A stretch of DNA of 64,000 bases from Squalus acanthias (Eukaryota), in NCBI GenBank assembly GCA_030390025.1, contig CM059431.1, positions 121,832,001-121,896,000 of the forward strand, given 5' to 3'. The notes under the pieces are model-generated. The model was not told the DNA's origin. It searched no databases and saw only the letters and a list, made by a program, of their open reading frames with translations. The position numbers and the translations under genes are program-made. How positions within the stretch are numbered: the first letter of the stretch is position 1; every line of letters starts with the position of its first letter. This document shows positions 1 to 64,000 of the stretch, in pieces.

Positions 1-2147
1 TCTGTCATTTCAACCTCACCTGCCATCTATTCCATCAGCATCGTTGGCCTTGAAAATATCTCACTTTTTCCTCAGAATCCCACCAAGATCAGCCCCAACA
101 CCAGTAGCACCAGACACACCAGCAGCAACAACAACAACTCCAGCCTTCTCAGCAATCAACTGATGCTGCACAGGGCACAGGGCATCAGCACTCGACCACA
201 TTGCTGTCCGGGACTCCAGGGATGGCCTCACCATAGCCAGATTTATTTCTCTTGATGATGTAAACCCTGGCTGCCACATGATGCGCCAGGTTGCCACCAT
301 CCCACATCAACACCATAAAGCATCCCTACAATGCCCAAGCTATTCCTTTCACATTCATCACCATTGCAGGGGGCGGAGGGGGGGTGGGGAACCCTTATGT
401 CTCACCATTCACTACAACTCACTAAGCCACTTCCAAAGGTGCACACAAATCTGTCCAAGAACGCAAAGTGCTGAAAATTAAGGTTTCAATGTTTGACAGC
501 ACATCAACAGAAACTTCACATGAACATTGGCTAAACCACACAAGTGCCTACGCTTGTGTGTTGTTAGTTGGTATGCTTGCAGTAGGATGAAGGTGAGTGT
601 GAGGGGTGGTTAGTGAAATGGGGAAGTGATAATGTAGATAGAGAGGGATGGGTGGAGGTGCAAGGTAAGTTGGTGTGAGTAAAGGTGTGCAGGAGTAGGG
701 TAGGGAAGGCAGAGTGATGGGGATGTGATGAGTGGCACAGCAGGATGAGGCTGAGTGTGGCTTTGCAGTAACGCTTCGTGATGTACTGAGAACATTGAAA
801 GGTTTGCTCCACTGCAGCCTGGTCCTCCTGATGAAATCCCTGCTTGTGCCCTCCTGTGCAATGTGCAACCAGGCTGCTTTAATCTCCTGGGGAGGTGTCT
901 TCCGCCCATGGGAAGGGAAGAGAACCTCACTGCATGCTGTGATTCCCTCTATAAGCATATGGAGGGAGTCATGGCAGACCTGCACTTTTGTGCAATTCTT
1001 GTCAGTGTTTGCAGCACCTCAATGCTGTAGAATACTGACAGCAGAACTGTCAAAATCAATTTGGACATGGCCCCTTTAATATAGGGGCTATGATTAAGAA
1101 GTTTGCAGATGATATTAAAATCGGCTGTGTGGTTGATACTGAAGAAGGAAGCTGTAGACTGCAGGAAGATATCAATAAATTGGTCAGGTGGGAAGAACAG
1201 TGGCAAATGGAATTCAATCCGGAGAAGTGTGAGGTAATGGGGAGGGCTAACAAGGAAAGGGAATCCACATTAAATGGTAGGATACTGAGTAGTGTAGAGG
1301 AACAAAGGGACCTTGGAGTGCATGTCCACAGATCCCTGAAGGTAGCAGGCCAAGTAGATAAGGTGGTTAAGAAGGCATACGGAATGCTTGCCTATATTAG
1401 CCGTGGCATAGAATACAAGAGCAGGGGGCTTATGCTTCAACTGTATAAAACACTTGTTAGGCCTCAGCTAGAGTACTGCGTGCAGTTCTGGTCACCGCAT
1501 TACAAGAAAGATGGGATTGCACAAGAGAGGGTACAGAGGAGATTTACAAGGATGTTGCTGGGGGTAGAGAATCTTAGCTATGAGGAAAGACTGGATAGGC
1601 TGGGTCTGTTTTCCTTGGAACAGAGGAGGCTGAGGGGAGACCTTATTGAGGTGTATAAAATTATGAGGGGCATAGATAAAGTGGATAGAAAGGACCTATT
1701 TCCCTTAGCAGAGGGGTCAAAAGCCAAGGGCCACAGATTTAAAGTAATGAGGGAAGGTTTAGAGGGGATTTGAGGGGAACTTTCTTCACCCAGAGGGTTG
1801 TGGGGGTCTGGAACTCACTGCCTGAAAGGGTGGTAGAGGCAGGAACCTTAACCACATTTAAAAAGTACTTGGATGTGCACTTGGGATGCTCTAACCTGCA
1901 GGGCTACGGACCAAGAGCTGGGAAGTGGGATTAGGCTGGATAGCTCTTTGTTGGCCGGCGCAGACACAATGGGCTGAAATGGCCTCCTTCCGTGCTGTAA
2001 CTTTCTATGATTCTATGATTCTATGATTTAAGGAAACCGGCTGATGTCGTTTCCTTTTAATTGGCCAGGAACCAGTAGGCAGCGGGCTGGGGCCGCGACA
2101 CCAACCCCGGCCACCCCGGACCCGCCTCATTCGGTGAAATCACGGCC
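1..2147. mobile_element. Non-autonomous PIF/Harbinger derivative (left end outside window), split by a CR1 insertion
   Basis: Collinear with the copy at ~58930-60596. Minus-strand ORF 548-985 is a decayed Myb/SANT exon (LHMLIEGITACSEVLFP...AAWLHIAQE). Ends GGTGAAATCACGGCC at 2147. Confidence 0.7.
1081..2028 (+). mobile_element. 5'-truncated CR1 LINE (RT C-terminal part and 3' tail)
   Basis: ORF 1090-1773 has KFADD, LVRPQLEYCVQFWSP and LEQRRLRGDLIEVYK. Ends in a TTCTATGA-type microsatellite tail. TTTAA occurs at both junctions. Confidence 0.92.
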
Positions 2148-2192
2148 ATTAACTTTGTTTCCCTCTCCACAGATGCTACCTGATCTGCTGAG

Positions 2193-2824
2193 TCTTAGTA
2201 CTCAACCTCCTTTCTCCTCTGGTTCACAAAAACACGTTTCGAGTAAGCACAAGAGTTGGTAGTGGAGTATACGGAACAGACTTTATTGATACACAGTAAA
2301 GGTGATCGGCCTTAACTGTATACAGAGAGTGGCTTTTTCGGTCTCTGTACCTCTTGAGCCCTTTGACATACTGTTGAAAACCATGATCTACACCAAATTT
2401 TCACTACATCAAAGGAAAATGTCATAGATAACACTGTATGACCTATCTATTCCCAAATCCTTTGAAAACAGACGATTCACTTTGCAGTTGTTTACTTTAG
2501 AACTACTTCCCTTAAGCAAGACCTCCTGAGTAACCATCCCTAAACCCTTTTAAGCAAAAGCTTGACCAACTGCTATCTGTAGCTAATAGATTGCTACCCA
2601 TGCTTTATTACCCTTAAACTAAAGTTACATTTTATTACTAACACTTATTTCCTCACACAAGCACTTTACATATCAGAAGACAAGCCATGCTTTCTGCTCC
2701 CGACACTTCAAATAATCATCCTGTTTATATTGGAAAGCCTGTTGCTTCAAGACACAAAGAATTTCGACTGTTAACCCTTAACTCCCCAAGATGTCCAATA
2801 TACATCTCTCCAGGATGTCCAACA
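2193..2824 (-). mobile_element. Putative solo LTR
   Basis: 632-bp insert flanked by CTGAG direct repeats (2188-2192, 2825-2829) that split a contiguous repeat tail. Ends CCAACA. Minus-strand AATAAA at 2282-2287. Confidence 0.5.
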
Positions 2825-3533
2825 CTGAGTATTTCCAACATTTTCTGTTTTTATTTAGGAAATAGTGAATCAGGTGATGGCACAGACTAATTGAGGCTCC
2901 TAGAGTCCAAAAGTAAACAGTTCTGCAGAGCACCGAGCAGTCTGCACAGAGCGACATTAAACGGAGTGTACTTAAACACATTGTTTTATTAGGGAATTTG
3001 GAAAGAGTGGGAATTTCTGGTAGGTATTGGGTAAGTAGAAGCTGTAAAAAGTGAAATTCAGTTTAACATTTTGATTTAAATCTAGAACTTTAAAACTGTA
3101 GTTAACAGAAGCTGCCTGCCAGTGGCAGTTAACTGTCAATCAGCTGTAAGTGTTTGTCTTGAAAAGGTGCGAATCACAGGGAGCAGGGGAGCTGAGTCAG
3201 CACTTGTAAATTGGGGGAGGCTCCTAGAGTATAAAAGTAAACAGTTCTGCAGAGCACCGAGCGGTCTGCACAGAGCGGCATTAAATGGAGTGTACTTAAA
3301 CAGAGTGTTTTATTTTGGAATTTGGAAAGAGTGGGAATTCAGAGAAGAGGGGGAAGGAGTTGTTATTTTTTGCCTACACTAATTGTAGTGCTTTTTGTTA
3401 CAGGTAGATATTTAATGTCATTACTCATAACTTAATATAGATCAAGTAAGTAGTCAAGAAAGTAAACTGTAAACTAAGTTACTTAAATACAAATTTAATT
3501 AAATTTAATTAAATATAACAAGGTCATATAGGG

Positions 3534-4491
3534 ATGGCAGTGCAGGCGGTGTGCCGCAACGACAGCATGTGAGAGTTTGTGGCGAGCATTGCAATCCCGG
3601 ACAACCACATTTGCAGTAAGTGCCTGCATCTTGAGGAACTTCAGATCAGAGTTTGTGAGCTGGAGTCTGAAGTGCAGACATTGCGGGGCATCAGGGAGGG
3701 GGAGAGTTACCTGGACACGTTGATCCAGGTGGCAGTCACACCCATTAGGTTAGGTGGTGGTACAGGTCTGGTTAGTGGTCAGGGACAGGAGGGTGTGACT
3801 GCAACTCAGACAGGTAAGGGGACCCCAGGTGCAGTGCTGGAGGAGCCTCAGCATTTGTCCTTATCCAATAGGTATGAGGTTCTTGCTGCCTGTGTGGATG
3901 AGGGAAATGCCTGCAGGATGGATGAGCAATCTACCCATGGCACCACGGTGCAGGAGGCCATTCAAGTGGGGGGAGTGACAGGAAATGTAGTTGTGGTAGG
4001 GGACAGTATACTCAGAGGGATAGATACTGTTCTCTGCAGCCATGACCGAGAGTTCCAAAGGTTGTGTTGCCTGCCTGTGCCAAGGTTAAAGACATCTCCT
4101 CGCGGCTGGAGAAGAACTTGGAGTGGGAAGGGAGGATCCAGTTGACGTGGTCCACGTAGCAACCAACGACATAGGTAGAATTAGGAATGAGGTTCTGCTG
4201 AGAGCGTTTGTGGAGTTGGTGTCCAAATTAAAACACAGAACTTCAAGGGTAATAATCTCTGGATTGTTGCCTAAGCCACGCACCAATTGACATAGGGACA
4301 AACAGATTAGAGGTTTAAATGTGTGGCTCAAAGAGTGGTGTGCGAGGAAGGAGTTTCAGTTCATGGGGCACTGGCACCAGTACTGGGGAAAGAGGGAGCC
4401 GTTCTGCTGGGACAGGCTCCACTTAAACCGGGCTGGAAATAGTGTCCTGGTGAATCGAATAATTAGGGCAGTAGACAGGGCTTTAAACTAA
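3534..4491 (+). pseudogene. CR1 ORF1 (zinc-finger/leucine zipper plus SGNH esterase-like), disrupted
   Basis: CSKCLHLEELQIRVCELE and VVVGDSILRGID motifs. Homologous to ORF1 at 17097-18047. Contains stops and frameshifts. Confidence 0.8.
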
Positions 4492-5276
4492 TGAAAGGGG
4501 TGGGGCGGGGGGGTGAAAGGATTCAGGAAAGAGTAAATTTAAAAGCAGCAAGAGAAAGGCCAAGGCTCTAGAGCAGAGCAGAGATTTGGCTAAAAATAAG
4601 CAGAGTGGTTCAGGAAGGGACAGACAGAGTAACAAAGGTAATAGGGCATCAGTGACTAAGGTGACAACAGGGATAAATAGAAAAAAGTCAAAGCTAAAGG
4701 CGCTATACCCGAATGCGTGAAAATAGATGAATTAATAGCACAGATTGAAAATAATAGGTTTGATCTAATAGCCCTTATGGAGACGTAGTTGCAAAATGAC
4801 CATGGTTGAGAACTAAATATTCCAGGATACTTAACTTTTAGAAGAGATATGCAAAATGGAAAAGAAGGAGGGGTAGCCCTGATAATAAATGATGGGATAA
4901 AGACAGTAGAGAGAAAGGGGGAGAAATTCAGTATCGCCCCGTTTGGGGCGCAATTATCGGCCGTGCGCAAAGTTTAGCGCCTGCGCTAATTATCGCCTCC
5001 AACTGCAAACTTGGCTTTTATCGCCGCTGGAGGTGATTGGAGCGCTAAATCAGGCGCTGCACACCTGTCTTAAGGCGCAAAGGCCGAGGAGCGAGGCGCT
5101 AGCTCAGAGCTCAGGCGCAACGTAGGTGATGTCAGTTAGCGATGGAACACAGACGCACTGGCGCCAGACAGTTCTTAAAGGGGAGGGTCGATCTTGCTCT
5201 CCAGCAACACCCTGCTCATTGGAGCCTTGAATCTCGGCTTGCAGAGACCTGTGCCTAAATCTTCCAGCCAAGTACT

Positions 5277-7096
5277 ATGGAGAGGGTGAGAGAACGAGCT
5301 CAGCGCTTCAGCGAGCGGGCCTTGGAGGTCCAGGTTGGCGCAGTGGAGCGCAGAAGATCTATACTCTACCCTGAGAGTGGCAGGAGGCCTTTGCCGCGCG
5401 ACTACAGAAGAGTGTGGAGGGAGGTGGCTCACAACGTCTTCTCCAGGAGCATGGTGCCCAGGGCCCATACTCAATGTCGAAAAAAGTTCAACGACCTCAC
5501 TCGGGTCGTCAGGGTGAGTGACTTTTTTTCAATACCTCTCCAACCCTCCATCTCAACCTCACTCAATGGCCAGAGGGTCTTAAAACCCCAATGCCCAACA
5601 CTCATCCAACACCTATGGCCCTCTCATGAAACACACACGCACATTCCACATTTTGCATACAGTAAAGGCTAGTCACCTATGGGAGGCAGATCAGGCAAGA
5701 TCATGGCTGCATACAGTAAGGGCTATTCAATTATGGGAGGCACATCAGGCAAGACCATGGCTGTATATTTACTCAGACGCCGTCCTTTTTCTTGCAGGCC
5801 AAGGTATCTCATCATAGGAGACAGCAGCAACGGATGGGTGGAGGGTGGCCTCAGCTCCAACCCCTCAGCGAACTTGAGGCGCGCGTCCACAGGATTGTGG
5901 CAAGCCAGGTGATCGGTCCCGTTGCCCCTGGAGAGGCCGACCCCGTTCTGGACAGCAATAGTAAGGTCATCACCTTTTTGTCCTCTCTCCTTCCACTTGT
6001 CCCTCACAACACCAGCCCTTGACACTTTCAATCCAACTTATAAATCGCTGCACTCATTGCTCCCTCACTGCCCCCCTGTTCTGACGCTAAAGCCACTCTT
6101 GTACCTCCCTGCTTTCAGATGGTGATTCACCAGCTGAGGAGACGGGTCCTCAAGATGCCAGTGGGAGTGAAGCCTGCAGGCGAGGAGGAAGAGGAAGCCG
6201 GAGCATCAGCGCCACCCTCTCCCGAGGAAGCCCATGCCCACACTGGGAACATGCCTTCCCTGGAGGGGAGCAGGGGGGAAGGGTCTGATGAGGGTGAAGC
6301 TCCAGGACCCAGTGGGCTGCAGCAACGCGATGGGGGTAGAGAAGCTCGGGGGCCTTCTCCCCAGAGGGAGAGTAGGCCAGCGAGTCCTGCTGCACTGGAC
6401 GCAGAGGAGGTGCGGCTCATCGCTGAAATGAACACCCAGGCGGTGAACATGCACACTGAGCTCATGGGTGCAGTGGGAAGGGTGCCCAAATGCAGTGAAT
6501 CACTGGCAAGGAGTGTCGAGCACTTCACTGTAGCACAGGCAGATGCCATGCTAAAGCTTAGTGCTGCAATTCAGTCACTGGCTGCCATGAACCCATCTCA
6601 GACTGCTCTCATGCAGACTCAGATTGAGGTCGCGCAAGCAATGACTGCTGCCATTCTCGCTGGTTCGGACACATTTCCCCGGGGCTCTCACCACGCCGCA
6701 GCAGACCAGCAATCTGTGCTCCAGCAGATTACTCCGGATGCTGATGTGCTGCCCCATGGGAGTGCCAGTGTGCCGGTCGAGCAGGGAGTTGCTGTCCTCT
6801 CTCAAGATAACAGCATTCCTGCTGCCACCACTGTCACTTCCCCATTGCACTTGCCACCGCCTGTAGCCCAGACTGCTGCCGTCCATGCAGAGTTGGTGCA
6901 GTCTGCAGCCGGACCCTCCAGGTCCAGAGCTGGTCGAGGCCGTCCTTCAAGGGCATCTGCAGTCTCAGGTTCTGACAATCAGCAGCCTTCCACCAGCCTT
7001 GCTGCAGCCACTGGGGCCCCATTATGGAGGAGCAGTAGGGTGGGAAGGGGGGAAGTGCGCAAGGGAAGGAGATCACCCTTAGAGGGCAAAAAGTAG
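5277..7096 (+). pseudogene. Harbinger Myb/SANT-like DNA-binding protein gene, 3 exons (5277-5513, 5798-5960, 6119-7096)
   Basis: RAQRFSERALEV...WREVAHNV...QCRKKFNDL trihelix motif. GT-AG sites at 5514/5797 and 5961/6118. Probable frameshift near 6180. Confidence 0.8.
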
Positions 7097-7303
7097 GAGG
7101 TGTGACAAAATGTTTGTCAATTTTTTATTAAAGGCCGAGGTTCGTGTTCAAACTTTTGTTTAGTGTTTTGGACATTATCTCCAGGTTGTGAGAAGCAGTT
7201 ACGTTAATGACTGTTTTTTTGTGTTTCTTTCTATTAATTTGTCATGAAGAAATGACACACACAGGGTTTGTAAAATAAATAAGTTTTTGTATTCAAAATG
7301 TAT

Positions 7304-8117
7304 GGGGGAAAAATTAGGTCGCGCCCCATTTGGGGCGCAAATATCGTCTGGACGCAAATATTAGCGCCTGGCGCTAATTATCGGCACTGACTGTAAACTT
7401 CACTTTTACCGCCCCGGGAGGTGAGTGGAGCGCTAAATCAGGCGCTGCACACCTGTCTTAAGGCGCAAAGGCCAAGGAGTGAGGCGCTAACTCAGAGCGC
7501 TGGCGAAGCTCATGTAATGTCAGTCAGCAATGGAACACACACACAATGGCACGGGCCAGTTCTTAAAGGGGATGGTTAATCTTGCTTTCCATCCACATCC
7601 TGTTCATTGCAGCCTTGAATCTCGGCCTGGAGAGACTTGCACATCAAATGTGCTGGAAAGAACAATGGAGAGTACCAGGCAAAGAGCTCAGAGTGCAGCT
7701 CCCACAGTCTCTGCTAAATCGATACAAGGAAGGGCAAATCAAAATGAACCTGCAAAGTGCTGCTCAGTACCCAAAAACTCCTTCACACAACGTTGAATCT
7801 CTCCAGAAGTCTCTCCCTCTCTCTCTCAGAATGCGTAGTTCAAAAATGCCACCAACAATAAAAGACAGGAAGAGGCCCCCTTTAAATAGCGCCCCCCCCC
7901 CAGCCCCACAGCGATTGATAGCGTTCCAGTCTTCTGGTCGTTGGATGCGCCAGGCGGTAAGGCAGGGGGCGCCACTCAATTTCCGCTCCGGGGCGCCACA
8001 AGGGCGTTGCACCATGGAATGACGTCACAATCTGCGCCCGGGCGTTAGCGGCTTTGCGCCCCATTAGTGCCCTCTTAAGGCGCTAACGGGAGGCGCAACC
8101 AACTGAATTTTTACCCC
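7304..8117. mobile_element. Harbinger MITE nested in the related Harbinger element
   Basis: GGGGGAAAAATT...AATTTTTACCCC termini and TAT TSD (7301-7303, 8118-8120). Ends are homologous to 4917-5280 and 9400-9894. Confidence 0.85.
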
Positions 8118-8224
8118 TATATGTTTGGTCTTTGGAATCATTGCTGCCTTGGCCGGCTTAGGAGTTGCAGGTTGGTTTCATTCATGTTGTTCTCAATGGC
8201 AGAAGCCATTTCCTCAGCAGGGGC

Positions 8225-9420
8225 CTAGAAGCGGCTTGCTAAAAGCCGTTGACGGACGGCCCTTCCAGTTTCAACATTGTGGGCCTCCCTCCCACCTTGG
8301 TGCTGCTGATGATCATCCTCCTCCTCTTCCTCCTCCTCTTCCTCCTCCTCATCCGGTGGTGCTCCAAGGCCTGGTGGCATTGGCTGGGTCCTGAGGATTG
8401 CCAGGTTATGCAGCATGCAGCACACAACTATGAAGAGGGAGACTCACTCAGGCGAGTACTGCAGGGCTCCTCCTGACTGGTCCAGACAGCGGAACCGTTG
8501 CTTGAGCACGGAGATTGTGTGCTCAACAATGTTCCTGGTGGTGAGATGGCTCTCGTTGTACCGCAGCTCAGCAGGGGTGTTGGGGGAACGGAGCGGTGTC
8601 ATCAGCCAGGTGCACAGTGGATAACCCTTGTGCCCGAGGAGCCAACCACTTGGCTGATGCGATGCCTAGAAAAGTTCGGCCACAGCAGTCTGGCACAGGA
8701 TCAATGCATTGTGGCTGCTGCCAGGATAGTGGGCATTGACAGCGAGTATCAGCTGTCTGTGGTCGCAGCCCAACTGGACGTTTAAGGAATGGAATCCCTT
8801 GCGGTTGCAGAGATCCTCTTCATTCTCATGCGGTGCACGCAATGCCACATGCGTGCAGTCAATGGCGCCCTGCACCATGGGGAAGCCCGCTATCCTCGCA
8901 AAGCCCAATGAGCGTTCATGCTGTTTGGCCCAGGTCATCGGGAAAGAGATGGACTGGCGTCTCCTTTTATAGAGGGCATTTGTGACCTGACAGATGCAGC
9001 AATGGAACGCGAACTGGGAGATATTGGCGATGTCCCTAGTAGCTGCTTGAAAGGAGCCGGTGGCATAAAAGTTCAGAGCCACTGTGATCTTCACTGCCAC
9101 CGACAGAGACATCCTGGTCCTCAGTAGAGGCTGCAGATCTGGCTGCAGCAGGTGGCAGAGCTCAGTGACCACCTCCTTGCTGAAGCGCAGCCTGTGCAAA
9201 CACTGCTCCTCAGACAAATTAATGTAGGAAAATTGTTAGCGAAATAACCTGGGGGGTTATGGTCTCTTGTACAGAGGCCTGTTGGCCCTCCTCCATCTGG
9301 CCATGATTGCCACTCTCTCTCTGGGTCTCTGTGGCCTCCAAATCTGCAGGTGCAGGACGACGCCCCGAATCAGTGCAGCCCCCAAGTCTCTTGGCAATCA
9401 AAGTAATGAAGGTCAAAAGC
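8225..9420 (-). pseudogene. Harbinger (HARBI1-family, DDE_Tnp_4) transposase, disrupted
   Basis: VALNFYATGSFQ, GFPMVQGAIDCTHV, NRKGFHSLNVQ and CCMLHNL motifs. In-frame stop. GDKGY has become GHKGY. Confidence 0.9.
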
Positions 9421-10872
9421 CAAAGGTACCTGCAAAGTGATGCTCAGTAGCCAAAACTACTTCACACAGCATTGACTCTATGCAGAAGTCTCTCCTCTCT
9501 CTCTCAGAATCTCTCTCTCTGTCAAAATGAGTGGTGCATTAATGTCTACCACAGAAAAAGCCAGTAAGAGGCCGCCTTTAAATAGCACCCACCCAGCACC
9601 ACACCGACTGGGAAATGTTCCAGTCTAACTGTCGTTGCTTGCGCCAGGCGGAAAGGAGGGGGGTGCCACTCAATATCCGCTCCGGGGCATCACAGGGGCA
9701 TTGCATGCTCGAATGACGTCAATATCTGCAGGCGCAGGAGATCGGGGCAGTATTGTTTAGCGCCAATGCAAAATGTCTGGTCAATTTCGCGAGCAGCGCA
9801 GACATTGCCGCGCCCGGGCGCTAGTTGCTTTGCGCCCCATTAGCGCCCTCTTAAGTCACTAAAGGGAGGCGCAAACCAACTGAATTTTTCCCCCAACGGA
9901 TCTTAGCTCCGAAAATCAAGAAGTTGAATCAGTTTGGGTGGAGCTAAGAAACAGCATGGGGTAGAAAATATTGGTGGTAGTTGTTTATAGCCCTCCAAAC
10001 AGTAGTTGTAATGTAGGGCAGGGTATAAATCAGGAAATTAGAGACACATGTAACAAGGTTAATACAATAATCATGGGGGACTTTAATCTATGTATAAACT
10101 GGGCAAACCAAATTTGCAGTAACAGTGTGGAGGGCGAATTCATGGAATGTATACAAGATAGTTTTCTAGATCAGTATGTTGAGGAACCAACTAGGGAACA
10201 GGCTATTTTAAATTTAGTATTATGCAATGAGAAAGGGTTAATTAATAACTTTGCAGTAAAGGGGCCTTTCGGGAAGAGTGACCATAATATGATAGAATTT
10301 TATATTAAGTTCGAAAGCGATTTAGTTAAATTCGAAACTAGGGTCCTAAATCTAAACAAAGCAAACTACGGAGGTATGAGGGGCGAGTTGGCTAAGGTAA
10401 ATTGGGAAACTACATTAAAAGGTATGATGGTAGAAAAGCAATGGCTAGCATTTAAAGAATTAATATGTAATTTACAATGAATATACATTCCTTTAAGGCA
10501 AAAAAAAACACAGGAAAATTGGTCCAACCGTGGCTAACAACAGAAGTTAAAGATACTATTAGATCAAAGAAAGAGGCTTATAATGTTGACAAAAAGAGCA
10601 GTAAGCCTGAGGATTGGGAGGATTTTAGAATTCAGCAAAGGAGAACCAAGAAATTGATAAAGAAAGGGAAAATAGAATGAGAGTAAACTAACGAGAGACA
10701 TAAAAACAGATTGTAAAAGCTTCAATAGGTATGTAAAAAGGAAAAGATCAGCAAAAGTAAATGTGGGTCCCTTACAGGCTGAGACAGGAGAAATTATAAT
10801 GGGGAATAAGGGAATGGCGAGAAATTAAAAAAATACTTTGTGACTGTCTTCACAGAAGAAGATGTAAAAAAC

Positions 10873-10962
10873 CACCTGACGAAGGAGCAGCCGCTCCGAA
10901 AGCTTGTGATTTCAAATAAAGCTGTTGGACTATAACCTGGTGTTGTGCGACTTCTCACTTTT
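10873..10962 (+). mobile_element. Penelope-like element terminal fragment with minimal hammerhead ribozyme core
   Basis: CAC-CTGACGA-A-GGAGC-AGCC-GCTCC-GAAAGCTT-GTG followed by AATAAA. Same unit as at ~46815 and ~52587. Confidence 0.7.
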
Positions 10963-11280
10963 GATAAAAAGTTAGGTGGGAATGTGAGTTGTGAGGAGGA
11001 TGCAAAGAGGCTTCAAGGGGATATAGACAAGCTAAGTGAGTGGGCAAGAACATGGAAAATGGAATATAATGTGGAGAAATGTGAAGTCATCCACTTTGGT
11101 AGGAAAAATAGAAAAGCGTATTTTTTAAATGGTGAGAGATTGGGAAATGTTGGTGTTCAGAGGGACCTGGGTGTCCTTGTATACAAATAACAGAAAGTTA
11201 ACATGCAGGTACAGCAAGCAATTAAGAGAGCAAATGGTATGTTGGCCTTTATTACAAGAGGATTTGAGTATAAGAGTAAA

Positions 11281-12167
11281 GGGGGAGAAATTTGATATCG
11301 CCCCGTTTGGGGCGCAATTATCGGCTGGGCACAAAGTTAGCGCCTGGTGCTAATTATCGCCTCCGACTGCAAACTTGGCTTCTATCGCCCCTGGAGGTGA
11401 TTGGAGCGCTAAATCAGGCGCTATACACCTCTCTTAAAGTGCTAATGCTGAGGAGCGAGGTGCTACCTCAGAGCGCCAGTGAAGCTCATGTAATGTCAGT
11501 CAGCAATGGAACACAGACACACTGGCGCCGGCCAGTTCTTAAAGGAGAGGTTCGATCTTGCTTTCCATCCACATCCTGCTCATTACAGCCTTGAATCTCG
11601 GCCTGGAGAGACCTGTACATCAAATCTGCTGGAAAGAACAATGGAGAGGCCCAGGGAAAGAGCTCAGAGTGCAGCCCCCAAAGTCTCTTCTAAATCGATG
11701 CAAGGAAGCTCAAATCAAAATGAAACTGCAAAATGCTGCTCAGTACCCAAAACACAGTGTTGAATCTCTCCAGAAGTCTCTCTCTCTCTCTCTCTCTCAG
11801 AATGCATGGTGCAAAAATGTCGCCGACAAAAAAGGTAGGAAGCGGTCGCCTTTAAATAGCGCTCCCCCAGTCCCTTCCCGATTGCAAAACGCTCCCCTCA
11901 ACCTGTAGTTGCTAGAGGCAGGGGGTAAGGCAGGGGGCACCACTCAATATCCAGCTCGGGCACTACCGGGGCGTTGCACGCTCGACTGACATCACGATCT
12001 GCGGGCGCAGGAGATCGTGGCGGTAGTGTTTAGCGCTGCTGCAAAATGTCTGGTCAATTTCGCGAGCAGCGCAAACATTGCAGCGCCCATGCGCTAGTTG
12101 CTTTGCACCCCATTAGCGCCCTCGTAGGGCGCTAACGGGAGGCGCAAACCAACCGAATTTTTCCCCC
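11281..12167. mobile_element. Harbinger MITE (same family as 7304-8117)
   Basis: GGGGGAGAAATT...AATTTTTCCCCC termini. Interrupts CR1 ORF2 (EYKSK|xVLLQLYRAL). TSD is probably AAG. Confidence 0.88.
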
Positions 12168-13409
12168 AAGCTGTCTTACTGCAATTATATAGGGCCTTGG
12201 TGAGACCACACCTGGAGTATTGTGTACAGTTCTGGTCTCCTTACCTAAGGAAGGATATACTTGCCATAGAGAGAGTGCAACGAAGGTTCACCAGACTGAT
12301 TCCTGGGATAAGGGGATTGTCCTATGAGGAGAGATTGAGTAGACTAGGCCTATGTTCTCTAGAGTTTAGAAGAATGAGAGGTGATCTCATTGAAACATAC
12401 AAAATTCTTACAGGGCTTGACAGGGTAGATGCAGGGAGGATGTTTCCCCTGGCTGGGGAGTCTAGAACTAGGAATCACAATCTCAGAATAAGGGGTTGGC
12501 CATTTAGAACTAAGATGAGGAGAAATTTCTTCACTCAGAGGGTTGTGAATTTTTGGAATTCTCTACCCCAGAGGGCTGTGGAGTCTCAGTTGTTGAGTAT
12601 ATTCAAGAAAGAGATCGATAGATTTTTGGATATTAAGGGAATCAAGGGATAAGGAGATAGTGCAGGAAAGTGGAGTTGAGGTAGAAGATCTTATTGAATG
12701 GCAGAGCAGACTCGAGGGGCCGAATGGCCTGCTCCTGCTCCTACTCCTATTTCTTATGTTCTTATGTTCTTAAAAGCATCTTAAAACAGTCAAAGGGCCA
12801 TGATTTTAATATTTTCATTGGATAAATGCTCATTTTACGCAGGCGCCCAGGTGACTAAGGGGCGCCCGATTGAAAATGGTGAGCAATGCACTTCCTGTGT
12901 AGATTGGGCCCATGTGATCGGTGCCTGGTGTTGGTAAATTTGGCAAATGATTCAAGCATGAAATATAGACAAAAGAAGGTCCAATTTCACCCCCATCAGG
13001 CCTAGATGCAGTTTTACTTTTTTCTCAAAGAATTGCAAGAGAACATATTGATTTAAATAAATACTGTACTTTAAATTAAAGATCTTTGATGAAAGTCCTT
13101 GGAATGTTGTATAAGCATGAAATGAAATGAATACTGACAATTTTACTGATAGTGTTTCATTGCACATATCTGCAAGCATTGCCATGCAAGTCCATGGATC
13201 ATACTTTGAAATATTCCTGGGTTTCAGAGAAACTAATATTTTAAGCTTTGTCACTTCAGCAACAACTTATAATACCTGCATGAGGCAGATTGGTTTCTGA
13301 CTGTAAAATCTTCAGAAAGAGCTAGATAAAAGCAGCTAAAGTAGAAATTTAGGATAGCTGTCAACCTCACAGTTACTGGTAATGCTTAGCTAACCAATGT
13401 CTGACTTCT

Positions 13410-13808
13410 TAGAATAGAATCATAGATTGATACAGCACAGAAGGAGGACATTTGGCCCATCGCACCTCTTTGTAAGAGCTATCCCATTAATCCCACTCCC
13501 CTGCTCTTTCCCCATAGCCCTGTATTTTTTTCCCTTCAAGTATTTATCCAATTTCCTTTTGAAAGTTACTATTGACTCAGCTTCTGCCATCCTTTCAGAC
13601 AGTGCATCCAGATCACAACAACTTGCTGCATAAAAAAAAAATCCTCACGTCACCTCTAGTTCTTTTTCCGATCACCTTAAATCTGAATCCTTTGGTTACT
13701 GACCCTTCTGCCACTGGAATCAATTTCTTCTAATTTACTCTATCAAAACCATTCATGATTTTGAACACCTCGATCAAATCTCATAACCTTCTCTGCTCTA
13801 AGGAGAAG
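13410..13808 (-). mobile_element. Old CR1 3' fragment; continues at 18491-18795
   Basis: CR1 3' sequence. CTCTAAGGAGAA at ~13800 joins ACAGCCCCAGCTTCTCC at 18491. Confidence 0.65.
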
Positions 13809-13809
13809 T

Positions 13810-14010
13810 ATATTGCCGATCCTTCATCGTCGCTGGGTCAAAATCAAGGAACTTCCTACCTAACAGCACTGTTGGAGTACCTTCACCACACGGACTGCGG
13901 CGGTTGAAGAAGGCGGCTCACCACCACCTTCTCAAGGGCAGCTAGGGATGGGCAATAAATGCTGGCCTTGCCAGCGACGCCCACATCCCATAAACAAATT
14001 TAAAAAAAAT
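13810..14010 (+). mobile_element. LINE 3' end fragment (L2/Crack-group-like)
   Basis: Same sequence family as 60935-61412 (AAGAAGGCGGCTCACCACCACC...GCCCACATCCC). Ends in an A-rich tail. Confidence 0.6.
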
Positions 14011-14112
14011 AACATAGAAACATAGAAACATAGAAGATAGGTGCAGGAGTAGGCCATTCAGCCCCTCGAGCCTGCTCCGCCATTCGATGAGATCATGGTT
14101 GATCATCTAAAC

Positions 14113-16974
14113 TCAGTACCCTGTACCTGCCTTCTCCCCATATCCCTTGATACCTTTAGCTTTAAGAAATATATCTAACTCATCCTTGAATATATTTAAT
14201 GACTTCGCCTCAACTACCTTCTGTGGTAGAGAATTCCACAGGTTCACCACTCTCTGGGTGAAGAAATTCTTCCTCATTTCTGTCCTAAATGGTTTACCCG
14301 TTATCCGTAGATTATGACCCCTGGTTCTGGACTCTCCGACCATCGGGAACATTCTTCCTGCATCTAGTTTGTCCAGACCTGTCAGAATTTTATATGTTTC
14401 GATGAGATCCCCTCTCAATCTTCTATACTCCAGTGAGTATAAGCCCAATCGACCCAATCTCTCTTCATATGTCATTCCTGCCATCCCAGGTATCAGCCTT
14501 GTGAATCTTCGCTGAACTCCTTCCATGGCAAGAACATCCTTCCTCAGATAAGGCGACCAAAACTGCACACAGTACTCAAGGTGTGGTCTCACCAAGGCCC
14601 TGTACAACTGCAGCAGGACATCCCTGTTCCTATACTCAAACCCTTTCGCTATGAAGGCCAACATACCATTTGCCTTCTTCACCGCCTGCTGCACCTGCAT
14701 GCTTACTTTCAGCGACTGGTGCACAAGGACACCCAGGTCTCGTTGCACTTCCCCTTCTCCCAATCTATTGCCATTCAGATAATAGTCTGCCTCTCTGTTT
14801 TTGACACCAAACTGGATAACCTCGCACTTATCCACATTATATTGCATCTGCCACGCTTCTGCCCACTCACCCAACCTGTCCAGATCATCCTGGAGTTTCT
14901 CGCTATCCTCCTCGCTGCACACACTCCCACCCAGCTTTGTGTCATCTGCAAACTTGGAGATATTACATTTAATTCCCTTATCTAGATCATTAATGTATAT
15001 TGTGAATAGCTGGGGTCCAAGGACCGATCCCTGCGGTACCCCACTAGTCACTGCTTGCCACTCGGAAAAAGACCCATTAATTCCTACTCTCTGCTTTCTG
15101 TCCGCCAACCAGTTCTCTATCCAAGTCAATACCTTGCCCCCAATCCCATGTGCCTTAACTTTACCCGCTAATCTCTTATGCGGGACCTTATCGAAAGCCT
15201 TTTGAAAGTCCAAATACACCACATCTACTGGTTCTCCCTTATCTATTTTCCCAGTTACATCCTCAAAAAATTCCAGTAGATTAGTCAAGCACGATTTACC
15301 TTTTGTAAATCCATGTTGATTTTGTCCGATCCTGTCACTGTTTTTCAAATGATCAGCTATTACATCCTTTATAATGGACTCTAGCATTTTCCCCACTACC
15401 GATGTCAGGCTTACCGGTCTGTAATTCCCCGCTTTCTCTCTACCACCCTTTTTGAATAGTGGGGTAACATTAGCTACCCTCCAATCCATGGGTACAGTTC
15501 CAGATTCCATCGAATGTTGGAAGATGATCAGCAATGCATCTACTATTTCTAGGGCCACTTCCTTAAGTACCCTAGGATGTAGATTATCAGGCCCTGGGGA
15601 TTTATCGGCCTTCAATACCGTCAATTTCCCCAACACCATTTCCCTGCAAATACTGATTTCTTTCAGTTCCTCCCTTTCATCAGACCATATGTTCTCCAAC
15701 ATCTCTGGGAGGTTATTTGTGTCCTCCTTTGTGAAGACAGAACCAAAATATGCATTTAATTGGGCTGCCATTTCTTTGTTCCCCATTATAACTTCCCCCG
15801 CTTCTGACTGCAAGGGACCTACACTTGATTTCACTAATCTTTTTCTCTTCACATATCTATAAAAGCTCTTACAGTCAGTTTTTATGTTCCCAGCAAGCTT
15901 ACTTTCATATTCTATTTTCCCCTTCTTAATTAATCCCTTTGTCCTCCTTTGTTGAATCCTAAACTGCTCCCAATCCTCAGGGCTACCGCTTTTTCTGGCC
16001 AATTTATATGCCCTCTCCTTGGATCTTATGCTATCCCTAATTTCCCTTGTTAGCCACGGTTGAGTCACCCTTTTTGTTTTATTCTTATGCCACACTGGGA
16101 TGTACAAATTCTGTAGTTCATCCATGCAGTCTTTGAATGTTTGCCATTGCGTATCCACCGTCAACCCCTTGAGTGACATTCCCCAATCAATCCTACCCAA
16201 TTCGCGCCTCATACCATCGTAGTTTCCTTTATTTAAATTCAGGACCCTAGTCTCTGATTCAACTACTTCACTCTCCATCCTAATGAAGAATTCTATCGTA
16301 TTATGATCACTCTGACCCAAGGGGCCTCGTACAACAAGATTGCTAATTAATCCTTTCTCGTTGCATAATACCCAGTCTAAGATGGCCTGATCTCTGGTTG
16401 GTTCCTCGACATATTGTTCCAGAAAACCATCTCGTAAACATTCTAGGAATTCCTCCTCCACAGTATTTTTACTAATTTGGTTAGCCCAATCTATATGTAA
16501 ATTAAAGTCACCCATGATGACTGCTGTGCCCTTACTGCATGCTTCTCTAATTTCCCTTTTAATGCCGTCCCCAACCTCCGTATTACTGTTTGGAGGTCTA
16601 TATACCACTCCCACTAACGTTTTCTGCCCCTTGTTATTTCTCAGTTCTACCCATATAGATTCCGCATCATCAGAGCTAATATCCTTCCTTTCAATTGTGT
16701 TAATCCCCTCTTTAACCAGCAATGCTACCCCACCTCCCTTTCTTTTTTGCCTATCTTTCCTAAATATTGAATAACCCTGGATGTTGAGTTCCCAGCCTTG
16801 GCCACCCTGGAGCCATGTTTCTGTAATCCCAATCAAATCGTATTCATTTACCTCTATTTGCGCAGCTAATTCATCTACCTTGTTCCGAATGCTCCTTGCA
16901 TTAAGACACAAAGCCTTCAGGCTTGTTTTTTTAATGCTCTCAAACCTATATGAATTATTATTTACTGTGACCAT
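14113..16974 (-). CDS. CR1 ORF2: apurinic-type endonuclease plus reverse transcriptase (953 aa)
   Basis: NARS, ITETW, GDFN and SDH endonuclease motifs. YLDFQKAFD, GVPQGSVLGP and FADD RT motifs. Frame is uninterrupted. Confidence 0.95.
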   Translation of the reverse strand: MVTVNNNSYRFESIKKTSLKALCLNARSIRNKVDELAAQIEVNEYDLIGITETWLQGGQGWELNIQGYSIFRKDRQKRKGGGVALLVKEGINTIERKDISSDDAESIWVELRNNKGQKTLVGVVYRPPNSNTEVGDGIKREIREACSKGTAVIMGDFNLHIDWANQISKNTVEEEFLECLRDGFLEQYVEEPTRDQAILDWVLCNEKGLISNLVVRGPLGQSDHNTIEFFIRMESEVVESETRVLNLNKGNYDGMRRELGRIDWGMSLKGLTVDTQWQTFKDCMDELQNLYIPVWHKNKTKRVTQPWLTREIRDSIRSKERAYKLARKSGSPEDWEQFRIQQRRTKGLIKKGKIEYESKLAGNIKTDCKSFYRYVKRKRLVKSSVGPLQSEAGEVIMGNKEMAAQLNAYFGSVFTKEDTNNLPEMLENIWSDEREELKEISICREMVLGKLTVLKADKSPGPDNLHPRVLKEVALEIVDALLIIFQHSMESGTVPMDWRVANVTPLFKKGGREKAGNYRPVSLTSVVGKMLESIIKDVIADHLKNSDRIGQNQHGFTKGKSCLTNLLEFFEDVTGKIDKGEPVDVVYLDFQKAFDKVPHKRLAGKVKAHGIGGKVLTWIENWLADRKQRVGINGSFSEWQAVTSGVPQGSVLGPQLFTIYINDLDKGIKCNISKFADDTKLGGSVCSEEDSEKLQDDLDRLGEWAEAWQMQYNVDKCEVIQFGVKNREADYYLNGNRLGEGEVQRDLGVLVHQSLKVSMQVQQAVKKANGMLAFIAKGFEYRNRDVLLQLYRALVRPHLEYCVQFWSPYLRKDVLAMEGVQRRFTRLIPGMAGMTYEERLGRLGLYSLEYRRLRGDLIETYKILTGLDKLDAGRMFPMVGESRTRGHNLRITGKPFRTEMRKNFFTQRVVNLWNSLPQKVVEAKSLNIFKDELDIFLKAKGIKGYGEKAGTGY

Positions 16975-17096
16975 GTTTGATTTAAACCGTTGAGTTCTTT
17001 GCCTTCTACTTTTGTTTTTCTCCTTCCTGTCTTTTGCTTTTATCCTTATTTCCCTTTCCTCTGTCTCCCTGCTCAGGTTCCCAACCCCCTGCCACT

Positions 17097-18047
17097 TTAG
17101 TTTAAACCCTCCCCAACAGCACTAGCAAACACTCCCCCTAGGACATCGGTCCCGGCCCTGCCCAGGTGCAGACCGTCCCGTTTGTACTGGTCCCACCTCC
17201 CCCAGAACCGGTTCCAATGTCCAAGGAATTTGAATCCCTCCCCCTTGCACCATTCTTCTAGCCACGTATTCATTTGAAATATCCTCCTATTTCTACTCTG
17301 ACTAGCATGTGGCACTGGTAGCAATCCTGAGATTACTACCTTTGAGGTCCTCTTTTTGAATTTACCTCCTAACTCCCTATATTCTGCTTTTAGGACCTCA
17401 TCCCGTTTTTTACCTATATCGTTGATGCCTATGTGCACCACGACAACTGGCTGTTCGCCCTCCCCCTCCAAAGTGTTCTGTAGCCGCTCCGAGACGTCCT
17501 TGACCCTTGCACCAGGGAGGCAACACACCATCCTGGAGTCTCGATTGCGGCCGCAGAAACGCCTATCTATTCCCCTTACAATTGAATCCCCTATCACTAT
17601 AGCTCTTCCACACTTTTTCCTCCCAGCCTGTGCAGCAGAGCCACCCATGGTGCCAGGAAGTTGGCTGCTGCCGCCTTCCCCTGATAAGTCATCCACCCCA
17701 ACAGCATCCAAAGTGGTATATCTGTTTGACAGGGGGATGGCCACAGGGGACCCCTGCACTACCTGCCTGCACCTCTTACTCTGCCTGGTGGTCACCCATT
17801 CACTTCCTGCCTATACACCCTTTACCTGCGGTGTGACCAACTCGCTAAACGTGTTATTCACGACGTTCTCAGCGTCGCGAATGCTCCAATATGCATCCAT
17901 CCGCAGCTCCAGCGCCGCAATGCGGTCCGTCAGTAGCTGCAGCTGGATACATTTCCCACACACATGGTCGTCAGGGACACAGGAAGTGTCCCTGATTTCC
18001 CACATATTGCAGTAGGAGCATATCACGGCGCCGAGATCTGCTGCCAT
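17097..18047 (-). pseudogene. CR1 ORF1 (CxxC zinc finger, leucine zipper, SGNH esterase) with a single premature TAG
   Basis: ORFs 17811-18047 and 17097-17795 are in the same frame, separated by one TAG. Motifs CSYC...CGKC, IGDSIVRG, HIGIND and DGLHL. Confidence 0.87.
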
Positions 18048-18319
18048 GACTTACCCTTTAATTAATTAATTAAAATTAAACTAATTGAATCCCACCAATT
18101 TCACTTCAATTAAATGATATACTCAAGGGCCCTTTCTTAACAGCAGTCCCCGCTACACCACAGAGACTCTAGAAACTATAAACCACAGAATTTAAGTATG
18201 GAAAAAAGGAGAAAAAGAGAAATACTGACCAACCAATCACTTACCTGCTTTCTGGTGACGTCACACTTTGATTATTTTCTACTTCTCTCTCTCCCGCTCT
18301 CGGGGCTCAGATTGGTAAG

Positions 18320-18490
18320 CCTACCTGGTCGCTGCCGCCTATTACTGCCGCCTCGCCACTGTCGCTCCACCCAGGTCCGCCGCCTCTCTGGGCCTACCTG
18401 ATCGCCTCCTCTTTTACAGCCGCCGCCTCGCCGCTGTCGCTCCACCCAGGTCCGCCGCCTCTGTGGGCCTACCTGGTCGCCTCCTCTTTT
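18320..18490. repeat. ~73-bp tandem repeat in CR1 5' UTR
   Basis: CGCCGCCTCGCC..GTCGCTCCACCCAGGTCCGCCGCCTCT..GGGCCTACCTG..CGCCTCCTCTTTTACAGC occurs about twice. Confidence 0.8.
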
Positions 18491-18795
18491 ACAGCCCCAG
18501 CTTCTCCAGTCTCTCCACATAACTGAAGTCTCTCATCTCTGGCACCATTCTAGTAAATCTCTTCTGAAACCTCTCTAAGGACGTGCCTTCCTTCCTAAAG
18601 TGTGGTGCCCAGAATTGAACACAATACTCCAGCTGAGGCCTAACCAGTGTTTTATAAAGGTTAGGCATAACCTCCTTATTTTTGTGCTCTATGCCTCTAT
18701 TAATGAAGCAAAGGATCCCATAAGCTTTTTTAATAGCTTTCTCAACTTGGCTTGTCACCTTCAAAGATTTGTTTACATACACCCCTAGGACTCTT
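18491..18795 (-). mobile_element. Old CR1 RT fragment
   Basis: ORF 18489-18782 contains LYKTLVRPQLEYCVQFWAP. Confidence 0.8.
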
Positions 18796-19119
18796 TGGGA
18801 GTGAAATTAGGTATCGCCCTGTTTGGGGCGCCAACTTTTGAAATGTTTTAAATTAAGCGCCAGGCGCTAAGGAGTCTGAACTTCTAGTAAATTGGGTGTT
18901 AGTGCCCCAGGAAGGAAGTGGGGTGCTAAATCAAGAGCTAATGACCTCAGTGGGGTGCTACAGGGGCGCTACCAGTAGAGCGCTAATGAATTTCAGGTGC
19001 AATGCATTCAGCAATGATCCTTCACACTGGTTCCTTTCAACTCTTAAAGGGGAGATTGCATCATTGTGCAGATTCTCATTTTCAGCATTGAGGCGACCTG
19101 CGAGCAAGTGAACCCCCTG

Positions 19120-21010
19120 ATGGCTATGGCTGTTCCCACTCCCAGGGAGAGAGCTCGTCGGTTCACAGACGTGGCATTGGAGGCATTGGTGGCTGGAGTG
19201 GAGCAAAGGAGGGCATTGCTGTTCCCGGCCACTGGAAGGAGGCCATCGCCTCAGGTGTTCAGGGCAATGTGGAGGGAAGTGGCCCAGGAGGTCTCGGCCG
19301 GTAGTGTGGTTGAACGCAGCCTGACACAGTGCCATAAGAAATTCAACAACCTCAGTTGCGTGGTCAAGGTGAGTACGTGCTTCAACAGTTACTACATACC
19401 AGCACCTGAACCTCAGTCTGTGCACACTGCGCAAACAACCACACCGCCACCACTCACCCACCAAACATCTTCATCTACTCAAACACACATCCACATCTCA
19501 CACCTTGCCTACAATCACAGCTATTCAACGACAGCAGCAATATCTCCCAAACACATAGCTGGACTCTGACTCAAATACATTTGTTTCTCTTGCAGGCCAA
19601 GATGGCCCACAATAGGAGGGAGCAGCAGAGAACAGGTGGGGGTGATGCGCAGCTCTCAGACCTTGAAGAACGAGTGCTGTGACTCATTGGGCAGCAGACG
19701 GTAGGCACAATGGCCGTCGGCGACGTCGACCCCATTGAGGGCAAAAACGGTAACTTCAGCCCCTCTCCTTCTCTCATCCCACGTCCCCCTCACACCACAA
19801 ACCTTTCTCACTTTCCACCTCCTGAGAATGTCTGCATTCCTTGCTCCATTCCTGCCCCCCTCCCCTCGTGAGTCTTGTGCCTTTATACTTTCAGATAATC
19901 AGCAACCAGATGACCAGCCTATCCCTGAGCCCCCCACTGAGAGTGAGGAAGGAGAAAAGGAGGAGGAGCAAAGCACCGCGTCACTGAATCTCTCACCCGC
20001 AGGCACCAACTCAGATACTGGCACTACGCGATCTTTAGAGGCAAGTTTTGTAGAGGGGTCTGCACTGGGTGATGCACTGGGGACGAGCGGGCTGCAACAA
20101 GGCCAGGGGGAAAGGATAGCTCGGGAGGCAGGTCTCCGGAGGGCGAGTTCGCACGTGACTTCTGCTGCACAGGACTCAGATGAGGACCTCGATGGGGAGG
20201 CGTTCACAAGAAGGGTGATGGCCATGCACACTGAGATGATAGGCGCAATGGCAAGGGTGCCCGAGAGCCTCTCGGCAATGGTAAGGAGCGTGGAGGAGTC
20301 TGCCTCCAACATTGCACAGAGCTCTGCGTACACCATGGAGCGCATCATTTCCACTGTGCAGAGGATAGTGGACTCCCAGGGAGACCGTGTGGATCCAGAC
20401 CTCATGTCGCGTGTCATGGATGATGTCGCAGCTTCCATTGCAGCACAGTTGGAAGCGACACAACGTCTTTGTGCTGTAATGCAGTCAATGGTTGCTGCCA
20501 TCGAGTCTCAGACTGCTCTCATGCAGTCACAGCTTGATGCCACAAAAGATCTGACTGCTGCCATCGGCGCTGGGTCCACACAAATCGCCGGGGATCTCGC
20601 GGTGTCGCAGCAGGCCAGCAACCTGTGCTCCAGCAGATTGGGTAGGGATGCTGAAGTGCTGCCCCGGGGGAGTGGGAGTGGGTCAGGGGAGCAGGAATCT
20701 GCTGTCCTCTCTCAGGATGACGGCATTCCTGATCCCACCACTGCCACTCCGCCATTGCCCTTGTCGCTGCCTGTCATCCAGCCAGGCCAGACTGCCGCCG
20801 CCCAGCCTGAGGTGGTGCAGTTTGCAGCCGGGCCTTCCAGGCACAGAGTTGGTCGAGGGCGTCCCGCAAGGCCATCTGTAGTCTCTGGCACCGATACTCA
20901 GTAGCCTTCCACCAGCCCTGCTGCAGCCACTGGGGAGACACTACGTAGGAGCAGTAGATTAGGAAAGGGGGCTGTAAAGCAGGGAGGCAAGGGTTTGCAT
21001 AAGGGTGATT
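19120..21010 (+). pseudogene. Harbinger Myb/SANT-like gene, 3 exons (19120-19368, 19596-19749, 19895-~21010)
   Basis: RARRFTDVALEALV...WREVAQEV...QCHKKFNNL motif. GT-AG introns at the same positions as in 5277-7096. Premature stops. Confidence 0.8.
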
Positions 21011-21189
21011 AGTCAATATTGTTGCTGTATATATGTGGTTAATGGTTTTTGATAAATTTATTACTGGAATGTTGCAGATTTGGTGCTGTGTCTCATTTCA
21101 GTTCCGGGGTGTGGTATGGAATCACAAAGTGATGGAATGATGGCGACGTGCTCAGCATACAGAACGAGGACTCAAAGTCACTGGAAACG

Positions 21190-22371
21190 AAGTCTGATGA
21201 GGCGGTCACAGACCGACCTTGCAGAACACCGATTGAGCAGCTGTCTCCCCTGTCGCTGATGTTCGTCGTCCTGTTCCTCCTGCTCCTCTTCTTACTCTTC
21301 CTCCTAGTCCTCATCCTTGTTCTCCTCCTCCTCCTCCTGAGGTGGTGGAGTTATGCCTGGTGGCAATGGCTGCACCCTCATAATGGCCAAGTTATGCAGC
21401 ATGCAGCAGGCGACGACGAAATGTGACACCCGCTCAGCTGAGTACTGGAGGGCTCCTCCCGAGCGATCAAGACAGCGGAACCATTGCTTGAACACTCCGA
21501 TGGTCTGCTCAATGATGTTCTTGGTGGCAGCATGGCTCTCATTATATGAGTGCTGGCCAGGTGTGCTGGGGTTGCGGAGGGGAGTCATGAACCAGGTGGA
21601 GAGCGGATAGCCCTTGTCTCCCAGCAGCCAGCCGCGAGCTTGATGTGGTGGCTGGAACAAATTTGGCACACTGGTCTGGCGCAGGGTGAAGGCATCGTGG
21701 CTGCTGCAAGGATAGCAGGCATTGACAGTCAGGATTTGCTGCGTGTGGTCACACACCAACTGCACATTAAGTAGGTGGTAGCTTTTGCGGTTACGGAATA
21801 CCTCAGGATTGTTCTGAGGTGCCCGCAAAGTGACGTGGGTGCAGTTAATGGCGCCTTGCACCATTGGAAAGCCCGCTATCCTGGAAAAGCCACATGCACG
21901 CTCGCGCTGCTTCTTTCTGGTCATGGGGATGGAAATGTGGTCCCTTCTCCTTCTGTACAGAGCATCTGTGACCTGGAGGATGGAGCAATGGACAGAAAAC
22001 TGGGAGATGTTGGAGATGTTGCCTGTCACACACTGGAATGATCCGCTGGCATAGAAATTGAGGGCGACGGTGACCTTGACTGCCACTGAGAGAGCCATGG
22101 TGCTCCTGATCTAAGGCTCGAGGTCTGGCTGCAGGAGGTGGCAGAGCTCTGTGATCACGTTCTTGCTGAAGCGGAGCCTTCTAACACACTGGTCCTCAGT
22201 GAAATTCATGCGGGGGAACTGCTGCCAGAATACCCTGGGTGGGTAAGGCCTCCTGTTGAGCGCCCTGTTGGCCCTCCTACCTCTGGCCACATTTTGCACT
22301 CTTTCTCTGTGCCTCAGTTGCCTTCGACATTGACGCTGGAGAGCGAGGTCCAGTGCCAGTACAGCCCCCAT
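21190..22371 (-). pseudogene. Harbinger transposase, disrupted
   Basis: ORFs 22111-22410 and 21304-22098 are in frame across a stop. GAINCTHV, GDKGYP, IEQTIG and CCMLHNL motifs. Confidence 0.9.
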
Positions 22372-23991
22372 GAAAAGATACAAATATTGCACTTTCAAAT
22401 CCCTGCTCAATGAAACTCAATAATTTTGATGTGCCAGAACACTCGTTGAAATGCAAAACGCGCAAATCATTTAAAAGGCCACTTTGCCTCTGTGATATTA
22501 ACAATGCGGCATTGTTGGCCAACGAAAAGTACACCGGAAGTAGACGCCTTTAAATGGCGCTCCTCCAGTGGACATCCGACTGAAAGCCTCCTCCTCTACC
22601 TGTCGTTGTTAACGACAGGCGCACAAGCAGGGGGTGAGAGGGAATTTTTCATCCAGGGCGCAACCAGGGCGCTGTGCATGGCAATGACATCACAATCTCC
22701 GGGCGCAGGAAATCGGAGCGCAACATCTTACTGCTGCCACAAAACTCCCGTCGAATTTAGCGGGAGGCGTTGATATCGTCGCGCCCGATCGCAAACCCAT
22801 TTGCGCTCCCGGAGGCATTAACGGTGAAGGGATAATTACAAGTCCTAGCCCTTCTCGGGCTACCCCAGATCAGGCGTATTCCCCAGACGTTCCCCTTCAA
22901 CTAAAGTTAGAGATAGCCGAATCCTATAAGACGCTTAATTGGGTCTAAAGGTTCAGACTATCTCTCCCTAAAGGAAAGAAATGACTTGAAGATATTACTG
23001 TCTTCCAGATAGCACTTTTAAGAAGTTTAACTAGACTTTAACCTTCGGATATTATGAGGGTCCGGAAACCCCCCCAGAATTCTGCAACTCCTCACAAAAG
23101 AGTGTACAGAGATTGAGTTTGCGAGGTTGATACAGAAATTACTCTGTGAGACAATTGTAAAAATATGCAGATTTATTACGGAACCGACATTTAGTTAACA
23201 GTTGGTGAGTCAATCGCAACTTTAACAGTTCAAAATACAAATAGCTTACAATTCTATTCTCAGAGATCCTTATTCTCAAATCTTTTTTTTGCTTTTTTGC
23301 AGCGCACAAAATGGCCGGCCAGCTGCCGCCACCAGAATTATCTTGCAAATGAGAAAAAAACAAGACCTTTCGACAGATGATTGCAAATGTTCGTGGAAAC
23401 CTTGTTGCTTCTGGTAGCAAAGTGAAGCACCCTTGATCACCTGTCGCCTGCCGCAGGGTCTGCTGCTGCTACTGCGGGTACACCACCTCCTCCCGATACC
23501 TGGGCGCGGAGGTGCCGGGAGAGTTGGTGCACCTGCAGTCAATAGTATCCGAGACCCCGCGTTTTCTCATTTCGAACGGCGATCGCTCAAAAAGTCGCCC
23601 CGGCGCGGTAACACAGCCTGGCCTCGTCACTGGCAGCTTGCAACTCACCATTAATGCCATTACCATCCGACAAGGGTTAGGGGGCAAATGATACCCAGTG
23701 CCGCCTCATCCAGTCCTCCTAAAAAAAAGACTCTTTACAGTTTTATTTTCTAGCCAAAACACGCATTTAGGAAATGGGATTCTCACATCCCGAGATTTTC
23801 TACTGCATTAAATTAAACACATCAAATGACATTGGACACGACTGCTTTCTGGGGTGGAACAGTTTGGAATCCCAAACCACTCCGTTTGGAGCTTTGAATA
23901 TATTGTGATTCACCTTTCTAATCATCATCCAGCTCAGAACATTTCCATTCAGTACATGTGTTTCCACGATTTGAAATTTTCCTACCGCCAC

Positions 23992-24327
23992 AAAAATTCT
24001 GACAGGGCTAGACAGACTGGATGCAGGGAGGATGTTTCCCCTGGCTGGGGGGTCTAGAACGAGAGGTCACAGTCTCAGGATACGGGGTAGGACATTTAGG
24101 ACTGAGATGTGGAATTCTCTACCACAGAAGGCTGTGGCGGCCAAGTCACTGAGTATATTTAAGAGGGATATAGATAGATTTCTGGACACAAAAGGCATCA
24201 AGGGGTATGGGGAGAGCGGGAATATGGTATTGAGATAGAGGATCAGCCATGATCAGATTGAATGGTGGAGCAGGCTCGAAGGGCCGAATGGCCTACTCCT
24301 GCTCCTATTTTTCTATGTTTCTATGTT
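23992..24327 (+). mobile_element. Short CR1 3' fragment
   Basis: MFPLAGGSRTRGHSL...WNSLPQ and a TTCTATGT tail. Confidence 0.8.
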
Positions 24328-24614
24328 AACTTTGTTACATTTTTACATTTCTAAGTCTTATTCTTAATCCAGAATATCCACCAAAATCAAATAAAAGTAC
24401 CGTTTGATCCCCGAGACTCTAAGAGTTAAAAACTTACAGAGCCTGCCTCTGAAGCTGAGAATCGCCTGCCCGTTCCAGCGACTTCTGACTTCCTATCTGA
24501 AAATCCCATATCTTATACTCTTTTTGCAGTGGTATCCCCTTTGAAGTTTTCTGCTGATGTAAGCTAATTATCTTTAGTCATTCTTTCTGTTGACTTCTTT
24601 CTATTCTTACCATT

Positions 24615-26280
24615 TGTAGAATTCGCAATATATCGCGATTTTATTAATAAGGAGAAAACACAGAGTTTCGTTCAAACAGCTTTTATTTCAGTAGAATGCT
24701 GGCAGGTTTAAAGTGGACACAAGCAGCCTGTAAAATGGCCGCCGCACCTCGTGACAGAACATTCTAGACTTTTCAACAGGCAGACAAGATGGCGTTCCAA
24801 TAAACATTTGTGCAAGATCGATTAAGATTCAGCACAGTGAAGATAATACACGAGACATTATGGGTTTGCAGTATACACATAGATACTGAAATCGGTCTCC
24901 CAGGTACAAAGGAAAGCCATTGTACCGAGTAATCAAGGGCCCATCCAAAAGACATTAATATGTAAAATCCCAACGACTCTACGATGAGAGAGCCGTTAGC
25001 AGGTAGTTATACAGGACACTTGGAAGCCCCAAACCCCTCCAGGGAGATTACCGACCGATTTAACAATGGGAGAAATATTAACAGGTACTCAGACATTTAC
25101 GAGTAGCCCCGAAACCCATTAAGAACGGAGATCACCCATACAAGACATTTGAGCGCCAAACCCTAAACAAAAGAATGGACATTATAGTTGGGCGGGAAAC
25201 GGAAGATTTTGCACTATAATTGCAGGCTCCAAACTGTCCATTCTTTCTCTTGCTGCTCTTATCATCGTGGCTGCTCCTGTGCTCTTATCCGGTCGATTCG
25301 TAACCTCGTGGCTGCTCCTGTGTACTCGTAGTTGGGCTCGCTCCTGCTTGCCTGTTGCCTCTTCTGAAAAGACTGTTGAACTTTCTGATCCGTTCGGATC
25401 TATCTCGTGTCGCGTAACGAAGACCTATATTGGTAACCGGTATCGGAACCAAAAGGCCCGAGAAGAGATGAGATGAGATGAGATGAGAAGAGAGGAAGAC
25501 CATATCCATCGCCATGGTCAGTAAATCCCGACCGCGCCTGTAGGTCGATTAGCCAAGTTTTCCTCGCCAGGAAGACTTCTTCGAACTTGCAAGGAAACAT
25601 ATCGTATCGACGATATCGACAACTGTGCTCGAAGAGTACCTGTTAAACCAACCAATATAGATCTTCATCACAGCAGACGTTCCAGCCTGCTAGCCGGAGC
25701 AGCAGAAGCAAGTAAACAAGTGGGACCAGGAGATCTCCTGACCGACACGTGGGTGCTGCGGTGAAAAGCATCCGATCAGCTATTCGGAATTTCTCCGAGT
25801 TATCACGAGTGGTGAGCATGAGTCTCGAAATCCTACGAATCTAGTTTAGGATAGATATTGATAGGGGAGGGTTTAAGGATTAAGGATATTTGTAATGTGT
25901 GCCCCTATTTACTTTGTGCCGTTCGTTCCTCGTTTCCCTAAGATCGACTATATAACTGTTTGTAAGATTGTACTGTCATTAATCTGTGCTTATGACATGT
26001 ATTTCATAATCTTAAGTATCATGCAATAAAGATTTTCCATTTCGTACCATTCAAACCAAGTCTACATGAGTTTCATCTCCATTACTGCTCTCGCATCTAA
26101 GTCCAGTGTCTAGAACCGTAAGGGAGAGTGATTCGAACCACTCACAGGTGTGTCTAGTGTTCCCAGACTGGCTGGAGACCAGAACAGGCAACAAGGCCTA
26201 GACCCGCACTGACATACAGGCTGCACAGAGCCGCGTGAATCTCACAGGCTGCGAGACACGCAGGGTCAGAATCCCTTACA
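24615..26280 (+). repeat. 5' LTR (1666 bp)
   Basis: TGTAGAATTC...CCCTTACA, a direct repeat of 35709-37374. TATA-like TATAAT at 25215 and AATAAA at 26025. Confidence 0.97.
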
Positions 26281-26284
26281 GAAA

Positions 26285-28096
26285 ATGGCGACCGCGGCAG
26301 GACACTGGCAGCGAGAGGGTAGTGTGTTAGATTTTGGAATGACTGTACGAAATGTTATGCAGGAAAAGATAGCGGATTATGTGTTTGGAAAGGTTAATCT
26401 AACTAAGAAATGGATAAGTGAATTGTTAGCGGATAAGAGCCCACTAGAGGCAGCTGAAAGGTGGACAGATAGTAAAGAACATAGAAAGACACTTGAGAAA
26501 GCAGTCTGGCTTATGTGTTACAAAAGGCAGGTTCAGATTTCAAACCAGACCATTACAGCGCTAGTAGCTCGAATCAGTCATTTAGAGGGAGAAATGGAGG
26601 AGAAGGTTTCTGGAGGGGAGGTGCTCATTAAGAATTTAAATGAGTTACACCAAGAAAGCCAGGAAGTCTCCAGTCACCTTAAAACAAGGATAGATTATCT
26701 CGAGTGCCAGGTCACTGAGGCAAAATTGAATGAGAGCAGGTTAAAGGAAAGATGTAACCGCCAAGCTGCCCAGATAAGAACTCAAGAAGAGAGCTTGACG
26801 GGGGTTAGGGCGGCATATAAGTTGGCCCTTGAGGATAAGTTTCAGGGAGCCGATCATAGCGCCTGCCAAAGGGAGATAGAGCACCTCAAAAAGGCCGTGA
26901 ACAATGCGAACGGCATGGTGTGCCTTATCAATCCGTCGGCGCACCAGCCGCTAGTAAATGAGAGATTTAGAAAATCCCCACCAAGTAAAGCAGAAGGAGT
27001 AGTAGTCACTGCGCCCTCCGCGCCACCCAGCTATTCAGAAACCTGGGTTAGGGAGGAAGCAATGGAAGAAACAAAAGAGCCCATTGAAAAAGAAGTAGGA
27101 AAGGGATCGTTATATCCAGTAACGGATATTAAAAGGGGCCCAAGCAGAAACGGTGGGGAAGAACCGGGGGATCTCCTCGGACAGCTGGTGTTGCCTCACA
27201 GTTCACATCAGCTGAGAGCTATGATAAATCACGTACGGAAGCTGACCGAGGCAGACGACCCTTCCGTACATTTCAGAGAAGTTGAGCAAGCCGCAGCCAT
27301 TAACGGCTGCGATGATGGGGAAACAGCAAAAATGCTGCTGTTCTCATTAGACAGCTCGGTCCTTCAGTGTCTCTCAGGCGAGAGCAAGAGGGGAACCAAG
27401 AGTTATGAGGAATTAAAGAATGAGGTCCTGGAAGTGTTGGGGGCGAACGACGAAGGTCCGTTTGCTAGAGTGGGACAGACAGTGCAGATGGAGGGAGAAC
27501 CCCCGAAGGTTTTTGCCGACAGGCTGTGGCCAGTATATGAGCGCAGCTGTCTAGGTGCGCCCGAGCGCGAAGATGTGGAAGGTTTAGCTTTAACTCATTG
27601 GCTTAGGTGCATAATAGCCAACAGTTTACCAGCCGTCAGAGAGCAGGCAAAAGCATGGTTTGATCCCAATGACCCCAACATTACGGAAGAGTCGGTCTTG
27701 AATCGACTCACGTTAGGTTATCGCAATATAAGGGGTATGGCAACACGTCCCCTTAAGGGAAGAGTACATGAGGTACGACCCGCAGCCCCGTATCAAAGAG
27801 AGTGGCATCAGGAGGGTAATCGCGCCCCACAGGCAGGTAATGCTTGTTACGGGTGTGGGAAGACAGGGCACTGGCGCAAGCATTGCAGGAACCCTTGGAA
27901 GGATTCCAAGGATAAAAATCCCGCGGTCCGAGCCCAGGCGCCTGTCCCGGCTAAGGAAGCCAAGGCACCCACCCCTCCTGACGACCTCGAAGCAGTGTTA
28001 GGAGCCATGCGCAAGCTGGTCTTGAATGCGCGTGGACAGGTGGCGGTCGCAACCGGCCCCGTAGGTGCCGCAGGACCGTCTAATAGTACCCCATGA
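26285..28096 (+). CDS. gag: Gag polyprotein (coiled coil, late domains, capsid-like region, CCHC nucleocapsid); true start may be the ATG at 26340
   Basis: 603-aa ORF immediately after the LTR. CYGCGKTGHWRKHC zinc knuckle. QMEGEPPKVFADRL resembles a major homology region. Confidence 0.9.
   Translation: MATAAGHWQREGSVLDFGMTVRNVMQEKIADYVFGKVNLTKKWISELLADKSPLEAAERWTDSKEHRKTLEKAVWLMCYKRQVQISNQTITALVARISHLEGEMEEKVSGGEVLIKNLNELHQESQEVSSHLKTRIDYLECQVTEAKLNESRLKERCNRQAAQIRTQEESLTGVRAAYKLALEDKFQGADHSACQREIEHLKKAVNNANGMVCLINPSAHQPLVNERFRKSPPSKAEGVVVTAPSAPPSYSETWVREEAMEETKEPIEKEVGKGSLYPVTDIKRGPSRNGGEEPGDLLGQLVLPHSSHQLRAMINHVRKLTEADDPSVHFREVEQAAAINGCDDGETAKMLLFSLDSSVLQCLSGESKRGTKSYEELKNEVLEVLGANDEGPFARVGQTVQMEGEPPKVFADRLWPVYERSCLGAPEREDVEGLALTHWLRCIIANSLPAVREQAKAWFDPNDPNITEESVLNRLTLGYRNIRGMATRPLKGRVHEVRPAAPYQREWHQEGNRAPQAGNACYGCGKTGHWRKHCRNPWKDSKDKNPAVRAQAPVPAKEAKAPTPPDDLEAVLGAMRKLVLNARGQVAVATGPVGAAGPSNSTP
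26286..26303 (+). promoter_or_regulatory. Primer-binding site (tRNA-Ser-like, imperfect)
   Basis: TGGCGACCGCGGCAGGAC begins 5 nt after the LTR. It resembles the complement of tRNA-Ser 3' ends (TGGCG...GGCAGGA). Confidence 0.65.
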
Positions 28097-31000
28097 CTAG
28101 AACCGGCGCAGCCCGTCTACCTGTGTCCGCTTAGCTATGACGCGTGGAGGCGACCTGTGGTGGAGATGGAGGTAGAGAAACAGAAGGGTAGTTATTTGTT
28201 GGACACGGGAGCTTCTTGCACCATAATCCATACAGATAACCCTTTCGACTCGCCGCTATCTACCAAGGTCCCATTCACGTTAGCAGGGTTCACAGGAAAA
28301 GAACAGGCTGGCACGTTTTCCCTTCCGCTATCCATTCGTTTAGGAACACTTCGCCTTAAGTGGAAGTGTATACTGATGGCATGGCAAAAGGGGGGTGGAA
28401 GAGGTATCCTCGGGTCCGATCTCCTAGCGGGACACGGGATCCTCGTGGACCTCAGAAATCACTGTCTCTGGGGGGCTAAAGGTGAAAAAGGCGAGGTAAT
28501 AGTGATTCCGGGGGAGGAAGAAACAGGGGTCCTGTGTACCGTACAGCCATCCGGAGGCTACGACCTCAGGCTTATGGTCGCAGATGTCCCAACGGACATG
28601 CAAACGTACGTGTCAGATAATATGCACGCGTTTGCAACCCACAAGCACGATTGTGGGAGAGTGGTCGGGTTTGAGGTCAGCGTAGATGGGGACCCCATGA
28701 CCCGACCCCAAAAGCAGTATAACTTCCCCAAAGAAGCAGAACCCGATATGGAGACAGCAATGTCCTCCTTGGTGCAGCAGGGCGTGTTGAGGCCAATAGC
28801 CACACACGTAAACTCCCCATTATGGCCGGTTAGGAAGCCGGATAATTCGTGGAGGGCCACGGTGGACTACAGAGTCCTTAACAGTAACATTCCCGCCTGC
28901 GCGCCCACAGTAGCAGCAGTTGCTGACCTAATAGGGAGCATCCCAGCGTCCGCGACCACGTTCACGGTGCTGGATATCTCGAACGGTTTTTGGTCCATCC
29001 CGCTGCGGCGAGAGGACCAGTACAAGTTTGCCTTTACTTTCAAAGGACAACAGTACACATGGAACTGTCTGCCACAGGGTTTCCACAATAGCCCCAGTAT
29101 TTTTCATCAGTGTATGGCAGGAAGTTTAAAGGAGTTTAGTCAGCCCAATCAGATAGTACAGTATGTGGATGATTTGCTCCTATTTACGGACTCAAGGGAG
29201 GAGCACGGACCACTACTGGACGAGTTATTGGAGCTGTTAGCGAGAAAGGGTTTTAAAATAAACCCTAAGAAAGCACGTATCGGTCAGCGGGAAGTAAAGT
29301 TCCTGGGACTGACCATACGCGCTGGGGAAAGAGCCATAGACAAAGCAAGGAGGGAGTCGGTGCAAGAATTACCGATTCCCAACAACGTAAGGGGTGTGAG
29401 GTCCTTCTTGGGACTGACCGGTTACTGCAGGGATTTTATCGAAGATTATGCGGCCACAGCGGCGCCGCTCCTCCGACTCCTCCATAAGGGGGTGGAGTGG
29501 CTTTGGGACGAGGGCTGCCAAGCAGCCTTCGAGAAGTTAAAAAGGGATCTGCAGACCGCGCCAGCCTTAGGGGCCATAGATGGGGGGAAGGAGTTTTTCC
29601 TGGAGGTCGCTGCCAGCGGAGACAGCTTAAGCGCCGTGCTGCTCCAAGAGCGTCACGGCAAGCTGAGGCCGGTTGTCTATTCATCCAGGGTATTAACGGA
29701 TGTGGAGAGAAGTTTCTCCAATTGCGAAAGGCACCTTTTAGCCACGCATTGGGCTGTGAAAAGATCAGCGATCTTCACAGGGCTCTCTCCCATCACTCTC
29801 CTCACACATCACACACCAACTAAGATGCTTCTGGATGGGAGGATTAAAGACGGGACCGTAAGCAGCGCACGCATTGCGCGTTGGACCCTTCTTCTCTCCC
29901 AGTTGGATCTTAGAGTAAAAGGTCTTTGCGAGCCAAGGCTTGCGGCCAATCTGGTATACCCCGGTACAGCCCACCGGTGTTCGGTGGAAGGGGTGTGGGA
30001 CGTCAACATAGGTTTACGGGCCGGGATACATCCCACTGGGCGCGAGATTTATGTTGATGGGTCTAGCACAGTATCTGCTGGCGAGCGACTCACAGGGTGT
30101 GGAGTTTATGACCCTGCGGCAGACCTTGCCCTGGCGATCAAGCTCCCCAGCACTATGAGCGCGCAGCAAGCCGAGCTGTCTGCCGTGGTGTACGTTGTGA
30201 CCCACCCAGACATTTTCCCAACCCCATATACGATTTGCTCGGACAGTATGTTCACCTGCAATTCGTGTACGGAATACCTGGCCATTTGGTCCCGCCGCGG
30301 ATACACCTCCGCGGACGGGCGACCTTTGACGGTGAAGCCCTTGCTGGAAAAGATCTTAGCAGCAGCGGTGGGGGAGGAAGGAGAGATTTTCATCCATAAG
30401 GTGAAAGCTCACTCCTCCACAGAGCCCCGTGGGGAGGGCAACCGGCAGGCGGATGCGCTAGCCAGGGAGGGTGCCCGCGACGGCACTTTCTGGAACCCCT
30501 ATAGGACCGGACCCATAGCAGCGGTCCGAGGCGGGGACGGGATTCCCGGGAACACCAGGGTAGCATTGCCCCTAGACCTCAAGACCGTCCAAACCCAGGA
30601 TCCCGCCCTAAAAGCAGTCCTAAAAACGATTGCTGAAGGGAGGCAGGTAGAAGGTCCGTACAGTACGGCAACCCTCTCAGTTAAGGAAGGCATGCTGTTC
30701 CGCGAGGAGCAGTGGGTTGTGCCACAGCAGCACAGGAGGGAATTCCTCCAGTTGGCTCACGAGGGACCAGGGGCAGGGCACCCCGGGCCCGAGGTTACCT
30801 GGCAACGGGTAGAGCAAGCGGGATGGTGGCCAGGGCTCAGGGAACAAGTCCGCGAGTTCTGTGCAAACTGTCTTGTGTGCGCTGCAAACAACCCAGACCC
30901 CCAGAAAAGGAAGGTGCCCATGGGACACGTAAGAAGGGTAGAGGGACCATGGCAGTCGATACAGATCGACTATATAGGACCCCTGCCCACCACCCAGGGA

Positions 31001-32593
31001 GGTTATAAGTACTGCCTCGTCCTGGTGGATGTGTTTTCCAAGTGGGTGGAAGCCTTCCCTTGTCGAACAGCTACGGCACTGGGTACAGCAAAAATCTTGG
31101 TCCGGGAAGTGTTCTCGCGGTGGGGACTCCCCCGTTTTGTGGAGTCAGACCAAGGGAGTCATTTCACCGGCCAGGTGATGCAGAACACCCTCATGCTTTT
31201 GGGCATTGAAGGGAAGTGGCACGTAGCACACAATCCCCAGTCATCCGGGATTGTTGAACGTATGAACCGGACCCTGAAGGAGAAATTGAGGAAAGAGACT
31301 AGGAACTCGCCCCAAAAATGGGCGGAAGTTCTGCCTTTAGTCCTCATGGGGGTCCGGGCCAGTCAGTCAAAAAGTACGGGGTACTCCCCGCACGAGGTAA
31401 TGACTGGGAGGCTCATGCGAACCCCCACCCATGTGCTAGCACCGGTGCTCACTGAGGGTCAGCTCCAAGAGATAAGCAGGGACAAGTTCGCCCAGACTCT
31501 CTTGGAGCGCCTGAAGCAAGTTTATGAGCAGGCGGCTGGGAACATGGGAAGGCAGCATCAGGGCAATCGCTTGTTGCTGGAACCCCGCAAAACGCGGGAG
31601 TGGGAAGTAGGAGACCAGGTCATGGTCAGAAACTATGCCAGAGTAGGGAGTCTGGAACCACTGTATATGGGACCCTACAACATTGTAGACAAGGCGAGTC
31701 CCATGGTTTACGCCGTAAAAGTACCTCGGCGCACTAAGTGGTTCCACATAAACCAATGCAAACTGTACCAGCCAGGTGCGCAGGGGAAAACTACAGGGGT
31801 AAATCCCGCCAATGGGAAAGCACAGCCCCAGGTAGGACCACAAGGCACACAGGCAGGCATAGCAGCTTGCATCAGGGGAAGGGACATCCCGGACGATCAT
31901 GCAGCGTTTTTCTGGAATTGGGGGTTAGATGAGGAAGAATTCAGGGTACCCGGGTCAGATGAGGATAGTGCAGATGAGGATAGTGATGACGACGGGTGGT
32001 TTCGGAGGAACGGTCCCTTTTACGATATGGAGGGGACGGGGGCTGCAGGTAGAGATCCACACAGGGTGGATACACGAGCTGCAGGTCCCGAAGACAGGAG
32101 GGAGGAGCTAGAGGAGGCAGGGCCAGCCGCTATGGGAGCACAGAGAGTACCGGTGTGGCTCCCAGAGATGTGGCCGCCCGCTTTGAACGTCCAGTCCTCA
32201 GGGGAGGCAGAGATCACGAGTGAAGGGCCGCCTGCTGGGCCGAGCAGGGCGGAGCCACGAACTGCCAGCCCCGAGGTTAGGGAGGCGGAGTCAGCGGAGG
32301 CGGAGCCAGCGACTGTGATGGAACCCCAGGTCATCCCGATGGAAGTCTCGGAACCCGGTCCGTCCGTCACGGAAACCCCGCCCATAGCAACTCCCCGTAG
32401 GTCAAGTAGAGAACCCCAGCCCAGGAGGATGTGGTCATGTCCCCAGACTGCCCCAAGGCGAAAATTTAAGGTTAAGATAACCCAGATACAGACCGGCCAC
32501 ATCGCAGCAGTAACAGGCTGCGGCAGATCAGAGGGAAGGGTCAGTGCCCTCCCACCGTCGGGAAGAGCTCGCAGCAGCCTTCTCAGAATTTAA
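28097..32593 (+). CDS. pol: Pol: protease, RT, tether, RNase H, integrase and C-terminal extension; in frame with gag
   Basis: LLDTGAS; LPQGF and YVDD; IYVDGSS..AQQAEL..SDS..GNRQAD; H-H-C-C, QIDYIGP/SDQG/VERMN and GPY module. No stop from 28097 to the end. Confidence 0.95.
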   Translation, partial: LEPAQPVYLCPLSYDAWRRPVVEMEVEKQKGSYLLDTGASCTIIHTDNPFDSPLSTKVPFTLAGFTGKEQAGTFSLPLSIRLGTLRLKWKCILMAWQKGGGRGILGSDLLAGHGILVDLRNHCLWGAKGEKGEVIVIPGEEETGVLCTVQPSGGYDLRLMVADVPTDMQTYVSDNMHAFATHKHDCGRVVGFEVSVDGDPMTRPQKQYNFPKEAEPDMETAMSSLVQQGVLRPIATHVNSPLWPVRKPDNSWRATVDYRVLNSNIPACAPTVAAVADLIGSIPASATTFTVLDISNGFWSIPLRREDQYKFAFTFKGQQYTWNCLPQGFHNSPSIFHQCMAGSLKEFSQPNQIVQYVDDLLLFTDSREEHGPLLDELLELLARKGFKINPKKARIGQREVKFLGLTIRAGERAIDKARRESVQELPIPNNVRGVRSFLGLTGYCRDFIEDYAATAAPLLRLLHKGVEWLWDEGCQAAFEKLKRDLQTAPALGAIDGGKEFFLEVAASGDSLSAVLLQERHGKLRPVVYSSRVLTDVERSFSNCERHLLATHWAVKRSAIFTGLSPITLLTHHTPTKMLLDGRIKDGTVSSARIARWTLLLSQLDLRVKGLCEPRLAANLVYPGTAHRCSVEGVWDVNIGLRAGIHPTGREIYVDGSSTVSAGERLTGCGVYDPAADLALAIKLPSTMSAQQAELSAVVYVVTHPDIFPTPYTICSDSMFTCNSCTEYLAIWSRRGYTSADGRPLTVKPLLEKILAAAVGEEGEIFIHKVKAHSSTEPRGEGNRQADALAREGARDGTFWNPYRTGPIAAVRGGDGIPGNTRVALPLDLKTVQTQDPALKAVLKTIAEGRQVEGPYSTATLSVKEGMLFREEQWVVPQQHRREFLQLAHEGPGAGHPGPEVTWQRVEQAGWWPGLREQVREFCANCLVCAANNPDPQKRKVPMGHVRRVEGPWQSIQIDYIGPLPTTQGGYKYCLVLVDVFSKWVEAFPCRTATALGTAKILVREVFSRWGLPRFVESDQGSHFTGQVMQNTLMLLGIEGKWHVAHNPQSSGIVERMNRTLKEKLRKETRNSPQKWAEVLPLVLMGVRASQSKSTGYSPHEVMTGRLMRTPTHVLAPVLTEGQLQEISRDKFAQTLLERLKQVYEQAAGNMGRQHQGNRLLLEPRKTREWEVGDQVMVRNYARVGSLEPLYMGPYNIVDKASPMVYAVKVPRRTKWFHINQCKLYQPGAQGKTTGVNPANGKAQPQVGPQGTQAGIAACIRGRDIPDDHAAFFWNWGLDEEEFRVPGSDEDSADEDSDDDGWFRRNGPFYDMEGTGAAGRDPHRVDTRAAGPEDRREELEEAGPAAMGAQRVPVWLPEMWPPALNVQSSGEAEITSEGPPAGPSRAEPRTASPEVREAESAEAEPATVMEPQVIPMEVSEPGPSVTETPPIATPRRSSREPQPRRMWSCPQTAPRRKFKVKITQIQTGHIAAVTGCGRSEGRVSALPPSGRARSSLLRI

Positions 32594-32905
32594 AGGGGCC
32601 GCCCTGAGAACGGGCGGCACTGTAAAGTTATAGTTCTAAGTTTTAAGTTTATCGTTCAAGGTTAAGTTTTAAGTTTATAGTTCAAGGTTAAGTTTATAGT
32701 TTTATTAAGGTTAAGTTTGTAGTGTTTTTAACAGAAAACGATAAAATGATGGGAGCTTTAAAGATAGGTTTAGTGAAAAGTTTATACAGCAAACGTGGAA
32801 GTTTACGTGAGGCGAGGTCAGGGGACCCGCTCACCCTTCACAGAAGCCAGAGACTCTTGCGAGGCTGGCTACCTCATTCTATCTGATCACAGGAACCAAG
32901 GAAGG

Positions 32906-35257
32906 ATGGAACGAATTCTAGTATTGCTCGTGGCAATCGGATGTGGATTGGCCTATCGAGGCCGCACCAAGGATGTCGTGGTGTTTGGATGTTCCGGGGA
33001 CACGGCCCCCATCGCGGTGGATGGGACCGGAAGACGGGAGGCAGAGGAGACCAGCACCTATTTCCACAAGGGAAGGTGGCCAGGATGGCTGGGAACGAAC
33101 TCAACGGAGTATTCCAGCACATCGGGGTTTGCCTACAAAGAGACTTCTTTACTGTGCCCCAAAGTAAGGATCATCGCACCCAGGATCAGCGTCACCGTCG
33201 GCAAACGGATTTGTTTGACTTGTAGTGGGAAGGTCCCATTGAGCCGATGGTGGTGGCTGCGAAAGCTGAGCAAAACTATGAGGAACTCTTCGGTCGAGTG
33301 GGAACGACTGGGTAATAATACCCATCGGACAATTACGGGGACAGACGGACAAGTGAAAGTCTGTTGGGACAAATGGTGGGAACCGGATGAGGGAATTTAT
33401 GTATGTATGTGGGGGTCAAAGTACGTTTGCCCCAAAGGCATCTCCATATTTTTTATTAATCAATGGCAGGATAACGGACAGGGGATGAGGTGGGATGCGA
33501 GCACCAGGGGGTGCGGAGCCCCATTCTCCCCGATCCCAGTAAATGCCACTGAGCTCATTACGCGCCCACGCAAAGCCCCGCCCACGATTCCGGTGGTTCT
33601 AGCTGAGGAAGAAGGGTGCCCTAAAACTAGTAAGGGACCCGGGAATGGTTTGGTACTGGTCCCCACAGACCAGATACTATTTCAGGGGGTACATTACGCG
33701 GTGGCCTCGGTGATTTTAAATCTCACCGAGGTGCGGTTACCAGAGTGGTGCCCCAAAAAGACGGAACAGTTGTACCAGGTCCTGTTGACCAAGATGTTCA
33801 GACAATTTTACGAATTCGATTTCGCGGAAATTGATAAAACAAGTTTGTACACCGCACCACAGGAAGTTTTGGATCAAGTAGGGAGGCAAAGAAGGGGTTT
33901 GGTGAACGATGCGTTCACTGCTTTTAACACAGGTACATCTGTGGTCAACGCTCTAGACAGTGTGGAGCTGCAGACCCAGATTAATGGTTTAAAGACACAA
34001 TTAAAGGACATTCTAACAGATGAGAATAAAGTGGTAGGGTCGGGTCTACACGAGGACCAAGCCATGACCCTCCATTTAAAGGAAATTATAGCAGAGTTGG
34101 AGAAACATGCAAAGACGGTAAATGCCCTGATTAGGGAAGATCGGAATGCATCCGATCAAGCTGCGCAGAACGAGGTGTGCGTGCTTTACGGGGCGTGGTT
34201 ACTGGGCGAGGGCCGCAGTAATTTGGAGGATTTAAAACAAGGTTTGGTTCCGTCCTGGATAAGTAACAAACACCTGCGGGAGCTCCACCCTTTTCAGAAC
34301 GCATTAAGTCCATGCCAGCTCAGGCTAGCTTCAGAAGCATACCCAGTCCCCGTGGACTGCGGACGTTCAAACCATACTATTATGGGAATAGTATTACGTA
34401 TGCCGGTTTTGGGCGACACAGCAAAGCCCGCCCCGGTGTATCGGGTAGAGAACATTGGTGTCATTCAGGGGGGAGCCCACATTCGTTATGCAGCGGTTCC
34501 ACCTTACGTCATCCGCTGGGAGCAAACGATGACAGGTACAGATCTCTCTGGTTGTCGTGGCAGGGGAGCACACATAATACTGTGCCCCCAGCACTTGAAT
34601 GCCTTTTTAACACCACAGTGCGGGTTCAGAACGACTGGCGCCAAGTCCATGAATTGCACCATGGAGGCAATGGCACAAGATCATGTGCCTCCGCAGGTAG
34701 CATACATCGGGGGTGGAACATATTGTGTTACCACTGCAGCGCAACACTACCAGCATGGAAACCGTAGCCGGTGTCCGGTGAGTGACAGCAGTTTCTGTTT
34801 TAAACCCAGGGCGGAAGTTCAAGTAGCACAACAGCGAATTATCCCAATCCCTGAACCATCCACTGTTCATCTCACAGTAAAAGAGAATTTCACCGACTTG
34901 CAGCGATTCGTCGCGCATTTTGGATACCTCATTCCCCCTCTCCCTGAACACCTCACCAAACTTCTAAAAGCCGTCGCGGTGTCACAGAAACATTTTTACA
35001 CATTAGAGCAGAAAACTGTCGAAATAGGAACAGACATTCTGGATATAGTAGTTCCACCGTGGTGGAATCTGTTCACTAATATTGAAGTACCTTCATGGAT
35101 CAGAATAGCCTCCCACATTTTAGTCGTATGCCAAGTTTTCATTGTAGTGTACCTATTGGTTGTACATTGTAAAAGAGACAAACGCCTCACCAAGCATGAA
35201 AACACGGGAGAGTGGCGAGAACGTTACGTGCGCGTGCACGATGAGAGCACCGTGTAA
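32906..35257 (+). CDS. env: Envelope glycoprotein (783 aa): signal peptide, Ig-like domain, RQRR cleavage site, class I fusion subunit, TM anchor
   Basis: MERILVLLVAIGCGLA signal, several NxS/T sequons, RQRR|GLVNDAFTAF, heptad repeat, Cys-rich region and TM ILVVCQVFIVVYLLVV. Splice acceptor CACAG ends at 32892. Confidence 0.88.
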   Translation: MERILVLLVAIGCGLAYRGRTKDVVVFGCSGDTAPIAVDGTGRREAEETSTYFHKGRWPGWLGTNSTEYSSTSGFAYKETSLLCPKVRIIAPRISVTVGKRICLTCSGKVPLSRWWWLRKLSKTMRNSSVEWERLGNNTHRTITGTDGQVKVCWDKWWEPDEGIYVCMWGSKYVCPKGISIFFINQWQDNGQGMRWDASTRGCGAPFSPIPVNATELITRPRKAPPTIPVVLAEEEGCPKTSKGPGNGLVLVPTDQILFQGVHYAVASVILNLTEVRLPEWCPKKTEQLYQVLLTKMFRQFYEFDFAEIDKTSLYTAPQEVLDQVGRQRRGLVNDAFTAFNTGTSVVNALDSVELQTQINGLKTQLKDILTDENKVVGSGLHEDQAMTLHLKEIIAELEKHAKTVNALIREDRNASDQAAQNEVCVLYGAWLLGEGRSNLEDLKQGLVPSWISNKHLRELHPFQNALSPCQLRLASEAYPVPVDCGRSNHTIMGIVLRMPVLGDTAKPAPVYRVENIGVIQGGAHIRYAAVPPYVIRWEQTMTGTDLSGCRGRGAHIILCPQHLNAFLTPQCGFRTTGAKSMNCTMEAMAQDHVPPQVAYIGGGTYCVTTAAQHYQHGNRSRCPVSDSSFCFKPRAEVQVAQQRIIPIPEPSTVHLTVKENFTDLQRFVAHFGYLIPPLPEHLTKLLKAVAVSQKHFYTLEQKTVEIGTDILDIVVPPWWNLFTNIEVPSWIRIASHILVVCQVFIVVYLLVVHCKRDKRLTKHENTGEWRERYVRVHDESTV

Positions 35258-35696
35258 TCGGAAAATGGCGTCACTCCCGCTCGCCACGTGCGCCGCGGAA
35301 GCCTGTACTCATATAAGATTTTCAGAGATTGTAAATACGTTGGGAACTCGACATGTTTTAAGAGTTGGTGTTGATTATTTTATGGTGATGGTGTTACAGT
35401 TAGAATTGATTGTTTGGTTTTGGGTTCTGTTTCTCCTTTCCCTGAATAAAAGATGAATATACAGGTGATACGAGAGGCATCGGCCTGGTTACGCCGGGAA
35501 GGAAAACAAGTGGTGTAAGTTTAAGGGCAAATAATGCCTACGGTGATATAAAATGTAATTTCTTGGGAAATGAGGACGACACAGAGACCCTAGCTAGGTT
35601 AAAGTTATGGGATTAATTTGCTGGATTCGGGGAAAAATCGAGATAATATTGCTCACCACTATGATTTTTGATACGATAAGCGGAGTTATTCGCATC

Positions 35697-35708
35697 AACA
35701 GGAGGGAC
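35697..35708 (+). promoter_or_regulatory. Polypurine tract
   Basis: AACAGGAGGGAC lies directly before the TG of the 3' LTR. Confidence 0.7.
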
Positions 35709-37374
35709 TGTAGAATTCGCAATATATCGCGATTTTATTAATAAGGAGAAAACACAGAGTTTCGTTCAAACAGCTTTTATTTCAGTAGAATGCTGGCAGG
35801 TTTAAAGTGGACACAAGCAGCCTGTAAAATGGCCGCCGCACCTCGTGACAGAACATTCTAGACTTTTCAACAGGCAGACAAGATGGCGTTCCAATAAACA
35901 TTTGTGCAAGATCGATTAAGATTCAGCACAGTGAAGATAATACACGAGACATTATGGGTTTGCAGTATACACATAGATACTGAAATCGGTCTCCCAGGTA
36001 CAAAGGAAAGCCATTGTACCGAGTAATCAAGGGCCCATCCAAAAGACATTAATATGTAAAATCCCAACGACTCTACGATGAGAGAGCCGTTAGCAGGTAG
36101 TTATACAGGACACTTGGAAGCCCCAAACCCCTCCAGGGAGATTACCGACCGATTTAACAATGGGAGAAATATTAACAGGTACTCAGACATTTACGAGTAG
36201 CCCCGAAACCCATTAAGAACGGAGATCACCCATACAAGACATTTGAGCGCCAAACCCTAAACAAAAGAATGGACATTATAGTTGGGCGGGAAACGGAAGA
36301 TTTTGCACTATAATTGCAGGCTCCAAACCGTCCATTCTTTCTCTTGCTGCTCTTATCATCGTGGCTGCTCCTGTGCTCTTATCCGGTCGATTCGTAACCT
36401 CGTGGCTGCTCCTGTGTACTCGTAGTTGGGCTCGCTCCTGCTTGCCTGTTGCCTCTTCTGAAAAGACTGTTGAACTTTCTGATCCGTTCGGATCTATCTC
36501 GTGTCGCGTAACGAAGACCTATATTGGTAACCGGTATCGGAACCAAAAGGCCCGAGAAGAGATGAGATGAGATGAGATGAGAAGAGAGGAAGACCATATC
36601 CATCGCCACGGTCAGTAAATCCCGACCGCGCCTGTAGGTCGATTAGCCAAGTTTTCCTCGCCAGGAAGACTTCTTCGAACTTGCAAGGAAACATATCGTA
36701 TCGACGATATCGACAACTGTGCTCGAAGAGTACCTGTTAAACCAACCAATATAGATCTTCATCACAGCAGACGTTCCAGCCTGCTAGCCGGAGCAGCAGA
36801 AGCAAGTAAACAAGTGGGACCAGGAGATCTCCTGACCGACACGTGGGTGCTGCGGTGAAAAACATCCGATCAGCTATTCGGAATTTCTTCGAGTTATCAC
36901 GAGTGGTGAGCATGAGTCTCGAAATCCTACGAATCTAGTTTAGGATAGATATTGATAGGGGAGGGTTTAAGGATTAAGGATATTTGTAATGTGTGCCCCT
37001 ATTTACTTTGTGCCGTTCGTTCCTCGTTTCCCTAAGATCGACTATATAACTGTTTGTAAGATTGTACTGTCATTAATCTGTGCTTATGACATGTATTTCA
37101 TAATCTTAAGTATCATGCAATAAAGATTTTCCATTTCGTACCATTCAAACCAAGTCTACATGAGTTTCATCTCCATTACTGCTCTCGCATCTAAGTCCAG
37201 TGTCTAGAACCGTAAGGGAGAGTGATTCGAACCACTCACAGGTGTGTCTAGTGTTCCCAGACTGGCTGGAGACCAGAACAGGCAACAAGGCCTAGACCCG
37301 CACTGACATACAGGCTGCACAGAGCCGCGTGAATCTCACAGGCTGCGAGACACGCAGGGTCAGAATCCCTTACA
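35709..37374 (+). repeat. 3' LTR (1666 bp)
   Basis: Direct repeat of the 5' LTR, with four transitions seen by eye. Followed by CATT. Confidence 0.97.
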
Positions 37375-38110
37375 CATTAGTTCAGCTGCTAACTCTCAGA
37401 ATCCTGTCTGCTGTATAGGTGTTTAATAACTTATCATATAAAATGTTATTACAGATTTATCTCTTTGATGCCATTCTTATGAAGGTCTTCAATTCAATTC
37501 TTAATATCCCCTTAACTGGTTATAAGCAGACGTTATGTCTACTAACTGTTCCATTTTCAATGCAAACACAATGTGATTGCTTGGTGTCATCTTCAAAGTG
37601 TTCTGTAGGTATTATATTTACAATATGTAAATCAAAACCACTTCAACCAGGGTGTTCCATGCATTTCTTAGCTACTTCAATTGGTTGTATTTATAATTGT
37701 GTTTCCCTTTTCATTTGATGTTACTTTTACAAAGGCACATGGTTTTTTAATGTTCTGTGTTTCTGTTCGAAGTGTTATTTTTAGCACTTTAAACTGGGTA
37801 TAGCATTGTGTTGGTTCCAAACTGCAGACTCCTTGGAAGAAAGCCTTTGCTTCTTCGATAGGACCATTGTCTCAGTGTCAATAACCATTTCCCATTTCAA
37901 AAGCTTGTATGGTGTCTACAGCTTTGTGTCAACAAGCTCATCTTATCTCAGAAGCCTGTATTTACAGCTTTGTGTCATTGAGGCTTTTAGATTTTTAAAC
38001 CCAGTTTGTCATATTTTAATGTCAGAATTCTGTTCATAGGATGGTGTATTTTTCTGAAATATGGCTATTCCTTTACAACGGGAGGCGCAAAGGAGCCCAA
38101 TATTTAGCCC

Positions 38111-38326
38111 TATGTTCCTGCATCTTTTTAAAATTGAACAATTTAGTTTATATTGCCTCTCTTCATTCTTCCTACCAAAATGTATCACTTCACACTTCTC
38201 TGCATTAAATTTGATCTGCTATGTGTCTGCCAATTTCACCAGTCTGTTGATGTTCTCCTGGAGTTTGTTGTTATCCTTTTCATTGTTCACTACATTTCCA
38301 AGTCTCGTATCATCTGCAAACTTTAA
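38111..38326 (-). mobile_element. Degenerate CR1 RT fragment
   Basis: Reverse complement reads KFADDTRLG...FNAEKCEVIHFGRKN. Confidence 0.65.
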
Positions 38327-38629
38327 AATCAGGATGACGATGCAGCTCGGGAACCACGTCTGTCAACGTGAGGCGGAAGCTCAGTGGCCATGTGCGAGGT
38401 CATTCATGCAGAGCATGGAAATCCCAATAAATGCATCCACATGACAGCTGCTTACTTGCCTAAAGGAAAAGCTCTTTCTGAGTGCATTTTCAGCACAGAT
38501 TTAGGTCTCTAGAGTTTGCAAGTCTTTTCTGTAACTTTGGAAGCCACTCTCACCACATTGCTAGTAACTATCACAACATTGACAGATTGCTCCTCTGATC
38601 TCTACTTGAACTACCATCTATTACATCAG

Positions 38630-39851
38630 CATAGGTACCACTTATAATGTCTCATCTTGGTCCTCAGAATCGAACCAGGATGAGCCACAACACCAGCAGC
38701 AGCAGCAACAACAACACCAAAAACCTTCTCCTCAACAACCTGATGCTCCACAGGACAGAGGGCATCAGCGCAGGGCTGCACCGCACCAGAGGCGATACCT
38801 CCAACACAGGGTATATAGGCAGAGGATGAGCTTCCTGGACATGACTGAGCAGCAGTGCCAAAGGAGGCTCAGGCTATTGCGCCTTGTCATTGTAGATATT
38901 TGCAGTTTGCTGGAGCAAGACTTCCAGCCCAGAGGACCTGATGGACATGCCTTACCAGTGGCTGTCAAGTCACCAACACACTCAACTTCTTCGCCTCAGG
39001 CTCCTTCCAGTGATCTACGGCAGACATTTGCTGCATCTCGCAGTCGGTCATCCACAAATGCATCACACAGGTCACTGATGACGTGTTTAACAAGTCAGCC
39101 AATTATGTGAACTTTGCCACTGATGAAGCCAGTGTTACTGAGAATGCGCTCGCCTGTGCTGCTCTGGCTGGCTTCCCACGGGTGCAGGGCATCATCAACT
39201 GCACACATGTGGCCATCAGGGCACCCCATCATCACCCAGGAGTGTTTGTTAACCGCAAGGGCCTCCACTCCCTCAATGTGCAACTCGTCTCCAACAACAG
39301 GAAGATCATCATGTATGTGAATGCCAAATTCCTTGGCAGCTGTCATGACTCTTTTGTCCTGCGCCTGTCCACCCTCCCTCAGTTCTTTGCACCTGCCAAA
39401 CACACAAACTGGCTGGCTGCTTGGAGACAAGGGCTATCCACTGAAGATATGGCTCATGACACTCTTGAGAAGGCCAAGCAATGAGGCTCAGGAGCGCTAT
39501 AATGAAAGCCACATGTCCACCAGATGTGCCATAGAGCAAACAATAGGCATGCTGAAGATGCGCTTCAGATGCCTTGACCGATCTGGAGGAGCTCTTCAGT
39601 ACGCAACAGCCAGGGTCTCCAGAATCATCGTTGTTTGTTGCGTGCTGCACAACATAGTGCAGCAACGAGGATTAGCGCTGCATGAGGAGCAAGGCGCAGA
39701 ACGGACAGCCTCTTCAGAGGAGGAGGAGGAACATCAGCTGGAAGATGAAGAGGTGGAGCAGGAGAAATCTGGGGTCCACATGCCAGGAGTACCGGAGCAC
39801 ATTGCTGCCCAGGAGGCTAGGGATGACCTCATCATGGCTAGATTTACTTAA
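38630..39851 (+). pseudogene. Harbinger transposase, frameshifted
   Basis: [47 protein letters not shown] and CCVLHN spread across three frames. Confidence 0.9.
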
Positions 39852-40150
39852 CTTCCTGCATTGCACCCTTATGGCTGCCACATGCTGTGCCAGGTTCCCC
39901 CCCTCCCCCCACCCACTACAAACAACACCATAAAGGATCCCTACAATGACCAAGCCATTTCTTTCACAGTAACACCCATTGCTGGAGGTAATGTTATGTC
40001 TCACCATTCACTTCAACTCACTAAGCCACTTCCAAAGTAGCAGACAAAAATGGGCATGACCGGAACGTGGTGAAAATAAATACTTTTATATCTGTCATAA
40101 CAGTAATGGAACCTTAATAATAACACACCCATCTGTTAACTCTTGTGAAT

Positions 40151-42053
40151 CTACTTCTGTGTCATTTTTCTGTTCCTCGTGCGTCTATGAGGTGCAACCC
40201 CTGTGGCTTCAGCAGAGGTAGAGGCAGACTGCTCACTTCCCTGCTGCGACTGCGTAAACACTTTTGGTGGACGTCCTCTGGGTTTTGGAGTCTGTGATGG
40301 CCCCGCCAAAGTCTGCTGCTCCTGCGACTGTGCAGGGGCAGATTCAGCCATCGCGATCTGTGGAGGCAAATAGGGCTCTGACTGGGGGGGGGGGGTGGGG
40401 TGCAATGGGGGACAAGTGTGAGCGCTTTGAGAGGAGCCCCCACTTCCATGTCCCCTCTCAGAATCATCCCTCTCATGGGCCACCCGCACTTCCCTGCTAG
40501 CAAGAAGTTGGAGAGCACCTTGCTGCACAGCAGTGGGACCATGAGGACACAAGTCTACCTTTACATCCCTCCTAGAGAGGAGGTCTATGAGCCTCTGCCA
40601 TCTGTTGTCCATAGATAGCATGTGCTCATGTGAGTGGCGCATTAGCTGCTCCATGCAGGTGGCCATCCTTTCCATGGAAGAGTACACCATCGCCACCGCC
40701 TGTGAGATGGTGATGTTCATGTTGGAGATGGACTCCTCCATTCTCTGCACATTTTCAGACATGGCGTCTGCAAAACCTGTCAGAGCCTCCTGCATTTCTT
40801 GCTGCCCCTCCAGGATCGCCCTCTTTCTGGATGGCCCCTGAGGCTCAGTATCTGCATGTAGCTGAGCAGAAACTAGGAGTGTCCTGCGCCCTCCGGCAAG
40901 GAGTCTCCACTGTTGTTCCTGTTAACACCACCTGCTCTTGCTCACTTGTGACTTGTGAGACATCAGGTGACAAAACTATTCTATCTTGCATAGGCCATAC
41001 CGAGGCGTGTGTATCTGCGCTGGTGCTGGGTGCATTTTGGTCTGCTGACGGTGCACCCTCAGAGGCTGGAGGCTCCTCTGAGGAGTCGTCTTCCTCCTCC
41101 GGCTGGACAGTGGCGGGGGCGGGGGGCAAGGGGGGGCGCATTGGGGCTCTTGATGGACCAGTGGGAGAGTAAAGAGATGATTTAGAACTGTTATGTTAAG
41201 AATGGGTAATGATACCATTATGCACATGATGAACATTCACTGGCTGCTGACATCAGTCACCATATGAGTGACTGATGTATGCCATGTGGCTGTATGAGAT
41301 GTAATTCTGTTACCCGGTTGCTGAGAGGTCCCCCTCTCCCATCTCCCACCAGCCGCTCTGTAACTCCTGAGACCTCCAGGGCCACCTTCTCTGCTGCAGT
41401 TAAAGTGCTGAAGGATGGAGGGCCACCTCCGGTTCTCTCCCTCTCCCTGTTGTTGTGTGCTCTCTTCTCCTACTAGGAGGGAAAGAAGAGAAGTTTGAGT
41501 GAGAGAGGTGGCATGAGTGTAAGGATTATGTGGGTTACATCTGTAGAGGGTGACTATGAGGGAGTGGTGTGCCAATGCCAAATGGCCTCCTTCTGTGGTG
41601 TTAGTTGGTATGATTGTATTAGGATGAAGGTGAGTGTGAGTGATGGCTAGTCAGATGGGGATGTGAGTATGTAGATAGAGAGAGAGGGATGCGTGGACGT
41701 GCAAGGTATATTGGTGTGAGTAAGGATGTGCAGGAGCAGGCTTGGGAAGGTAGAGTGATGGGGATGTGATGAAAGGCACAGCAGGATGAAGTTGAGTGTG
41801 GCTTTGTACTCACCGTTCCTGATCTAATGAGATAATTGAAGCATTTCTGGCACTGCACCCAGGTCCCCCTCACCACATCTCTGCTGTTCACCTCCTCAGC
41901 TATTTGGAGACAGGCTCTTTTTGTCTCTTGGGAAGGTCGCTTCCACCCATTAGCAGGGAAGAGGACCTCCCTGCGTGCTCTGACTCCCTCTACAAGAATA
42001 TGTAGAAAGTCTTCGGAAAAGCTGGGTGCAGCCCTCTGTCTTTGGGAAGTCAT
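40151..42053 (-). pseudogene. Harbinger Myb/SANT-like gene (spliced, decayed)
   Basis: RAAPSFSEDFLHILVEGV...QIAEEV...WVQCQKCFNYL. Minus-strand GTGAGT donor at ~41812. C-terminal STSAEATG..RRTR motif shared with the other two copies. Confidence 0.75.
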
Positions 42054-42347
42054 GTTTAGTAATCTCAGCAATAACAAGATCCTCCAATATATTCCCTCCA
42101 CACTCCTAGATGAAACTTCAAATGCAATGTGGCGAAGGCTGCTTTAAATATCCCCGCTGGAAATGAGTCATCGATGATGTCATCAGACCCGTACCATTTA
42201 ATATGTCCGGGAAACATGCAAGTCTGCCTTAATAGGGGCCATGAACTGAAAGTCACTCTGAGGTGCGGGCTGATCAATACATCACGGTACCGACCCGACA
42301 CACGATCCGCACGCACCTGACCTGACCCGGTAAAGAAAATTCCAGCC

Positions 42348-42685
42348 TATATCTTTAGTATTCCAGGAAACCCCAGCTTTGGATGCACTTCCTTTCCCCC
42401 TCGTGGGAATGTGTGTTCTCTTTACCCAAACTATCTCCACTTTGAAGGCCTCCCATTGTACAATTACTGTTTTGCCTACCAATTTTGGATTCCAATCCAC
42501 CTGGGCCAGAACCCTTTTCAACTCACTGAAATTAGCCCACATCCAGTTAAGTATATTTGCGCTTGATTGTTGCTTGTCCTTTTCCATAACTATTCTAAAC
42601 CAAATAAAATTATGATCACTGTTCCCCAAAAGCTCCCCGACTGAAACATGCTCCACTCACCCCACTTCATGCCACAGAACCAGAT
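42348..42685 (-). mobile_element. CR1 endonuclease-region fragment
   Basis: VGELLGNSDHNFIWF...LNWMWANFSELK. Confidence 0.7.
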
Positions 42686-43506
42686 CCATAAGAACATAAG
42701 AAATAGGAGCAGGAGTAGCCATTATTAAATAAGATCATGGCTGATCAACACCACTTTCCCGCCCGTTCCCCATAACCCTTGACTCCCCTGTAGCTCAAAT
42801 ATCTGTCTATCTCCGCCTTGAATATATTCAATGACTCCGCCTCCACAGCTCTCTGGGGTAGAGAATTCCAAAGATTCACGACCCTCTGAGAGAAGAAATT
42901 CCTCCGCATCTCCATTTTAAATGGATGACCACTTATCCTGAAACTGTGCCCCCTAGTTCTATATTCCCCCATGAGGGGAAACATCCTCCCTGCATCTACT
43001 CTGTCAAGCCCCCTCAGAATCTTATATGTTTCAATATAAGATCACCTCTCATTTTCTAAACTCCAATGAGTATAGGCCCAACCTGCTCAACCTTTCGTCA
43101 TAAGACAACCCCTTCATCTCAGGAATTAACCAAGTGAACCTTCACTGAACTGCTTCCAATGCAAGTATATCCCTTCTTAAATAAGGTGACCAAAACTGCA
43201 CGCAGTACTCCAGGTGTGGTCTCACCAGCGCCCTGTACAGTTGTAGCAAGACTTCCCTACTTTTATACTCTAACCCCCTTGCAATAAAGGCCAACATTCC
43301 ATTTGCCTTCCTAATTATTTGCTGTACCTGCATGATAACTTTTTGTGTTTCATGTACGAGGACCCCCAGATCCCTCTGTACCACAACATTCTGTAGTCTC
43401 TTTCCATTTAAATAATAATTTGCTTTTTTATTTTCCCACATTATACTCCATCTGACAAATTTTTGCCCACTCACTTAACTTATCTATATCCGCTTGCAGA
43501 CACTTT

Positions 43507-43953
43507 GGGCTGGATTTTGAATGACCCATGGAGTCGGGTTTGGAGGCGTGTGGGGGGTTAAATTTGCGGGGTCGGGGGTCCCGACCCCATCCCGACTCCA
43601 TCCCGCCTTCACGCAATTTTGATAAAATCAGTCGCGGGGTTCCCGACTCCGTCCCGCCTCCAAGAGGCGGGAGAGGCCATTAAAGCCCTTAACAAGCCCT
43701 AAATTGGCTCTGTAATGCCATTTTGAAACGTTTTAGCTAGTTTAACCCTTTTCCGACGTGAAGTACGCCTGATGTGAAACACTCCAGTGAAACCTGGCGG
43801 GAGCACAAGTGGACAGCTGACTATCGGCTGCAGGTCCACTATTACAATGGAGATGTGATGAAGGTAGTAATAGTATTAGGTGTGAAAGTCGCCTCTGATG
43901 GTGCTGCATTGAATGTCTTCAGAAACTGCATGGCCTTTGCTGTGAGAGGACTT

Positions 43954-44002
<49 letters not shown>

Positions 44003-44016
44003 TCTCTCTCTTCTCT

Positions 44017-44063
<47 letters not shown>

Positions 44064-44332
44064 TGCATCCAGGTCCACTCACATGAAAAGCCAGGCAGGT
44101 CCTCTCTCACCAACAGCCAGAGACTTCTGAGACCAGTCAGCAATGATGACATCATCAGAGGCGACTTTCAGACTGAAACCACTAATTAGTTCATGGGTTC
44201 CCACATGCTGGAACTCAATTGCCCAATTAAGTGAAAATTGCATCATTCATCCACATTTATCTGGAATCGGGGGGGGGGACACGAAATGCAGGTGACACGA
44301 CCCCAACCCGACCCCAAGACAAAATCCAGCCC
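43507..44332. mobile_element. Harbinger-type MITE
   Basis: Perfect TIR GGGCTGGATTTT/AAAATCCAGCCC and TTT TSD. Confidence 0.82.
43957..44057. repeat. (TC)n microsatellite
   Basis: About 100 bp of TC repeats. Confidence 0.95.
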
Positions 44333-44335
44333 TTT

Positions 44336-44995
44336 GGGCGCGATCTTGCCAGCCCTGGGGAGGCGGGTTTGGAGGCGGGACTGCTGAGAAAATGGCAGAA
44401 TCTGGGGGCGGGTACCCATCCTGCTCCCAGCCCGCCTCCGTGCCATCTTCCCAGGAGACGGGTAGCCGACCCGTGCCGGGTCCCATCTCTTGGAGGCGGG
44501 AAGGGGATTACAGCCACAGGTAGTTAACAGGCAGTTTTCCAACAGAGGCGTGGGCTTCTTGACGTCAGGAAACCCCGCCAGGGTCACCGAGGCAAGCAGT
44601 GGGTCTGCGGGGGTCGGAGGGGTGCAAAAGAGCGCTGTGAAGATAAGTGATGGGTTCAAGTGTGGAGAGGTAAGTATGTAAGGTGAGTGAAAATTGATAG
44701 AAGATGTTTACTTACCTTTGTTTCTTCCTGCAGTCTTCAACAGTTGGGAAACCGGAGACTCCCACATCTCACCGGCAGAGATGACAGATGGCTGCTGCAT
44801 TCTCCAATGGAACATCCATCTAATTTCTGCTCGCAAAAGAGGTTTGATGAGTCTTGAATACAGCCGCTGGGCGGGCTTAACAAGGTCAATCAAGGGAAAA
44901 TAGCGTGGGTTGGCCACAAGTCGATGGAGGTGGGACTAAAACTCGACAAGCAGCAGTCCCGCCTCCAACACGCCCCCATTGGCAAAATCGTCCCC
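44336..44995. mobile_element. Harbinger-type MITE
   Basis: Imperfect TIR GGGCGCGATCTTGCCA / TGGCAAAATCGTCCCC. Homologous to 45189-46033. Confidence 0.75.
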
Positions 44996-45188
44996 TTGAT
45001 GTCCTCTTCACAACTTGCTTTCTCACCTATCTTTGTATCATCAGCAAATTTTGCTGCAGTACACACGGTCCCTTCATCCAAGTCATTAATATAGATTGTA
45101 AATAGTTGAGGCCCCAGCACTGATCCCTCTGGCACCCCACTAGTTACAGTTTTCCAATCGGAAAATGACCCATTTATCCTGACTCTTT

Positions 45189-46033
45189 GGGGGGACTTTT
45201 GCCAGCCCTGGGGAGGTGGGTATGGAGGTGGGACTGCTGGGAAAATGGCAGAAACTGGGAACGGGAACCGAACCCGCTCCCAACCCGCCTCCGTGCCATC
45301 TTCCCAGGAGGCGGGTCCCCAACTCGCGCAGGGACCTGTCTCCTCGAGACGAGAAGGGAATTACAGTCACTTAACTGCCTGTTAACAGGTAGTTAACAGG
45401 CAGTTAAGCAGTTTATCCCCATTTTACCCACACAAGTACGGGCTTCCCGAAGGCTGCGAACATTGCCAGGGTCAGAAAGGCGAGTATTGGGTCTGCGGGG
45501 GTGAGAGGGGTCGAAAAGTGTGCTGTGGAGGTGAGTGATGGGAGCAAGTGTGGAGAGGTAAATATGAGAGGTGAGTGCAAAGTGTTAGAAAAAGTTCACT
45601 TACCTTTGCTTCTACCTGCAGGCTTCAACCCTTGGGGATCCGAAGGTGCCTCATCTCAACGGCAGAGATGACAGAATGGCTGCTGCATTCACCAATGCAG
45701 GAGCCATCTGATTTCTGCTAAGGAGAGAGGTTTGGTGCATCTTCAGTCCAAGGGTTCACCTTAGAACAGAGATTGTCAGTGTTTGACAGCTTCTCAAAGC
45801 TGTCAAACACTGACAATTCATCTGTCAATAATTTTTTACAGATGAAACGTCATATGCTGACGTCCTCTGTCACCGTCTTTCCCTTAATTGGCCGGCTAAG
45901 CCCGCAGGGCAGGCATAACAAGGTCAATCAAGGGAAAATAGCATGGGTTGGCCGGACATCGTTGGGGGTGGGATTGAAACCCGACAACCAGCAGTCCCGC
46001 CCCCAACATGCCCCCATTGAGAAAATCCAGCCC
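45189..46033. mobile_element. Harbinger-type MITE
   Basis: GGGGGGACTTTT...GAAAATCCAGCCC termini with TTT TSD. Removal restores the CR1 sequence. Confidence 0.8.
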
Positions 46034-46594
46034 TTTGTTTTCTGTTAGTTAGCCAATCCTCTATCCATGCTAATATATTACCCCCAACCTCGTGAGCTCT
46101 TATCTTGTGCAGTTACCTTTTATGTGGCACCTTATTGAATGCCTTCTGGAAATCCAAATACACTACATCTACTGGTTCCCCTTTATCCACCCTGCTTGTT
46201 ACATCCTCAAAGAACTCTAGTAAATTTGTCAAACATGATTTCCCTTTCATAAAACCATGTTGACTCTGCTTGATTGTATTATGATTTTCTAAATGTCCTG
46301 CTATTACTTCCTTAATAATGGATTCCAGTATTTTCCCAATGACAGATGTTAGGCTAACTGGCCTATAGTTTCCTGCTTTTTGCCTCCCTCCTTTCTTGAA
46401 TAGGGGCATTACATTTGCAGTTTTCCAATCCGCTGGGACCTCTCCAGAATCCAGGGAATTTTGGTAGATTACAACTAACGCATCCACTACCTCTGCAGCC
46501 ACTTATTTTAAGACTCTAGGATGTAGGCCTTTAGTCCCATTAGTTTGCCTAGTACATCTTCTCTGCTTTTCCAGCACTGCTTCCTTTCTCATTG

Positions 46595-46909
46595 ATGCTG
46601 AGATGCCGGTGTTGGACTGGGGTGGACAAAAGTGAGAAGTCGCACAACACAAGGTTAAAGTCCAACAGTTTTATTTGAAATCACAAGCTTTCGGAGCTGC
46701 TGCCCCTTCGTCAGGTGAAGTGAAGGAATACGAATCGGCAAAGCATATATAGACAGACATGTCTATATAGACATGTCTGTCTATATATGCTTTGCCGATT
46801 CGTATTCCTTCACTTCACCTGACGAAGGGGCAGCAGCTCCGAAAGCTTGTGATTTCAAATAAAACTGTTGGACTTTAACCTGGTGTTGTGCGACTTCTCA
46901 CTTTTGTCC
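46595..46909. mobile_element. Penelope-like inverted (hairpin) insertion with hammerhead cores
   Basis: 286-bp palindrome at 46624-46909 with a CTGACGA...GAAAGCTT core in each arm. Flanking 13-bp repeat TCCTTTCTCATTG. Confidence 0.8.
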
Positions 46910-46959
46910 TTTCTCATTGGGCTGGAAACATACTGAACAAAAAAGTTTTCTTGTATACA

Positions 46960-49100
46960 TTTCAAGAATTCCCCCCCCCCGCCTCTTTGCCCTTTACACT
47001 GCTACTGTTCCAATCTATATTAGGATAATTGAAGTCTCCCATTATTACTACTCTATAGTTCTTGCATCTTTCTGTAATTCTGTCTCCGTCCCACTATTTG
47101 CTGGCCTATAGTATAAACCCAGTAGCATAATAGTGCCTTTATTGTTCCTTAGTTATAACCAAATGGATCTGTTTCTGACCCCTCAACTACATCATCCCAT
47201 TCCAGTGCTATAATTGTTTCTTTGATCAATACTGTCACCTCCCTTCGCACTCCTTTTTTCCCTTCCCTATTTTTCCTGAATACTTTGTAGCCAGGAATAA
47301 TGGGCCAGAAATTCGGCTGTTGTCGGGCGAGTACGCGCTGTGTACTCACCCGTAAGGCCATCTGAAGTGTCGGTTTCCTGCATGCACTGCGCATGCGTGG
47401 GAAACCGGAACTGCCGTTCCCCTGAAGGGAGGGGTTCAGAAGTCGAACGCATGCGCGGGAGAGGCTGCGCGCACGCAGCAAACTTCGATTTTTTTTTCAG
47501 GTTTCTCCGGGAAGGTAAGTATGAAGAAGCTGCACTTTTAAAAAGGAGGCGCAAGGCCTGTTTTTAACAAGGTAAGTGGTTAATTAATTACAATTTAAAC
47601 ATTTTTTCAACAGGTTTATCTTTTTTAGATACTTTAAAGAAAGGTAAGTTTATTTTTAGCAGCGTTACAAAGTATAATTAATTTTTCCAAAAATTAAAAT
47701 TTTTGTTTAAAGTAGTTAATTTATTTAACTTATAGTTATTTTAAAAATGTGATGTTTTTTAAAAAATGTATTTGAAGTTTAAGTGTGGTTTTGCGGCTGA
47801 TCTCTATTCATAGATTTGACAGGTCTTCCTGTCAAATCTATGAATGAATATGCCCTGCTAGGATTGGCTCTCCATGGCCTACGTGATCCCAGGGGACGCT
47901 TCAAACTAACTGCGCCCCTGGGATACACAAGCACTGCGCGCCGGCAGCTGGAGGAGGCCCAGGACCCGCAGTCCTCGTGGGCCCAAAACACAACTGCAGG
48001 CGCGGTAGGCAAGTACGCGCGCGATGCTTGCACCCGCAGGAAGCCTGAAAGCTGAATTTCTGGCCCAATAAGTTCCAAATTCCTCCCATTCTTTAAGCCA
48101 GGTCTCTATTGTTGCCATTATATCATAGTCCCATGTGACGATTTGTGTCTGCAGCACACCAACCTTATTTATCACACTACGTGCATTAACGCATAGGCAC
48201 TCCAAACCCATCTTAGACTCCCTCGCATTTGCCCCCTGTCTGATCCCTCCTTTTTCCGAAGTATTATCTACTCTAGTGCTATTCGTGTCTCCTAATGCTC
48301 TGTGCACCTTGTTTGTCCTTTCAGATGTTTCATCCTGTTGCCCATCCCCTTGGCAAATTAATTTAAATCCTCCCCTACAACACTAGTTAACCTCCCCGCG
48401 ATGACATTTGTCCTAGCTCTGTTGAGGTGCAACCTGTCCATCTTGAACAAGTCCCTCCTGCCTCAGAACTGGCCCCAATACCCAGGAATCTGAAGCACTC
48501 CCTCCTGTACCATTTCTCCAGCGACGTGTTAATCTCTTTTATCCTACTATTCCTATACTCACTAGTGTGTGGCACTGAGAGTAATTCAGCAATTACTACC
48601 TTTGAGATCCTGCTTTTTAACTTCTTCCCTAGCTCCTGAAACTCTGACTGCAGGATCTCAACCCTTTTCCTTCCTATATGATTGGTTCCAAATTAGACCA
48701 CAGCTTCTAGCTGTTCCTTTCCCCCCACAAAATGTTCTGCACCCCCTCAGTGACGTCCTTTACCCTGGCACCAGGGAGGAACACACCATGCGGGACGCAT
48801 GCCGATGGTTGCAGAAACACCTGTCTCTCCCCGTGACTAGTGAATCCTTTTAAACCACTGCATTCCTGCGCTACGCTGTGCCCCCTCTGTGTAGTCCTTT
48901 GCCCCATGGTGCCGTGCTCCAGACTGCACTCCTTCGAGGTGTCGTCACCCTCACAAAACTGAAAACCGTTAGTGAGCGCCACACCCCGGGAGGATTCCTG
49001 GTCTGTCTGCCTCTTCCTACCCTTCCGGATAATCATCCACTTACTGTCCTGAGCTTTCTGTTGTTGTGGGGTGATCACCTCCTGGAACGTACAATCCAGG
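46960..49100 (-). mobile_element. Degenerate CR1 5' half (ORF1 and endonuclease), interrupted by a MITE
   Basis: LECLCVNARSVINK...IETW and PGYKVFRK endonuclease motifs. ORF1 motif LPGARVKDVTE. Confidence 0.75.
47302..48066. mobile_element. Harbinger-type MITE with AT-rich core
   Basis: 16-bp TIR GGGCCAGAAATTCGGC/GCTGAATTTCTGGCCC and AAT TSD. Confidence 0.85.
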
Positions 49101-49104
49101 ACAT

Positions 49105-49617
49105 TTTAAGGCCACGACATTCCGCTTCTTTGTGCCTGCTGTTAGCGCCTCGCTGTGACCCCTTACTGCCCCGTGGCAGAAATTCGGCTGCACCCAGCGA
49201 GGCTGCCGTGGGCAGTGTCAGCGCCAGCCATGCTGGTTGCGAGCCGGGCTGACCTCCACTCACAGGACGCTAATTAAAGCGAGGTGCGGCCGCGACCCGT
49301 GCCGCCATTTTATTTTTTTGGACGACCTCCAGGTCGGCCCTCCGTGGCGGCCCTTGGCGTGGTCCGTGGCCACCATCGTGTAGCCCGGCACCGCGTCTCG
49401 GTGTCGGGCTGCAGCCACGGCACCACGCCACCTTGGTGGGCTAGTGTGGGACATCGGAGGCTACCGCGCTTTGCGCCCCCAATATCACCCCGAGAGGATG
49501 TGGAGCACCTGAGATAGTGCTCCGCTGCCTCACCGGGGCAGTAAGCCGAATTTAGCGGCCAGGGCGGTACATCCACACCGGGTGCTAAATCTCCAGCAAT
49601 AATTCAGTTTCGCCCCC
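49105..49617. mobile_element. GC/CpG-rich MITE fragment
   Basis: Ends CAGTTTCGCCCCC like the other Harbinger termini. Left end is not visible. Confidence 0.45.
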
Positions 49618-51659
49618 AGAGTCTCTCTAAAGTTGCTGCACATTTTTAAATAACATTTCAGTATTAATCTTAACGCTCTCTTATCTGTCCTCCACTAAAT
49701 AATAAGAAACTACATCATCAACAAATATGCAGTGCATGATAAGCCTAGTTCTGTTGCTTATATTTGTAGATGTTACCAGAAGCAGAACAGCATCGCCATC
49801 AGCCAATTTGCAGCAATGTGTTCTTTGTCTACAGATACCTTAGTGTTAAGCTCAGACAAAATTGGTTTTGTTTGTTTTTTACAAGAAATAATTAGCATTG
49901 GAAAATTTTGGGAATTGTATTATTTGGTACTAAATACACTGTGTGGATTTCAGGTATTAAAAAGAAGTGAGACCAGTGCAAAAACACAGAACAGGATGAA
50001 TACTCATGCAATCATCAATATATGCCAAACAGAAAATTCTGCTGAGACTGAGGGCCTAGACTCAGGTGGTCACTGATCAGTGGAATTGCAAATCTAATGG
50101 GCTCCCAGCAGATCCTGAAAACTGAAATGCAGTGGCCTCTCAAGTCTATCCATCAGGGCCTTAAGGGCAGCAGTATGTGCGTCCAAGGAGGAGATGCTAA
50201 CTGGTTGTGGGCCACTTCCACGGTGGAGTGGGGTGGAGACCGGAGCTCCAGCTCTGAATTCTGGGTTGGCACTCGGCGGGATACCCGCTCAACTACTCCC
50301 TGCCCCACCACACCGCCCACCCCCCCCACCGCCCCCAACCATGGTATGGCTTGTGGGAGGCCGTAAAACCCTCCTGCCCAAGAGAGCTAACCACCCTATT
50401 GGCTGGTATAAAAGATGGTTATGGCCATGGAAGGAGCGTTCATGTTGTGGCCTGTCAGACTGTTAAGCAGCCTACAACTCCTTACACTACTTACTGTTCT
50501 CCGAGGGAAGGTACAAAAACGACAACTTAAGAGTCCTTAGCATTTGTTCATTTACAGTAATAGGTTTATTGACGTTAAGTTGAAAATTGTTTTTAAATTG
50601 TATGAAGAAGAAATGGGGCACGTTTTCCTTATGTTAATCCGTGTTATCCTTGGCGCGATCTTTTAGCGCTTAGTTTTATGTCCCAGTTTAAATTTCCAGG
50701 GAATCAAGTGCATTAGTGCCTTCGAATTTATCACGCCCTGCTAAATCCTGCTAATGAGAGGATTAAAATCACAGATTTTGTAAATTCAATTTAGTTAATG
50801 GAAAAATTAATGCCTAATTGTTAACAGAAAAAACATTAGCAGTAGATTGTTTGCTTTAAGTATTAGCAAATTCCCTAGCAAATATTAATTATTTTAAAAC
50901 TTGGAAAAAATTAATGAGATGGTTCTCTTAAGATGAAGTCAATATAATCCACCAATAAGAATAGATTATCAGAGAAGTTTATTCATGTTAATCATTAAAT
51001 TGCTTCTAATGTTTCCTTTTGCTATTATGCAATCATTTCTTTCCTGTAATTGGTACTGATGCTTTTCTTATGAAGCTATCTTGCTATTCCCAAAATATAG
51101 GTGTAATGTCTTACTGATGAGGTTTCTGCGAGGTTGTTTCGATTGTAATTCTATGTAACTATTATGGGAAGTGAATATTTAATCAATGCCCAGGGCATCT
51201 CAGGCAGCTATGAGCAGCTGATGCACTTGTTTATTTTCTTGTAATATTTATGATTTTGGAGCCTTTGGTAACAAATGGAGGCACACAAAGAGAATAAAAA
51301 ATACCTCCAGCACAGAAGTGAACTTTACTATAATATTACCGCATCATTTTGCCTCAGAGGCAAGAACAATACTAATTGTCCACGGGGAAACAAAAGACAA
51401 TAGTTTTCAACATCAAATTTTACATATAGATGAACGAACAGCACCCTCTAGAGGAAACATTTTTAAAGTATAAAAAATAATTCATGAATTGGATTAATAT
51501 TCTGGAGTTCGGCTCTTTTCTTAAAAATAAATGGGCAACCAAGTTGAAAGGCTGAGGACACCTAAGGTTGAAAAGAGAAGACAAGTCGGGAATTAGTGAT
51601 CGGTTTTACAACCTTGCAAATTGTGGGGAAAAAGGAAAGACTGAGAAAAATAAGTGGTT

Positions 51660-52921
51660 CTACGGCACCGATCTTACCTTCGAGACGCGTTCCGAGCAGG
51701 CGGTGGGGGGGTTAAAGTTAGAAACGGGAAACCCGGAAGTACAGGTTTCCTGAATGTCTTTCAGTTATTAATTTTTTTGTAGGTTTCCCACCCACAGCCA
51801 GCCTGTGACAGCCTGCAGCACAAGGCCGCAGCTGAACTGGCAGCAGGTAGGTTTAGTGGGGTGTTGGGAGAGATCGTGGGGAGGTGGTGGTGGTCAGGGG
51901 ACATCCGATCGTGGGGGCGGGGGGAGCAGATGGTGGTCGGGGGGGGGGGAGTACCCGATCGTGGAAGGGGAACAGATGGTGGTAGGGGGTGGTCCGATCG
52001 CTGGGGTGAGCCGATGATGGTCGGGGGTGTCCGATCGTGTGAAGGGTCCGATCGCAGGGTGGGGGGAGGGGGTAAGCAGCCAGATCGCAGTGGGAAGGGT
52101 TTACTGCTAAACTTGTTGGGCCTGGAGGAATGACTCCTGTTCCCCTGGCCCACAAGCAGTGCTGTAAAAACATTTGAACTCATGGATTCAGCCCTTCTCG
52201 CCTCCTTTCACCTGCCGGGTTTCCGGAGACCCGGCCGACTGCGGTTAAAAATAGAATCACTGTTAAAATGAAGGCAAAAATGAGAAGTCGCACAACACCA
52301 GGTTATAGTCCAACAGATTTATTTAAAATTACAAGCTTTCGGAGCTGTCGCCCCTTCGTCAGGCAAAGTTACTGTGAGAGAATCTATCAGAATTCACAGA
52401 ATATAAAAACACAGAGAAAATGCATAGATTAAATCTTTCCCTACATCAAAGACACACTAAGAGCACAGCCAAGACAGCCAAGGCTGTGCTCTTAGTGTGT
52501 CTTTGATGTAGGGAAAGATTTAATCTATGCATTTTCTCTGTGTTTTTATATTCTGTGAATTCTGATAGATTCTCTCACAGTAACTTTGCCTGACGAAGGG
52601 GCGACAGCTCCGAAAGCTTGTAATTTTAAATAAATCTGTTGGACTATAACCTGGTGTTGTGCGACTTCTCATTTTTGTCCACCCCAGTCCAACGCCGGCA
52701 TCTCCGCATCATGACTAAAATGAAGGCAGGCAGCCTCATTAAAATAATTAAATGATTAACCCGCCTCCTGAGAGCGGATTGGTTGCCCACCCTCGTCCCG
52801 CCTCTGTTAAAACCAGAAGTGGGCGGGTTTGAGGCGGGTTCGATTCCTGTTTCAGATTTTTAGCTTTTTAACCTCCCACCCGAACCAAACCCACCCATAT
52901 TTGGTGGTTAAAATTATTCCC
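51660..52921. mobile_element. Probable Harbinger-type MITE hosting a Penelope-like hairpin; left boundary approximate
   Basis: CCCGCC/GGCGGG subterminal motifs, internal CCGATCG-GG repeats, and a GTTAAAATTATTCCC end. Confidence 0.5.
52277..52715. mobile_element. Penelope-like inverted (hairpin) insertion with hammerhead cores
   Basis: 196-bp arms at 52275-52470 and 52482-52677. TSD TAAAATGAAGGCA (52264-52276, 52716-52728). Confidence 0.82.
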
Positions 52922-53723
52922 TGCGATTTTGAAACTCAGGGAATGAATGAGTTAGAGTAAGAGCCTGTATGACAAATCGTTTAACCCAGTGGGGATATAA
53001 CAAAGAATGAGTGTATGTAGAATGGAGCTTAGAAGAAAGAATAGAGAACCACAGACTATAGGATAATTAAAAAGCCTGAAATTGTAAGTCTTTGCTCCCA
53101 GCAAGGAATCTTGTTCGATGGGAGTGCAGATTGAAATATCAGGCATGGGTATCAGTGTGCCTTATTTGTGGAGATCCCTATTTTGTGACCATAGATTTTA
53201 GTGACCAGGAGATTGAGATGGCCATGAATCGGTGCCACTGATTTCCATACTGGGTTCTTTTATCCATGTTCCTGTTCACACTGAAAGCGTAGCCTCACTG
53301 AATTTACCATATAGTGCTAAAAAAAATTAAAAGACTATAAGTGATTCACATCAAAGTCGCTACACTTATGATTTCCGTATTTGAAATCACTGCGGCAACT
53401 TTTGCCTCCTCAGACTTGCTGTATCTCTGGAGTCCAAGACTTGACCACTGTTACGAGTCAGGATCTTGTATTATTGCATTTCCTTTTGATATGGAGGCTC
53501 AAATTGGTAATAGACTCCCAGGATGCACAGCTAGCAATCTGTGCATTTCATTTTGGTCGACTACAATTCCCAAAATACAGTTTAAGGCTGTTGTCTTCTG
53601 CTCAAACTGGGGTTGGGAGGCAGATTACAAATAAGCATGCTGACATACTCGTAAATCGCCAGTCTCCTTGACAAGTATAAAAACATTCCTGGTTCAAACA
53701 CTTCAGACTTCTTTTTGAAGTAT

Positions 53724-54180
53724 ACAATAACAACAACTTGCATTTATATAGCGCCTTTACCGTAGTAAAATGTCCCAAGGCGCTTCACAGGGGCGATTAG
53801 CAAAAAAAAATTGACACGAACCACGTAAAGAGATATTAGTGCAGATGACCAAAATCTTGCTCAAAGAGGTAGGTTTTAAGGAGCGCCTTAAAGCGAAGTA
53901 GAGAGATTTAGGGAGGGAATTCCAGAGCTTAGGGCCTCGGCAGCTGAAGGCACAGCAGCCAATGGTGGAGTGATTAAAATCGGGGATGTGCAAGATGCCA
54001 GATTTGAGCAGTGTAGATATTGTGGAGGGTTGTAGGGCTGGAGGAGGTTACAGAGATATGGGAGGGGTGAGGCCATGGAGAGATTTAAAAACAAGGATGA
54101 GAATTTTTAAATCGAGGCTTTGCTTAACCGGGAGCTAATATAGGTCAGTGAACACAGGGGTGATGGGTGAACGGGACCAT
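53724..54180 (-). mobile_element. L2 LINE 3' fragment
   Basis: AFSCRGPKLWNSLP C-terminal motif and a minus-strand tail GGCGCTATATAAATGCAAGTTGTTGTT. Confidence 0.75.
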
Positions 54181-54867
54181 ATACGTGGGGCTCTGCCCGC
54201 GTGGTCCCGGAGAGGCCCAGGAGCGCAAGCCGCCATTCTTCCCGGGCCACCAGGAAATTTTGCAGGTCGGAGGCGTCACCCACGGGAAGCCTCCGATCGC
54301 AAATGTTGGCCCAATATAAATTGCAAATCTCACTTAACGATCTTCAAATGGTACCAACTCAACTCAGAAAGATACTTTCAGTTTTATCCAAATGTAAAAA
54401 TAGATTTGATGAGGAAGAGTCTCAGGAAATATATTCTTCACAAATACTACCCAGAATTTAAGGTTCATTTTTTAGTTAACTTTAAAGCTGTAAATAACCA
54501 TTTACTCACTGCCATTAAGGTAGGGAAATGAGCAGTTGAAAATGTGAACTGCTGATGCACAGAGTGGGAGATTGACCAACATTTTTCTCCTCATGTAAAC
54601 CATTATTAAAAAGAATATAGTGTATAAACTGGTGAAAAAATTTGCTTGTGTAATTTCCCTTAAGGCTAATATCATCTAAAGAAGATTCCTCCCATCTGTA
54701 AATAAAAAAAAAATGCAAATAACAAATGCACCGAGGGGAAAAAAAGTGCCAAATGCTTGTTGACTACTTGCCAATATTAGGTTAGTTGAACCTTTTTGCG
54801 TAGAAACTCTTGGATGCGTTCCTCAATTTAGAAACAATTCAAAAAGGATGATACTTCTCCCAGAGTA

Positions 54868-55253
54868 TCTCCTTGAAATGTATAAAATCCTTACAGGGCT
54901 TGACAAGGTAGATGTAGGGAGGATGTTTCCCCTGGCTGGGGAGTCTCGAACTCGGTGTCATAGTCTCAAGATACGGGATTGACCATGTAGGACTGAGATG
55001 AGGAGAAACTTCTCCACTAAAAGGGTTGTGAATCTTTGGAATTATCTATCCCAGAGGACTGTGGATGCTCAGTCATTGAGTATATTCAAGACACAGATCG
55101 ATAGATTTTTGGATACTAAGGGAACCAAGGGATATGGGAATAGTGTGGGGAGGTGGAGTTGAGGTCGAAGATCAGCCATGTTCTTATTGAATGTTGGAGC
55201 AGGCTCGAAGGGCCAAATGGCCTACTTCTGCTCCTATTTCTTATGTTCTTATG
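54868..55253 (+). mobile_element. CR1 3' fragment
   Basis: Homologous to 12380-12771, with a TTCTTATG tail. Confidence 0.82.
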
Positions 55254-56242
55254 TAAGGAAATCTCTTTAAACTCAATTAAATGATTCCTTGTGGTTCAGG
55301 CTCGAGCGTATTGTCCAAATGCAAGTTTTTTACTCAGTCACCAATAGTATAATAACTATTACGGTTATACAATAGACTCAGACAACCTGATTTCCTGCAG
55401 ACCTGAGGTGATCAAGTTTGGTCTTGGAATTCTGACTGTCCTGTGAGCTCTAACTACACGATGGCTGCTAGCCGTTCTTATGTATTCCTCCTTACCCATC
55501 TGTCACATGTCCAAAAGACCATCCATGCCTCCTTAAAAGATTTTCCCCTTTAATGTGAGTCATATCACATGATGCCCAGAATGTATATTGAAGGGAGGTT
55601 CCTTCTCACCAGATCTCCAGACCTTGACATAATGGCCATCTTGATGGTTGAACTGCTAATCAATTAAACCTGATGTTTCCTGTCTGAATTTACAAAGGAA
55701 CAGGAGATGATCTGGACAATCCCAGATAGTTAATGTGATTATTGGCTGGTCTATTCATCAGTTTTCTGCCCCTCCGTTGATCCAGCTAACTTCCGATATT
55801 AACACATATGCTTATTTGACAATGACCTCGAGATTGTGATTAACTTTGATGGGACACTTGACACAAAGCAAATTCTAACACCCAGTCACCTGACATTACT
55901 CCAAGAGGTGAAACTGCAAAGCCGTATTTTGGTCTCTATGTGTAAAGTTAAAGATTTTTATTTTGTAATGAACTGTCATTACTAATCTATGACAGTTTAA
56001 TTAAACAATTTCTCTTTGCCTGTCCACACAAAGAAAAAAGTCCCCAAAAGGCTCAGCAGGTGACCATTTCTAAAGCAGGGTGCTTGCTTTCTGAGGGAAG
56101 TAGGCGATCATCTTCTTGTCATTTTTGGCCAACTTCCACCCTCATACATGGCCCCTTGGTCAGTCATGGACTCTGTGCTTAGACCTCACCTTGCTTTCTG
56201 CAGCAGCAGCTCAACGTTAAGTACATAAGATGCTAGCACATT

Positions 56243-56334
56243 TTAAGAACATAAGAACATAAAAATTAGGAGCAGGAATAGGCCATACAGCCCCTCGAGC
56301 CTGCTCTGCCATTCAATAAGATCATGGCTGATCT
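56243..56334 (-). mobile_element. CR1 3' tail fragment
   Basis: AAGAACATAAGAACAT...CCCCTCGAGCCTGCTC matches the other CR1 tails. Confidence 0.65.
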
Positions 56335-57960
56335 TCATAGAATCATACAAAGTTGCAGCACGGAAGGAGGCCATTTCGGCCCATCGTGTCCGCGCCGGCC
56401 AACAAAGAGCTATCCAGCCTAATCCCACTTCCCAGCTCTTGGTCCGTAGCCCTGCAGGTTAGAGCATCCCAAGTGCACATCCAAGTACTTTTTAAATGTG
56501 GTTAGGGTTCCTGCCTCTACCACCCTTTCAGGCAGTGAGTTCCAGACCCCCACAACCCTCTGGGTAAAGAAATATCCCCTCAAATCCCCTCTAGACCTTC
56601 TCCCAATTACTTTAAATCTGTGCCCCCTGGTTTTTGACCCCGCTACTAAGGGAAATAGGTCCTTTCTATCCACTTTATCTCTGCCCCTCATAATTTTATG
56701 CACCTCAATAAGGTCTCCCCTCAGCCTCCTCTGTTCCAAGGAAAACAGACCCAGCCTATCCAGTCTTTCCTCATAGCTAAGATTCTCTACTCCCGGCAAC
56801 ATCCTTGTAAATCTCCTCTGTACCCTCTCTAGTGCAATCACATCTTTCCTGTAATGTGGTGACCAGAACTGCACGCAGTACTCCAGCTGAGGCCTAACTA
56901 GTGTTTTATACAGTTGAAGCATAACGCCCCTGCTCTTGTAGTCTATGCCACGGCTAATAAAGGCAAGCATTCTGTATGCCTTCTTAACCACCTTATCTAC
57001 TTGGCCTGCTACCTTCAGGGATCTGTGGACATGCACTCCAAGGTCCCTTTGTTCCTCTACACTACTCAGTGTCCTACCATTTAATGTGTATTCCCTTTCC
57101 TTGTTAGCCCTCCCCAAATGCATTACCTCACACTTCTCCGGATTGAATTCCATTTGCCACTGTTCTGCCCACCTGACCAATTTATTGATATCTTCCTGCA
57201 GTCTCCAGCTTCCTTCTTCAGTATCAACCACACAACCGATTTTAGTATCATCTGCAAACTTCTTAATCATACCCCCTATATTCAAGTCAAGATCGTTGAT
57301 ATATACCACAAAAAGCAAGGGACCTAGTACTGAGCCCTGCAGAACCCCACTGGAAACAGCCCTCCAGTCAGAAAAACACCCATCAACCATTACCCTCTGC
57401 TTCCTGTCTCTGAGCCAGTTTTGAATCCAACTTGACACTTTGCCCTGGATCCCATGGGCTTTTAACTTTGTGACCAGTCTGCCATGTGGAACCTTATCAA
57501 AAGCCTTGCTAAAATCCATATACACTACATCAAACGCACGACCCTCATCTACCCTCCTTGTTACCTCCTCAAAAAATTCAATCAAGTTTGTCAGACATGA
57601 CGTTCACCTAACAAATCTGTGCTGACTATCCTTGATAAATCCGTGTCTTTCTAAATGAAGATTTATCCTGTCCTTCAGAATTCTTTCCAATAATTTTTCC
57701 ACCACCGAGGTTAGGCTGACTGGCCTGTAATTACTCGGTCTATCCTTTTCTCCCTTTTTAAACAAGGGTACCACATTAGCAGTCCTCCAGTCCTCCGGCA
57801 CCACACCTGAATCCAGAGAGGATTGAACAATGATGGTCAGGGCCTCTGCTATTTCCTCTTTTGCTTTGCTTAACAGCCTGGGATACATTTCATCTGGGCC
57901 TGGGGATTTATCCACTTTTAAAGCTGCTAAACCCCTTATTACTTCCAGTCTCACTATCTT
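56335..57960 (-). mobile_element. 5'-truncated CR1 LINE (RT), same subfamily as 1081-2028
   Basis: ORFs 57604-57954 and 56419-57585 contain YMDFSKAFD, QGSVLGP and KFADD. Confidence 0.92.
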
Positions 57961-58029
57961 TATTTCATCTAATATTTCACACTCCTCCCCACCCCCCCGA
58001 TAGCAATGTCTGCTTCACCCCTCTCCTAC

Positions 58030-58345
58030 CTTCGACCTCAACTCCACTTTCCTGCCCGATCCCCATATCCCTTGATTCACCTAGAGTCCAAAATTCTATC
58101 TACCTCAACCTTGAATATACTCAACAACTGAGCACCCACAGCCCTTTGGGGCAGAGAATTCCAAAGATTCACAACCCTCTGAGTGAAGAAATTCCTCCTC
58201 GTCTCAGTCTTAAAAGGCTGACCCCTTATCCTGAGACTATGCCCCCTAGTTCTAGACTCTCCAGCGAGGGGAAACAACCTCTCAGCACCTATCCTGTCAA
58301 TCCCCCGCAGAATCTTATATATTTCAATGAGATCACCTTTCATTG
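58030..58345 (-). mobile_element. CR1 3' fragment
   Basis: KGDLIEIYKIL...RNFFTQRVVNLWNSLP. Confidence 0.8.
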
Positions 58346-58929
58346 TTGGTTACACCTACACCCGCAGCGTGGTAAACCTATATGCGACAAACCTATACTG
58401 CACCACATAAATTGTCATTGCCTTCTTCTATAATATATTGTGCAAAGGAACTGACTTGTGATTCGCTGCATTTTAATAAGAAATGCCATGCAATGTAAGC
58501 ATCATCATGCCTCTTCTGTGCACTTGCCATACACATATGCATTTCAGCAGAGACTTGAACTTGACTACAATTAGAAGTACATCTAGCTGCACTATCGCTC
58601 TGCTGCTCAAAGGAAAAAAAAGACACTTGAACTATAAAGGGCTACATTGTGAATCAAGTGCTCGCACAGTAAGATGAATTACATTTCGGTGTGCTAGTAC
58701 TTATTTTACAAGGCAGATCCTTATAAATTATTTGAGTAGCATAGCCAAATTTGGTAGCATCTTTGGGCACTTCTGATTGTCTGGAATCGCATTTACCAGC
58801 TTCAGCTATGTACATCACAGATTGGAATTATTATTTCCTGCACTTACTCACTGGGAACAGAATGGGTGCAGTGCCAATTCTGGCCTATGTCATAATGGAA
58901 GAGCAGATGGCAGTGGGCTGCAGAAAGGC

Positions 58930-60596
58930 AATGTTAAGGGTCCATCATCGCAGAACAGACCCGACACCAAGCGGCGGGGGAGGCAATTTACATCATTAGC
59001 TGGATTGTTAAGAGGCAATTAAATAGTATTTTAAGCTCACCTTTAGATTTTTAGAGTTCGCCAACGGCTTCCCTGCTGCTCGGGGATCACTTCAGGTAAG
59101 GAGGTCGGGTGTTGTGTCAGCATAGGATGATTTCTAAATCTGACAGCTGCAAATGGTCTACAAAAGCTCCCATTTCATAGGTCTTCACTTTCCAAGGTTA
59201 GAAGCTGTTGCTTCCTGCATTTGGAAGACAATTTGAGCTTTATGCAGGCTGCAAGTGTTGGGAGCAAACTCTCTATCCAGTGTCACCTCATTGCAACAGC
59301 CTTTCTCATCATTGACAGATCGCTTCTGTCATCCCAAGATTACCTGCCATCTATTCCATCAGCATCGGTGCCCTTGAAAAAATCTCACCTTGGTCCTCAG
59401 AATCCCACCATGATCAGCCCCAACACCAGCAGCACCAGGCACACCAGCAGCACCAACAACAACACAAAACTTCTCCGCAATCAGCTGGTGCTGCGCAGGA
59501 CACAGGGCATCAGCACCCAACCACATTGCTGCCCGGGAGACCAGGGATGGCTTCACCATGGCCACATTTACTTCACTTGAAGCTGCACACCCTGGCTGCC
59601 ACATGATGCGCCAGGTTGGCACCACCCCACACCAACACCATAAAGCATCCCTGCAATGCCCAAGCCATTTCTTTCACACTCACCACCATTGCAGGGGTTG
59701 CCGTTATGCCTCACCATTCACTGCAACTCACGAAGCCACTTCCAAAGGTGCACACAAATCTGTCCAAGAATGCAAAGTGTTGAAAATAAAGATTTCAATG
59801 TTTGAGAGCACATTAACAGAAACTTCACAGGAACATTGACTAAAACACCCAAATGCCCACCCTTGTGTGTTGTTAGTTGGTATGATTGGACTAGGATGAG
59901 GGTGAGTGTGAGGGGTGGCTAGTGAGATGGGGATGTGATAATGTAGATAGAGAGGGATGGGTGGAGGCGCAAGGTAAGTTGGTGTGAGTAAGGATGTGCA
60001 GGAGTAGGGTAGGAAAGGCAGAGTGATGGGGATGTGATGGGTGGCACAGCGGGATGAGGTTGAGTCTGACTTTGCAGTAACGTTTCGTGATCGACTGAGA
60101 TCATTGAAAAGTTTGCGCCACTGCAGCCTGGTCCTCCTGACAACACCCCTGCTTGTGTCCTCCTGTGTAATGTGGAACCAAGCTGCATTGAACTCCTGGG
60201 GAGGTCTCTTCTGCCCATGAGAAGGGAAGAGAACCTCCCTGCGTGCTGTGATTCCCTCCATAAGCATATGGAGGGAGTCATGGGAGAGCCTGGGTGCAGC
60301 CCTGCACCTCTGTGCAGTGCTTGTCAGTGTTTGCAGCAACTCAATGCTTTAGAACACTGACAGCACAAATGTCAAAATGAATTTGCGCATGGTCTCTTTA
60401 AGAAATCGGCTGATGACGCATCATCAAGTGACTTCATCAGACCCGCTTCCTTCAAATGGCCGGCAAACGCACTGGGCTGGCTTAACAAGCCCAATCAGTG
60501 TAAAATTGACAGAGCGGGCTGGAGCTAGCAGCGGGGTCGCACCCCGACACTGACCCCAGCCACACCGGACCCACCTCAGTAGGCGAGATCGCGGCC
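58930..60596. mobile_element. Non-autonomous Harbinger derivative; left end approximate
   Basis: Collinear with 1-2147 and with both ends of 38330-42347. Myb exon 1 remnant on the minus strand (ORF 59728-60339). Confidence 0.7.
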
Positions 60597-60789
60597 AGAG
60601 TCTCTATGAACTACAGCAAACAGAACACATGAGCAAAACTACAGTAATCTCCCAATAAAAGCAGGATTATATCTCCAGCAAAATGCAGTGAGTAGAGGAT
60701 ATTTAGATAATACAAATTATGTGCGTAAAATCAATCCCAGTCCATTACAGCAGCGAAGTCTCCAGGTGTGATCCATGGGGGATTTACCT

Positions 60790-61730
60790 GATCCCCTCCA
60801 TTCTGGAGTCACTATATGCAACCAAACCCTACAGCTGACATCAATGATAGCAACTGAACTATCGGTGAAAATCAGGGTAAGCACTGCTCTCAATTTCTAT
60901 GCCACCAGTCATGTCCAGGCACCTACCATTGACTTTTTAAAATTTGTTCCTGGGATGTGGGCATTGCTGGCAAAGCCAGCATTTATTGCCCATCCCTAAT
61001 TGCTCTTGAGAAGGTGGTGGTGAGCCGCCTTCTTGAACCGCTGCAGTCTGTGTGGTGAAGGTACTCCAACAGTGCTGTTAGGTAGGGAGATCCAGGATTT
61101 TGACCCAGCGGCGATGAAGGAAAGGCAATATATTTCCAAGTCAGGATGGTGTGTAATTTGGAGGGGAACTTGCAGAGGATGGTGTTCCCAGGCGCCTGCT
61201 GCCCTTGTCATTCTAGGTGGTAGAGGTTGCGGGTTTTGAAGGTGCTTTCGAAGAAGCCTTGGCGAGTTGCTGCAGTGCATCTTGTAGATGGTACACACTG
61301 CAGCCACAGTGCGCCGGTGGAGGAAGCGAATGTTTAAGGTGGTGGATGGGGTGCCAATCAAGCGGACTGCTTTGTAATGGATGGTGTCGAGCTTCTTGAG
61401 TGTTGTTGGAGCTGCGCTTGATAACAATCAGCCGCTATGCAGCAAATTACTGTATCTGTGATGTGATTGAAGCTCTCTACTGGAAGGCACAAGAGTTCAT
61501 TGAGCTCTGCATGTCCCTCAGCGACAGGAGTAGAGACATCTTGGTTTCTACCAACTCAGCTACTTCCCAAAGTGCAGGGCATTATCAACTTCCATTTGCA
61601 TATCTACTCATAATTCAGGGTGGTATATAAATAGGAAAGGCTTCAATTCCCAGACCATGTTGATAGTTAGTGACCAGCAGCTGAAAATGAAACTACCTAG
61701 CAAATAGTCATAATTCTTTCATTTTGGAAC
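60790..61730 (+). pseudogene. Highly decayed Harbinger transposase split by a LINE
   Basis: LSVKIRVSTALNFYATSHVQ lies before the LINE and ISRYAANYCICDVIEALY after it. Confidence 0.6.
60935..61412 (-). mobile_element. LINE 3' fragment (L2/Crack-group-like)
   Basis: LKKLDTIHYKAVRLIG...HRRTVAAVCTIYKMH RT C-terminal motif. Same 3' end as 13810-14010. Confidence 0.7.
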
Positions 61731-64000
61731 TATTCCAGTATGACTGAATTATTTGAAGAGTAAGGCTGATCAGCCAACTAGAGATTTTGAATGTTGTGAG
61801 TAACCATTGCATATGTATTCAAATATCTTCAGTACATTCAGAAGTACTGGTGAGTAAGTAGCTAGATAATTGCTTGAGAACTGTGAAAATGAGCATCAGT
61901 GAAGAAAAGTGCTAAGTAGTTAATTTCTGCCAGGAGAGATTAGCAAATTTTTGAGACACAAATCAAAACCCAGACGTATCCATCAGTTTGAAGGATAGGT
62001 AATGTGCACAAACAGGAACAGGTAAATTTTGATACTTACTTCTAAAGCTGGAAAAAATGACTTGTTGTGTGTCTTATAAAATGTTTAAAAATCTAGCATA
62101 AATACAAAGCAATCTAAATGAGGCATATCTTGAACATTCGAGAAGAAATAAGAAAATGTCCAATTCATAGCACTTTAGATTTCAGCACTGTTTGTCGTCT
62201 CAGCACTGTTATTAGGGTGAGTGGGATTAATGAAAAACCTTTCTGTATGTTTTTACCTGAATTATTTAAAGTATCAATATTGTAACTGTAAAGTTGTGAG
62301 GAAATGTTTTTTCTTTCTGTTGATAAGCTTATGACATGATGGTACATCCCAAAATTCTGCTTTCTAAAACTCATCAACTGGCTCGATGGTGACACTGCTA
62401 TGACATGCAATTCAGCTCAGTGCTTTTCCTCCCCTTGTCAGTGATTCCCTTCCTTAAATAGATACATTGCAGTATAATCACTGATGAAAAATAATGATTT
62501 GATTAATATTTCAGTATTATACAGCCCTTTGCTTAGTGATGCTCAGAATAGCAGGTTGGTAGTGGCAGGCGAACTTCTATTTTAAGTGAGAACTTTACAT
62601 TATTTGGATGTGCCAGTTGCTGGTGATGTTTACTCGGCAAATAAGACATACAACAGATATTTTTATAGCACGAATTATGAGGAATAACATATATTAGGCA
62701 TAACTTGTCTTTTGTTCATTTTAGTGGAAACATCCCACTATAGTCCTGCAAAGATTAGCTTGTAGTAAAAAAAAATCATACACAGTCCACTAAGAGCAGT
62801 ATTGCACAACAATTGTCTGTGATGCTGTTATTCAAAGAACAATTCAAGGAAAAAAATGAAAGAAAATCTCAACGGCAGAAGGCCTTGGGATATTTTAATT
62901 AATCTTCTCTGCTGCTATACAGTTACTGGTTGTGATACAGCACAGAAAAAGATGCAAATTTAATTTGAACTGATAGGAATTCTAAATTAATTTCTGATTT
63001 AAGTTTTACTTTTTATTAAATGGATAAATAAGGTCAGTTCATTTGTTATGATGCAAGATATTTTGGTTATGTGTTGAAGGGAAATGAGCCAGCTGCACTT
63101 GCACAAGTAGTAGAGACAGCGAGGGGAGCTATAATCCTAGGAATGGCTGCTTTTGTGCATCCAGCTATGTTACATTCAGTTATAAAACTCCACGTTAACA
63201 TGAAATTATAAATGACATGCCAAATGATACAGAATAAAAATAGGGTAGATGCACAAAACAATTTACCAAAAACTGTTTACTTGCGAGTCAAAATAGTTCT
63301 AGCAATCACATTTGCTTAAAATGCCTTTTTCTTAATCTACTAGTGTGAAAATTAATGTTTTAGTGCTAGTATTGTGCTTACCATTTGTACCTGTTGGCAG
63401 AAGCATTTGAGATATTTATTTCTGAAATAAACTAAAATTTGTCAGTAAAACCATTTGGTATTAAAAAGTAGCTGTAGCTCACTAGACCATAAACTATACA
63501 TTATTACAAATGAAATTAATATTTTGAAGTCATTTTTCTCTTATAACAAAAGAGGTTTACAAGATTATCAGATAAAGATTATTATTTGTATCTTGATGTA
63601 CACCAATGAACAAATTGCTTTCATCTTAAATCTCCCAGGTAGTGTTTAACTGGCTACCTCAGGGATAATTGGTTGTCATTGATTGCCACAGGATATGACT
63701 GCCTGCTTTTCTGCTGCACTGAATTAAAATTTCACAGGCGTATTTAATCACTGTTAATATCTTTAAGCAGTAATGAATATTTGGGTGAACAACCATGCCA
63801 CATTAGAAAATCTGATTATTGAATGATGAGACTAAAGGTTGTGTCTGTCAATCTTTAGCCCATTCTTAATGTCGTAAGACAGTTTTACACATGAATTCTA
63901 CTATTGATGTTTAATCACACTTTAAAGATTTTAGGCCTTCGTTTCCCCTTTGGCAATCACTGGCGGTGCATATGCAGAAGGAATTTGTAATGTGGGCAAG

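Follow-up and report, generated by a model that had tools for sequence, protein, structure and literature searches.

Endogenous retroviruses (ERVs) related to snakehead retrovirus (SnRV) form an already known clade, reportedly named clade Huo by Xu et al. in 2018. Foamy-like ERVs of cartilaginous fishes were reportedly described by Wang, Chen and Cui in 2023, and Fernandez et al. are said to have established in 2024 that foamy virus Env is a class Ib fusion protein (PDB 8RM0/8RM1). According to PMC12193657, ERVs from reptiles, birds, amphibians and fish make up the SnRV clade, and SnRV itself carries four extra open reading frames (ORFs) and a 136-residue Env tail. Passages of PMC1224870 ascribe to SnRV one zinc finger, stop-codon read-through and a position between epsilon- and spuma-like viruses, and an excerpt of PMC13517186 gives its gag-pol junction as UAG-GGC. 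Among cartilaginous-fish ERVs, CmiERV lineage I of the elephant shark (Han 2015) is reported to cluster with SnRV, and its members are few and more than 50 My old according to PMC4422223.

The 64,000-nucleotide stretch of Squalus acanthias DNA analysed here (the window) contains a 12,760-bp provirus at 24615-37374 in which gag, pol and env are all open (Table 1). Taken together, our results indicate that this is probably a young complete provirus of a very large, recently spread cartilaginous-fish ERV family with an F-type Env, most likely belonging to the SnRV-related clade. The hallmarks of Retroviridae are present (paired TG..CA LTRs, a target-site duplication, a tRNA-complementary primer binding site (PBS) and a polypurine tract), and the gene order gag, pol (PR-RT-tether-RNase H-IN), env with dual RNase H is a retroviral layout. 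The two LTRs differ at 4 of 1,666 positions, by transitions only (99.76% identity), and the provirus is young, recently inserted and structurally complete; the intact element with three open genes proposed in the initial annotation is thus upheld by its LTRs, CATT repeats, PBS, polypurine tract and ORFs. Within the 5' LTR lie a TATA-like TATATAA at 25949 and an AATAAA at 26025, the limits of U3, R and U5 being putative. The complement of the PBS corresponds, at 18 of 18 bases, to a tRNA-Arg(TCG) gene found in the host genome, and this host tRNA would prime reverse transcription; SnRV, too, is primed by a tRNA-Arg. The element showed no conserved accessory ORF, and no splice donor for the env mRNA was located.

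Table 1 Coordinates of the provirus and its component features in the window
Feature	Position	Strand	Remarks
Left target-site duplication, CATT	24611..24614	+	4 bp; repeated right after 3' LTR
5' LTR	24615..26280	+	1,666 bp; TG..CA ends
gag	26285..28096	+	603 codons from first ATG; TGA stop at 28094-28096
PBS	26286..26303	+	18/18 complementary to 3' end of host tRNA-Arg(TCG) plus CCA
gag-pol junction, TGA-CTAG	28094..28100	+	pol continues in same frame
pol	28097..32593	+	1,498 codons, in frame behind gag TGA
Stretch replaced in high-copy derivative	28129..31748	+	unrelated 245-bp insert instead; derivative without pol
PR	28145-28429	+	within pol; Pfam
RT	28829-29317	+	within pol; Pfam
RNase-H-like tether	29504-29902	+	within pol; Pfam
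Second RNase H	30044-30475	+	within pol; Pfam
IN zinc domain	30719-30895	+	within pol; Pfam
IN core	30947-31237	+	within pol; Pfam
SH3-like/GPY IN C-terminus	31640-31768	+	within pol; Pfam
Acidic, proline-rich Pol tail	31784-32590	+	within pol
env	32906..35257	+	separate ORF; ATG at 32906; 783 codons plus stop
F-like core	33635-34864	+	in env
RQRR furin-like site	33884-33895	+	in env
Fusion peptide	33896-33955	+	in env; directly after RQRR, GLVNDAFTAF...
Membrane anchor	35099-35167	+	in env; Env residues 733-755
Polypurine-like tract AACAGGAGGGAC	35697..35708	+	abuts 3' LTR; assigned from sequence context
3' LTR	35709..37374	+	1,666 bp; TG..CA ends; 4 transitions relative to 5' LTR
Right target-site duplication, CATT	37375..37378	+	matches left copy

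The first ATG of gag overlaps the PBS and leaves no untranslated leader between the two; initiation may instead occur further on, at the ATG of 26339 or that of 26357. Gag has a coiled-coil-like stretch at its N-terminus and one CCHC knuckle (residues 521-534; 27845-27886). Gag-Pol would be produced by ribosomal read-through of the gag TGA in its TGA-CTAG context; the RNA fold downstream of this codon is not significant (z -1.33). The RT carries a YVDD motif, and the C-terminal GPY of the integrase is read in the Pol translation as ...LYMGPYNIVDK. Another GPY, picked up by a motif scan at Pol residue 853, lies upstream of the integrase and is a chance occurrence.

The initial annotation had placed the element in or near the lokiretroviruses, a reading that would extend this group, or a close sister of it, to cartilaginous fishes. 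The provirus does share with lokiretroviruses (Wang and Han 2020) the order LTR-gag-pol-env, dual RNase H and an F-kind Env with basic cleavage site, fusion peptide, coiled coil and membrane anchor. The F-like fold has been reported as distinctive for lokiretroviruses (PMC7947760), and such a host would be new to them, none having been found in the six chondrichthyan genomes screened by Wang and Han (supplement). However, the double RNase H, YVDD and GPY that had served as pointers are widespread among retroviruses, and foamy viruses, too, have an F-like Env (PMC11468914). The RT phylogeny that had been called for was run with lokiretrovirus and Ty3 rows as a quick tree of 67 rows and a careful tree of 55 rows, both without SnRV, WDSV, Xen1 or exogenous foamy virus and with several rows labelled in this analysis. 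Its lokiretrovirus rows are P0127, P0133 and P0136. They were recognised as such from five P0127 peptides, each of which turns up between 5 and 64 times (38-64 times for four of the five) in the supplementary file of Wang and Han, with nearly identical surroundings in the supplement passages shown. These rows form one group in the careful tree (97/96), and a split supported at 100/99 separates lokiretroviruses plus Ty3 from all other dual-RNase-H rows, with the provirus and P0004 nested inside the latter, outside the lokiretroviruses.

A clade joining the provirus to the lokiretroviruses, chosen for the AU test after the tree had been seen, was rejected (p 0.0036; log-likelihood difference 49.2). 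The IN tree, which lacks true CGIN1/NYNRIN genes ('NYNRIN-like' being the NCBI automatic name of relatives), is congruent: the IN of the provirus stays apart from the three lokiretrovirus rows. Bit scores against solved structures also differ, at 290 for Ty3, 208 for foamy virus and 163 for MLV with the lokiretroviral P0127, versus 246 for Ty3, 238 for MLV and 218 for foamy virus with the provirus. Unlike lokiretroviruses, the element has no smc gene, and PF00523 (Fusion_gly) gave no match for its Env (E up to 10), for 24 Env relatives (E up to 1) or in the genome. The Env-family hosts seen among the 20 relatives looked up, of 51 found, are cartilaginous fishes, frogs and coelacanth, with no ray-finned fish or lamprey among these 20. 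The nearest named Env relatives come from a skate (76% identity) and sharks, which agrees with the cartilaginous-fish host suspected in the initial annotation. By RT and IN, the family belongs with retroviruses other than lokiretroviruses, and a lokiretroviral identity is scarcely credible.

Within that sister group, the provirus lies between spuma-like and epsilon/gamma-like rows of the RT tree, near the base of the branch leading to epsilon- and gamma-like viruses. Among named Pol proteins, the nearest are those of 'NYNRIN-like' ERVs from frogs and coelacanth (43-46% identity). The careful tree joins the provirus to this clade as its sister with weak support (64/21) and gives 74/98 to the group that includes the gamma-like clade. 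Five motifs of its RT occur, in the reference alignments published by Wang and Han, in SnRV rows only (DISNGFW, LPQGFH, QQYTW and IFHQ, 3/3 each; KINPKK, 2/2), and an estimate by eye puts its identity with the SnRV RT row printed there at about 40%. The element also has traits of the SnRV clade in its single nucleocapsid zinc finger and its in-frame gag-pol across a stop codon (traits described in passages of PMC1224870 and PMC13517186). The family most likely falls in the SnRV-related clade, an assignment resting on shared motifs, published traits and position relative to rows labelled here. It differs from SnRV, as far as the excerpts of PMC13517186 and PMC12193657 describe the latter, in its junction (TGA-CTAG rather than UAG-GGC), its short Env tail (29 residues after the anchor versus 136) and its ORF content (no conserved accessory ORF found, versus four extra ORFs), and further in its 1.67 kb LTRs, cartilaginous-fish host and thousands of copies. 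Compared by description with the few, old members of CmiERV lineage I, likewise cartilaginous-fish ERVs, it numbers thousands and has LTRs 99.76% identical.

Membership in the epsilon-related clade (clade Mu, with WDSV and Xen1) instead of the SnRV-related one is unlikely, though it has several points in its favour. Read-through of the gag stop codon is common to epsilon-related viruses, with TGA in SSSV, ZFERV and a toad ERV (excerpt of PMC13517186), epsilon-like chimaera ERV lineages are known (passages of PMC4422223), the provirus sits on the branch toward gamma-like rows, and a sixth RT motif, FAFTF, is common to WDSV and SnRV reference rows. Against this, five of the six shared motifs are restricted to SnRV among the reference rows, the WDSV rows read YMDD where the provirus has YVDD, and the provirus branches outside the group in which the gamma-like rows are united with a Xenopus clade and one more unnamed clade. 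A gamma-like class I origin was examined through PF18697 (the MLV-type integrase C-terminal domain), which has no match in the Pol of the provirus; the MLV RT bit score is 238, versus 493 for a PF18697-bearing relative.

The F-like Env claimed in the initial annotation is confirmed at the level of the predicted fold. The Env model (mean pLDDT 58.5) can be relied on only across residues 240-650 or so, in a numbering that runs one above the Met-based one; a signal peptide is predicted at the N-terminus, and the N-terminal ~225 residues are modelled poorly. Its top Foldseek match is hPIV3 F (E 2.9e-11), and every one of the 50 entries listed by a VIA structure search is the F protein of a paramyxovirus or pneumovirus (Z 9.2-13.3), aligned over 270-346 residues within model residues 244-719. 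This span pairs with F residues from ~23 on, the part before the cleavage site contributing to the F core. Env is thus predicted to adopt a paramyxovirus-F-like fold with a three-domain F core, and it has class Ib traits, namely a basic site followed directly by a hydrophobic fusion peptide, a pair of heptad regions and a C-terminal anchor, with long predicted helices at 384-445 and 680-716. As modelled, it would be cleaved and act as an F-type class I fusion protein, in which furin-like site, fusion peptide, long heptad helix, beta-rich core, second heptad region and membrane anchor follow one another, and the extra N-terminal module may bind a receptor.

An F-type core is shared with foamy virus Env, and it could be asked whether the provirus is itself a foamy-like (spumaretrovirus-related) ERV of the kind attributed above to Wang, Chen and Cui, which we consider very unlikely. 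The Env-family profile has faint sequence similarity to chain 8rm1_D, a foamy virus Env in its post-fusion state (E 4.4e-5), over a beta-rich region with conserved cysteines, and over the same region weakly matches the foamy-like Env pieces of the host genome (hhalign E 3.7e-4, probability 36%). The long LTRs, the 12.8 kb genome and PFV integrase as best solved-structure match of the IN point the same way. Yet Env has no match to PF03408 (Foamy_virus_ENV), whereas the genome carries separate decayed elements that do (11 matches passing the cut-off), and Pol at the foamy-type-Env loci is only about 25-36% identical to that of the provirus and takes a different place in both the RT and the IN tree, neither of which includes an exogenous foamy virus. 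Spumaviruses, as described in passages of PMC1224870, lack a zinc finger, and their pro ORF is spliced separately, whereas the provirus has a CCHC knuckle in Gag and pol in frame with gag, an orthoretrovirus-like expression strategy. Its extra Env module is N-terminal and not inserted between subunits as in foamy virus Env, and its N-terminal hydrophobic stretch resembles an ordinary signal peptide, with no leader-peptide subunit evident.

Copies were counted, as the initial annotation had suggested, by genome-wide 24-mer matches (≤1 mismatch), which number 1,898 for RT (about 1,900), 3,167 for env (about 3,170) and 1,031 for the insert of the pol-less derivative, with 0 for reversed-pattern controls. 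The provirus is one of thousands of near-identical copies and not a singular survivor; the family has spread recently, reaching about 1,900 copies with pol. All scored copies of env (57/57) and pol (37/37) are free of stops. To examine selection, 15 of 20 fetched env copies, colinear with that of the provirus, were compared with it; these are the most similar copies and not a random family sample. Shared env differences are 23 synonymous versus 4 nonsynonymous (ratio about 0.05) and singletons 17 versus 19 (about 0.33), whereas the non-coding LTR control, read in three mock frames, gives 13-17 versus 35-38 for shared differences (0.61-0.89; Fisher p 1e-5 to 7e-7 for env versus control). The excess of synonymous shared variants indicates that env was under selection during family spread, purifying selection having acted on its coding capacity along the lineages from which new copies arose. 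This points to reinfection cycles, but alone is no proof of cell-to-cell infection.

It is conceivable, though improbable, that the family multiplied solely as an intracellular LTR retrotransposon and that its open env reflects youth, not use. Copies in the thousands, often in tandem about 7.7 kb apart, and an abundant pol-less derivative would fit such a history, the family being known here from DNA sequence alone. The substitution pattern and the open state of every scored env copy stand against it, as does the derivative, which lost pol yet kept gag and env open. This derivative, with about 1,000 copies, has identical breakpoints and the same 245-bp insert in all four copies fetched, and was presumably mobilised by Pol supplied from full copies.

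The provirus most likely represents a new member of an already known clade, very young and very abundant, equipped with an envelope protein of a type unreported there in the literature searched. The element and its boundaries, as proposed in the initial annotation, are confirmed by paired LTRs, CATT flanks, a primer-binding site (PBS) and open gag, pol and env. Specifically, the target-site duplication CATT is found at both ends, a purine-rich tract adjoins the 3' LTR, and the PBS is complementary at every base to the 3' end of host tRNA-Arg(TCG) plus CCA, the gene for this tRNA having been located by a pattern search of the window's genome and confirmed with ARAGORN. Pfam domains recognized in Pol comprise the protease, reverse transcriptase (RT), RNase-H-like tether, second RNase H, integrase zinc domain, integrase core and SH3-like C-terminus, and a GPY motif in the integrase C-terminus was read straight from the translation; Gag contains one CCHC knuckle and has no significant match in Pfam. 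The 5' and 3' LTRs differ at four positions, all transitions, two of which lie at CpG sites by eye. The resulting K2P divergence of 0.0024 translates into an insertion age between about 0.5 and 5.5 My across the rates considered, the slowest being that assumed for sharks by Han (PMC4422223).

Coordinates of the proviral features in the window
Feature	Position	Description
LTRs	24615-26280 and 35709-37374	direct repeats, 1,666 bp each, TG..CA
PBS	26286-26303	18 bases, starts five bases past the 5' LTR
gag	26285-28096	stop TGA, then CTAG
pol	28097-32593	same frame as gag
env	ATG 32906, stop 35257	frame separate from gag/pol

Several details of the coding region deserve mention. The PBS overlaps the first ATG in the gag frame (26285-26303), and the frame is open already from 26213, within U5, so that an untranslated leader between PBS and gag would exist only if translation began at a later ATG (26339 or 26357). 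RNA folding 3' of the gag TGA gave -30.1 kcal/mol (z -1.33, equalled in 18 of 200 shuffles) and thus no significant structure. In the pol tail, positions 32507-32547 correspond to a tandem duplication of about 39 bp in many other copies, seen as a joint that goes back in all four sequencing runs compared and as overlapping alignments in the fetched copies; the duplication is consistent with the different Pol open frames (1,494, 1,498, 1,507 and 1,511 codons) found among copies. An 86-codon ORF at 35196-35456 resembles the 3'ORF of snakehead retrovirus (SnRV) in overlapping the end of env, and was rejected as a gene because its frame is shifted or stopped in all four other copies.

The initial annotation had placed the provirus in or near the lokiretroviruses, a placement that both RT and integrase reject. 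The RT phylogeny that it had proposed was built with rows labelled by traits. Lokiretroviruses were represented by the killifish protein P0127, five RT peptides of which occur 5 to 64 times in the supplementary file of Wang and Han (four of them 38-64 times), with near-identical context in the passages shown, and by P0133 and P0136, which group with P0127. Gamma-like rows were those with an MLV-type integrase C-terminal domain (one scores 493 bits against MLV RT), foamy-like rows were pol sequences of the window's own genome lying upstream of decayed env matching Pfam Foamy_virus_ENV, and the Ty3/gypsy outgroup consisted of rows without a second RNase H. The careful tree, with 55 rows, unites the lokiretrovirus rows in a single group (97/96), and a split with support 100/99 separates lokiretroviruses plus Ty3 from all remaining dual-RNase-H rows; the window falls among the latter, beside an unnamed protein 89-90% identical to it. 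A quick tree of 67 rows and the integrase tree recovered the same placement, and a tree constrained to unite the window with the lokiretrovirus rows is worse by 49.2 log-likelihood units (AU p 0.0036). The placement also agrees with scores against solved structures, P0127 being closest to Ty3 and foamy RT and the window about equally close to those of MLV, foamy virus and Ty3.

Within the remaining dual-RNase-H group, the window lies near the base of a branch (74/98) that it shares with the gamma-like rows, a Xenopus clade and another clade that is unnamed. It is weakly paired (64/21) with coelacanth and frog 'NYNRIN-like' proteins, whose identity to it over RT-RNase H is 43-46%. The RT motifs DISNGFW, LPQGFH, QQYTW, IFHQ and KINPKK of the window occur only in the SnRV rows of the RT reference alignments in the Wang and Han supplement, and FAFTF occurs in the SnRV and WDSV rows. 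The SnRV literature places this virus between epsilon- and spuma-like viruses and describes it as having a single zinc finger and read-through of a stop codon (PMC1224870). Clade Huo, the SnRV-related endogenous retrovirus (ERV) clade of Xu et al., is reported from all major vertebrate lineages (PMC6001957, PMC8922424), and Han 2015 (PMC4422223) already records SnRV-like ERVs from a chimaera. On motifs and traits, with a tree lacking SnRV itself, the window lineage is most likely this known SnRV-related clade. The lokiretrovirus claim is corrected to probable membership of a known clade, with one unreported feature. Viral contigs scanned with RT and with Env yielded no relative.

The unreported feature is the envelope. 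Neither a Pfam search nor a single-sequence search of the PDB with Env gave a significant match or a match, respectively, and 24 Env relatives searched against Pfam produced no PF00523 and one Baculo_F match at 0.0011. An AlphaFold2 (AF2) model built with the 24 relatives, confident over roughly residues 240-650, found its best Foldseek matches in the F proteins of paramyxoviruses and pneumoviruses (lowest E 2.9e-11). In a second structural comparison, all 50 listed entries were F proteins (Z 9.2-13.3, 270-346 aligned residues), with the alignment starting upstream of the cleavage site. The F-like Env claimed in the initial annotation is therefore supported by structural matches of the predicted model. 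Env displays RQRR directly before a hydrophobic GLVNDAFTAF... stretch; it also has two long helical regions, a beta region rich in cysteines, a membrane anchor and a tail of 29 residues. In addition, the Env family profile has a match in chain 8rm1_D, a post-fusion foamy virus Env (E 4.4e-5), and a weak one, over the same region, in foamy-like Env pieces from this genome; language-model neighbours, taken only as a lead, fall in clusters with Baculo_F, Gypsy and Fusion_gly (0.93-0.95). Fernandez et al. (PMC11468914) group F with coronavirus spike and foamy Env as one subclass and assign orthoretrovirus Env to another; as modelled, the Env described here is of the F subclass. The N-terminal 232 residues have an AF2 pLDDT of 41.7, with the first 225 or so not modellable, and hints of an Ig-like fold there are weak (Ig_3, E 0.45; an automatic UniRef name, 'Ig-like domain-containing protein', for the Env relative P0057). 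In the literature searched, which mostly did not cover subscription journals, no SnRV-related or cartilaginous-fish ERV was reported to have an F-like Env.

A representative-library search recovered 51 Env relatives, of which 20 were looked up for host. The closest named one, at 76% identity, belongs to the skate Rhinoraja longicauda; the others represent six genera of sharks, three of frogs, and the coelacanth, with no ray-finned fish or lamprey among those 20. Because no host gene was recognized in the rest of the window, the cartilaginous-fish host initially raised as a possibility was deduced from relatives, and the nearest ones, skate and sharks, support it.

Far from being singular, the provirus belongs to a family with copies in the thousands, as established by the copy counting that the initial annotation had suggested. 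Allowing at most one mismatch, genome-wide matches numbered 1,898 for an RT-site 24-mer, 3,167 for an env-site 24-mer and 1,031 for a 24-mer specific to a derivative, and all 24-mer controls gave zero. Among the best-scoring copies, no stop was found in any of 57 env and 37 pol matches. The derivative has an unrelated 245 bp in place of 28129-31748; all four fetched copies have identical breakpoints and open gag and env, making this high-copy variant with gag and env and no pol an unusual kind of dependent element. Copy pairs and triplets about 7.7 kb apart represent tandem arrays sharing LTRs. Derivatives are arranged in tandem as LTR-internal-LTR-internal-LTR with a spacing of about 7.7-7.8 kb (for example, C1:204981789-204999059), and at least eight tandem env pairs of this kind occur among the 57 scored env matches. 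Across 20 sequencing runs (X1-X20), half or more of the element's sampled words were present in runs that come from seven studies and bear four organism labels, so that the family extends beyond any single labelled organism; no RNA run was on record among them. No env-splice or empty-site joint was found among the joints listed for contigs of four runs, a listing that excludes 60 further joints.

Selection on env was assessed in 15 copies colinear with the window copy, which served as reference, out of 20 fetched (five were dropped). Differences present in several copies were 23 synonymous to 4 nonsynonymous, and singletons 17 to 19. Shared differences in the LTR control, read in three mock frames, were 13-17 synonymous to 35-38 nonsynonymous (Fisher p 1e-5 or lower for env against control). 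The coding capacity of env has therefore been selected in the lineages that yield new copies, a pattern that would be expected from reinfection.

For Fernandez et al. 2024 (PMC11468914), the distinction between F-like Env of foamy viruses and Env of orthoretroviruses is an argument for two separate origins and supports the subfamily split. Here, an F-like Env is joined to an orthoretrovirus-type Gag-Pol with an RT on the epsilon/gamma side, a combination that makes it testable whether the F type is ancestral or was exchanged between lineages. It is conceivable, if rather unlikely as a whole, that F-type Env, beyond lokiretroviruses and foamy viruses, also occurs in an orthoretrovirus-side lineage of cartilaginous fishes, frogs and coelacanth and is thus a candidate for the ancestral retroviral Env, and that the family is still, or was until very recently, infectious, with thousands of germline copies and no loss of env. 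Magiorkinis and colleagues reportedly found in 2012 that very large ERV families tend to have lost env; with about 3,170 copies of a constrained env, the present family counters that pattern.

The same genome also contains separate, decayed foamy-like ERVs (L011-L022, on contigs C4, C6, C17, C20, C22 and C23), whose env pieces include 11 matches above the Pfam Foamy_virus_ENV cut-off. Their pol, upstream of env, is 25-36% identical to the window Pol and falls elsewhere in the trees.

Around the provirus, all four runs compared show a summed contig depth over the 5' flank (24001-24467) that exceeds the depth of the provirus by factors from several-fold to tens of thousands, and the provirus therefore sits inside another, still commoner repeat. 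On the minus strand at 14116-17810 lies a LINE whose open 1,002-codon ORF (endonuclease and RT) follows a 237-codon ORF encoding a GDSL-type esterase domain. Harbinger/PIF-type DDE transposase ORFs, together with one ORF for a Myb/SANT-like DNA-binding domain, occupy 21307-22110, 8669-9235 (minus) and 59731-60348 (minus). Elsewhere in the 3.71-Gb assembly, the 20-base pattern of the tRNA-Arg(TCG) 3' end has 435 matches, and the genes form long tandem arrays, repeating about every 1,623 bp, on contig C26 at about 38.99-41.88 Mb (L024-L026), and also at L023; one array unit additionally contains tRNA-Ser(GCT).

Follow-up and report, generated by a model that had tools for sequence, protein, structure and literature searches.

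This shark endogenous retrovirus probably makes its polymerase by reading through a leaky UGA stop codon. In the window (the whole 64,000-nucleotide stretch analysed), the gag and pol genes of an intact provirus share one frame; a single UGA stands between them, followed directly by CUAG. Readthrough of this codon into a 2102-residue Gag-Pol is, from the sequence, the best explanation for how Pol would be expressed (probability roughly 0.8). Stop-skipping is a known retroviral trick; the leaky UGA-CUA(G) context is the new part.

A young and intact provirus

The element occupies 24615-37374 on the + strand. Its retroviral order is complete (LTR-PBS-gag-pro-pol-env-PPT-LTR), with reverse transcriptase (RT), tether, RNase H and integrase in sequence. 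The following features delimit it.

24611-24614, second copy 37375-37378, no strand: target-site duplication CATT, read from the sequence
24615-26280, + strand: 5' LTR, 1666 bp, TG...CA, with a TATA-like box at 25215 and AATAAA at 26025
26286-26303, + strand: primer-binding site, position read from the sequence
35697-35708, + strand: polypurine tract, read from the sequence
35709-37374, + strand: 3' LTR, from pairwise LTR comparison

The LTRs mismatch at 4 of 1666 positions (99.8% identity). The element is young and has three intact open reading frames; no 3' accessory frame was seen in it. We take the primer-binding site to pair with the 3' end of tRNA-Arg(UCG), and a literature search with its string found no paper. 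When sequencing runs were searched, at least half of the query words were present in 20 of 24 rows, from 9 studies and 6 organisms; no run on record as RNA carried the sequence among these 24 rows.

Gag and Pol share one frame across a single UGA

26285-28096, + strand: gag, 603 aa, with a coiled-coil N-terminal part and a single CCHC knuckle whose end lies 69 aa upstream of the stop
28094-28100, + strand: TGA-CTAG, the gag stop in a type II readthrough context (motif class from PMC13517186)
28097-32593, + strand: pol, in the gag frame, 1498 codons; protease, RT, tether, RNase H, integrase

From 26213 to 28096 the gag frame stays open. Its ATG at 26285 overlaps the primer-binding site, and three gag relatives (P0005, P0009 and P0017) likewise start MATAAG. 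At the junction we read CCA TGA CTA GAA with the TGA at 28094-28096, the same letters and position as in the initial annotation. That annotation had also described the frame as running on stop-free into LLDTGAS, and it does: pol opens with LEPAQPVYLCPLSYDAWRRPVV, reaches LLDTGAS, whose catalytic Asp is codon 36 (28202-28204), and stays open through all 1498 codons, ending in a tail of ~270 aa without a Pfam match. All other frames are closed, and one stop alone separates gag from pol. Counted from the ATG at 26285, Gag-Pol comes to 603+1+1498 = 2102 aa. This length agrees with the ~2100 aa of the initial annotation, and the proposed UGA readthrough is supported by the shared frame, the leaky context and the lack of an ATG before the protease. 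Two structure predictions were unsuccessful (pLDDT 33 and 32).

The first ATG in pol, at 28166 (Met24), lies inside the protease. The Pfam RVP match begins at codon 17, and codons 16-48 align without gaps to residues 5-37 of HIV-1 protease. Since Met24 corresponds to residue 13 of that enzyme, a protein begun there would lack the N-terminal dimer strand. As read from the sequence, pol has no usable start of its own, and its translation must therefore begin upstream.

Frameshifting was considered and rejected, because gag and pol share a frame and the only slippery-like site is downstream of the catalytic codon. No slippery site was found upstream of the stop in 27701-28300.

The 7-mer TGACTAG is by itself common in the window, with 6 occurrences over both strands of the 64 kb; what is improbable is that it sits precisely on the gag stop. 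Of the element's 8969 4-mers, 18 are CTAG (0.2%). Among pol codon pairs, in-frame CTA with G next to it has a share of 0.4%, and CTA or CGG 1.7%.

Proposed route to Gag-Pol

According to passages of PMC4132726, UGA-CUAG directs readthrough in human cells with only ~12 downstream bases required, and the AQP4 readthrough extension is conserved as far as cartilaginous fishes. A portion of a preprint (bioRxiv 2026.07.14.738498) places CUAG at the top of 256 tetramers, with CUAA as the sole exception. Given this leaky context, the shared frame, the lack of an ATG before the protease and the lack of a slippery site before the stop, readthrough is the likeliest route to Pol.

We propose that translation of the full-length proviral RNA starts at the gag ATG and that the UGA at 28094 would halt most ribosomes, releasing the 603-aa Gag. 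In a few per cent of ribosomes a near-cognate tRNA would decode the UGA, owing to the CUAG that follows, and these ribosomes would go on through protease, RT, RNase H and integrase to give the 2102-aa Gag-Pol. Trp, Cys or Arg is inserted at read-through UGA codons, and one of these would presumably stand at the junction. Gag would be high and Pol low, and Pol would be brought into particles as in gammaretroviruses. The alphavirus and cellular (type II) signal would stand in for a UAG with pseudoknot, a stem-loop downstream may contribute, and Env would be produced from a separate spliced RNA.

Predicted RNA structure after the stop

28103-28163, + strand: candidate stimulator hairpin, +7 to +67, predicted; z -2.4 in a 70-nt window
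28134-28284, + strand: alternative long stem-loop, +38 to +188, predicted; 200-nt z -5.1

Folding of the downstream RNA, proposed in the initial annotation as a check, yields both a hairpin and a long stem-loop, and neither is unique within the element. For the hairpin, 21% of 42 background windows had z below -2. Among 44 windows only one had a lower z than the -5.1 of the long stem-loop, and 5 in all fell below -4. A 104-nt fold at the junction was no better than its shuffles (z -0.56), and significance varied with the window chosen; fold predictions at the junction covered structures free of pseudoknots.

One fold pairs the bases just before the stop, together with its U, with +71 to +77. 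Such pairing would suit recoding of the UGA as selenocysteine or its loss through A-to-I editing. However, no SECIS element is present among the 4 Rfam hits (E up to 1) over 24500-37500, and the rows listed for two probable RNA runs have no change at 28096. We regard recoding or editing as extremely unlikely.

Bypass of the stop through RNA elements at a distance or some other non-standard route, with CUAG incidental, is quite improbable. The long stem-loop can form, and a part of bioRxiv 2026.07.14.738498 reports that context effects vary strongly by gene. There is also a precedent in Tca2, a copia element of Candida albicans from an unrelated lineage that has gag-UGA-pol in one frame, as here; in the Tca2 study (PMC2194720), the junction alone gave no readthrough in a reporter. 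Against this, lokiretroviruses retain TGA-CTA despite differing flanking codons, which argues that the motif itself matters.

Env is spliced, and the joints listed include none to the start of pol

25811-25817, + strand: splice donor G/GTGAGC within the LTR, with a GT..AG joint to the env acceptor
32892/32893, + strand: env splice acceptor, joint present in a single contig from one probable RNA run
32906-35257, + strand: env, 783 aa, with a weak Ig-like domain, an RQRR cleavage site, a paramyxovirus-F-like fusion part and a membrane anchor

Env looks paramyxovirus-F-like. It has no Pfam or PDB sequence match, and a feature search linked it to a PF00523 cluster at 0.93 (one source).

Pol could also come from an RNA that is spliced or starts internally, foamy-style, leaving the TGA as an ordinary stop. 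The RT, RNase H and integrase match foamy-virus structures well, foamy Env is likewise F-like (PMC11468914), and the Tca2 junction holds a minor promoter (PMC2194720). A candidate acceptor at 28134 has pyrimidines at 15 of 20 bases, versus 14 at the env acceptor. However, the ATG that follows this acceptor is out of frame, the first in-frame ATG being the one inside the protease, and all five first-exon ATGs are closed before the donor. The env joint was found, but none to the start of pol among the 15 of 18 joints listed, in contigs that lose rare forms; a donor within gag could still serve such an RNA. Foamy viruses, moreover, express pol from a spliced RNA, and their pol lies in a different frame and has a start of its own, whereas here the frame is the same and the first ATG is inside the protease. 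Foamy Gag is not known to have a CCHC knuckle; the element's Gag has one. Taken with these points, a spliced or internally started Pol is quite improbable, and we favor readthrough.

The stop position in relatives

Conservation of the stop was another check proposed for the readthrough reading. For this family it was made indirectly, through the position of the stop in the proteins of Gag relatives, where it is kept, and through sequencing runs; in lokiretroviruses the outcome was strong. The relatives P0004 (45% identity) and P0005/P0052 (39%) end 68 and 64 aa past the knuckle, versus 69 here; these proteins reveal where the stop lies and not which letters spell it, and P0004, whose contig has 2078 bases, is possibly cut. 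Two more distant Gags end 39 and 47 aa past the knuckle. Codons 9-36 of pol match a coelacanth relative; the gene model of this relative continues in frame from gag and has Gln in place of the stop. The Pol proteins P0034-P0037 begin 4-14 residues before the catalytic Asp, where gene callers truncate them inside the protease. No usable related locus across the stop was found in viral contigs, metagenomes (2 distant fragments) or prokaryote genomes, and no longer protein spanning the junction at E 1e-4 in a search of low sensitivity.

The coelacanth model would fit a family in which gag-pol is one fused frame and this copy has a private nonsense change, as would the fused gag-pol label carried by 10 of 24 lokiretrovirus entries. 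But Gag relatives at 39-45% identity stop in the same place, and CTAG would follow a random stop by chance in only 0.2-0.4% of cases. With LTRs 99.8% identical and three intact frames, the copy is very young and has no other break, so a chance nonsense change is unlikely. Among the 40 of 1490 rows listed, five differences common to all four sequencing runs lie within 260 bases of the stop and none at 28094-28100; these rows include no fixed difference at the stop. A private nonsense change is very unlikely.

Placement among known retroviruses

The element looks snakehead-retrovirus-like (SnRV-like) and not lokiretroviral, judging by its RT. In the RT core, 36 of 47 residues are identical to SnRV, compared with 25 for FFV and 20 for MuLV (by eye, one alignment). 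A tree of 19 RTs, which had no SnRV row, places the element, on a long branch, beside two epsilon-like rows. Loki-like P0043-P0045 form their own clade (99/98) in the RT tree, and the element falls in another (99/100); P0043/45 were equated by eye with the loki-like line of the RT alignment. A lokiretroviral identity, our first reading, was rejected on this placement and on the different RT motifs. The element's three RT motifs had no match in a trimmed RT alignment of 412 invading ERVs.

SnRV has a coiled-coil Gag and an Arg primer site. In SnRV and the SnRV-like ERV clade (including elephant shark CmiERV lineage I), gag and pol are in frame with one stop between them, as here, but the SnRV junction is UAG-GGC and that of the element UGA-CUAG. 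Another elephant shark CmiERV has an in-frame TGA-CTC, by eye.

The initial annotation had contrasted the junction with gammaretroviruses. The novelty of the CUA(G) context stands, but the surprise was overstated: in-frame UGA codons between gag and pro are already described in SSSV, ZFERV, a Rhinella marina ERV and XtERV-S, with readthrough assumed. The contexts in the first three are UGAAGA, UGACGA and UGAAGU, none of them a type II hexamer. Epsilonretroviral readthrough has no experimental verification, and measured retroviral readthrough is of the UAG-pseudoknot type only, the fish and frog cases being assumed (PMC13517186). Gammaretroviruses such as MoMLV read through one in-frame stop to make Gag-Pol and express env by splicing, as proposed here. 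MoMLV has UAG-G, a purine-rich spacer and a pseudoknot, whereas the element has TGA followed by CTAGAACC.

Type II readthrough is defined by UGA followed by CUA or CGG, the downstream stem-loop being conditional for CUA (PMC13517186). Known cases (the alphaviruses SINV and CHIKV; AQP4, MAPK10, OPRK1, OPRL1 and MDH1) have the UGA-CUA(G) core and a possible downstream stem-loop, as here. Unlike in these users, the signal in the element would govern a retroviral polymerase. The users listed in the 2026 review include no retrovirus, and it gives no retroviral UGA-CUA junction (PMC13517186).

A similar signal in lokiretroviruses

In published lokiretrovirus sequences (PMC7947760), read by eye, unfused gag ends in TGA-CTA-G/A in 7 of the 8 visible cases: 4 TGA-CTAG and 3 TGA-CTAA, the eighth being TGN-CTAA. 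The main text of that paper (Wang and Han 2021, PMC7947760) does not mention readthrough. Lokiretroviruses have in common with the element a tether plus RNase H, an F-like Env and the TGA-CTA gag end, but their RT groups apart with different motifs and the element has no SMC part. Because they are a different lineage, they support the kind of signal and not the element's own site. TGA-CTA in both would put an alphavirus-type signal in two deep retroviral lineages. The junction and its lokiretrovirus counterparts predict readthrough that depends on four bases, perhaps without a pseudoknot. If this is true, the alphavirus and cellular signal extends to both lineages, and the order of Pol-expression modes could be mapped on the tree.

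It is conceivable, though doubtful, that UGA-CUA(G/A) readthrough was the ancestral way of making Pol in retroviruses. On this reading, lokiretroviruses, the sister group of the other retroviruses, and the SnRV-like lineage of this shark would have kept it, and UAG-pseudoknot readthrough, frameshifting, fusion and splicing would have come later. Retroviral Gag:Pol ratios would in that case have been set, from early vertebrates on, by the host decoding leak behind the AQP4 and MDH1 extensions. A separate origin of the six-base motif in each lineage is likelier, given the UAG-GGC of SnRV and the many fused lokiretroviruses.

Gag and pol are joined by a UGA-CUAG context

The gag stop reads TGA (28094-28096) followed by CTAG, as the initial annotation had described, and pol (28097-32593) stays open in the gag frame for 1498 codons. 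The Gag-Pol it put at ~2100 aa comes to 2102 aa if the stop is read through, counted from the gag ATG (26285). This ATG lies in a strong initiation context and three relatives have it too. The chance of CTAG following a stop is 0.2-0.4%, and that of any type II codon is 1.7%. That an in-frame gag stop can be read through is textbook knowledge. The strategy is thus familiar; the new part is the signal class, which is not listed for retroviruses.

This context is known to be leaky. In the available text of PMC4132726, readthrough occurs in four human genes with UGA-CUAG and is abolished by deletion of CUAG, about 12 downstream bases are enough, and the AQP4 extension is conserved as far as cartilaginous fishes. 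According to excerpts of bioRxiv 10.64898/2026.07.14.738498, of 765 changes made to this tetramer all but one lowered readthrough (764), the sole raising variant being CUAA in one gene. UGACUAG gives at least about 1.3% readthrough, and the need for downstream structure is only conditional (PMC13517186, excerpts). Judged from the sequence, readthrough at UGA-CUAG is the best explanation for Pol expression and a probable one (probability about 0.8).

Pol must start upstream of its first ATG

The first ATG of pol is codon 24. Pol codons 16-48 give an ungapped alignment to residues 5-37 of HIV-1 protease, with matches that are weak per stretch (E 7e-6 for tethered dimers, 3e-3 for a monomer), and the Pfam retroviral protease model begins at codon 17. 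A protein started at codon 24 would be without protease residues 1-12, and the dimer strand is among these. Pol must therefore start upstream. A further match, of codons 9-36, is to a coelacanth gene model that continues in frame from gag and has Gln where the stop lies here. We do not take this Gln as a real sense-codon allele, because editing or splicing may underlie the model.

The position of the stop is shared by the nearer Gag relatives

Gag had 30 matches, and C-terminal ends were compared in five full-length proteins with the knuckle. The stop lies 69 residues past the knuckle in the window element, compared with 68 in the related protein P0004 (45%) and 64 in P0005 and P0052 (39%, one cluster). 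P0053 ends like the latter two, and two distant Gags (25-26%) stop 39 and 47 residues past the knuckle. Of the TGACTAG conservation that the initial annotation had proposed to check, P0004 and P0005/P0052 show the stop position, not the stop letters. Among the 40 of 1490 rows listed, four sequencing runs share at least five differences from the window within 27836-28246, and no difference common to the four lies at 28094-28100. One of the 32 run pieces listed, of 2028, ends at 28087, before the stop.

UGA-CUA junctions in other retroviruses

The available part of the lokiretrovirus supplement (PMC7947760) has 24 pol entries, and visible gag ends were read by eye. Ten entries carry a fused gag-pol label and another appears fused; Aro, Lch, Lca, Ape and Rca are left out of the count, their junctions not being visible. 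TGA-CTAG ends gag in Ofa, Cne, Pyo and Sau, TGA-CTAA in Bsp, Dcl and Lro, and TGN-CTAA in Tfu. TGA-CTA-G/A is thus present in 7/8 visible unfused junctions. The pol frame follows the stop directly in six of the eight; Bsp keeps the frame up to the conserved block that precedes the protease, then slips out of it, whilst in Tfu the frame closes before the annotated pol. Codons preceding the stop differ among the eight. The junctions are related and so do not represent eight independent origins. CUAG and CUAA are the same two tetramers favoured in bioRxiv 10.64898/2026.07.14.738498 (excerpts). The UGA-CUA signal is therefore seen in two deep retroviral lineages, the window element and the lokiretroviruses.

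In the literature searched, mostly without subscription papers and Repbase, UGA-CUA is not reported for any retrovirus. The main text of PMC7947760 and PMC9040795 do not mention readthrough or a stop codon, PMC12440569 uses 'read-through' for transcripts only, and the accessible portions of PMC12193657, PMC10435555 and bioRxiv 2023.10.26.564294 contain nothing on the junction. The available part of the PMC13517186 table holds no retrovirus with UGA-CUA; this source describes UGA at the gag stop of SSSV, ZFERV and a toad ERV in other contexts, and gives the SnRV junction as UAG-GGC, in contrast to UGA-CUAG here. XtERV-S also has a gag-stop TGA (PMC8278194, excerpts). The gag-UGA-pol junction of Tca2 did not direct readthrough in a reporter (PMC2194720, excerpts).

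RNA structure and primer-binding site

Short folds give high pairing probabilities to a hairpin at +7 to +67 past the stop. The 200-base fold is dominated by a long stem from +38 to +188 (z -5.1, second of 44 windows), against a background of 5/44 windows of 200 bases below z -4; the 104-base fold is unremarkable. From these folds, a downstream structure is possible. Other 200-base pol windows (28497, 29697, 30697-31096) also fold far better than shuffles (z -4.3 to -5.7).

The probable gag start codon and the primer-binding site overlap (26285-26303), and a MATAAG start is common to relatives. The primer is presumably tRNA-Arg(UCG), also a near-cognate reader of UGA; a link between this primer and UGA decoding is speculation.

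The provirus is intact and young

Gag, pol and env reading frames are unbroken, and the provirus is flanked by a CATT target duplication.

24615-26280 and 35709-37374: LTRs, 4 mismatches in 1666 bases

With rates from PMC4422223 (excerpts), the LTR divergence of 0.24% corresponds to an age between about 0.5 million years at the mammal rate and about 5.5 million years at the rate assumed for sharks. Env relatives (n=3) come from skate and sawshark and one Gag relative comes from catshark, which makes a cartilaginous-fish host probable. The family is present in 20 of the 24 runs listed, from six coded organisms. The usual retroviral env splice, from an LTR donor at 25811 to an env acceptor at 32893, is seen in a single contig of a probable RNA run. 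Runs X6 and X11 contain contigs with internal deletions within 27059-31749 (e.g. 28128 to 31749), which are defective family members. The TATA-like box (25215) and the AATAAA (26025) imply that R spans about 800 bases (25245-26050); the splice donor lies in it, as do several upstream ATGs.

The element probably belongs to the SnRV-like clade

A lokiretrovirus was first suspected because pol carries a tether and RNase H and Env is F-like (PMC7947760, excerpts). The Env fusion part scored 0.93 against paramyxovirus F clusters, with no match at the sequence level. We rejected this identity: in an RT tree of all 18 Pol matches plus the window, loki-like rows form their own clade apart from the window, and RT motifs differ. 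The window falls in a group that also includes 'NYNRIN-like' proteins of frog and coelacanth, together with two epsilon-like rows. By eye against a published alignment, RT core identities are 36/47 for SnRV, 25 for feline foamy virus and 20 for MuLV. SnRV-like ERVs occur in elephant shark (PMC4422223) and coelacanth (PMC4977317; both in excerpts). Sequence comparison suggests that the element likely belongs to the SnRV-like clade, the RT tree itself containing no SnRV row. In this region of the tree, foamy viruses provide a precedent for such an F-like Env (PMC11468914, excerpts).

A weak immunoglobulin-like domain (33140-33500; Pfam Ig_3, E 0.022) precedes the F-like part of Env and weakly matches antibody light chain and JAM-A; the frog relative P0035 has a weak Ig match past its integrase. 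After the integrase, Pol extends for about 270 aa as an acidic, proline-rich tail (31790-32593) with no Pfam match; on the minus strand, two open frames (162 and 189 codons) overlap this region. Pol of the frog relatives ends directly after the integrase.

Outside the provirus, the window is strewn with remnants of LINEs and DNA transposons.

14113-17810, minus strand: LINE, 1002-aa endonuclease-RT frame and upstream esterase-like (GDSL) frame
21304-22110, minus strand: DDE_Tnp_4 transposase frame
6044-7096 and 19705-20904: two related long frames, no clear Pfam match
46624-46909 (143 bases) and 52275-52677 (196 bases): near-perfect long inverted repeats built from a repeated element end

Follow-up and report, generated by a model that had tools for sequence, protein, structure and literature searches.

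The envelope (Env) protein of an endogenous retrovirus in the 64-kb stretch of Squalus acanthias DNA analysed here (the window) likely carries an immunoglobulin (Ig)-like module at residues ~85-190, ahead of a region whose predicted fold, from residue 238 onwards, is that of a class I fusogen of the paramyxovirus/pneumovirus F type. For residues ~85-190 all the lines of evidence agree on an Ig fold, and each of them is weak singly. The reading that we favour, as a reasonably probable one, is that of an F-type fusogen bearing an extension of ~220 residues centred on an old Ig-like beta-sandwich, which would be its attachment module; we infer the exact fold of this module, its disulfides and its receptor-binding role. 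Retroviral envelopes of the F type are already known, and an Ig-like domain ahead of the F2-like segment is a candidate for the part that finds the receptor. It would be unusual for a class I fusogen to incorporate a domain with a canonical Ig signature.

Organization and copies of the provirus

The element at 24615-37374, with all its features on the forward strand, is a complete, recently integrated endogenous retrovirus, having paired LTRs with TG...CA ends, a target-site duplication and the gene order gag-pol-env. The 5' LTR (24615..26280, 1666 bp) and the 3' LTR (35709..37374) are direct repeats of each other with an offset of 11094 and show 4 mismatches in 1666 bp, and the provirus is bounded on either side by the 4-bp sequence CATT (24611-24614 and 37375-37378). 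The gag ORF (26285..28096, 603 aa, taken from the ORF list) presents a weak CCHC zinc-knuckle match at residues 520-535 and weak coiled-coil-type matches in Pfam; its true start is uncertain, because the first ATG overlaps a TGG stretch resembling a primer-binding site. The pro-pol ORF (28157..32593) encodes protease, reverse transcriptase (RT), tether/RNase H and integrase (Pfam RVT_1 E 4.9e-36, RT_RNaseH_2 2e-21, RNase_H 2e-19, Integrase_H2C2 1.7e-17, rve 5.5e-15), the dual RNase H consisting of RT_RNaseH_2 at residues 450-538 (the tether) and RNase_H at residues 630-773. Among PDB sequences, Pol matches Ty3 (6.5e-72), gamma-type RT (~1e-69), foamy virus PR-RT (1e-63) and PFV integrase (5.6e-34).

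The provirus encodes gag, pro-pol and env and no other surface protein, and no additional ORF of at least 100 aa was found between env and the 3' LTR; the absence of a separate attachment protein, as proposed in the first-pass annotation, thus agrees with the coding content. Some lokiretroviruses are reported to carry an SMC-like gene, of which there was no sign in gag or after env, and a tRNA scan of the 64-kb window returned no tRNA. Two runs that we guess to be RNA covered the whole provirus, more deeply in env than in pol, and contained no splice joint; the one run known to be RNA gave 0 reads, and neither result supports a conclusion on expression.

Copies of the provirus number in the thousands in the genome, and at least 57 other genomic copies of env score as ~100% identical with no stops. 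Eleven near-identical copies carry 9-25 nucleotide differences each from the env of the window, all of them synonymous except for one change private to the window copy; these eleven had the closest protein matches of the 57 copies that were scored from 12915 candidates, and this choice biases them towards few amino-acid changes. From these comparisons purifying selection appears to have acted on env throughout a recent amplification of very large extent, and the function of the domain is therefore open to experiment with a natural intact sequence. When env is compared with an older lineage of this genome, the Ig part has the lowest dN (0.28-0.30), the values being 0.43-0.47 before it and 0.60-0.70 after it; dN/dS was not quantified in this comparison, since dS is saturated (>1.3 or undefined).

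Layout of Env and its F-type core

The env ORF (32906..35257) encodes 783 aa from the first ATG, in a frame open from 32795. It begins with a putative signal peptide (32906..32956), with its hydrophobic core at residues 4-16, followed by a pre-region at residues 18-84 (32957..33157) which matches no family and in which the alignment of relatives shows conserved C29, C84 and a GRWPGWLG.NST motif. The Ig-like domain, residues 85-190 (33158..33475), was delimited from AlphaFold strands, Pfam, hhalign, language-model neighbours and fold searches. After it come a segment at residues 191-220 (33476..33565), which has a conserved C203 and a glycosylation site at N213 and is the least conserved part of the N-terminal extension, and a Pro-rich linker (33566..33616) that includes PRKAPPTIP and reaches the conserved 'CP' opening the F-like core. 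Relatives are likewise Pro-rich at the linker position of the alignment. The F2-like segment, residues 238-330 (33617..33895), matches F by fold and ends in a furin-type RQRR (327-330). The F1-like subunit, residues 331-783 (33896..35254), was assigned from DSSP of the AlphaFold model, Foldseek and hydropathy, and comprises a fusion peptide (331-350), an HRA-type helix (383-444), a beta-rich head (477-645), an HRB-type helix (681-704), a membrane anchor (734-753) and a short tail, with the hydropathy maximum of Env at residue 734.

A set of 51 Env-related proteins was collected at E <= 0.001, and names were looked up for 21 of them. The full-length AlphaFold model, whose alignment held the query and 48 of these 51 proteins (P0015, P0042 and P0045 were left out), has a pLDDT of ~90 at residues 240-310 and 420-650. 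In Foldseek it matches hPIV3 F (1ztm) with E 4.6e-11 and probability 1.00, and 244 PDB chains at E <= 0.001, those listed being paramyxo- and pneumovirus F, including RSV and Nipah; its BFVD matches are also F-type glycoproteins. The polybasic site RQRR327-330/G331 and, after it, the fusion peptide, HRA, HRB and the membrane anchor are all present. Pfam PF00523 gave no match at E <= 1 for this Env, which is therefore called F-like by fold and is not filed as a PF00523 member. Baculo_F was matched by one of 49 family members (E 0.0011), and phmmer of Env against PDB sequences gave two chance-level matches, neither of them an Ig nor an F chain.

The N-terminal extension spans residues 18-237, ~220 residues, and has no counterpart in F proteins; distant Envs and F proteins align to Env only from residue ~221-238 onward. 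The proposed layout is supported to this extent: a likely Ig-like module precedes the class I fusogen, a Pro-rich stretch connects the two, and the fusogen is F-like by fold and F2-like from residue 238. The Ig-like domain II of F itself sits in F1 and is a different element from the N-terminal domain of Env.

Ig signature and profile tests

The four strings on which the Ig-like domain was originally recognised are all present in the 783-aa translation of 32906-35257: ISVTVGKRICLTC at residues 94-106, WWWLRK at 115-120, DEGIYVC at 161-167 and PRKAPPTIP at 221-229. The interval given for the domain at that time, 33160-33450, corresponds to residues 85-182, and the ~60 aa then counted between cysteines agree with C106 and C167, which lie 61 residues apart. 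The register is canonical, with C106, W117 (+11) and D161/G163/Y165/C167, and hydrophobic V152, W154 and W157 occupy the usual E-strand positions ahead of D161-x-G163-x-Y165-x-C167. The B strand has two cysteines, C103 and C106, a point that had been overlooked; across seven aligned relatives it is C103, rather than C106, that is the invariant B-strand Cys, and in P0026, probably a decayed copy, F replaces C106. In the alignment, even relatives with 50% identity keep the Ig motif residues. The C-D loop region of the domain has two N-glycosylation sites, N127 and N137.

Pfam Ig_3 aligns Env residues 88-167 to positions 5-74 of the 78 in its profile, below threshold (cut-off 30 bits) both with the whole Env (E 0.45, 11.5 bits) and with the 223-aa N-terminus (E 0.093, 13.7 bits); a 137-aa cut-out gave E 2.5. 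The best relative, P0010 (50% identical), reaches E 0.0085 and 17 bits, also below the cut-off of 30. Ig_3 was matched by 5 of the 14 family members scanned at E <= 1, and is the only Pfam family matched by more than one of them. The Pfam check suggested at the outset thus gave Ig_3 in the right register, with all of its matches under the 30-bit cut-off.

When an eight-sequence family profile was compared by hhalign with 30 host Ig_3 exons of the same genome, 72 columns aligned in the canonical register with a score of 19.7 (P 0.0038, probability 8.7%). One of 200 column-shuffled profiles reached 19.7, and the reversed profile gave 12.4; flanking Env segments against the host Ig exons had P 0.26 and 0.38, and the comparison with 30 host FN3 exons gave 14.1 over 13 columns. 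Shuffles apart, all of these controls, other Env segments included, had lower scores and shorter alignments than the Ig-like domain. In ESM-Atlas all ten best named clusters are Ig families (scores 0.88-0.90), a result to be read knowing that about one third of shuffled proteins also get ten neighbours of the same clan. A seven-sequence N-terminal profile run against PDB sequences found one chance-level match and no Ig or F chain. Judged on these sequence comparisons, the Ig match at residues ~85-190 appears moderately better than chance.

Structure models of the extension

In the full-length AlphaFold model the N-terminus of Env has a pLDDT of 25-60. A separate model of the domain, made with 13 relatives in the alignment, contains only beta strands, seven of them in the order A-B-C-D-E-F-G, at a mean pLDDT of 41. 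In the AlphaFold models the strands are A/A' 87-97, B 102-107, C 115-119, D 141-146, E 149-154 (with C153), F 164-168 (with C167) and G 181-185. MAFFT aligns the F-strand Cys of the frog Envs with C153, not with C167, so an alternative strand assignment exists.

Foldseek of this pLDDT-41 model gave no match at E <= 0.001; its best E was 0.018, and all 50 of the rows listed are of the Ig superfamily by title. An unbiased VIA search listed Ig domains in 48 of 50 rows (LAG3, myotilin, titin, NCAM2 and embigin among them), with Z 4.6-5.9 and rmsd ~3 A over 80-96 residues, where a Z < 8 may reflect a mere common arrangement and fold matches of a low-confidence model can be meaningless. The best structural matches of the model are almost all Ig domains, but at this pLDDT the model gives no confident beta-sandwich with a disulfide between strands B and F.

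Relatives and age of the domain

The Env family was found in sharks, skates, frogs and coelacanth. In the related Envs, where the first-pass annotation suggested looking for it, the Ig-like domain is shared by skate and shark relatives at 50-76% identity, and the domain occurs also in an older, decayed lineage of the same genome. Ig-like domains also occupy this position in distant Envs of sharks and frogs: P0013, from bamboo shark, bears the UniRef name 'Ig-like domain-containing protein', and P0034 matches Pfam V-set with E 0.045 and host Ig in hhalign with a probability of 82% and P 1e-5. Comparisons by hhalign of the domain family with the N-terminal domains of P0013, P0019, P0034 and P0048 were short and non-significant (P 0.005-0.2), so they do not establish that these Ig-like domains descend from a common ancestor. 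The only homologue of residues 60-235 found was P0002, and the 176-aa fragment alone found none.

Together, the skate and shark relatives and the distant shark and frog Envs would make any capture of the domain ancient and untraceable here. These distributions argue for the Ig-like domain being an old feature of the Env family and not a recent host capture.

Proposed mechanism and alternative explanations

In the mechanism that we propose, the Ig-like domain would resemble I-set and V-like domains. Its core disulfide, C106-C167, would pack against W117, and C103 and C153 would probably form another, linking strands B and E. The signal peptide would be removed and a furin-type cleavage would occur at RQRR330/G331, after which the extension would remain part of the F2-like 'SU' half, with the Pro-rich linker holding it to the head of the fusogen. 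There it would act in cis as the attachment (receptor-binding) module, replacing a separate HN/H/G, and once it engaged a receptor the F1-like half would be freed for refolding and membrane fusion.

The domain could instead be Ig-like and have another task, as a glycan-bearing shield, a clamp of the prefusion trimer or an immune-modulating mimic, while the receptor would be contacted by the F-like head or by residues 18-84 or 191-220; we regard this as rather unlikely. Receptor-binding surfaces often vary, whereas the Ig part, unlike many receptor-binding domains, is better conserved than the rest of the extension (dN 0.28-0.30 vs 0.43-0.70), which together with the glycosylation sites N127 and N137 fits such a role, as does the ability of pneumovirus F to engage cells unaided by another attachment protein. 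However, nothing favours another part of Env as the binder, attachment is the simplest role for a tethered and exposed Ig domain on an Env that attaches and fuses, and none of the 51 Env relatives pointed to a likeness with any particular immune receptor of the host. That residues 85-190 adopt some other beta-rich fold, in which C...W...DxGxYxC is coincidental, seems to us improbable. The sub-threshold profile matches, the hhalign probability of 8.7%, the lack of matches to PDB sequences, the pLDDT of 41, the lack of Foldseek matches at E <= 0.001 and VIA Z values under 8 would all be expected of a chance resemblance, but independent methods all arrive at the Ig clan in the same register, whereas shuffles, the reversed profile, flanks, FN3 and other Env segments score lower. 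Furthermore, the motif residues persist in relatives at 50% identity, and the domains of P0013 and P0034 are recognised as Ig-like at the equivalent position.

A recent grafting of a host Ig-superfamily exon onto the fusogen is, in our opinion, very improbable, even if viruses do capture host Ig domains and Ig_3 exons abound in this genome (all 150 scored matches exceeded the family cut-off). No host Ig-superfamily gene was present in the 21 named of the 51 Env relatives, and the best likeness to host Ig exons is an hhalign P of 0.0038. The domain is also found in skate, several sharks and the older decayed lineage of the same genome, with Ig-like domains at the same place in distant frog and shark Envs. 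The first-pass annotation had interpreted the domain as a captured host module; with no genuine host Ig gene in 21/51 named relatives and the domain shared by related Envs, this part was not supported. The sequence motifs that it had observed were confirmed, and its interpretation was supported in part. We therefore return to an F-type fusogen carrying an old Ig-like attachment module as the preferred reading.

Comparison with known systems

Cellular I-set, Ig_3 and V-set domains share with the Env domain G-x-x-(I/V)-x-L-x-C, the W and D-x-G-x-Y-x-C in register, as well as the 61-residue Cys spacing and the seven-strand all-beta prediction, and the Ig domains of titin, myotilin, NCAM2, LAG3 and embigin are its best structural neighbours. 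In contrast to cellular Ig domains, that of Env is part of a viral fusogen and has the extra conserved C103, C153 and C175; compared with host Ig exons its B-C loop is one residue shorter. In MLV, the receptor-binding domain has an Ig-like beta-sandwich core and is also N-terminal, with a Pro-rich join to the rest of Env; unlike the domain described here, it stands on a gamma-type fusion subunit and lacks the canonical Ig signature, and no search here detected similarity to it. The initial statement that classical retroviral SU is not built in this way was consequently too strong.

Paramyxovirus and pneumovirus F match Env residues ~238-650 by fold and share with it the F2/F1-type cleavage, the N-terminal fusion peptide, HRA/HRB and the C-terminal anchor, at 9-15% sequence identity and with no match at the sequence level. 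Paramyxovirus F has no N-terminal extension of ~220 residues and depends on a separate attachment protein, unlike this provirus. Among retroviruses, the predicted structures of two walleye epsilonretrovirus Envs match the Env model in BFVD Foldseek, that of walleye epidermal hyperplasia virus 1 (1317 aa) with E 9.9e-11 and that of walleye dermal sarcoma virus (1159 aa) with E 3.3e-8. Both are much longer than this 783-aa Env, and their fold matches indicate that F-type Envs may not be confined to lokiretroviruses.

Lokiretrovirus Env resembles F of Mononegavirales and has a signal peptide, an R-X-K/R-R cleavage site, a fusion peptide, a coiled coil and an anchor, according to the parts of the report consulted (Wang & Han 2020, PMC7947760). 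The present Env shares those features, its Pol shares the dual RNase H, and it has relatives in Xenopus and Latimeria, two hosts marked there as lokiretrovirus-positive. The features used to define lokiretroviruses in the consulted parts of PMC7947760 and PMC9040795, an F-like Env and dual RNase H, are thus both found here, dual RNase H being common also to canonical retroviruses (PMC9040795). On these grounds the provirus is a candidate lokiretrovirus, though its Pol matches in PDB, in which Ty3 ranks first, gamma-type RT second and foamy virus third, leave this membership undecided. The Env model in the portions of PMC7947760 consulted shows only sp, fp, cc and tm, and 'immunoglobulin' and 'Ig-like' have 0 occurrences in its main text; no mention of an Ig-like domain was found in the consulted parts of that paper or of PMC9040795, and a literature search gave no match coupling 'lokiretrovirus' with 'immunoglobulin'. 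The domain had been flagged before only by an automatic UniRef name in one distant homologue.

The host range differs as well. In the published screen (PMC7947760), as far as it was consulted, 0 of 6 cartilaginous-fish genomes were positive for lokiretroviruses, whereas the closest relatives of this Env come from sharks and skates. The provirus extends retroviruses with F-type Envs to the cartilaginous fishes. Somewhat short of probable, to our mind, is the broader possibility of a clade of F-type Envs in sharks, skates, frogs and coelacanth having an ancestral, canonical, cis-fused Ig attachment domain, with env-dependent reinfection until very recently, in line with the thousands of copies whose best members differ almost only at synonymous sites. 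If true, such reinfection would have taken place recently in a vertebrate class without lokiretroviruses in that screen, and the Env would do with a single protein the work for which paramyxoviruses need both F and HN/H/G.

Results

We found that Env, the 783-aa product of an ORF at 32906-35257 (+ strand, frame open from 32795), joins an F-like fusogen core to an N-terminal extension that bears an Ig signature. A phmmer search over 1.84 billion representatives retrieved 51 related proteins at E <= 0.001, and a full-length AlphaFold model was built on the query aligned to 48 of them (P0015, P0042 and P0045 being omitted). Its pLDDT was about 90 at residues 240-310 and 420-650, and poor at residues 1-233. 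Foldseek of this model against PDB returned paramyxovirus and pneumovirus fusion (F) proteins, among them hPIV3 F (1ztm; E 4.6e-11, probability 1.00), with 244 chains at E <= 0.001. The BFVD matches were mononegavirus F-type glycoproteins, baculovirus F, paramyxovirus F0 and the Envs of two walleye epsilonretroviruses. A furin-type site, RQRR, lies at residues 327-330 and is followed by a moderately hydrophobic peptide; C-terminal of the cleavage, a long helix (383-444) and a second one (681-704) enclose a beta-rich head and are followed by a membrane anchor (734-753). Pfam PF00523 gave no match to Env at E <= 1, and phmmer of Env against PDB sequences found nothing F-related. Since the similarity to F is at the level of fold and not of sequence, we term Env F-like by fold and not a PF00523 member; in this sense, the predicted structure confirms the assignment as an F-type fusogen. 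The alignment with distant Envs begins only at residues ~221-238, at a conserved CP...GL, so residues 18-237 constitute an extension preceding an F2-sized segment (238-330).

Also in BFVD, matches at E 1e-10 to 1e-5 came from the predicted structures of the walleye Envs, of a fish filo-like virus glycoprotein and of two ranid/abalone herpesvirus ORFs. Judging by these models, F-type fusogens may have a wider distribution among viruses of fish and amphibians than is apparent from virus names.

The first-pass annotation had proposed that an Ig-like module at 33160-33450 (Env residues 85-182) was a captured host domain. The four strings it quoted are all present in the Env translation, within residues 94-229: ISVTVGKRICLTC (94-106), WWWLRK (115-120), DEGIYVC (161-167) and PRKAPPTIP (221-229). 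The canonical signature reads G98-x-x-I-x-L-x-C106, W117 (+11), the hydrophobics V152, W154 and W157, and D161-x-G163-x-Y165-x-C167; the spacing between cysteines, described as about 60 aa, is 61 residues from C106 to C167. The first 240 residues contain cysteines at 13, 29, 84, 103, 106, 153, 167, 175, 203 and 238, and N-glycosylation sequons at 65, 127, 137 and 213. MAFFT pairs the F-strand cysteine of frog Envs with C153, while Pfam and hhalign place C167 on strand F. In the canonical reading C153 (strand E) adjoins C103 (strand B) and both are conserved, making a second, B-E disulfide plausible from the sequence.

Structure prediction and profile searches point in the same direction. The AlphaFold model of residues 18-240 (14 sequences) had a mean pLDDT of only 41, and is all-beta with strands in A-to-G order (87-97, 102-107, 115-119, 141-146, 149-154, 164-168 and 181-185). 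Foldseek with this model gave no match at E <= 0.001, and all 50 of the matches listed were Ig-superfamily by title (best embigin, E 0.018). In a VIA search of 48,161 cluster representatives, Ig domains made up 48 of the 50 matches listed, including LAG3 (Z 5.9), myotilin Ig1 and titin (5.5), embigin, MDGA1, NCAM2 and obscurin, the other two being a titin FnIII and a phosphatase; all had Z below 8, values that may reflect nothing more than a common arrangement. Pfam Ig_3 aligns residues 88-167 to profile positions 5-74 of 78, though below threshold (E 0.45 with whole Env and 0.093 with the 223-aa N-terminus; 11.5-13.7 bits against a cut-off of 30), and a 137-aa cut-out reached E 2.5 only. The relative P0010, 50% identical, gave E 0.0085; Ig_3 appeared at E <= 1 in 5 of 14 family members scanned, and every other Pfam family in at most one.

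We also compared by hhalign a profile of 8 family sequences (residues 85-190) with 30 Ig_3 exons of the same genome. The domain scored 19.7 (P 0.0038) over 72 columns in the canonical register, yet with a probability of just 8.7%. The segments before it (18-84; score 9.7, P 0.26, 9 columns) and after it (168-240; 8.8, P 0.38, 6 columns), the reversed profile (12.4, P 0.12, 19 columns) and three other Env segments (7.2-14.8, P 0.026-0.67, 1-38 columns) scored lower, as did the domain against 30 host FN3 exons (14.1, P 0.056, 13 columns). Column-shuffled profiles averaged 11.3 (sd 2.6), and 1 of 200 reached 19.7. ESM Atlas neighbours of residues 80-200 were Ig-family clusters (0.88-0.90), although a third of shuffled proteins likewise get ten same-clan neighbours. 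Each of these lines is indecisive alone, but they are concordant, and we consider an Ig-like sandwich in the extension likely, though not proven.

Source names were checked for 21 of the 51 relatives, 3 of these records being without a name. They comprise sharks (Mustelus, Chiloscyllium, Pristiophorus, Rhincodon, Heterodontus, Scyliorhinus), the skate Rhinoraja as the closest (76% identity), frogs (Pelodytes, Mantella, Xenopus) and coelacanth. Four of the 21 are chimeric gene models: the shark "host" entries P0008 (ZFP2-like), P0007 (Niban 1-like), P0011 (cadherin-related 5-like) and P0039 (fbxo15 isoform) join Env pieces to host exons, probably because gene prediction combined the latter with ERV fragments. 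No genuine host Ig-superfamily gene occurs among the 21 names. The extension is 50-76% identical in skate and shark relatives, and is also carried by an older, partly decayed lineage of the same genome.

Distant full-length Envs have Ig-like domains of their own immediately before the CP...GL anchor. P0013 (bamboo shark) bears the UniRef name "Ig-like domain-containing protein" and matched host Ig by hhalign (P 0.014, 68 columns); P0034 gave Pfam V-set at E 0.045 and an hhalign probability of 82% (P 1e-5); the frog proteins P0019 and P0048 show the pattern G..V.V.C / W / G.V.C, with only partial hhalign matches. Comparison of the window domain with these domains by hhalign gave no significant match, but their common descent is likely because they share position and kind. 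With or without common descent, the suggested host capture is not supported as a recent event.

Env belongs to a complete and young provirus (24615-37374). Its LTRs (24615-26280 and 35709-37374) are a 1666-bp direct repeat with 4 mismatches and TG...CA ends, flanked on both outer sides by CATT. Their divergence of 0.24% corresponds to about half a million years at 2.2e-9 per site per year, the neutral rate used in PMC7947760, which is mammalian and may not be the host's. Between the LTRs also lie a gag ORF (26285-28096) and a pro-pol ORF (28157-32593; Pfam RVT_1 4.9e-36, RT_RNaseH_2, RNase_H, Integrase_H2C2 and rve), and the ORF scan found no ORF of >=100 aa downstream of env. Pol matched Ty3 (6.5e-72), gamma-type RT (~1e-69), foamy PR-RT (1e-63) and PFV integrase (5.6e-34) in PDB. 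At 26281-26305, GAAAA right after the 5' LTR is followed by a TGG-initiated 18-mer that resembles a primer-binding site. Since this 18-mer is overlapped by the first gag ATG (26285), gag may in reality begin at a later codon. At 32507-32544, where pol ends shortly upstream of env, other copies have a 38-bp duplication variant: contigs of three public runs step back by 38 bp there, with one extra C. Outside the provirus the window is repeat-rich, with RT fragments, a LINE-type non-LTR retrotransposon (14113-17795, - strand) with a 952-aa ORF (Exo_endo_phos 1.4e-12, RT 6.3e-34) and, ahead of it, an ORF encoding a GDSL-type esterase domain (5.6e-13), and a Harbinger/PIF-type DDE transposase ORF (21304-22098, - strand; DDE_Tnp_4, 3.2e-32).

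The env family has a very high copy number and two lineages in this genome. In the young one env is intact and near-identical: at least 57 copies scored, from 12915 first-look candidates, encode an Env ~100% identical to that of the window, with no stops. The older one shares 54-60% identity with P0010 and is rich in stops and truncations (150 scored of 5830 candidates). Eleven near-identical copies differ from the window env by 9-25 nt each; the sole replacement, E459A, is private to the window copy, the remaining differences are synonymous, and the Ig-like part shows 4 synonymous changes and no replacements. These copies were the top protein matches and are thus biased to few replacements, but this bias cannot yield none in ~20 differences per copy under neutrality. 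Therefore env, including its Ig-like part, was under purifying selection during the spread of the family, which points to env-dependent reinfection.

Synonymous differences between the window env and these 11 copies (L002-L012) are about tenfold rarer in the extension (0.003-0.007 per codon) than in the F1-like part (0.036), and cluster as shared blocks at residues 457-517 and 685-724, which looks like sublineage or recombination structure. Some intact env copies also form same-strand pairs spaced by ~7.7 kb (for example G000:C3311:2258451 and 2266145; C352:58900 and 66596; C9:138170442 and 138178199; C7:117257578 and 117265335; C16:35644597 and 35652343). This spacing is below the 11.09-kb LTR-to-LTR offset of the window provirus and suggests tandem arrays of a shorter, perhaps internally deleted, variant.

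Discussion

A single Env would have to perform both attachment and fusion. Once the signal peptide is removed and R330|G331 is cut, the extension would stay on the F2-like half. There, the Ig-like domain, putatively glycosylated at N127 and N137 and held on a Pro-rich tether, is the leading candidate for receptor attachment in cis, in place of the separate HN/H/G of paramyxoviruses. Binding of the receptor would then free the F1-like half for refolding.

The same domain may instead act as a shield, a clamp or an immune mimic, and the pattern of constraint bears on this choice. Against four older-lineage copies open in the extension (L013, L017, L019 and L020), dN was 0.28-0.30 in the Ig-like part (85-190), compared with 0.43-0.47 before it (18-84) and 0.60-0.70 after it (191-237); identity by region agrees, and dN/dS was ~0.1-0.2 for the first two regions (18-84 and 85-190), a rough value with dS saturated. 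This relative conservation fits a shield, clamp or mimic slightly better than a fast-evolving receptor-binding surface. Receptor binding is a plausible role for the domain.

The terms "immunoglobulin" and "Ig-like" are absent from the main text of PMC7947760, from PMC9040795 and from a 2026 preprint on env-carrying retrotransposons; in the literature collection searched, no paper combines "lokiretrovirus" with "immunoglobulin", and broader searching gave nothing relevant among the matches listed. The 2020 lokiretrovirus screen reported none of six cartilaginous-fish genomes as positive (PMC7947760). Of these six species, Scyliorhinus torazame, Chiloscyllium punctatum and Rhincodon typus have relatives of the window Env. 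The element is a possible lokiretrovirus: the PDB matches of Pol speak neither for nor against this placement, and the predicted structures of walleye epsilonretrovirus Envs match our Env model too. An F-type retroviral Env is in itself an already known kind of protein.

What the first reader, a model, noticed from the sequence alone, without database searches (positions are those of the whole stretch)
33640..35257. Env fusion subunit looks paramyxo/pneumovirus-F-like rather than retroviral TM
Seen: furin site RQRR at 33884-33895 and a fusion-peptide-like GLVNDAFTAFNTGTSVVNAL. A long heptad region follows, then a Cys-rich beta-type stretch (DLSGC..ILCPQ..QCGF..NCT..TYCVT..CPV..FCF), a second heptad and the TM. 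The post-cleavage subunit is about 450 aa and has no gamma-type CX6CC or immunosuppressive motif. Known: this spacing is typical of F1 subunits. Inference: the fusogen is shared with negative-strand RNA viruses.
Basis: partly seen in the sequence, partly recalled or inferred. Interest (0 to 1): 0.72.

Follow-up and report, generated by a model that had tools for sequence, protein, structure and literature searches.

The report
Shark retrovirus with F-type envelope
A very young, intact, many-copy retrovirus fossil, likely in a shark or ray genome, carries an envelope protein predicted to fold like the fusion proteins of measles- and RSV-type viruses; this fold was already known from two other retrovirus groups, and this third, likely early-branching lineage suggests it may be the original retroviral entry machine.

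Summary
Observation confirmed: RQRR at 33884-33895, a 453-aa post-cleavage subunit, all listed Cys motifs, no CX6CC or immunosuppressive motif. The gene is env (783 aa) of an intact provirus at 24615-37374 (1666-bp LTRs differing at 4 sites, 4-bp TSD, tRNA-Arg PBS). An alignment-based AlphaFold model (pLDDT 68) matches RSV and parainfluenza F best (Foldseek E 2.5e-11; VIA Z up to 12.9), and also foamy Env (Z 8.5), baculovirus F and lispivirus glycoproteins. So the fold is class Ib, but a specific link to negative-strand viruses is not shown (identity 6-17%). F-like retroviral Env is published for lokiretroviruses and foamy viruses. This element is neither: its RT lies among canonical retroviruses (100/97), in a shark-frog-coelacanth clade that branches early with moderate support. 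Env adds a probable Ig-like head and is under purifying selection among copies (pN/pS 0.23), which suggests recent spread by infection. The scan already reported this family from other copies in the same genome. New variant of a known kind.

The parts
24611..24614 (+). 5' target-site duplication CATT
24615..26280 (+). 5' LTR, 1666 bp, TG...CA
   Evidence: 99.76% identical to the 3' LTR, 4 transitions
26286..26303 (+). Primer-binding site, 18 of 18 complementary to the 3' end of host tRNA-Arg(TCG) plus CCA; overlaps the first gag ATG
   Evidence: window sequence; 429 matches of the tRNA 3' pattern in G000, 0 for the control; ARAGORN calls tRNA-Arg(TCG) at 2 of 2 loci scanned
26285..28096 (+). 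gag (603 aa from the first ATG), one CX2CX4HX4C knuckle, ends in TGA followed by CTAG in frame with pol
   Evidence: zf-CCHC only E 0.3, below cut-off; readthrough inferred from the type II UGA-CUA context listed in PMC13517186
28097..32593 (+). pol: protease, RT (YVDD), tether, second RNase H, integrase with GPY motif, then an acidic/Pro-rich tail of about 270 aa
   Evidence: Pfam RVP (just under its cut-off), RVT_1, RT_RNaseH, RNase_H, Integrase_H2C2, rve; sequence
32906..35257 (+). env, 783 aa, intact
32906..32962 (+). signal-peptide-like hydrophobic N-terminus
   Evidence: hydropathy 1.35 over aa 1-19
33167..33406 (+). probable Ig-like domain (about aa 88-167) inside the N-terminal extension, candidate receptor-binding head
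   Evidence: weak: Pfam Ig_3 E 0.45; Atlas feature hits to V-set/Ig clusters 0.89-0.92 with recognition below the tool's threshold; not folded
33641..33883 (+). F2-equivalent segment (two long strands, helix, conserved Cys282)
   Evidence: model residues from 1 align with F residues from about 26-39; C282 in 11 of 12 rows
33884..33895 (+). furin-type cleavage site RQRR
   Evidence: R327 16 of 18, R330 14 of 18 rows
33896..33955 (+). putative fusion peptide
   Evidence: position after the cleavage site; moderate hydrophobicity; inferred
33959..34237 (+). HRA, long helical/heptad region
   Evidence: heptad scan; helices at aa 331-376 and 383-444 in the model, partly low pLDDT
34385..34840 (+). 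Cys-rich beta region (F domains I/II equivalent)
   Evidence: pLDDT 70-95 by blocks of ten; structural matches
34946..35029 (+). HRB helix (aa 681-708)
   Evidence: helix in the model, pLDDT about 50
35093..35167 (+). transmembrane anchor, followed by a short cytoplasmic tail
   Evidence: hydropathy up to 2.27
35701..35708 (+). short purine-rich tract before the 3' LTR (PPT candidate)
   Evidence: sequence; inferred
35709..37374 (+). 3' LTR
37375..37378 (+). 3' target-site duplication CATT

Best explanation
This is the intact env gene of a very young, many-copy endogenous retrovirus, likely of a shark or ray, and its product is predicted to be a class Ib (paramyxovirus-F-type) fusion protein that likely carries its own Ig-like receptor-binding head. 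Shown: provirus anatomy, cleavage motif, conserved cysteines, a predicted fold matching F, RT placement outside lokiretroviruses and foamy viruses, and purifying selection among copies. Inferred from how F proteins work: the precursor trimerises and is cut by furin after RQRR. The N-terminal part (head plus F2 segment) would stay tied to the fusion subunit, probably by a C282-C425 disulfide. Receptor binding or low pH would let HRA extend and drive the fusion peptide into the target membrane, and HRB would then zip back into a six-helix bundle. The fold is most likely inherited from an ancient F-type fusogen shared with loki, foamy, gypsy and baculovirus envelopes, not recently taken from a paramyxovirus. 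The family likely spread by reinfection.
For: Fold: model pLDDT 68 from 33 sequences; Foldseek PDB best hits RSV F and hPIV3 F, 250 matches at E<=0.001; VIA over 48,161 chains NDV F Z 11.2 (rmsd 22, 339 aligned) and foamy Env Z 8.5 and 8.0, best unrelated row Z 6.8; Nipah F Z 12.4, rmsd 5.0, 290 aligned. Family: env relatives in skate, sawshark, several sharks and two frogs, frog P0016 20% over 526 columns, E 3e-31. Lineage: RT inside canonical retroviruses (100/97; 100/99), loki-motif rows a separate clade (99/99); joining with loki rejected on RT+tether (p-AU 0.006). Linkage: of 8 divergent env-anchored loci of G000 (env 23-27% identical to this one), 6 have the same type of RT upstream and 7 a clear integrase. 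Activity: LTRs differ at 4 of 1666 sites; 150 of 150 scored places are 99-100% identical over 167 aa; 14 of 20 fetched copies (the window's own included) have an open env frame; outside the query segment 104 synonymous against 60 non-synonymous variant codons in 19 copies, pN/pS 0.23, and 0.09 for variants shared by two or more copies.
Against: No sequence-level hit to Pfam Fusion_gly or to PDB F proteins, even with a profile. TM-scores are 0.24-0.42 and whole-chain rmsd is large; 144 of 538 residues have pLDDT under 50, including the cleavage region, part of HRA and HRB. The single-sequence model was poor (pLDDT 39). On RT alone, joining the lineage with loki was not always rejected (p-AU 0.049, 0.129 and 0.026 for three groupings), and joining it with SnRV was not rejected (p 0.119). 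The Ig-like head rests on weak scores. The copies used for pN/pS were the top hits, variants were counted against the window copy and not on a tree, and gag/pol were not run as a control. Fusion activity and the disulfide are untested.
Confidence: 0.8

Rival explanations
1. The element is a lokiretrovirus (the first in a cartilaginous fish) or their direct sister, so the F-like Env is the published loki Env.
For: Dual RNase H, R-X-K/R-R site and F-like Env are loki features (PMC7947760). The integrase is 39-43% identical to loki-motif rows against 35% to the SnRV-like row. By eye the F2 start and the Cys-rich part resemble the loki Env sequences in the supplement. One AU test on RT alone did not reject a sister position (p 0.129).
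Against: The RT has LPQGF and QYVDD where loki RTs have (C/T)PFGY and IYVDD. RT identity is 33-39% to loki-motif rows against 45% to the SnRV-like row. Trees separate them; p-AU 0.006 on RT+tether. The four complete loki Envs I read lack a 245-aa head. The integrase tree is unresolved.
Confidence: 0.08
2. A canonical (SnRV/OVEX1-like) retrovirus captured its env separately, from a negative-strand RNA virus or from a lokiretrovirus, so the F-like fold says nothing about the retroviral ancestor.
For: The best PDB matches are paramyxo/pneumovirus F, above foamy Env; the best named BFVD matches are negative-strand virus glycoproteins. Env swaps are common in retroviruses (established knowledge; also PMC2717909, passages).
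Against: Identity to all of these is 6-17%. The PDB holds many F entries and few foamy Env entries. The fold also occurs in baculovirus, gypsy, foamy and apparently epsilonretrovirus envelopes. The env family is old and stays with one pol type across 23-27% env identity and has frog members. Any capture would have to be ancient.
Confidence: 0.3
3. The structural match reflects generic long helices, and the protein is not homologous to F.
For: Low TM-scores, high whole-chain rmsd, no Pfam Fusion_gly hit.
Against: Matches cover model residues 1-406, including the well-predicted beta region, with 270-380 aligned residues, while plain coiled coils in the same list align 46-114. The order cleavage-FP-HRA-Cys-HRB-TM matches, and a separate feature search also returns F-type families.
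Confidence: 0.03

Closest known systems
Lokiretrovirus Env (Wang and Han, PMC7947760; parts 1-3 of 4 of the main text, supplement parts 1 and 68 and searched passages read)
   Same: F-like Env with signal peptide, basic cleavage site, fusion peptide, coiled coil, TM; dual RNase H; young insertions in aquatic vertebrates.
   Different: RT is canonical-type and outside the loki clade; Env has an extra 245-aa head; loki was found in 0 of 6 chondrichthyan genomes.
Foamy virus Env (Fernandez et al., PMC11468914; passages and section 10 read)
   Same: Class Ib core shared with paramyxo/pneumovirus F; VIA Z 8.5 and 8.0 to 8rm1 and 8rm0.
   Different: Foamy Env has its receptor-binding domain inserted between the subunits; here the extra domain is N-terminal, like the arrangement the paper gives for coronavirus spike. 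Gag has a Zn knuckle and is in frame with pol; RT is 34-36% identical to foamy-like RTs of the same genome and does not group with them.
Paramyxovirus/pneumovirus F (RSV, hPIV3, NDV, henipavirus)
   Same: Best solved-structure matches; F2-cleavage-FP-HRA-Cys-rich-HRB-TM order.
   Different: 6-17% identity, no PF00523 hit; carries a probable head domain, which F lacks; encoded by a retrovirus.
Snakehead retrovirus, CmiERV lineage I, OVEX1/SpeV/CrocERV37-39 (PMC4422223 part 1 of 2; PMC6001957, PMC2717909, PMC4299795 passages)
   Same: Canonical-type RT outside classes I and II, 45% identical to the SnRV-like row; Chong et al. note Zn finger and GPY motifs in such unclassified ERVs; OVEX1 ORF3 also lacks CX6CC and the immunosuppressive motif.
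   Different: No supported clade with SnRV in my trees (not rejected either); the integrase does not group with SnRV; SnRV reads through UAG, this element has UGA. OVEX1, ERV4 and CmiERV sequences were not in my trees; their Env folds are untested.
Errantivirus (Ty3/gypsy) F-type Env and baculovirus F (bioRxiv 10.1101/2023.10.26.564294, passages)
   Same: F-type ectodomain; top Atlas feature hits and BFVD hits.
   Different: Pol here has a second RNase H and a retroviral RT, far from gypsy rows in all trees.

Membership tests
Class Ib fusion proteins (F-type) | Shared three-domain core fold with paramyxo/pneumovirus F, both subunits contributing | tested here: met
   Predicted model only: Foldseek E 2.5e-11, VIA Z 9-13 over 270-380 residues, F2 and F1 both aligned
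Class Ib fusion proteins (F-type) | Cleavage site followed by fusion peptide, HRA, Cys-rich region, HRB, TM | tested here: met
   HRB rests on a low-confidence helix
Class Ib fusion proteins (F-type) | Sequence match to Pfam Fusion_gly PF00523 | tested here: not met
   no hit for the query or for any of 33 alignment members at E<=1 among the 25 of 37 families shown; one relative has a sub-threshold Baculo_F hit, E 0.0011
Class Ib fusion proteins (F-type) | Trimer that fuses membranes | not testable with these tools
   the ectodomain trimer exceeds the complex tool's size limit; no assay
Gamma-type retroviral Env (class Ia) | Short TM subunit with immunosuppressive motif and CX6CC | tested here: not met
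   453-aa subunit, motifs absent; 0 of 33 rows with CX6CC/CX7CC
Lokiretroviruses | RT falls in the loki clade, sister to canonical retroviruses | tested here: not met
   loki rows labelled by motif match to the published alignment, not by database name; tests on RT alone were weaker
Lokiretroviruses | Dual RNase H | tested here: met
   (shared with all retroviruses)
Lokiretroviruses | F-like Env | tested here: met
   no direct computed comparison with loki Env was possible
Lokiretroviruses | Integrase related to CGIN1/NYNRIN | tested here: inconclusive
   nearest Pol relatives are labelled NYNRIN-like, IN 39-43% to loki rows, tree unresolved
Spumaretroviruses (foamy) | RT groups with foamy RTs | tested here: not met
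   with foamy-like RTs taken from G000
Spumaretroviruses (foamy) | Gag without Cys-His box, Pol expressed apart from Gag (recalled) | tested here: not met
   CCHC knuckle and in-frame gag-TGA-pol
SnRV-related / clade Huo ERVs | RT clusters with snakehead retrovirus and class III ERVs | tested here: inconclusive
   not recovered in the trees, not rejected (p 0.119)
OVEX1 / ERV4 lineages | RT phylogenetic position | not tested
   no reference rows; ERV4 traits (5-bp TSD, no Zn finger, no GPY) do not fit this element

The most novel reading that the evidence does not exclude
This shark-frog-coelacanth lineage is the earliest branch of canonical retroviruses and is still spreading by infection. 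With loki, foamy and apparently epsilonretrovirus envelopes it shows that an F-type (class Ib) fusogen was the ancestral Env of all retroviruses, later replaced by the gamma/beta-type Env. That contradicts the independent-acquisition scenario preferred in PMC9040795.
Probability: 0.3. Interest if true: 0.75.

Novelty: new variant of a known kind. Interest (0 to 1): 0.5.

Why it matters
The origin of retroviral Env is an open question: Wang and Han list four scenarios and could exclude none (PMC7947760). A third retroviral lineage with an F-type Env, on a canonical RT that branches near the base, shifts weight towards an ancestral F-type Env. It also gives an intact, compact Env with a probable N-terminal head for structural work, between headless F and foamy Env. 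The young, conserved, abundant copies suggest a recent wave of germline infection in a cartilaginous fish. The core idea, a retroviral Env homologous to paramyxovirus F, is not new.

Tried and rejected
Sequence searches for F homology gave nothing: Pfam, PDB phmmer, PDB with profile A1 (best E 0.023, a weak C-terminal match to a HERV-K chain). The single-sequence fold was unusable. The viral-contig search did not run with the alignment. RT against phage records gave no match and was irrelevant. None of the 120 Pol relatives carries an env part, so env-pol linkage in frogs and coelacanth could not be tested. Expression: no RNA holder listed; the one raw RNA run laid 0 reads, which is no test, and two contig sets of uncertain type cover all 30 bins but may be DNA. 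The RNA after the gag stop folds only slightly better than shuffles (z -1.5, 12 of 200 as good), so no readthrough structure is claimed. SnRV Env is not among the 50 BFVD rows shown, which is inconclusive. No complex was predicted. Two recalled papers, a 2024 foamy virus cryo-EM study and a 2022 survey of anamniote Env, were not held and may already cover this Env type. PMC9447858, PMC13709493, 10.1101/2023.10.17.562709 and 10.1101/2024.03.17.585361 (passages) added nothing on this Env. My first guess, lokiretrovirus, was rejected; my second, SnRV-like, is not supported as a clade.

Full report
Observation. The interval lies in a stop-free ORF, 32777-35257 (+), 783 aa from the ATG at 32906. 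The heptad scan finds aa 352-379 and 384-411 only; the second heptad shows as a low-confidence helix in the model. The fusion peptide is moderately hydrophobic.

Context. The gene is env of a complete provirus: 1666-bp LTRs at 24615-26280 and 35709-37374 with 4 transitions, TSD CATT, and an 18-base PBS matching host tRNA-Arg(TCG). gag has one CCHC knuckle and ends in TGA-CTAG in frame with pol; pol has protease, RT, tether, a second RNase H and integrase. With the two rates used in PMC4422223 the LTR distance gives 0.5 to 5.5 My. In G000 (3.7 Gb), 150 of 150 scored places are 99-100% identical over a 167-aa env segment; 7269 candidates were seen, which is not a copy number. Of 20 fetched top copies, 14 (the window's own included) have an open env frame and 6 are broken. 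The host is probably a shark or ray: the nearest named env relative is from a skate (76%), the next from a sawshark.

Fold. Sequence methods do not find F. A full-library search gave 44 hits at E<=0.001. Of the 10 I looked up, 6 are from sharks, 2 from frogs and 2 unnamed. I aligned the query with 31 of the 44 plus one further cluster member, leaving out fused, very short or unrelated rows (A1). The model of aa 246-783 has mean pLDDT 68 and pTM 0.49, with the beta region at 70-95 and 144 residues under 50. Foldseek on PDB lists only paramyxo- and pneumovirus F in the 38 rows shown (best E 2.5e-11, TM 0.24-0.41). VIA over 48,161 chains ranks F proteins 1-9 (Z 8.8-11.2) and foamy Env 10-11 (Z 8.5, 8.0), with the best unrelated row at 6.8; the second look gives Z up to 12.9 and, for Nipah F, 290 residues at rmsd 5.0. 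BFVD returns lispi/arlivirus, fish filovirus, baculovirus F, paramyxovirus F, torovirus spike, WEHV1 Env (rank 24), feline foamy Env (45) and WDSV Env (46). The Atlas puts gypsy Env/Baculo_F clusters first and Fusion_gly clusters next, with recognition below its threshold. The fold class is thus well supported; a special tie to negative-strand viruses is not. The N-terminal extension gives weak Ig signals and was not folded.

Lineage. The closest Pol relatives are an unnamed 90% match and frog and coelacanth proteins at about 50%. The published alignment shows loki RTs with (C/T)PFGY and IYVDD, while this RT has LPQGF and QYVDD and shares a 10-residue motif with SnRV. I labelled four database rows as loki and one as SnRV by these motifs, and took foamy-like RTs from G000. 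A quick tree of all 121 rows and careful trees of hand-picked subsets of 40, 45 and 43 rows agree: loki is one clade, and the element lies in canonical retroviruses (99/98, 100/97, 100/99). In the 45-row tree it sits in an 11-row shark-frog-coelacanth clade (96/98). All other canonical rows form a clade without it at 86/81 and 89/91, which is suggestive and below the starred level. AU tests against loki gave p 0.049, 0.129 and 0.026 on RT and 0.006 on RT+tether; against SnRV 0.119. The integrase is more like loki rows (39-43%) than SnRV (35%), but its tree is unresolved. Alpha, beta, delta, lenti, Odin, OVEX1 and ERV4 references were absent. Of 8 divergent env-anchored loci in G000, 6 have this RT type and 7 a clear integrase upstream, so the env-pol pairing is old.

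Selection. Across 19 copies and outside the segment used to pick them, variant codons are 104 synonymous to 60 non-synonymous (pN/pS 0.23). Shared variants give 58 to 13, and 40 to 2 in the fusion subunit; the head is less constrained (0.52 overall). By the usual argument (recalled), purifying selection on env implies spread by reinfection. The sample is biased to top hits and has no gag/pol control.

Mechanism. Shown: anatomy, motifs, predicted fold, lineage, selection. Inferred from F biology: trimer, furin cleavage, a C282-C425 link between subunits (C282 in 11 of 12 rows, C425 in 20 of 22), HRA extension, HRB zippering, and receptor binding by the Ig-like head.

Known work. F-like Env is reported for lokiretroviruses, which were found in 0 of 6 chondrichthyan genomes (PMC7947760), shown structurally for foamy Env (PMC11468914) and widespread in gypsy elements (10.1101/2023.10.26.564294). 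PMC9040795 prefers independent Env gains. SnRV-related ERVs are known in elephant shark, and OVEX1/SnRV-related ERVs remain unclassified. Nine searches found no paper describing an F-type Env on this lineage; two relevant recalled papers were not held, the loki supplement was cut at 300 of 318 pages, and bioRxiv supplements were not seen. The scan itself reported this family before: 14 notes hold my search words, and the 8 shown are from this genome. They agree with my reading but are not independent support; a sequence look-up found none.

Verdict. Real, F-type fold well supported, concept known, lineage and head domain apparently undescribed: new variant of a known kind, interest 0.5.

Noticed in passing
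BFVD rows Q9WHI8 and A4GTG3: Walleye epsilonretrovirus Envs (WEHV1 E 3.8e-8 over 591 columns; WDSV E 6e-5) match the F-type model, hinting that epsilon Env is also class Ib. The matched region was not examined.
   Followed up: no
window 26281-26303: The first in-frame gag ATG has a strong start context and overlaps the PBS, only 4 bases after the 5' LTR; the LTR-PBS spacer is 5 bases.
   Followed up: partly
window 28094-28100: gag ends in TGA-CTAG, the alphavirus-type (type II) readthrough context; the review passages read list other contexts for fish and frog retroviruses.
   Followed up: partly
window about 31790-32593: Pol continues about 270 aa past the integrase as an acidic, Pro-rich tail; a short run of T-rich repeats follows before env (32620-32720).
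   Followed up: no
G000, hits; L031-L036, L041, L042: Several older, more divergent families with the same Env type and the same Pol type exist in this genome; at least one copy has a stop-free env frame of 784 aa.
   Followed up: partly
L037-L039: Foamy-like endogenous elements in the same genome (PF03539 hits at 49 places), two with stop-free RT.
   Followed up: partly
G000:C26, about 39.0-42.2 Mb: Long tandem arrays (about 1.62-kb period) holding the tRNA-Arg(TCG) 3' sequence, i.e. the likely primer tRNA is highly amplified.
   Followed up: no
window 21304-22416 (-) and 38600-42150: Degraded transposase-like ORFs (Harbinger-like by recall, not searched) flank the provirus; short SINE-like repeats with near-perfect hairpins at 46624-46909 and 52275-52677.
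   Followed up: no
P0002, P0003, P0032: Env pieces are fused to host gene models (Niban-like, zinc-finger, F-box) in databases; these could be annotation artefacts or captured exons.
   Followed up: no
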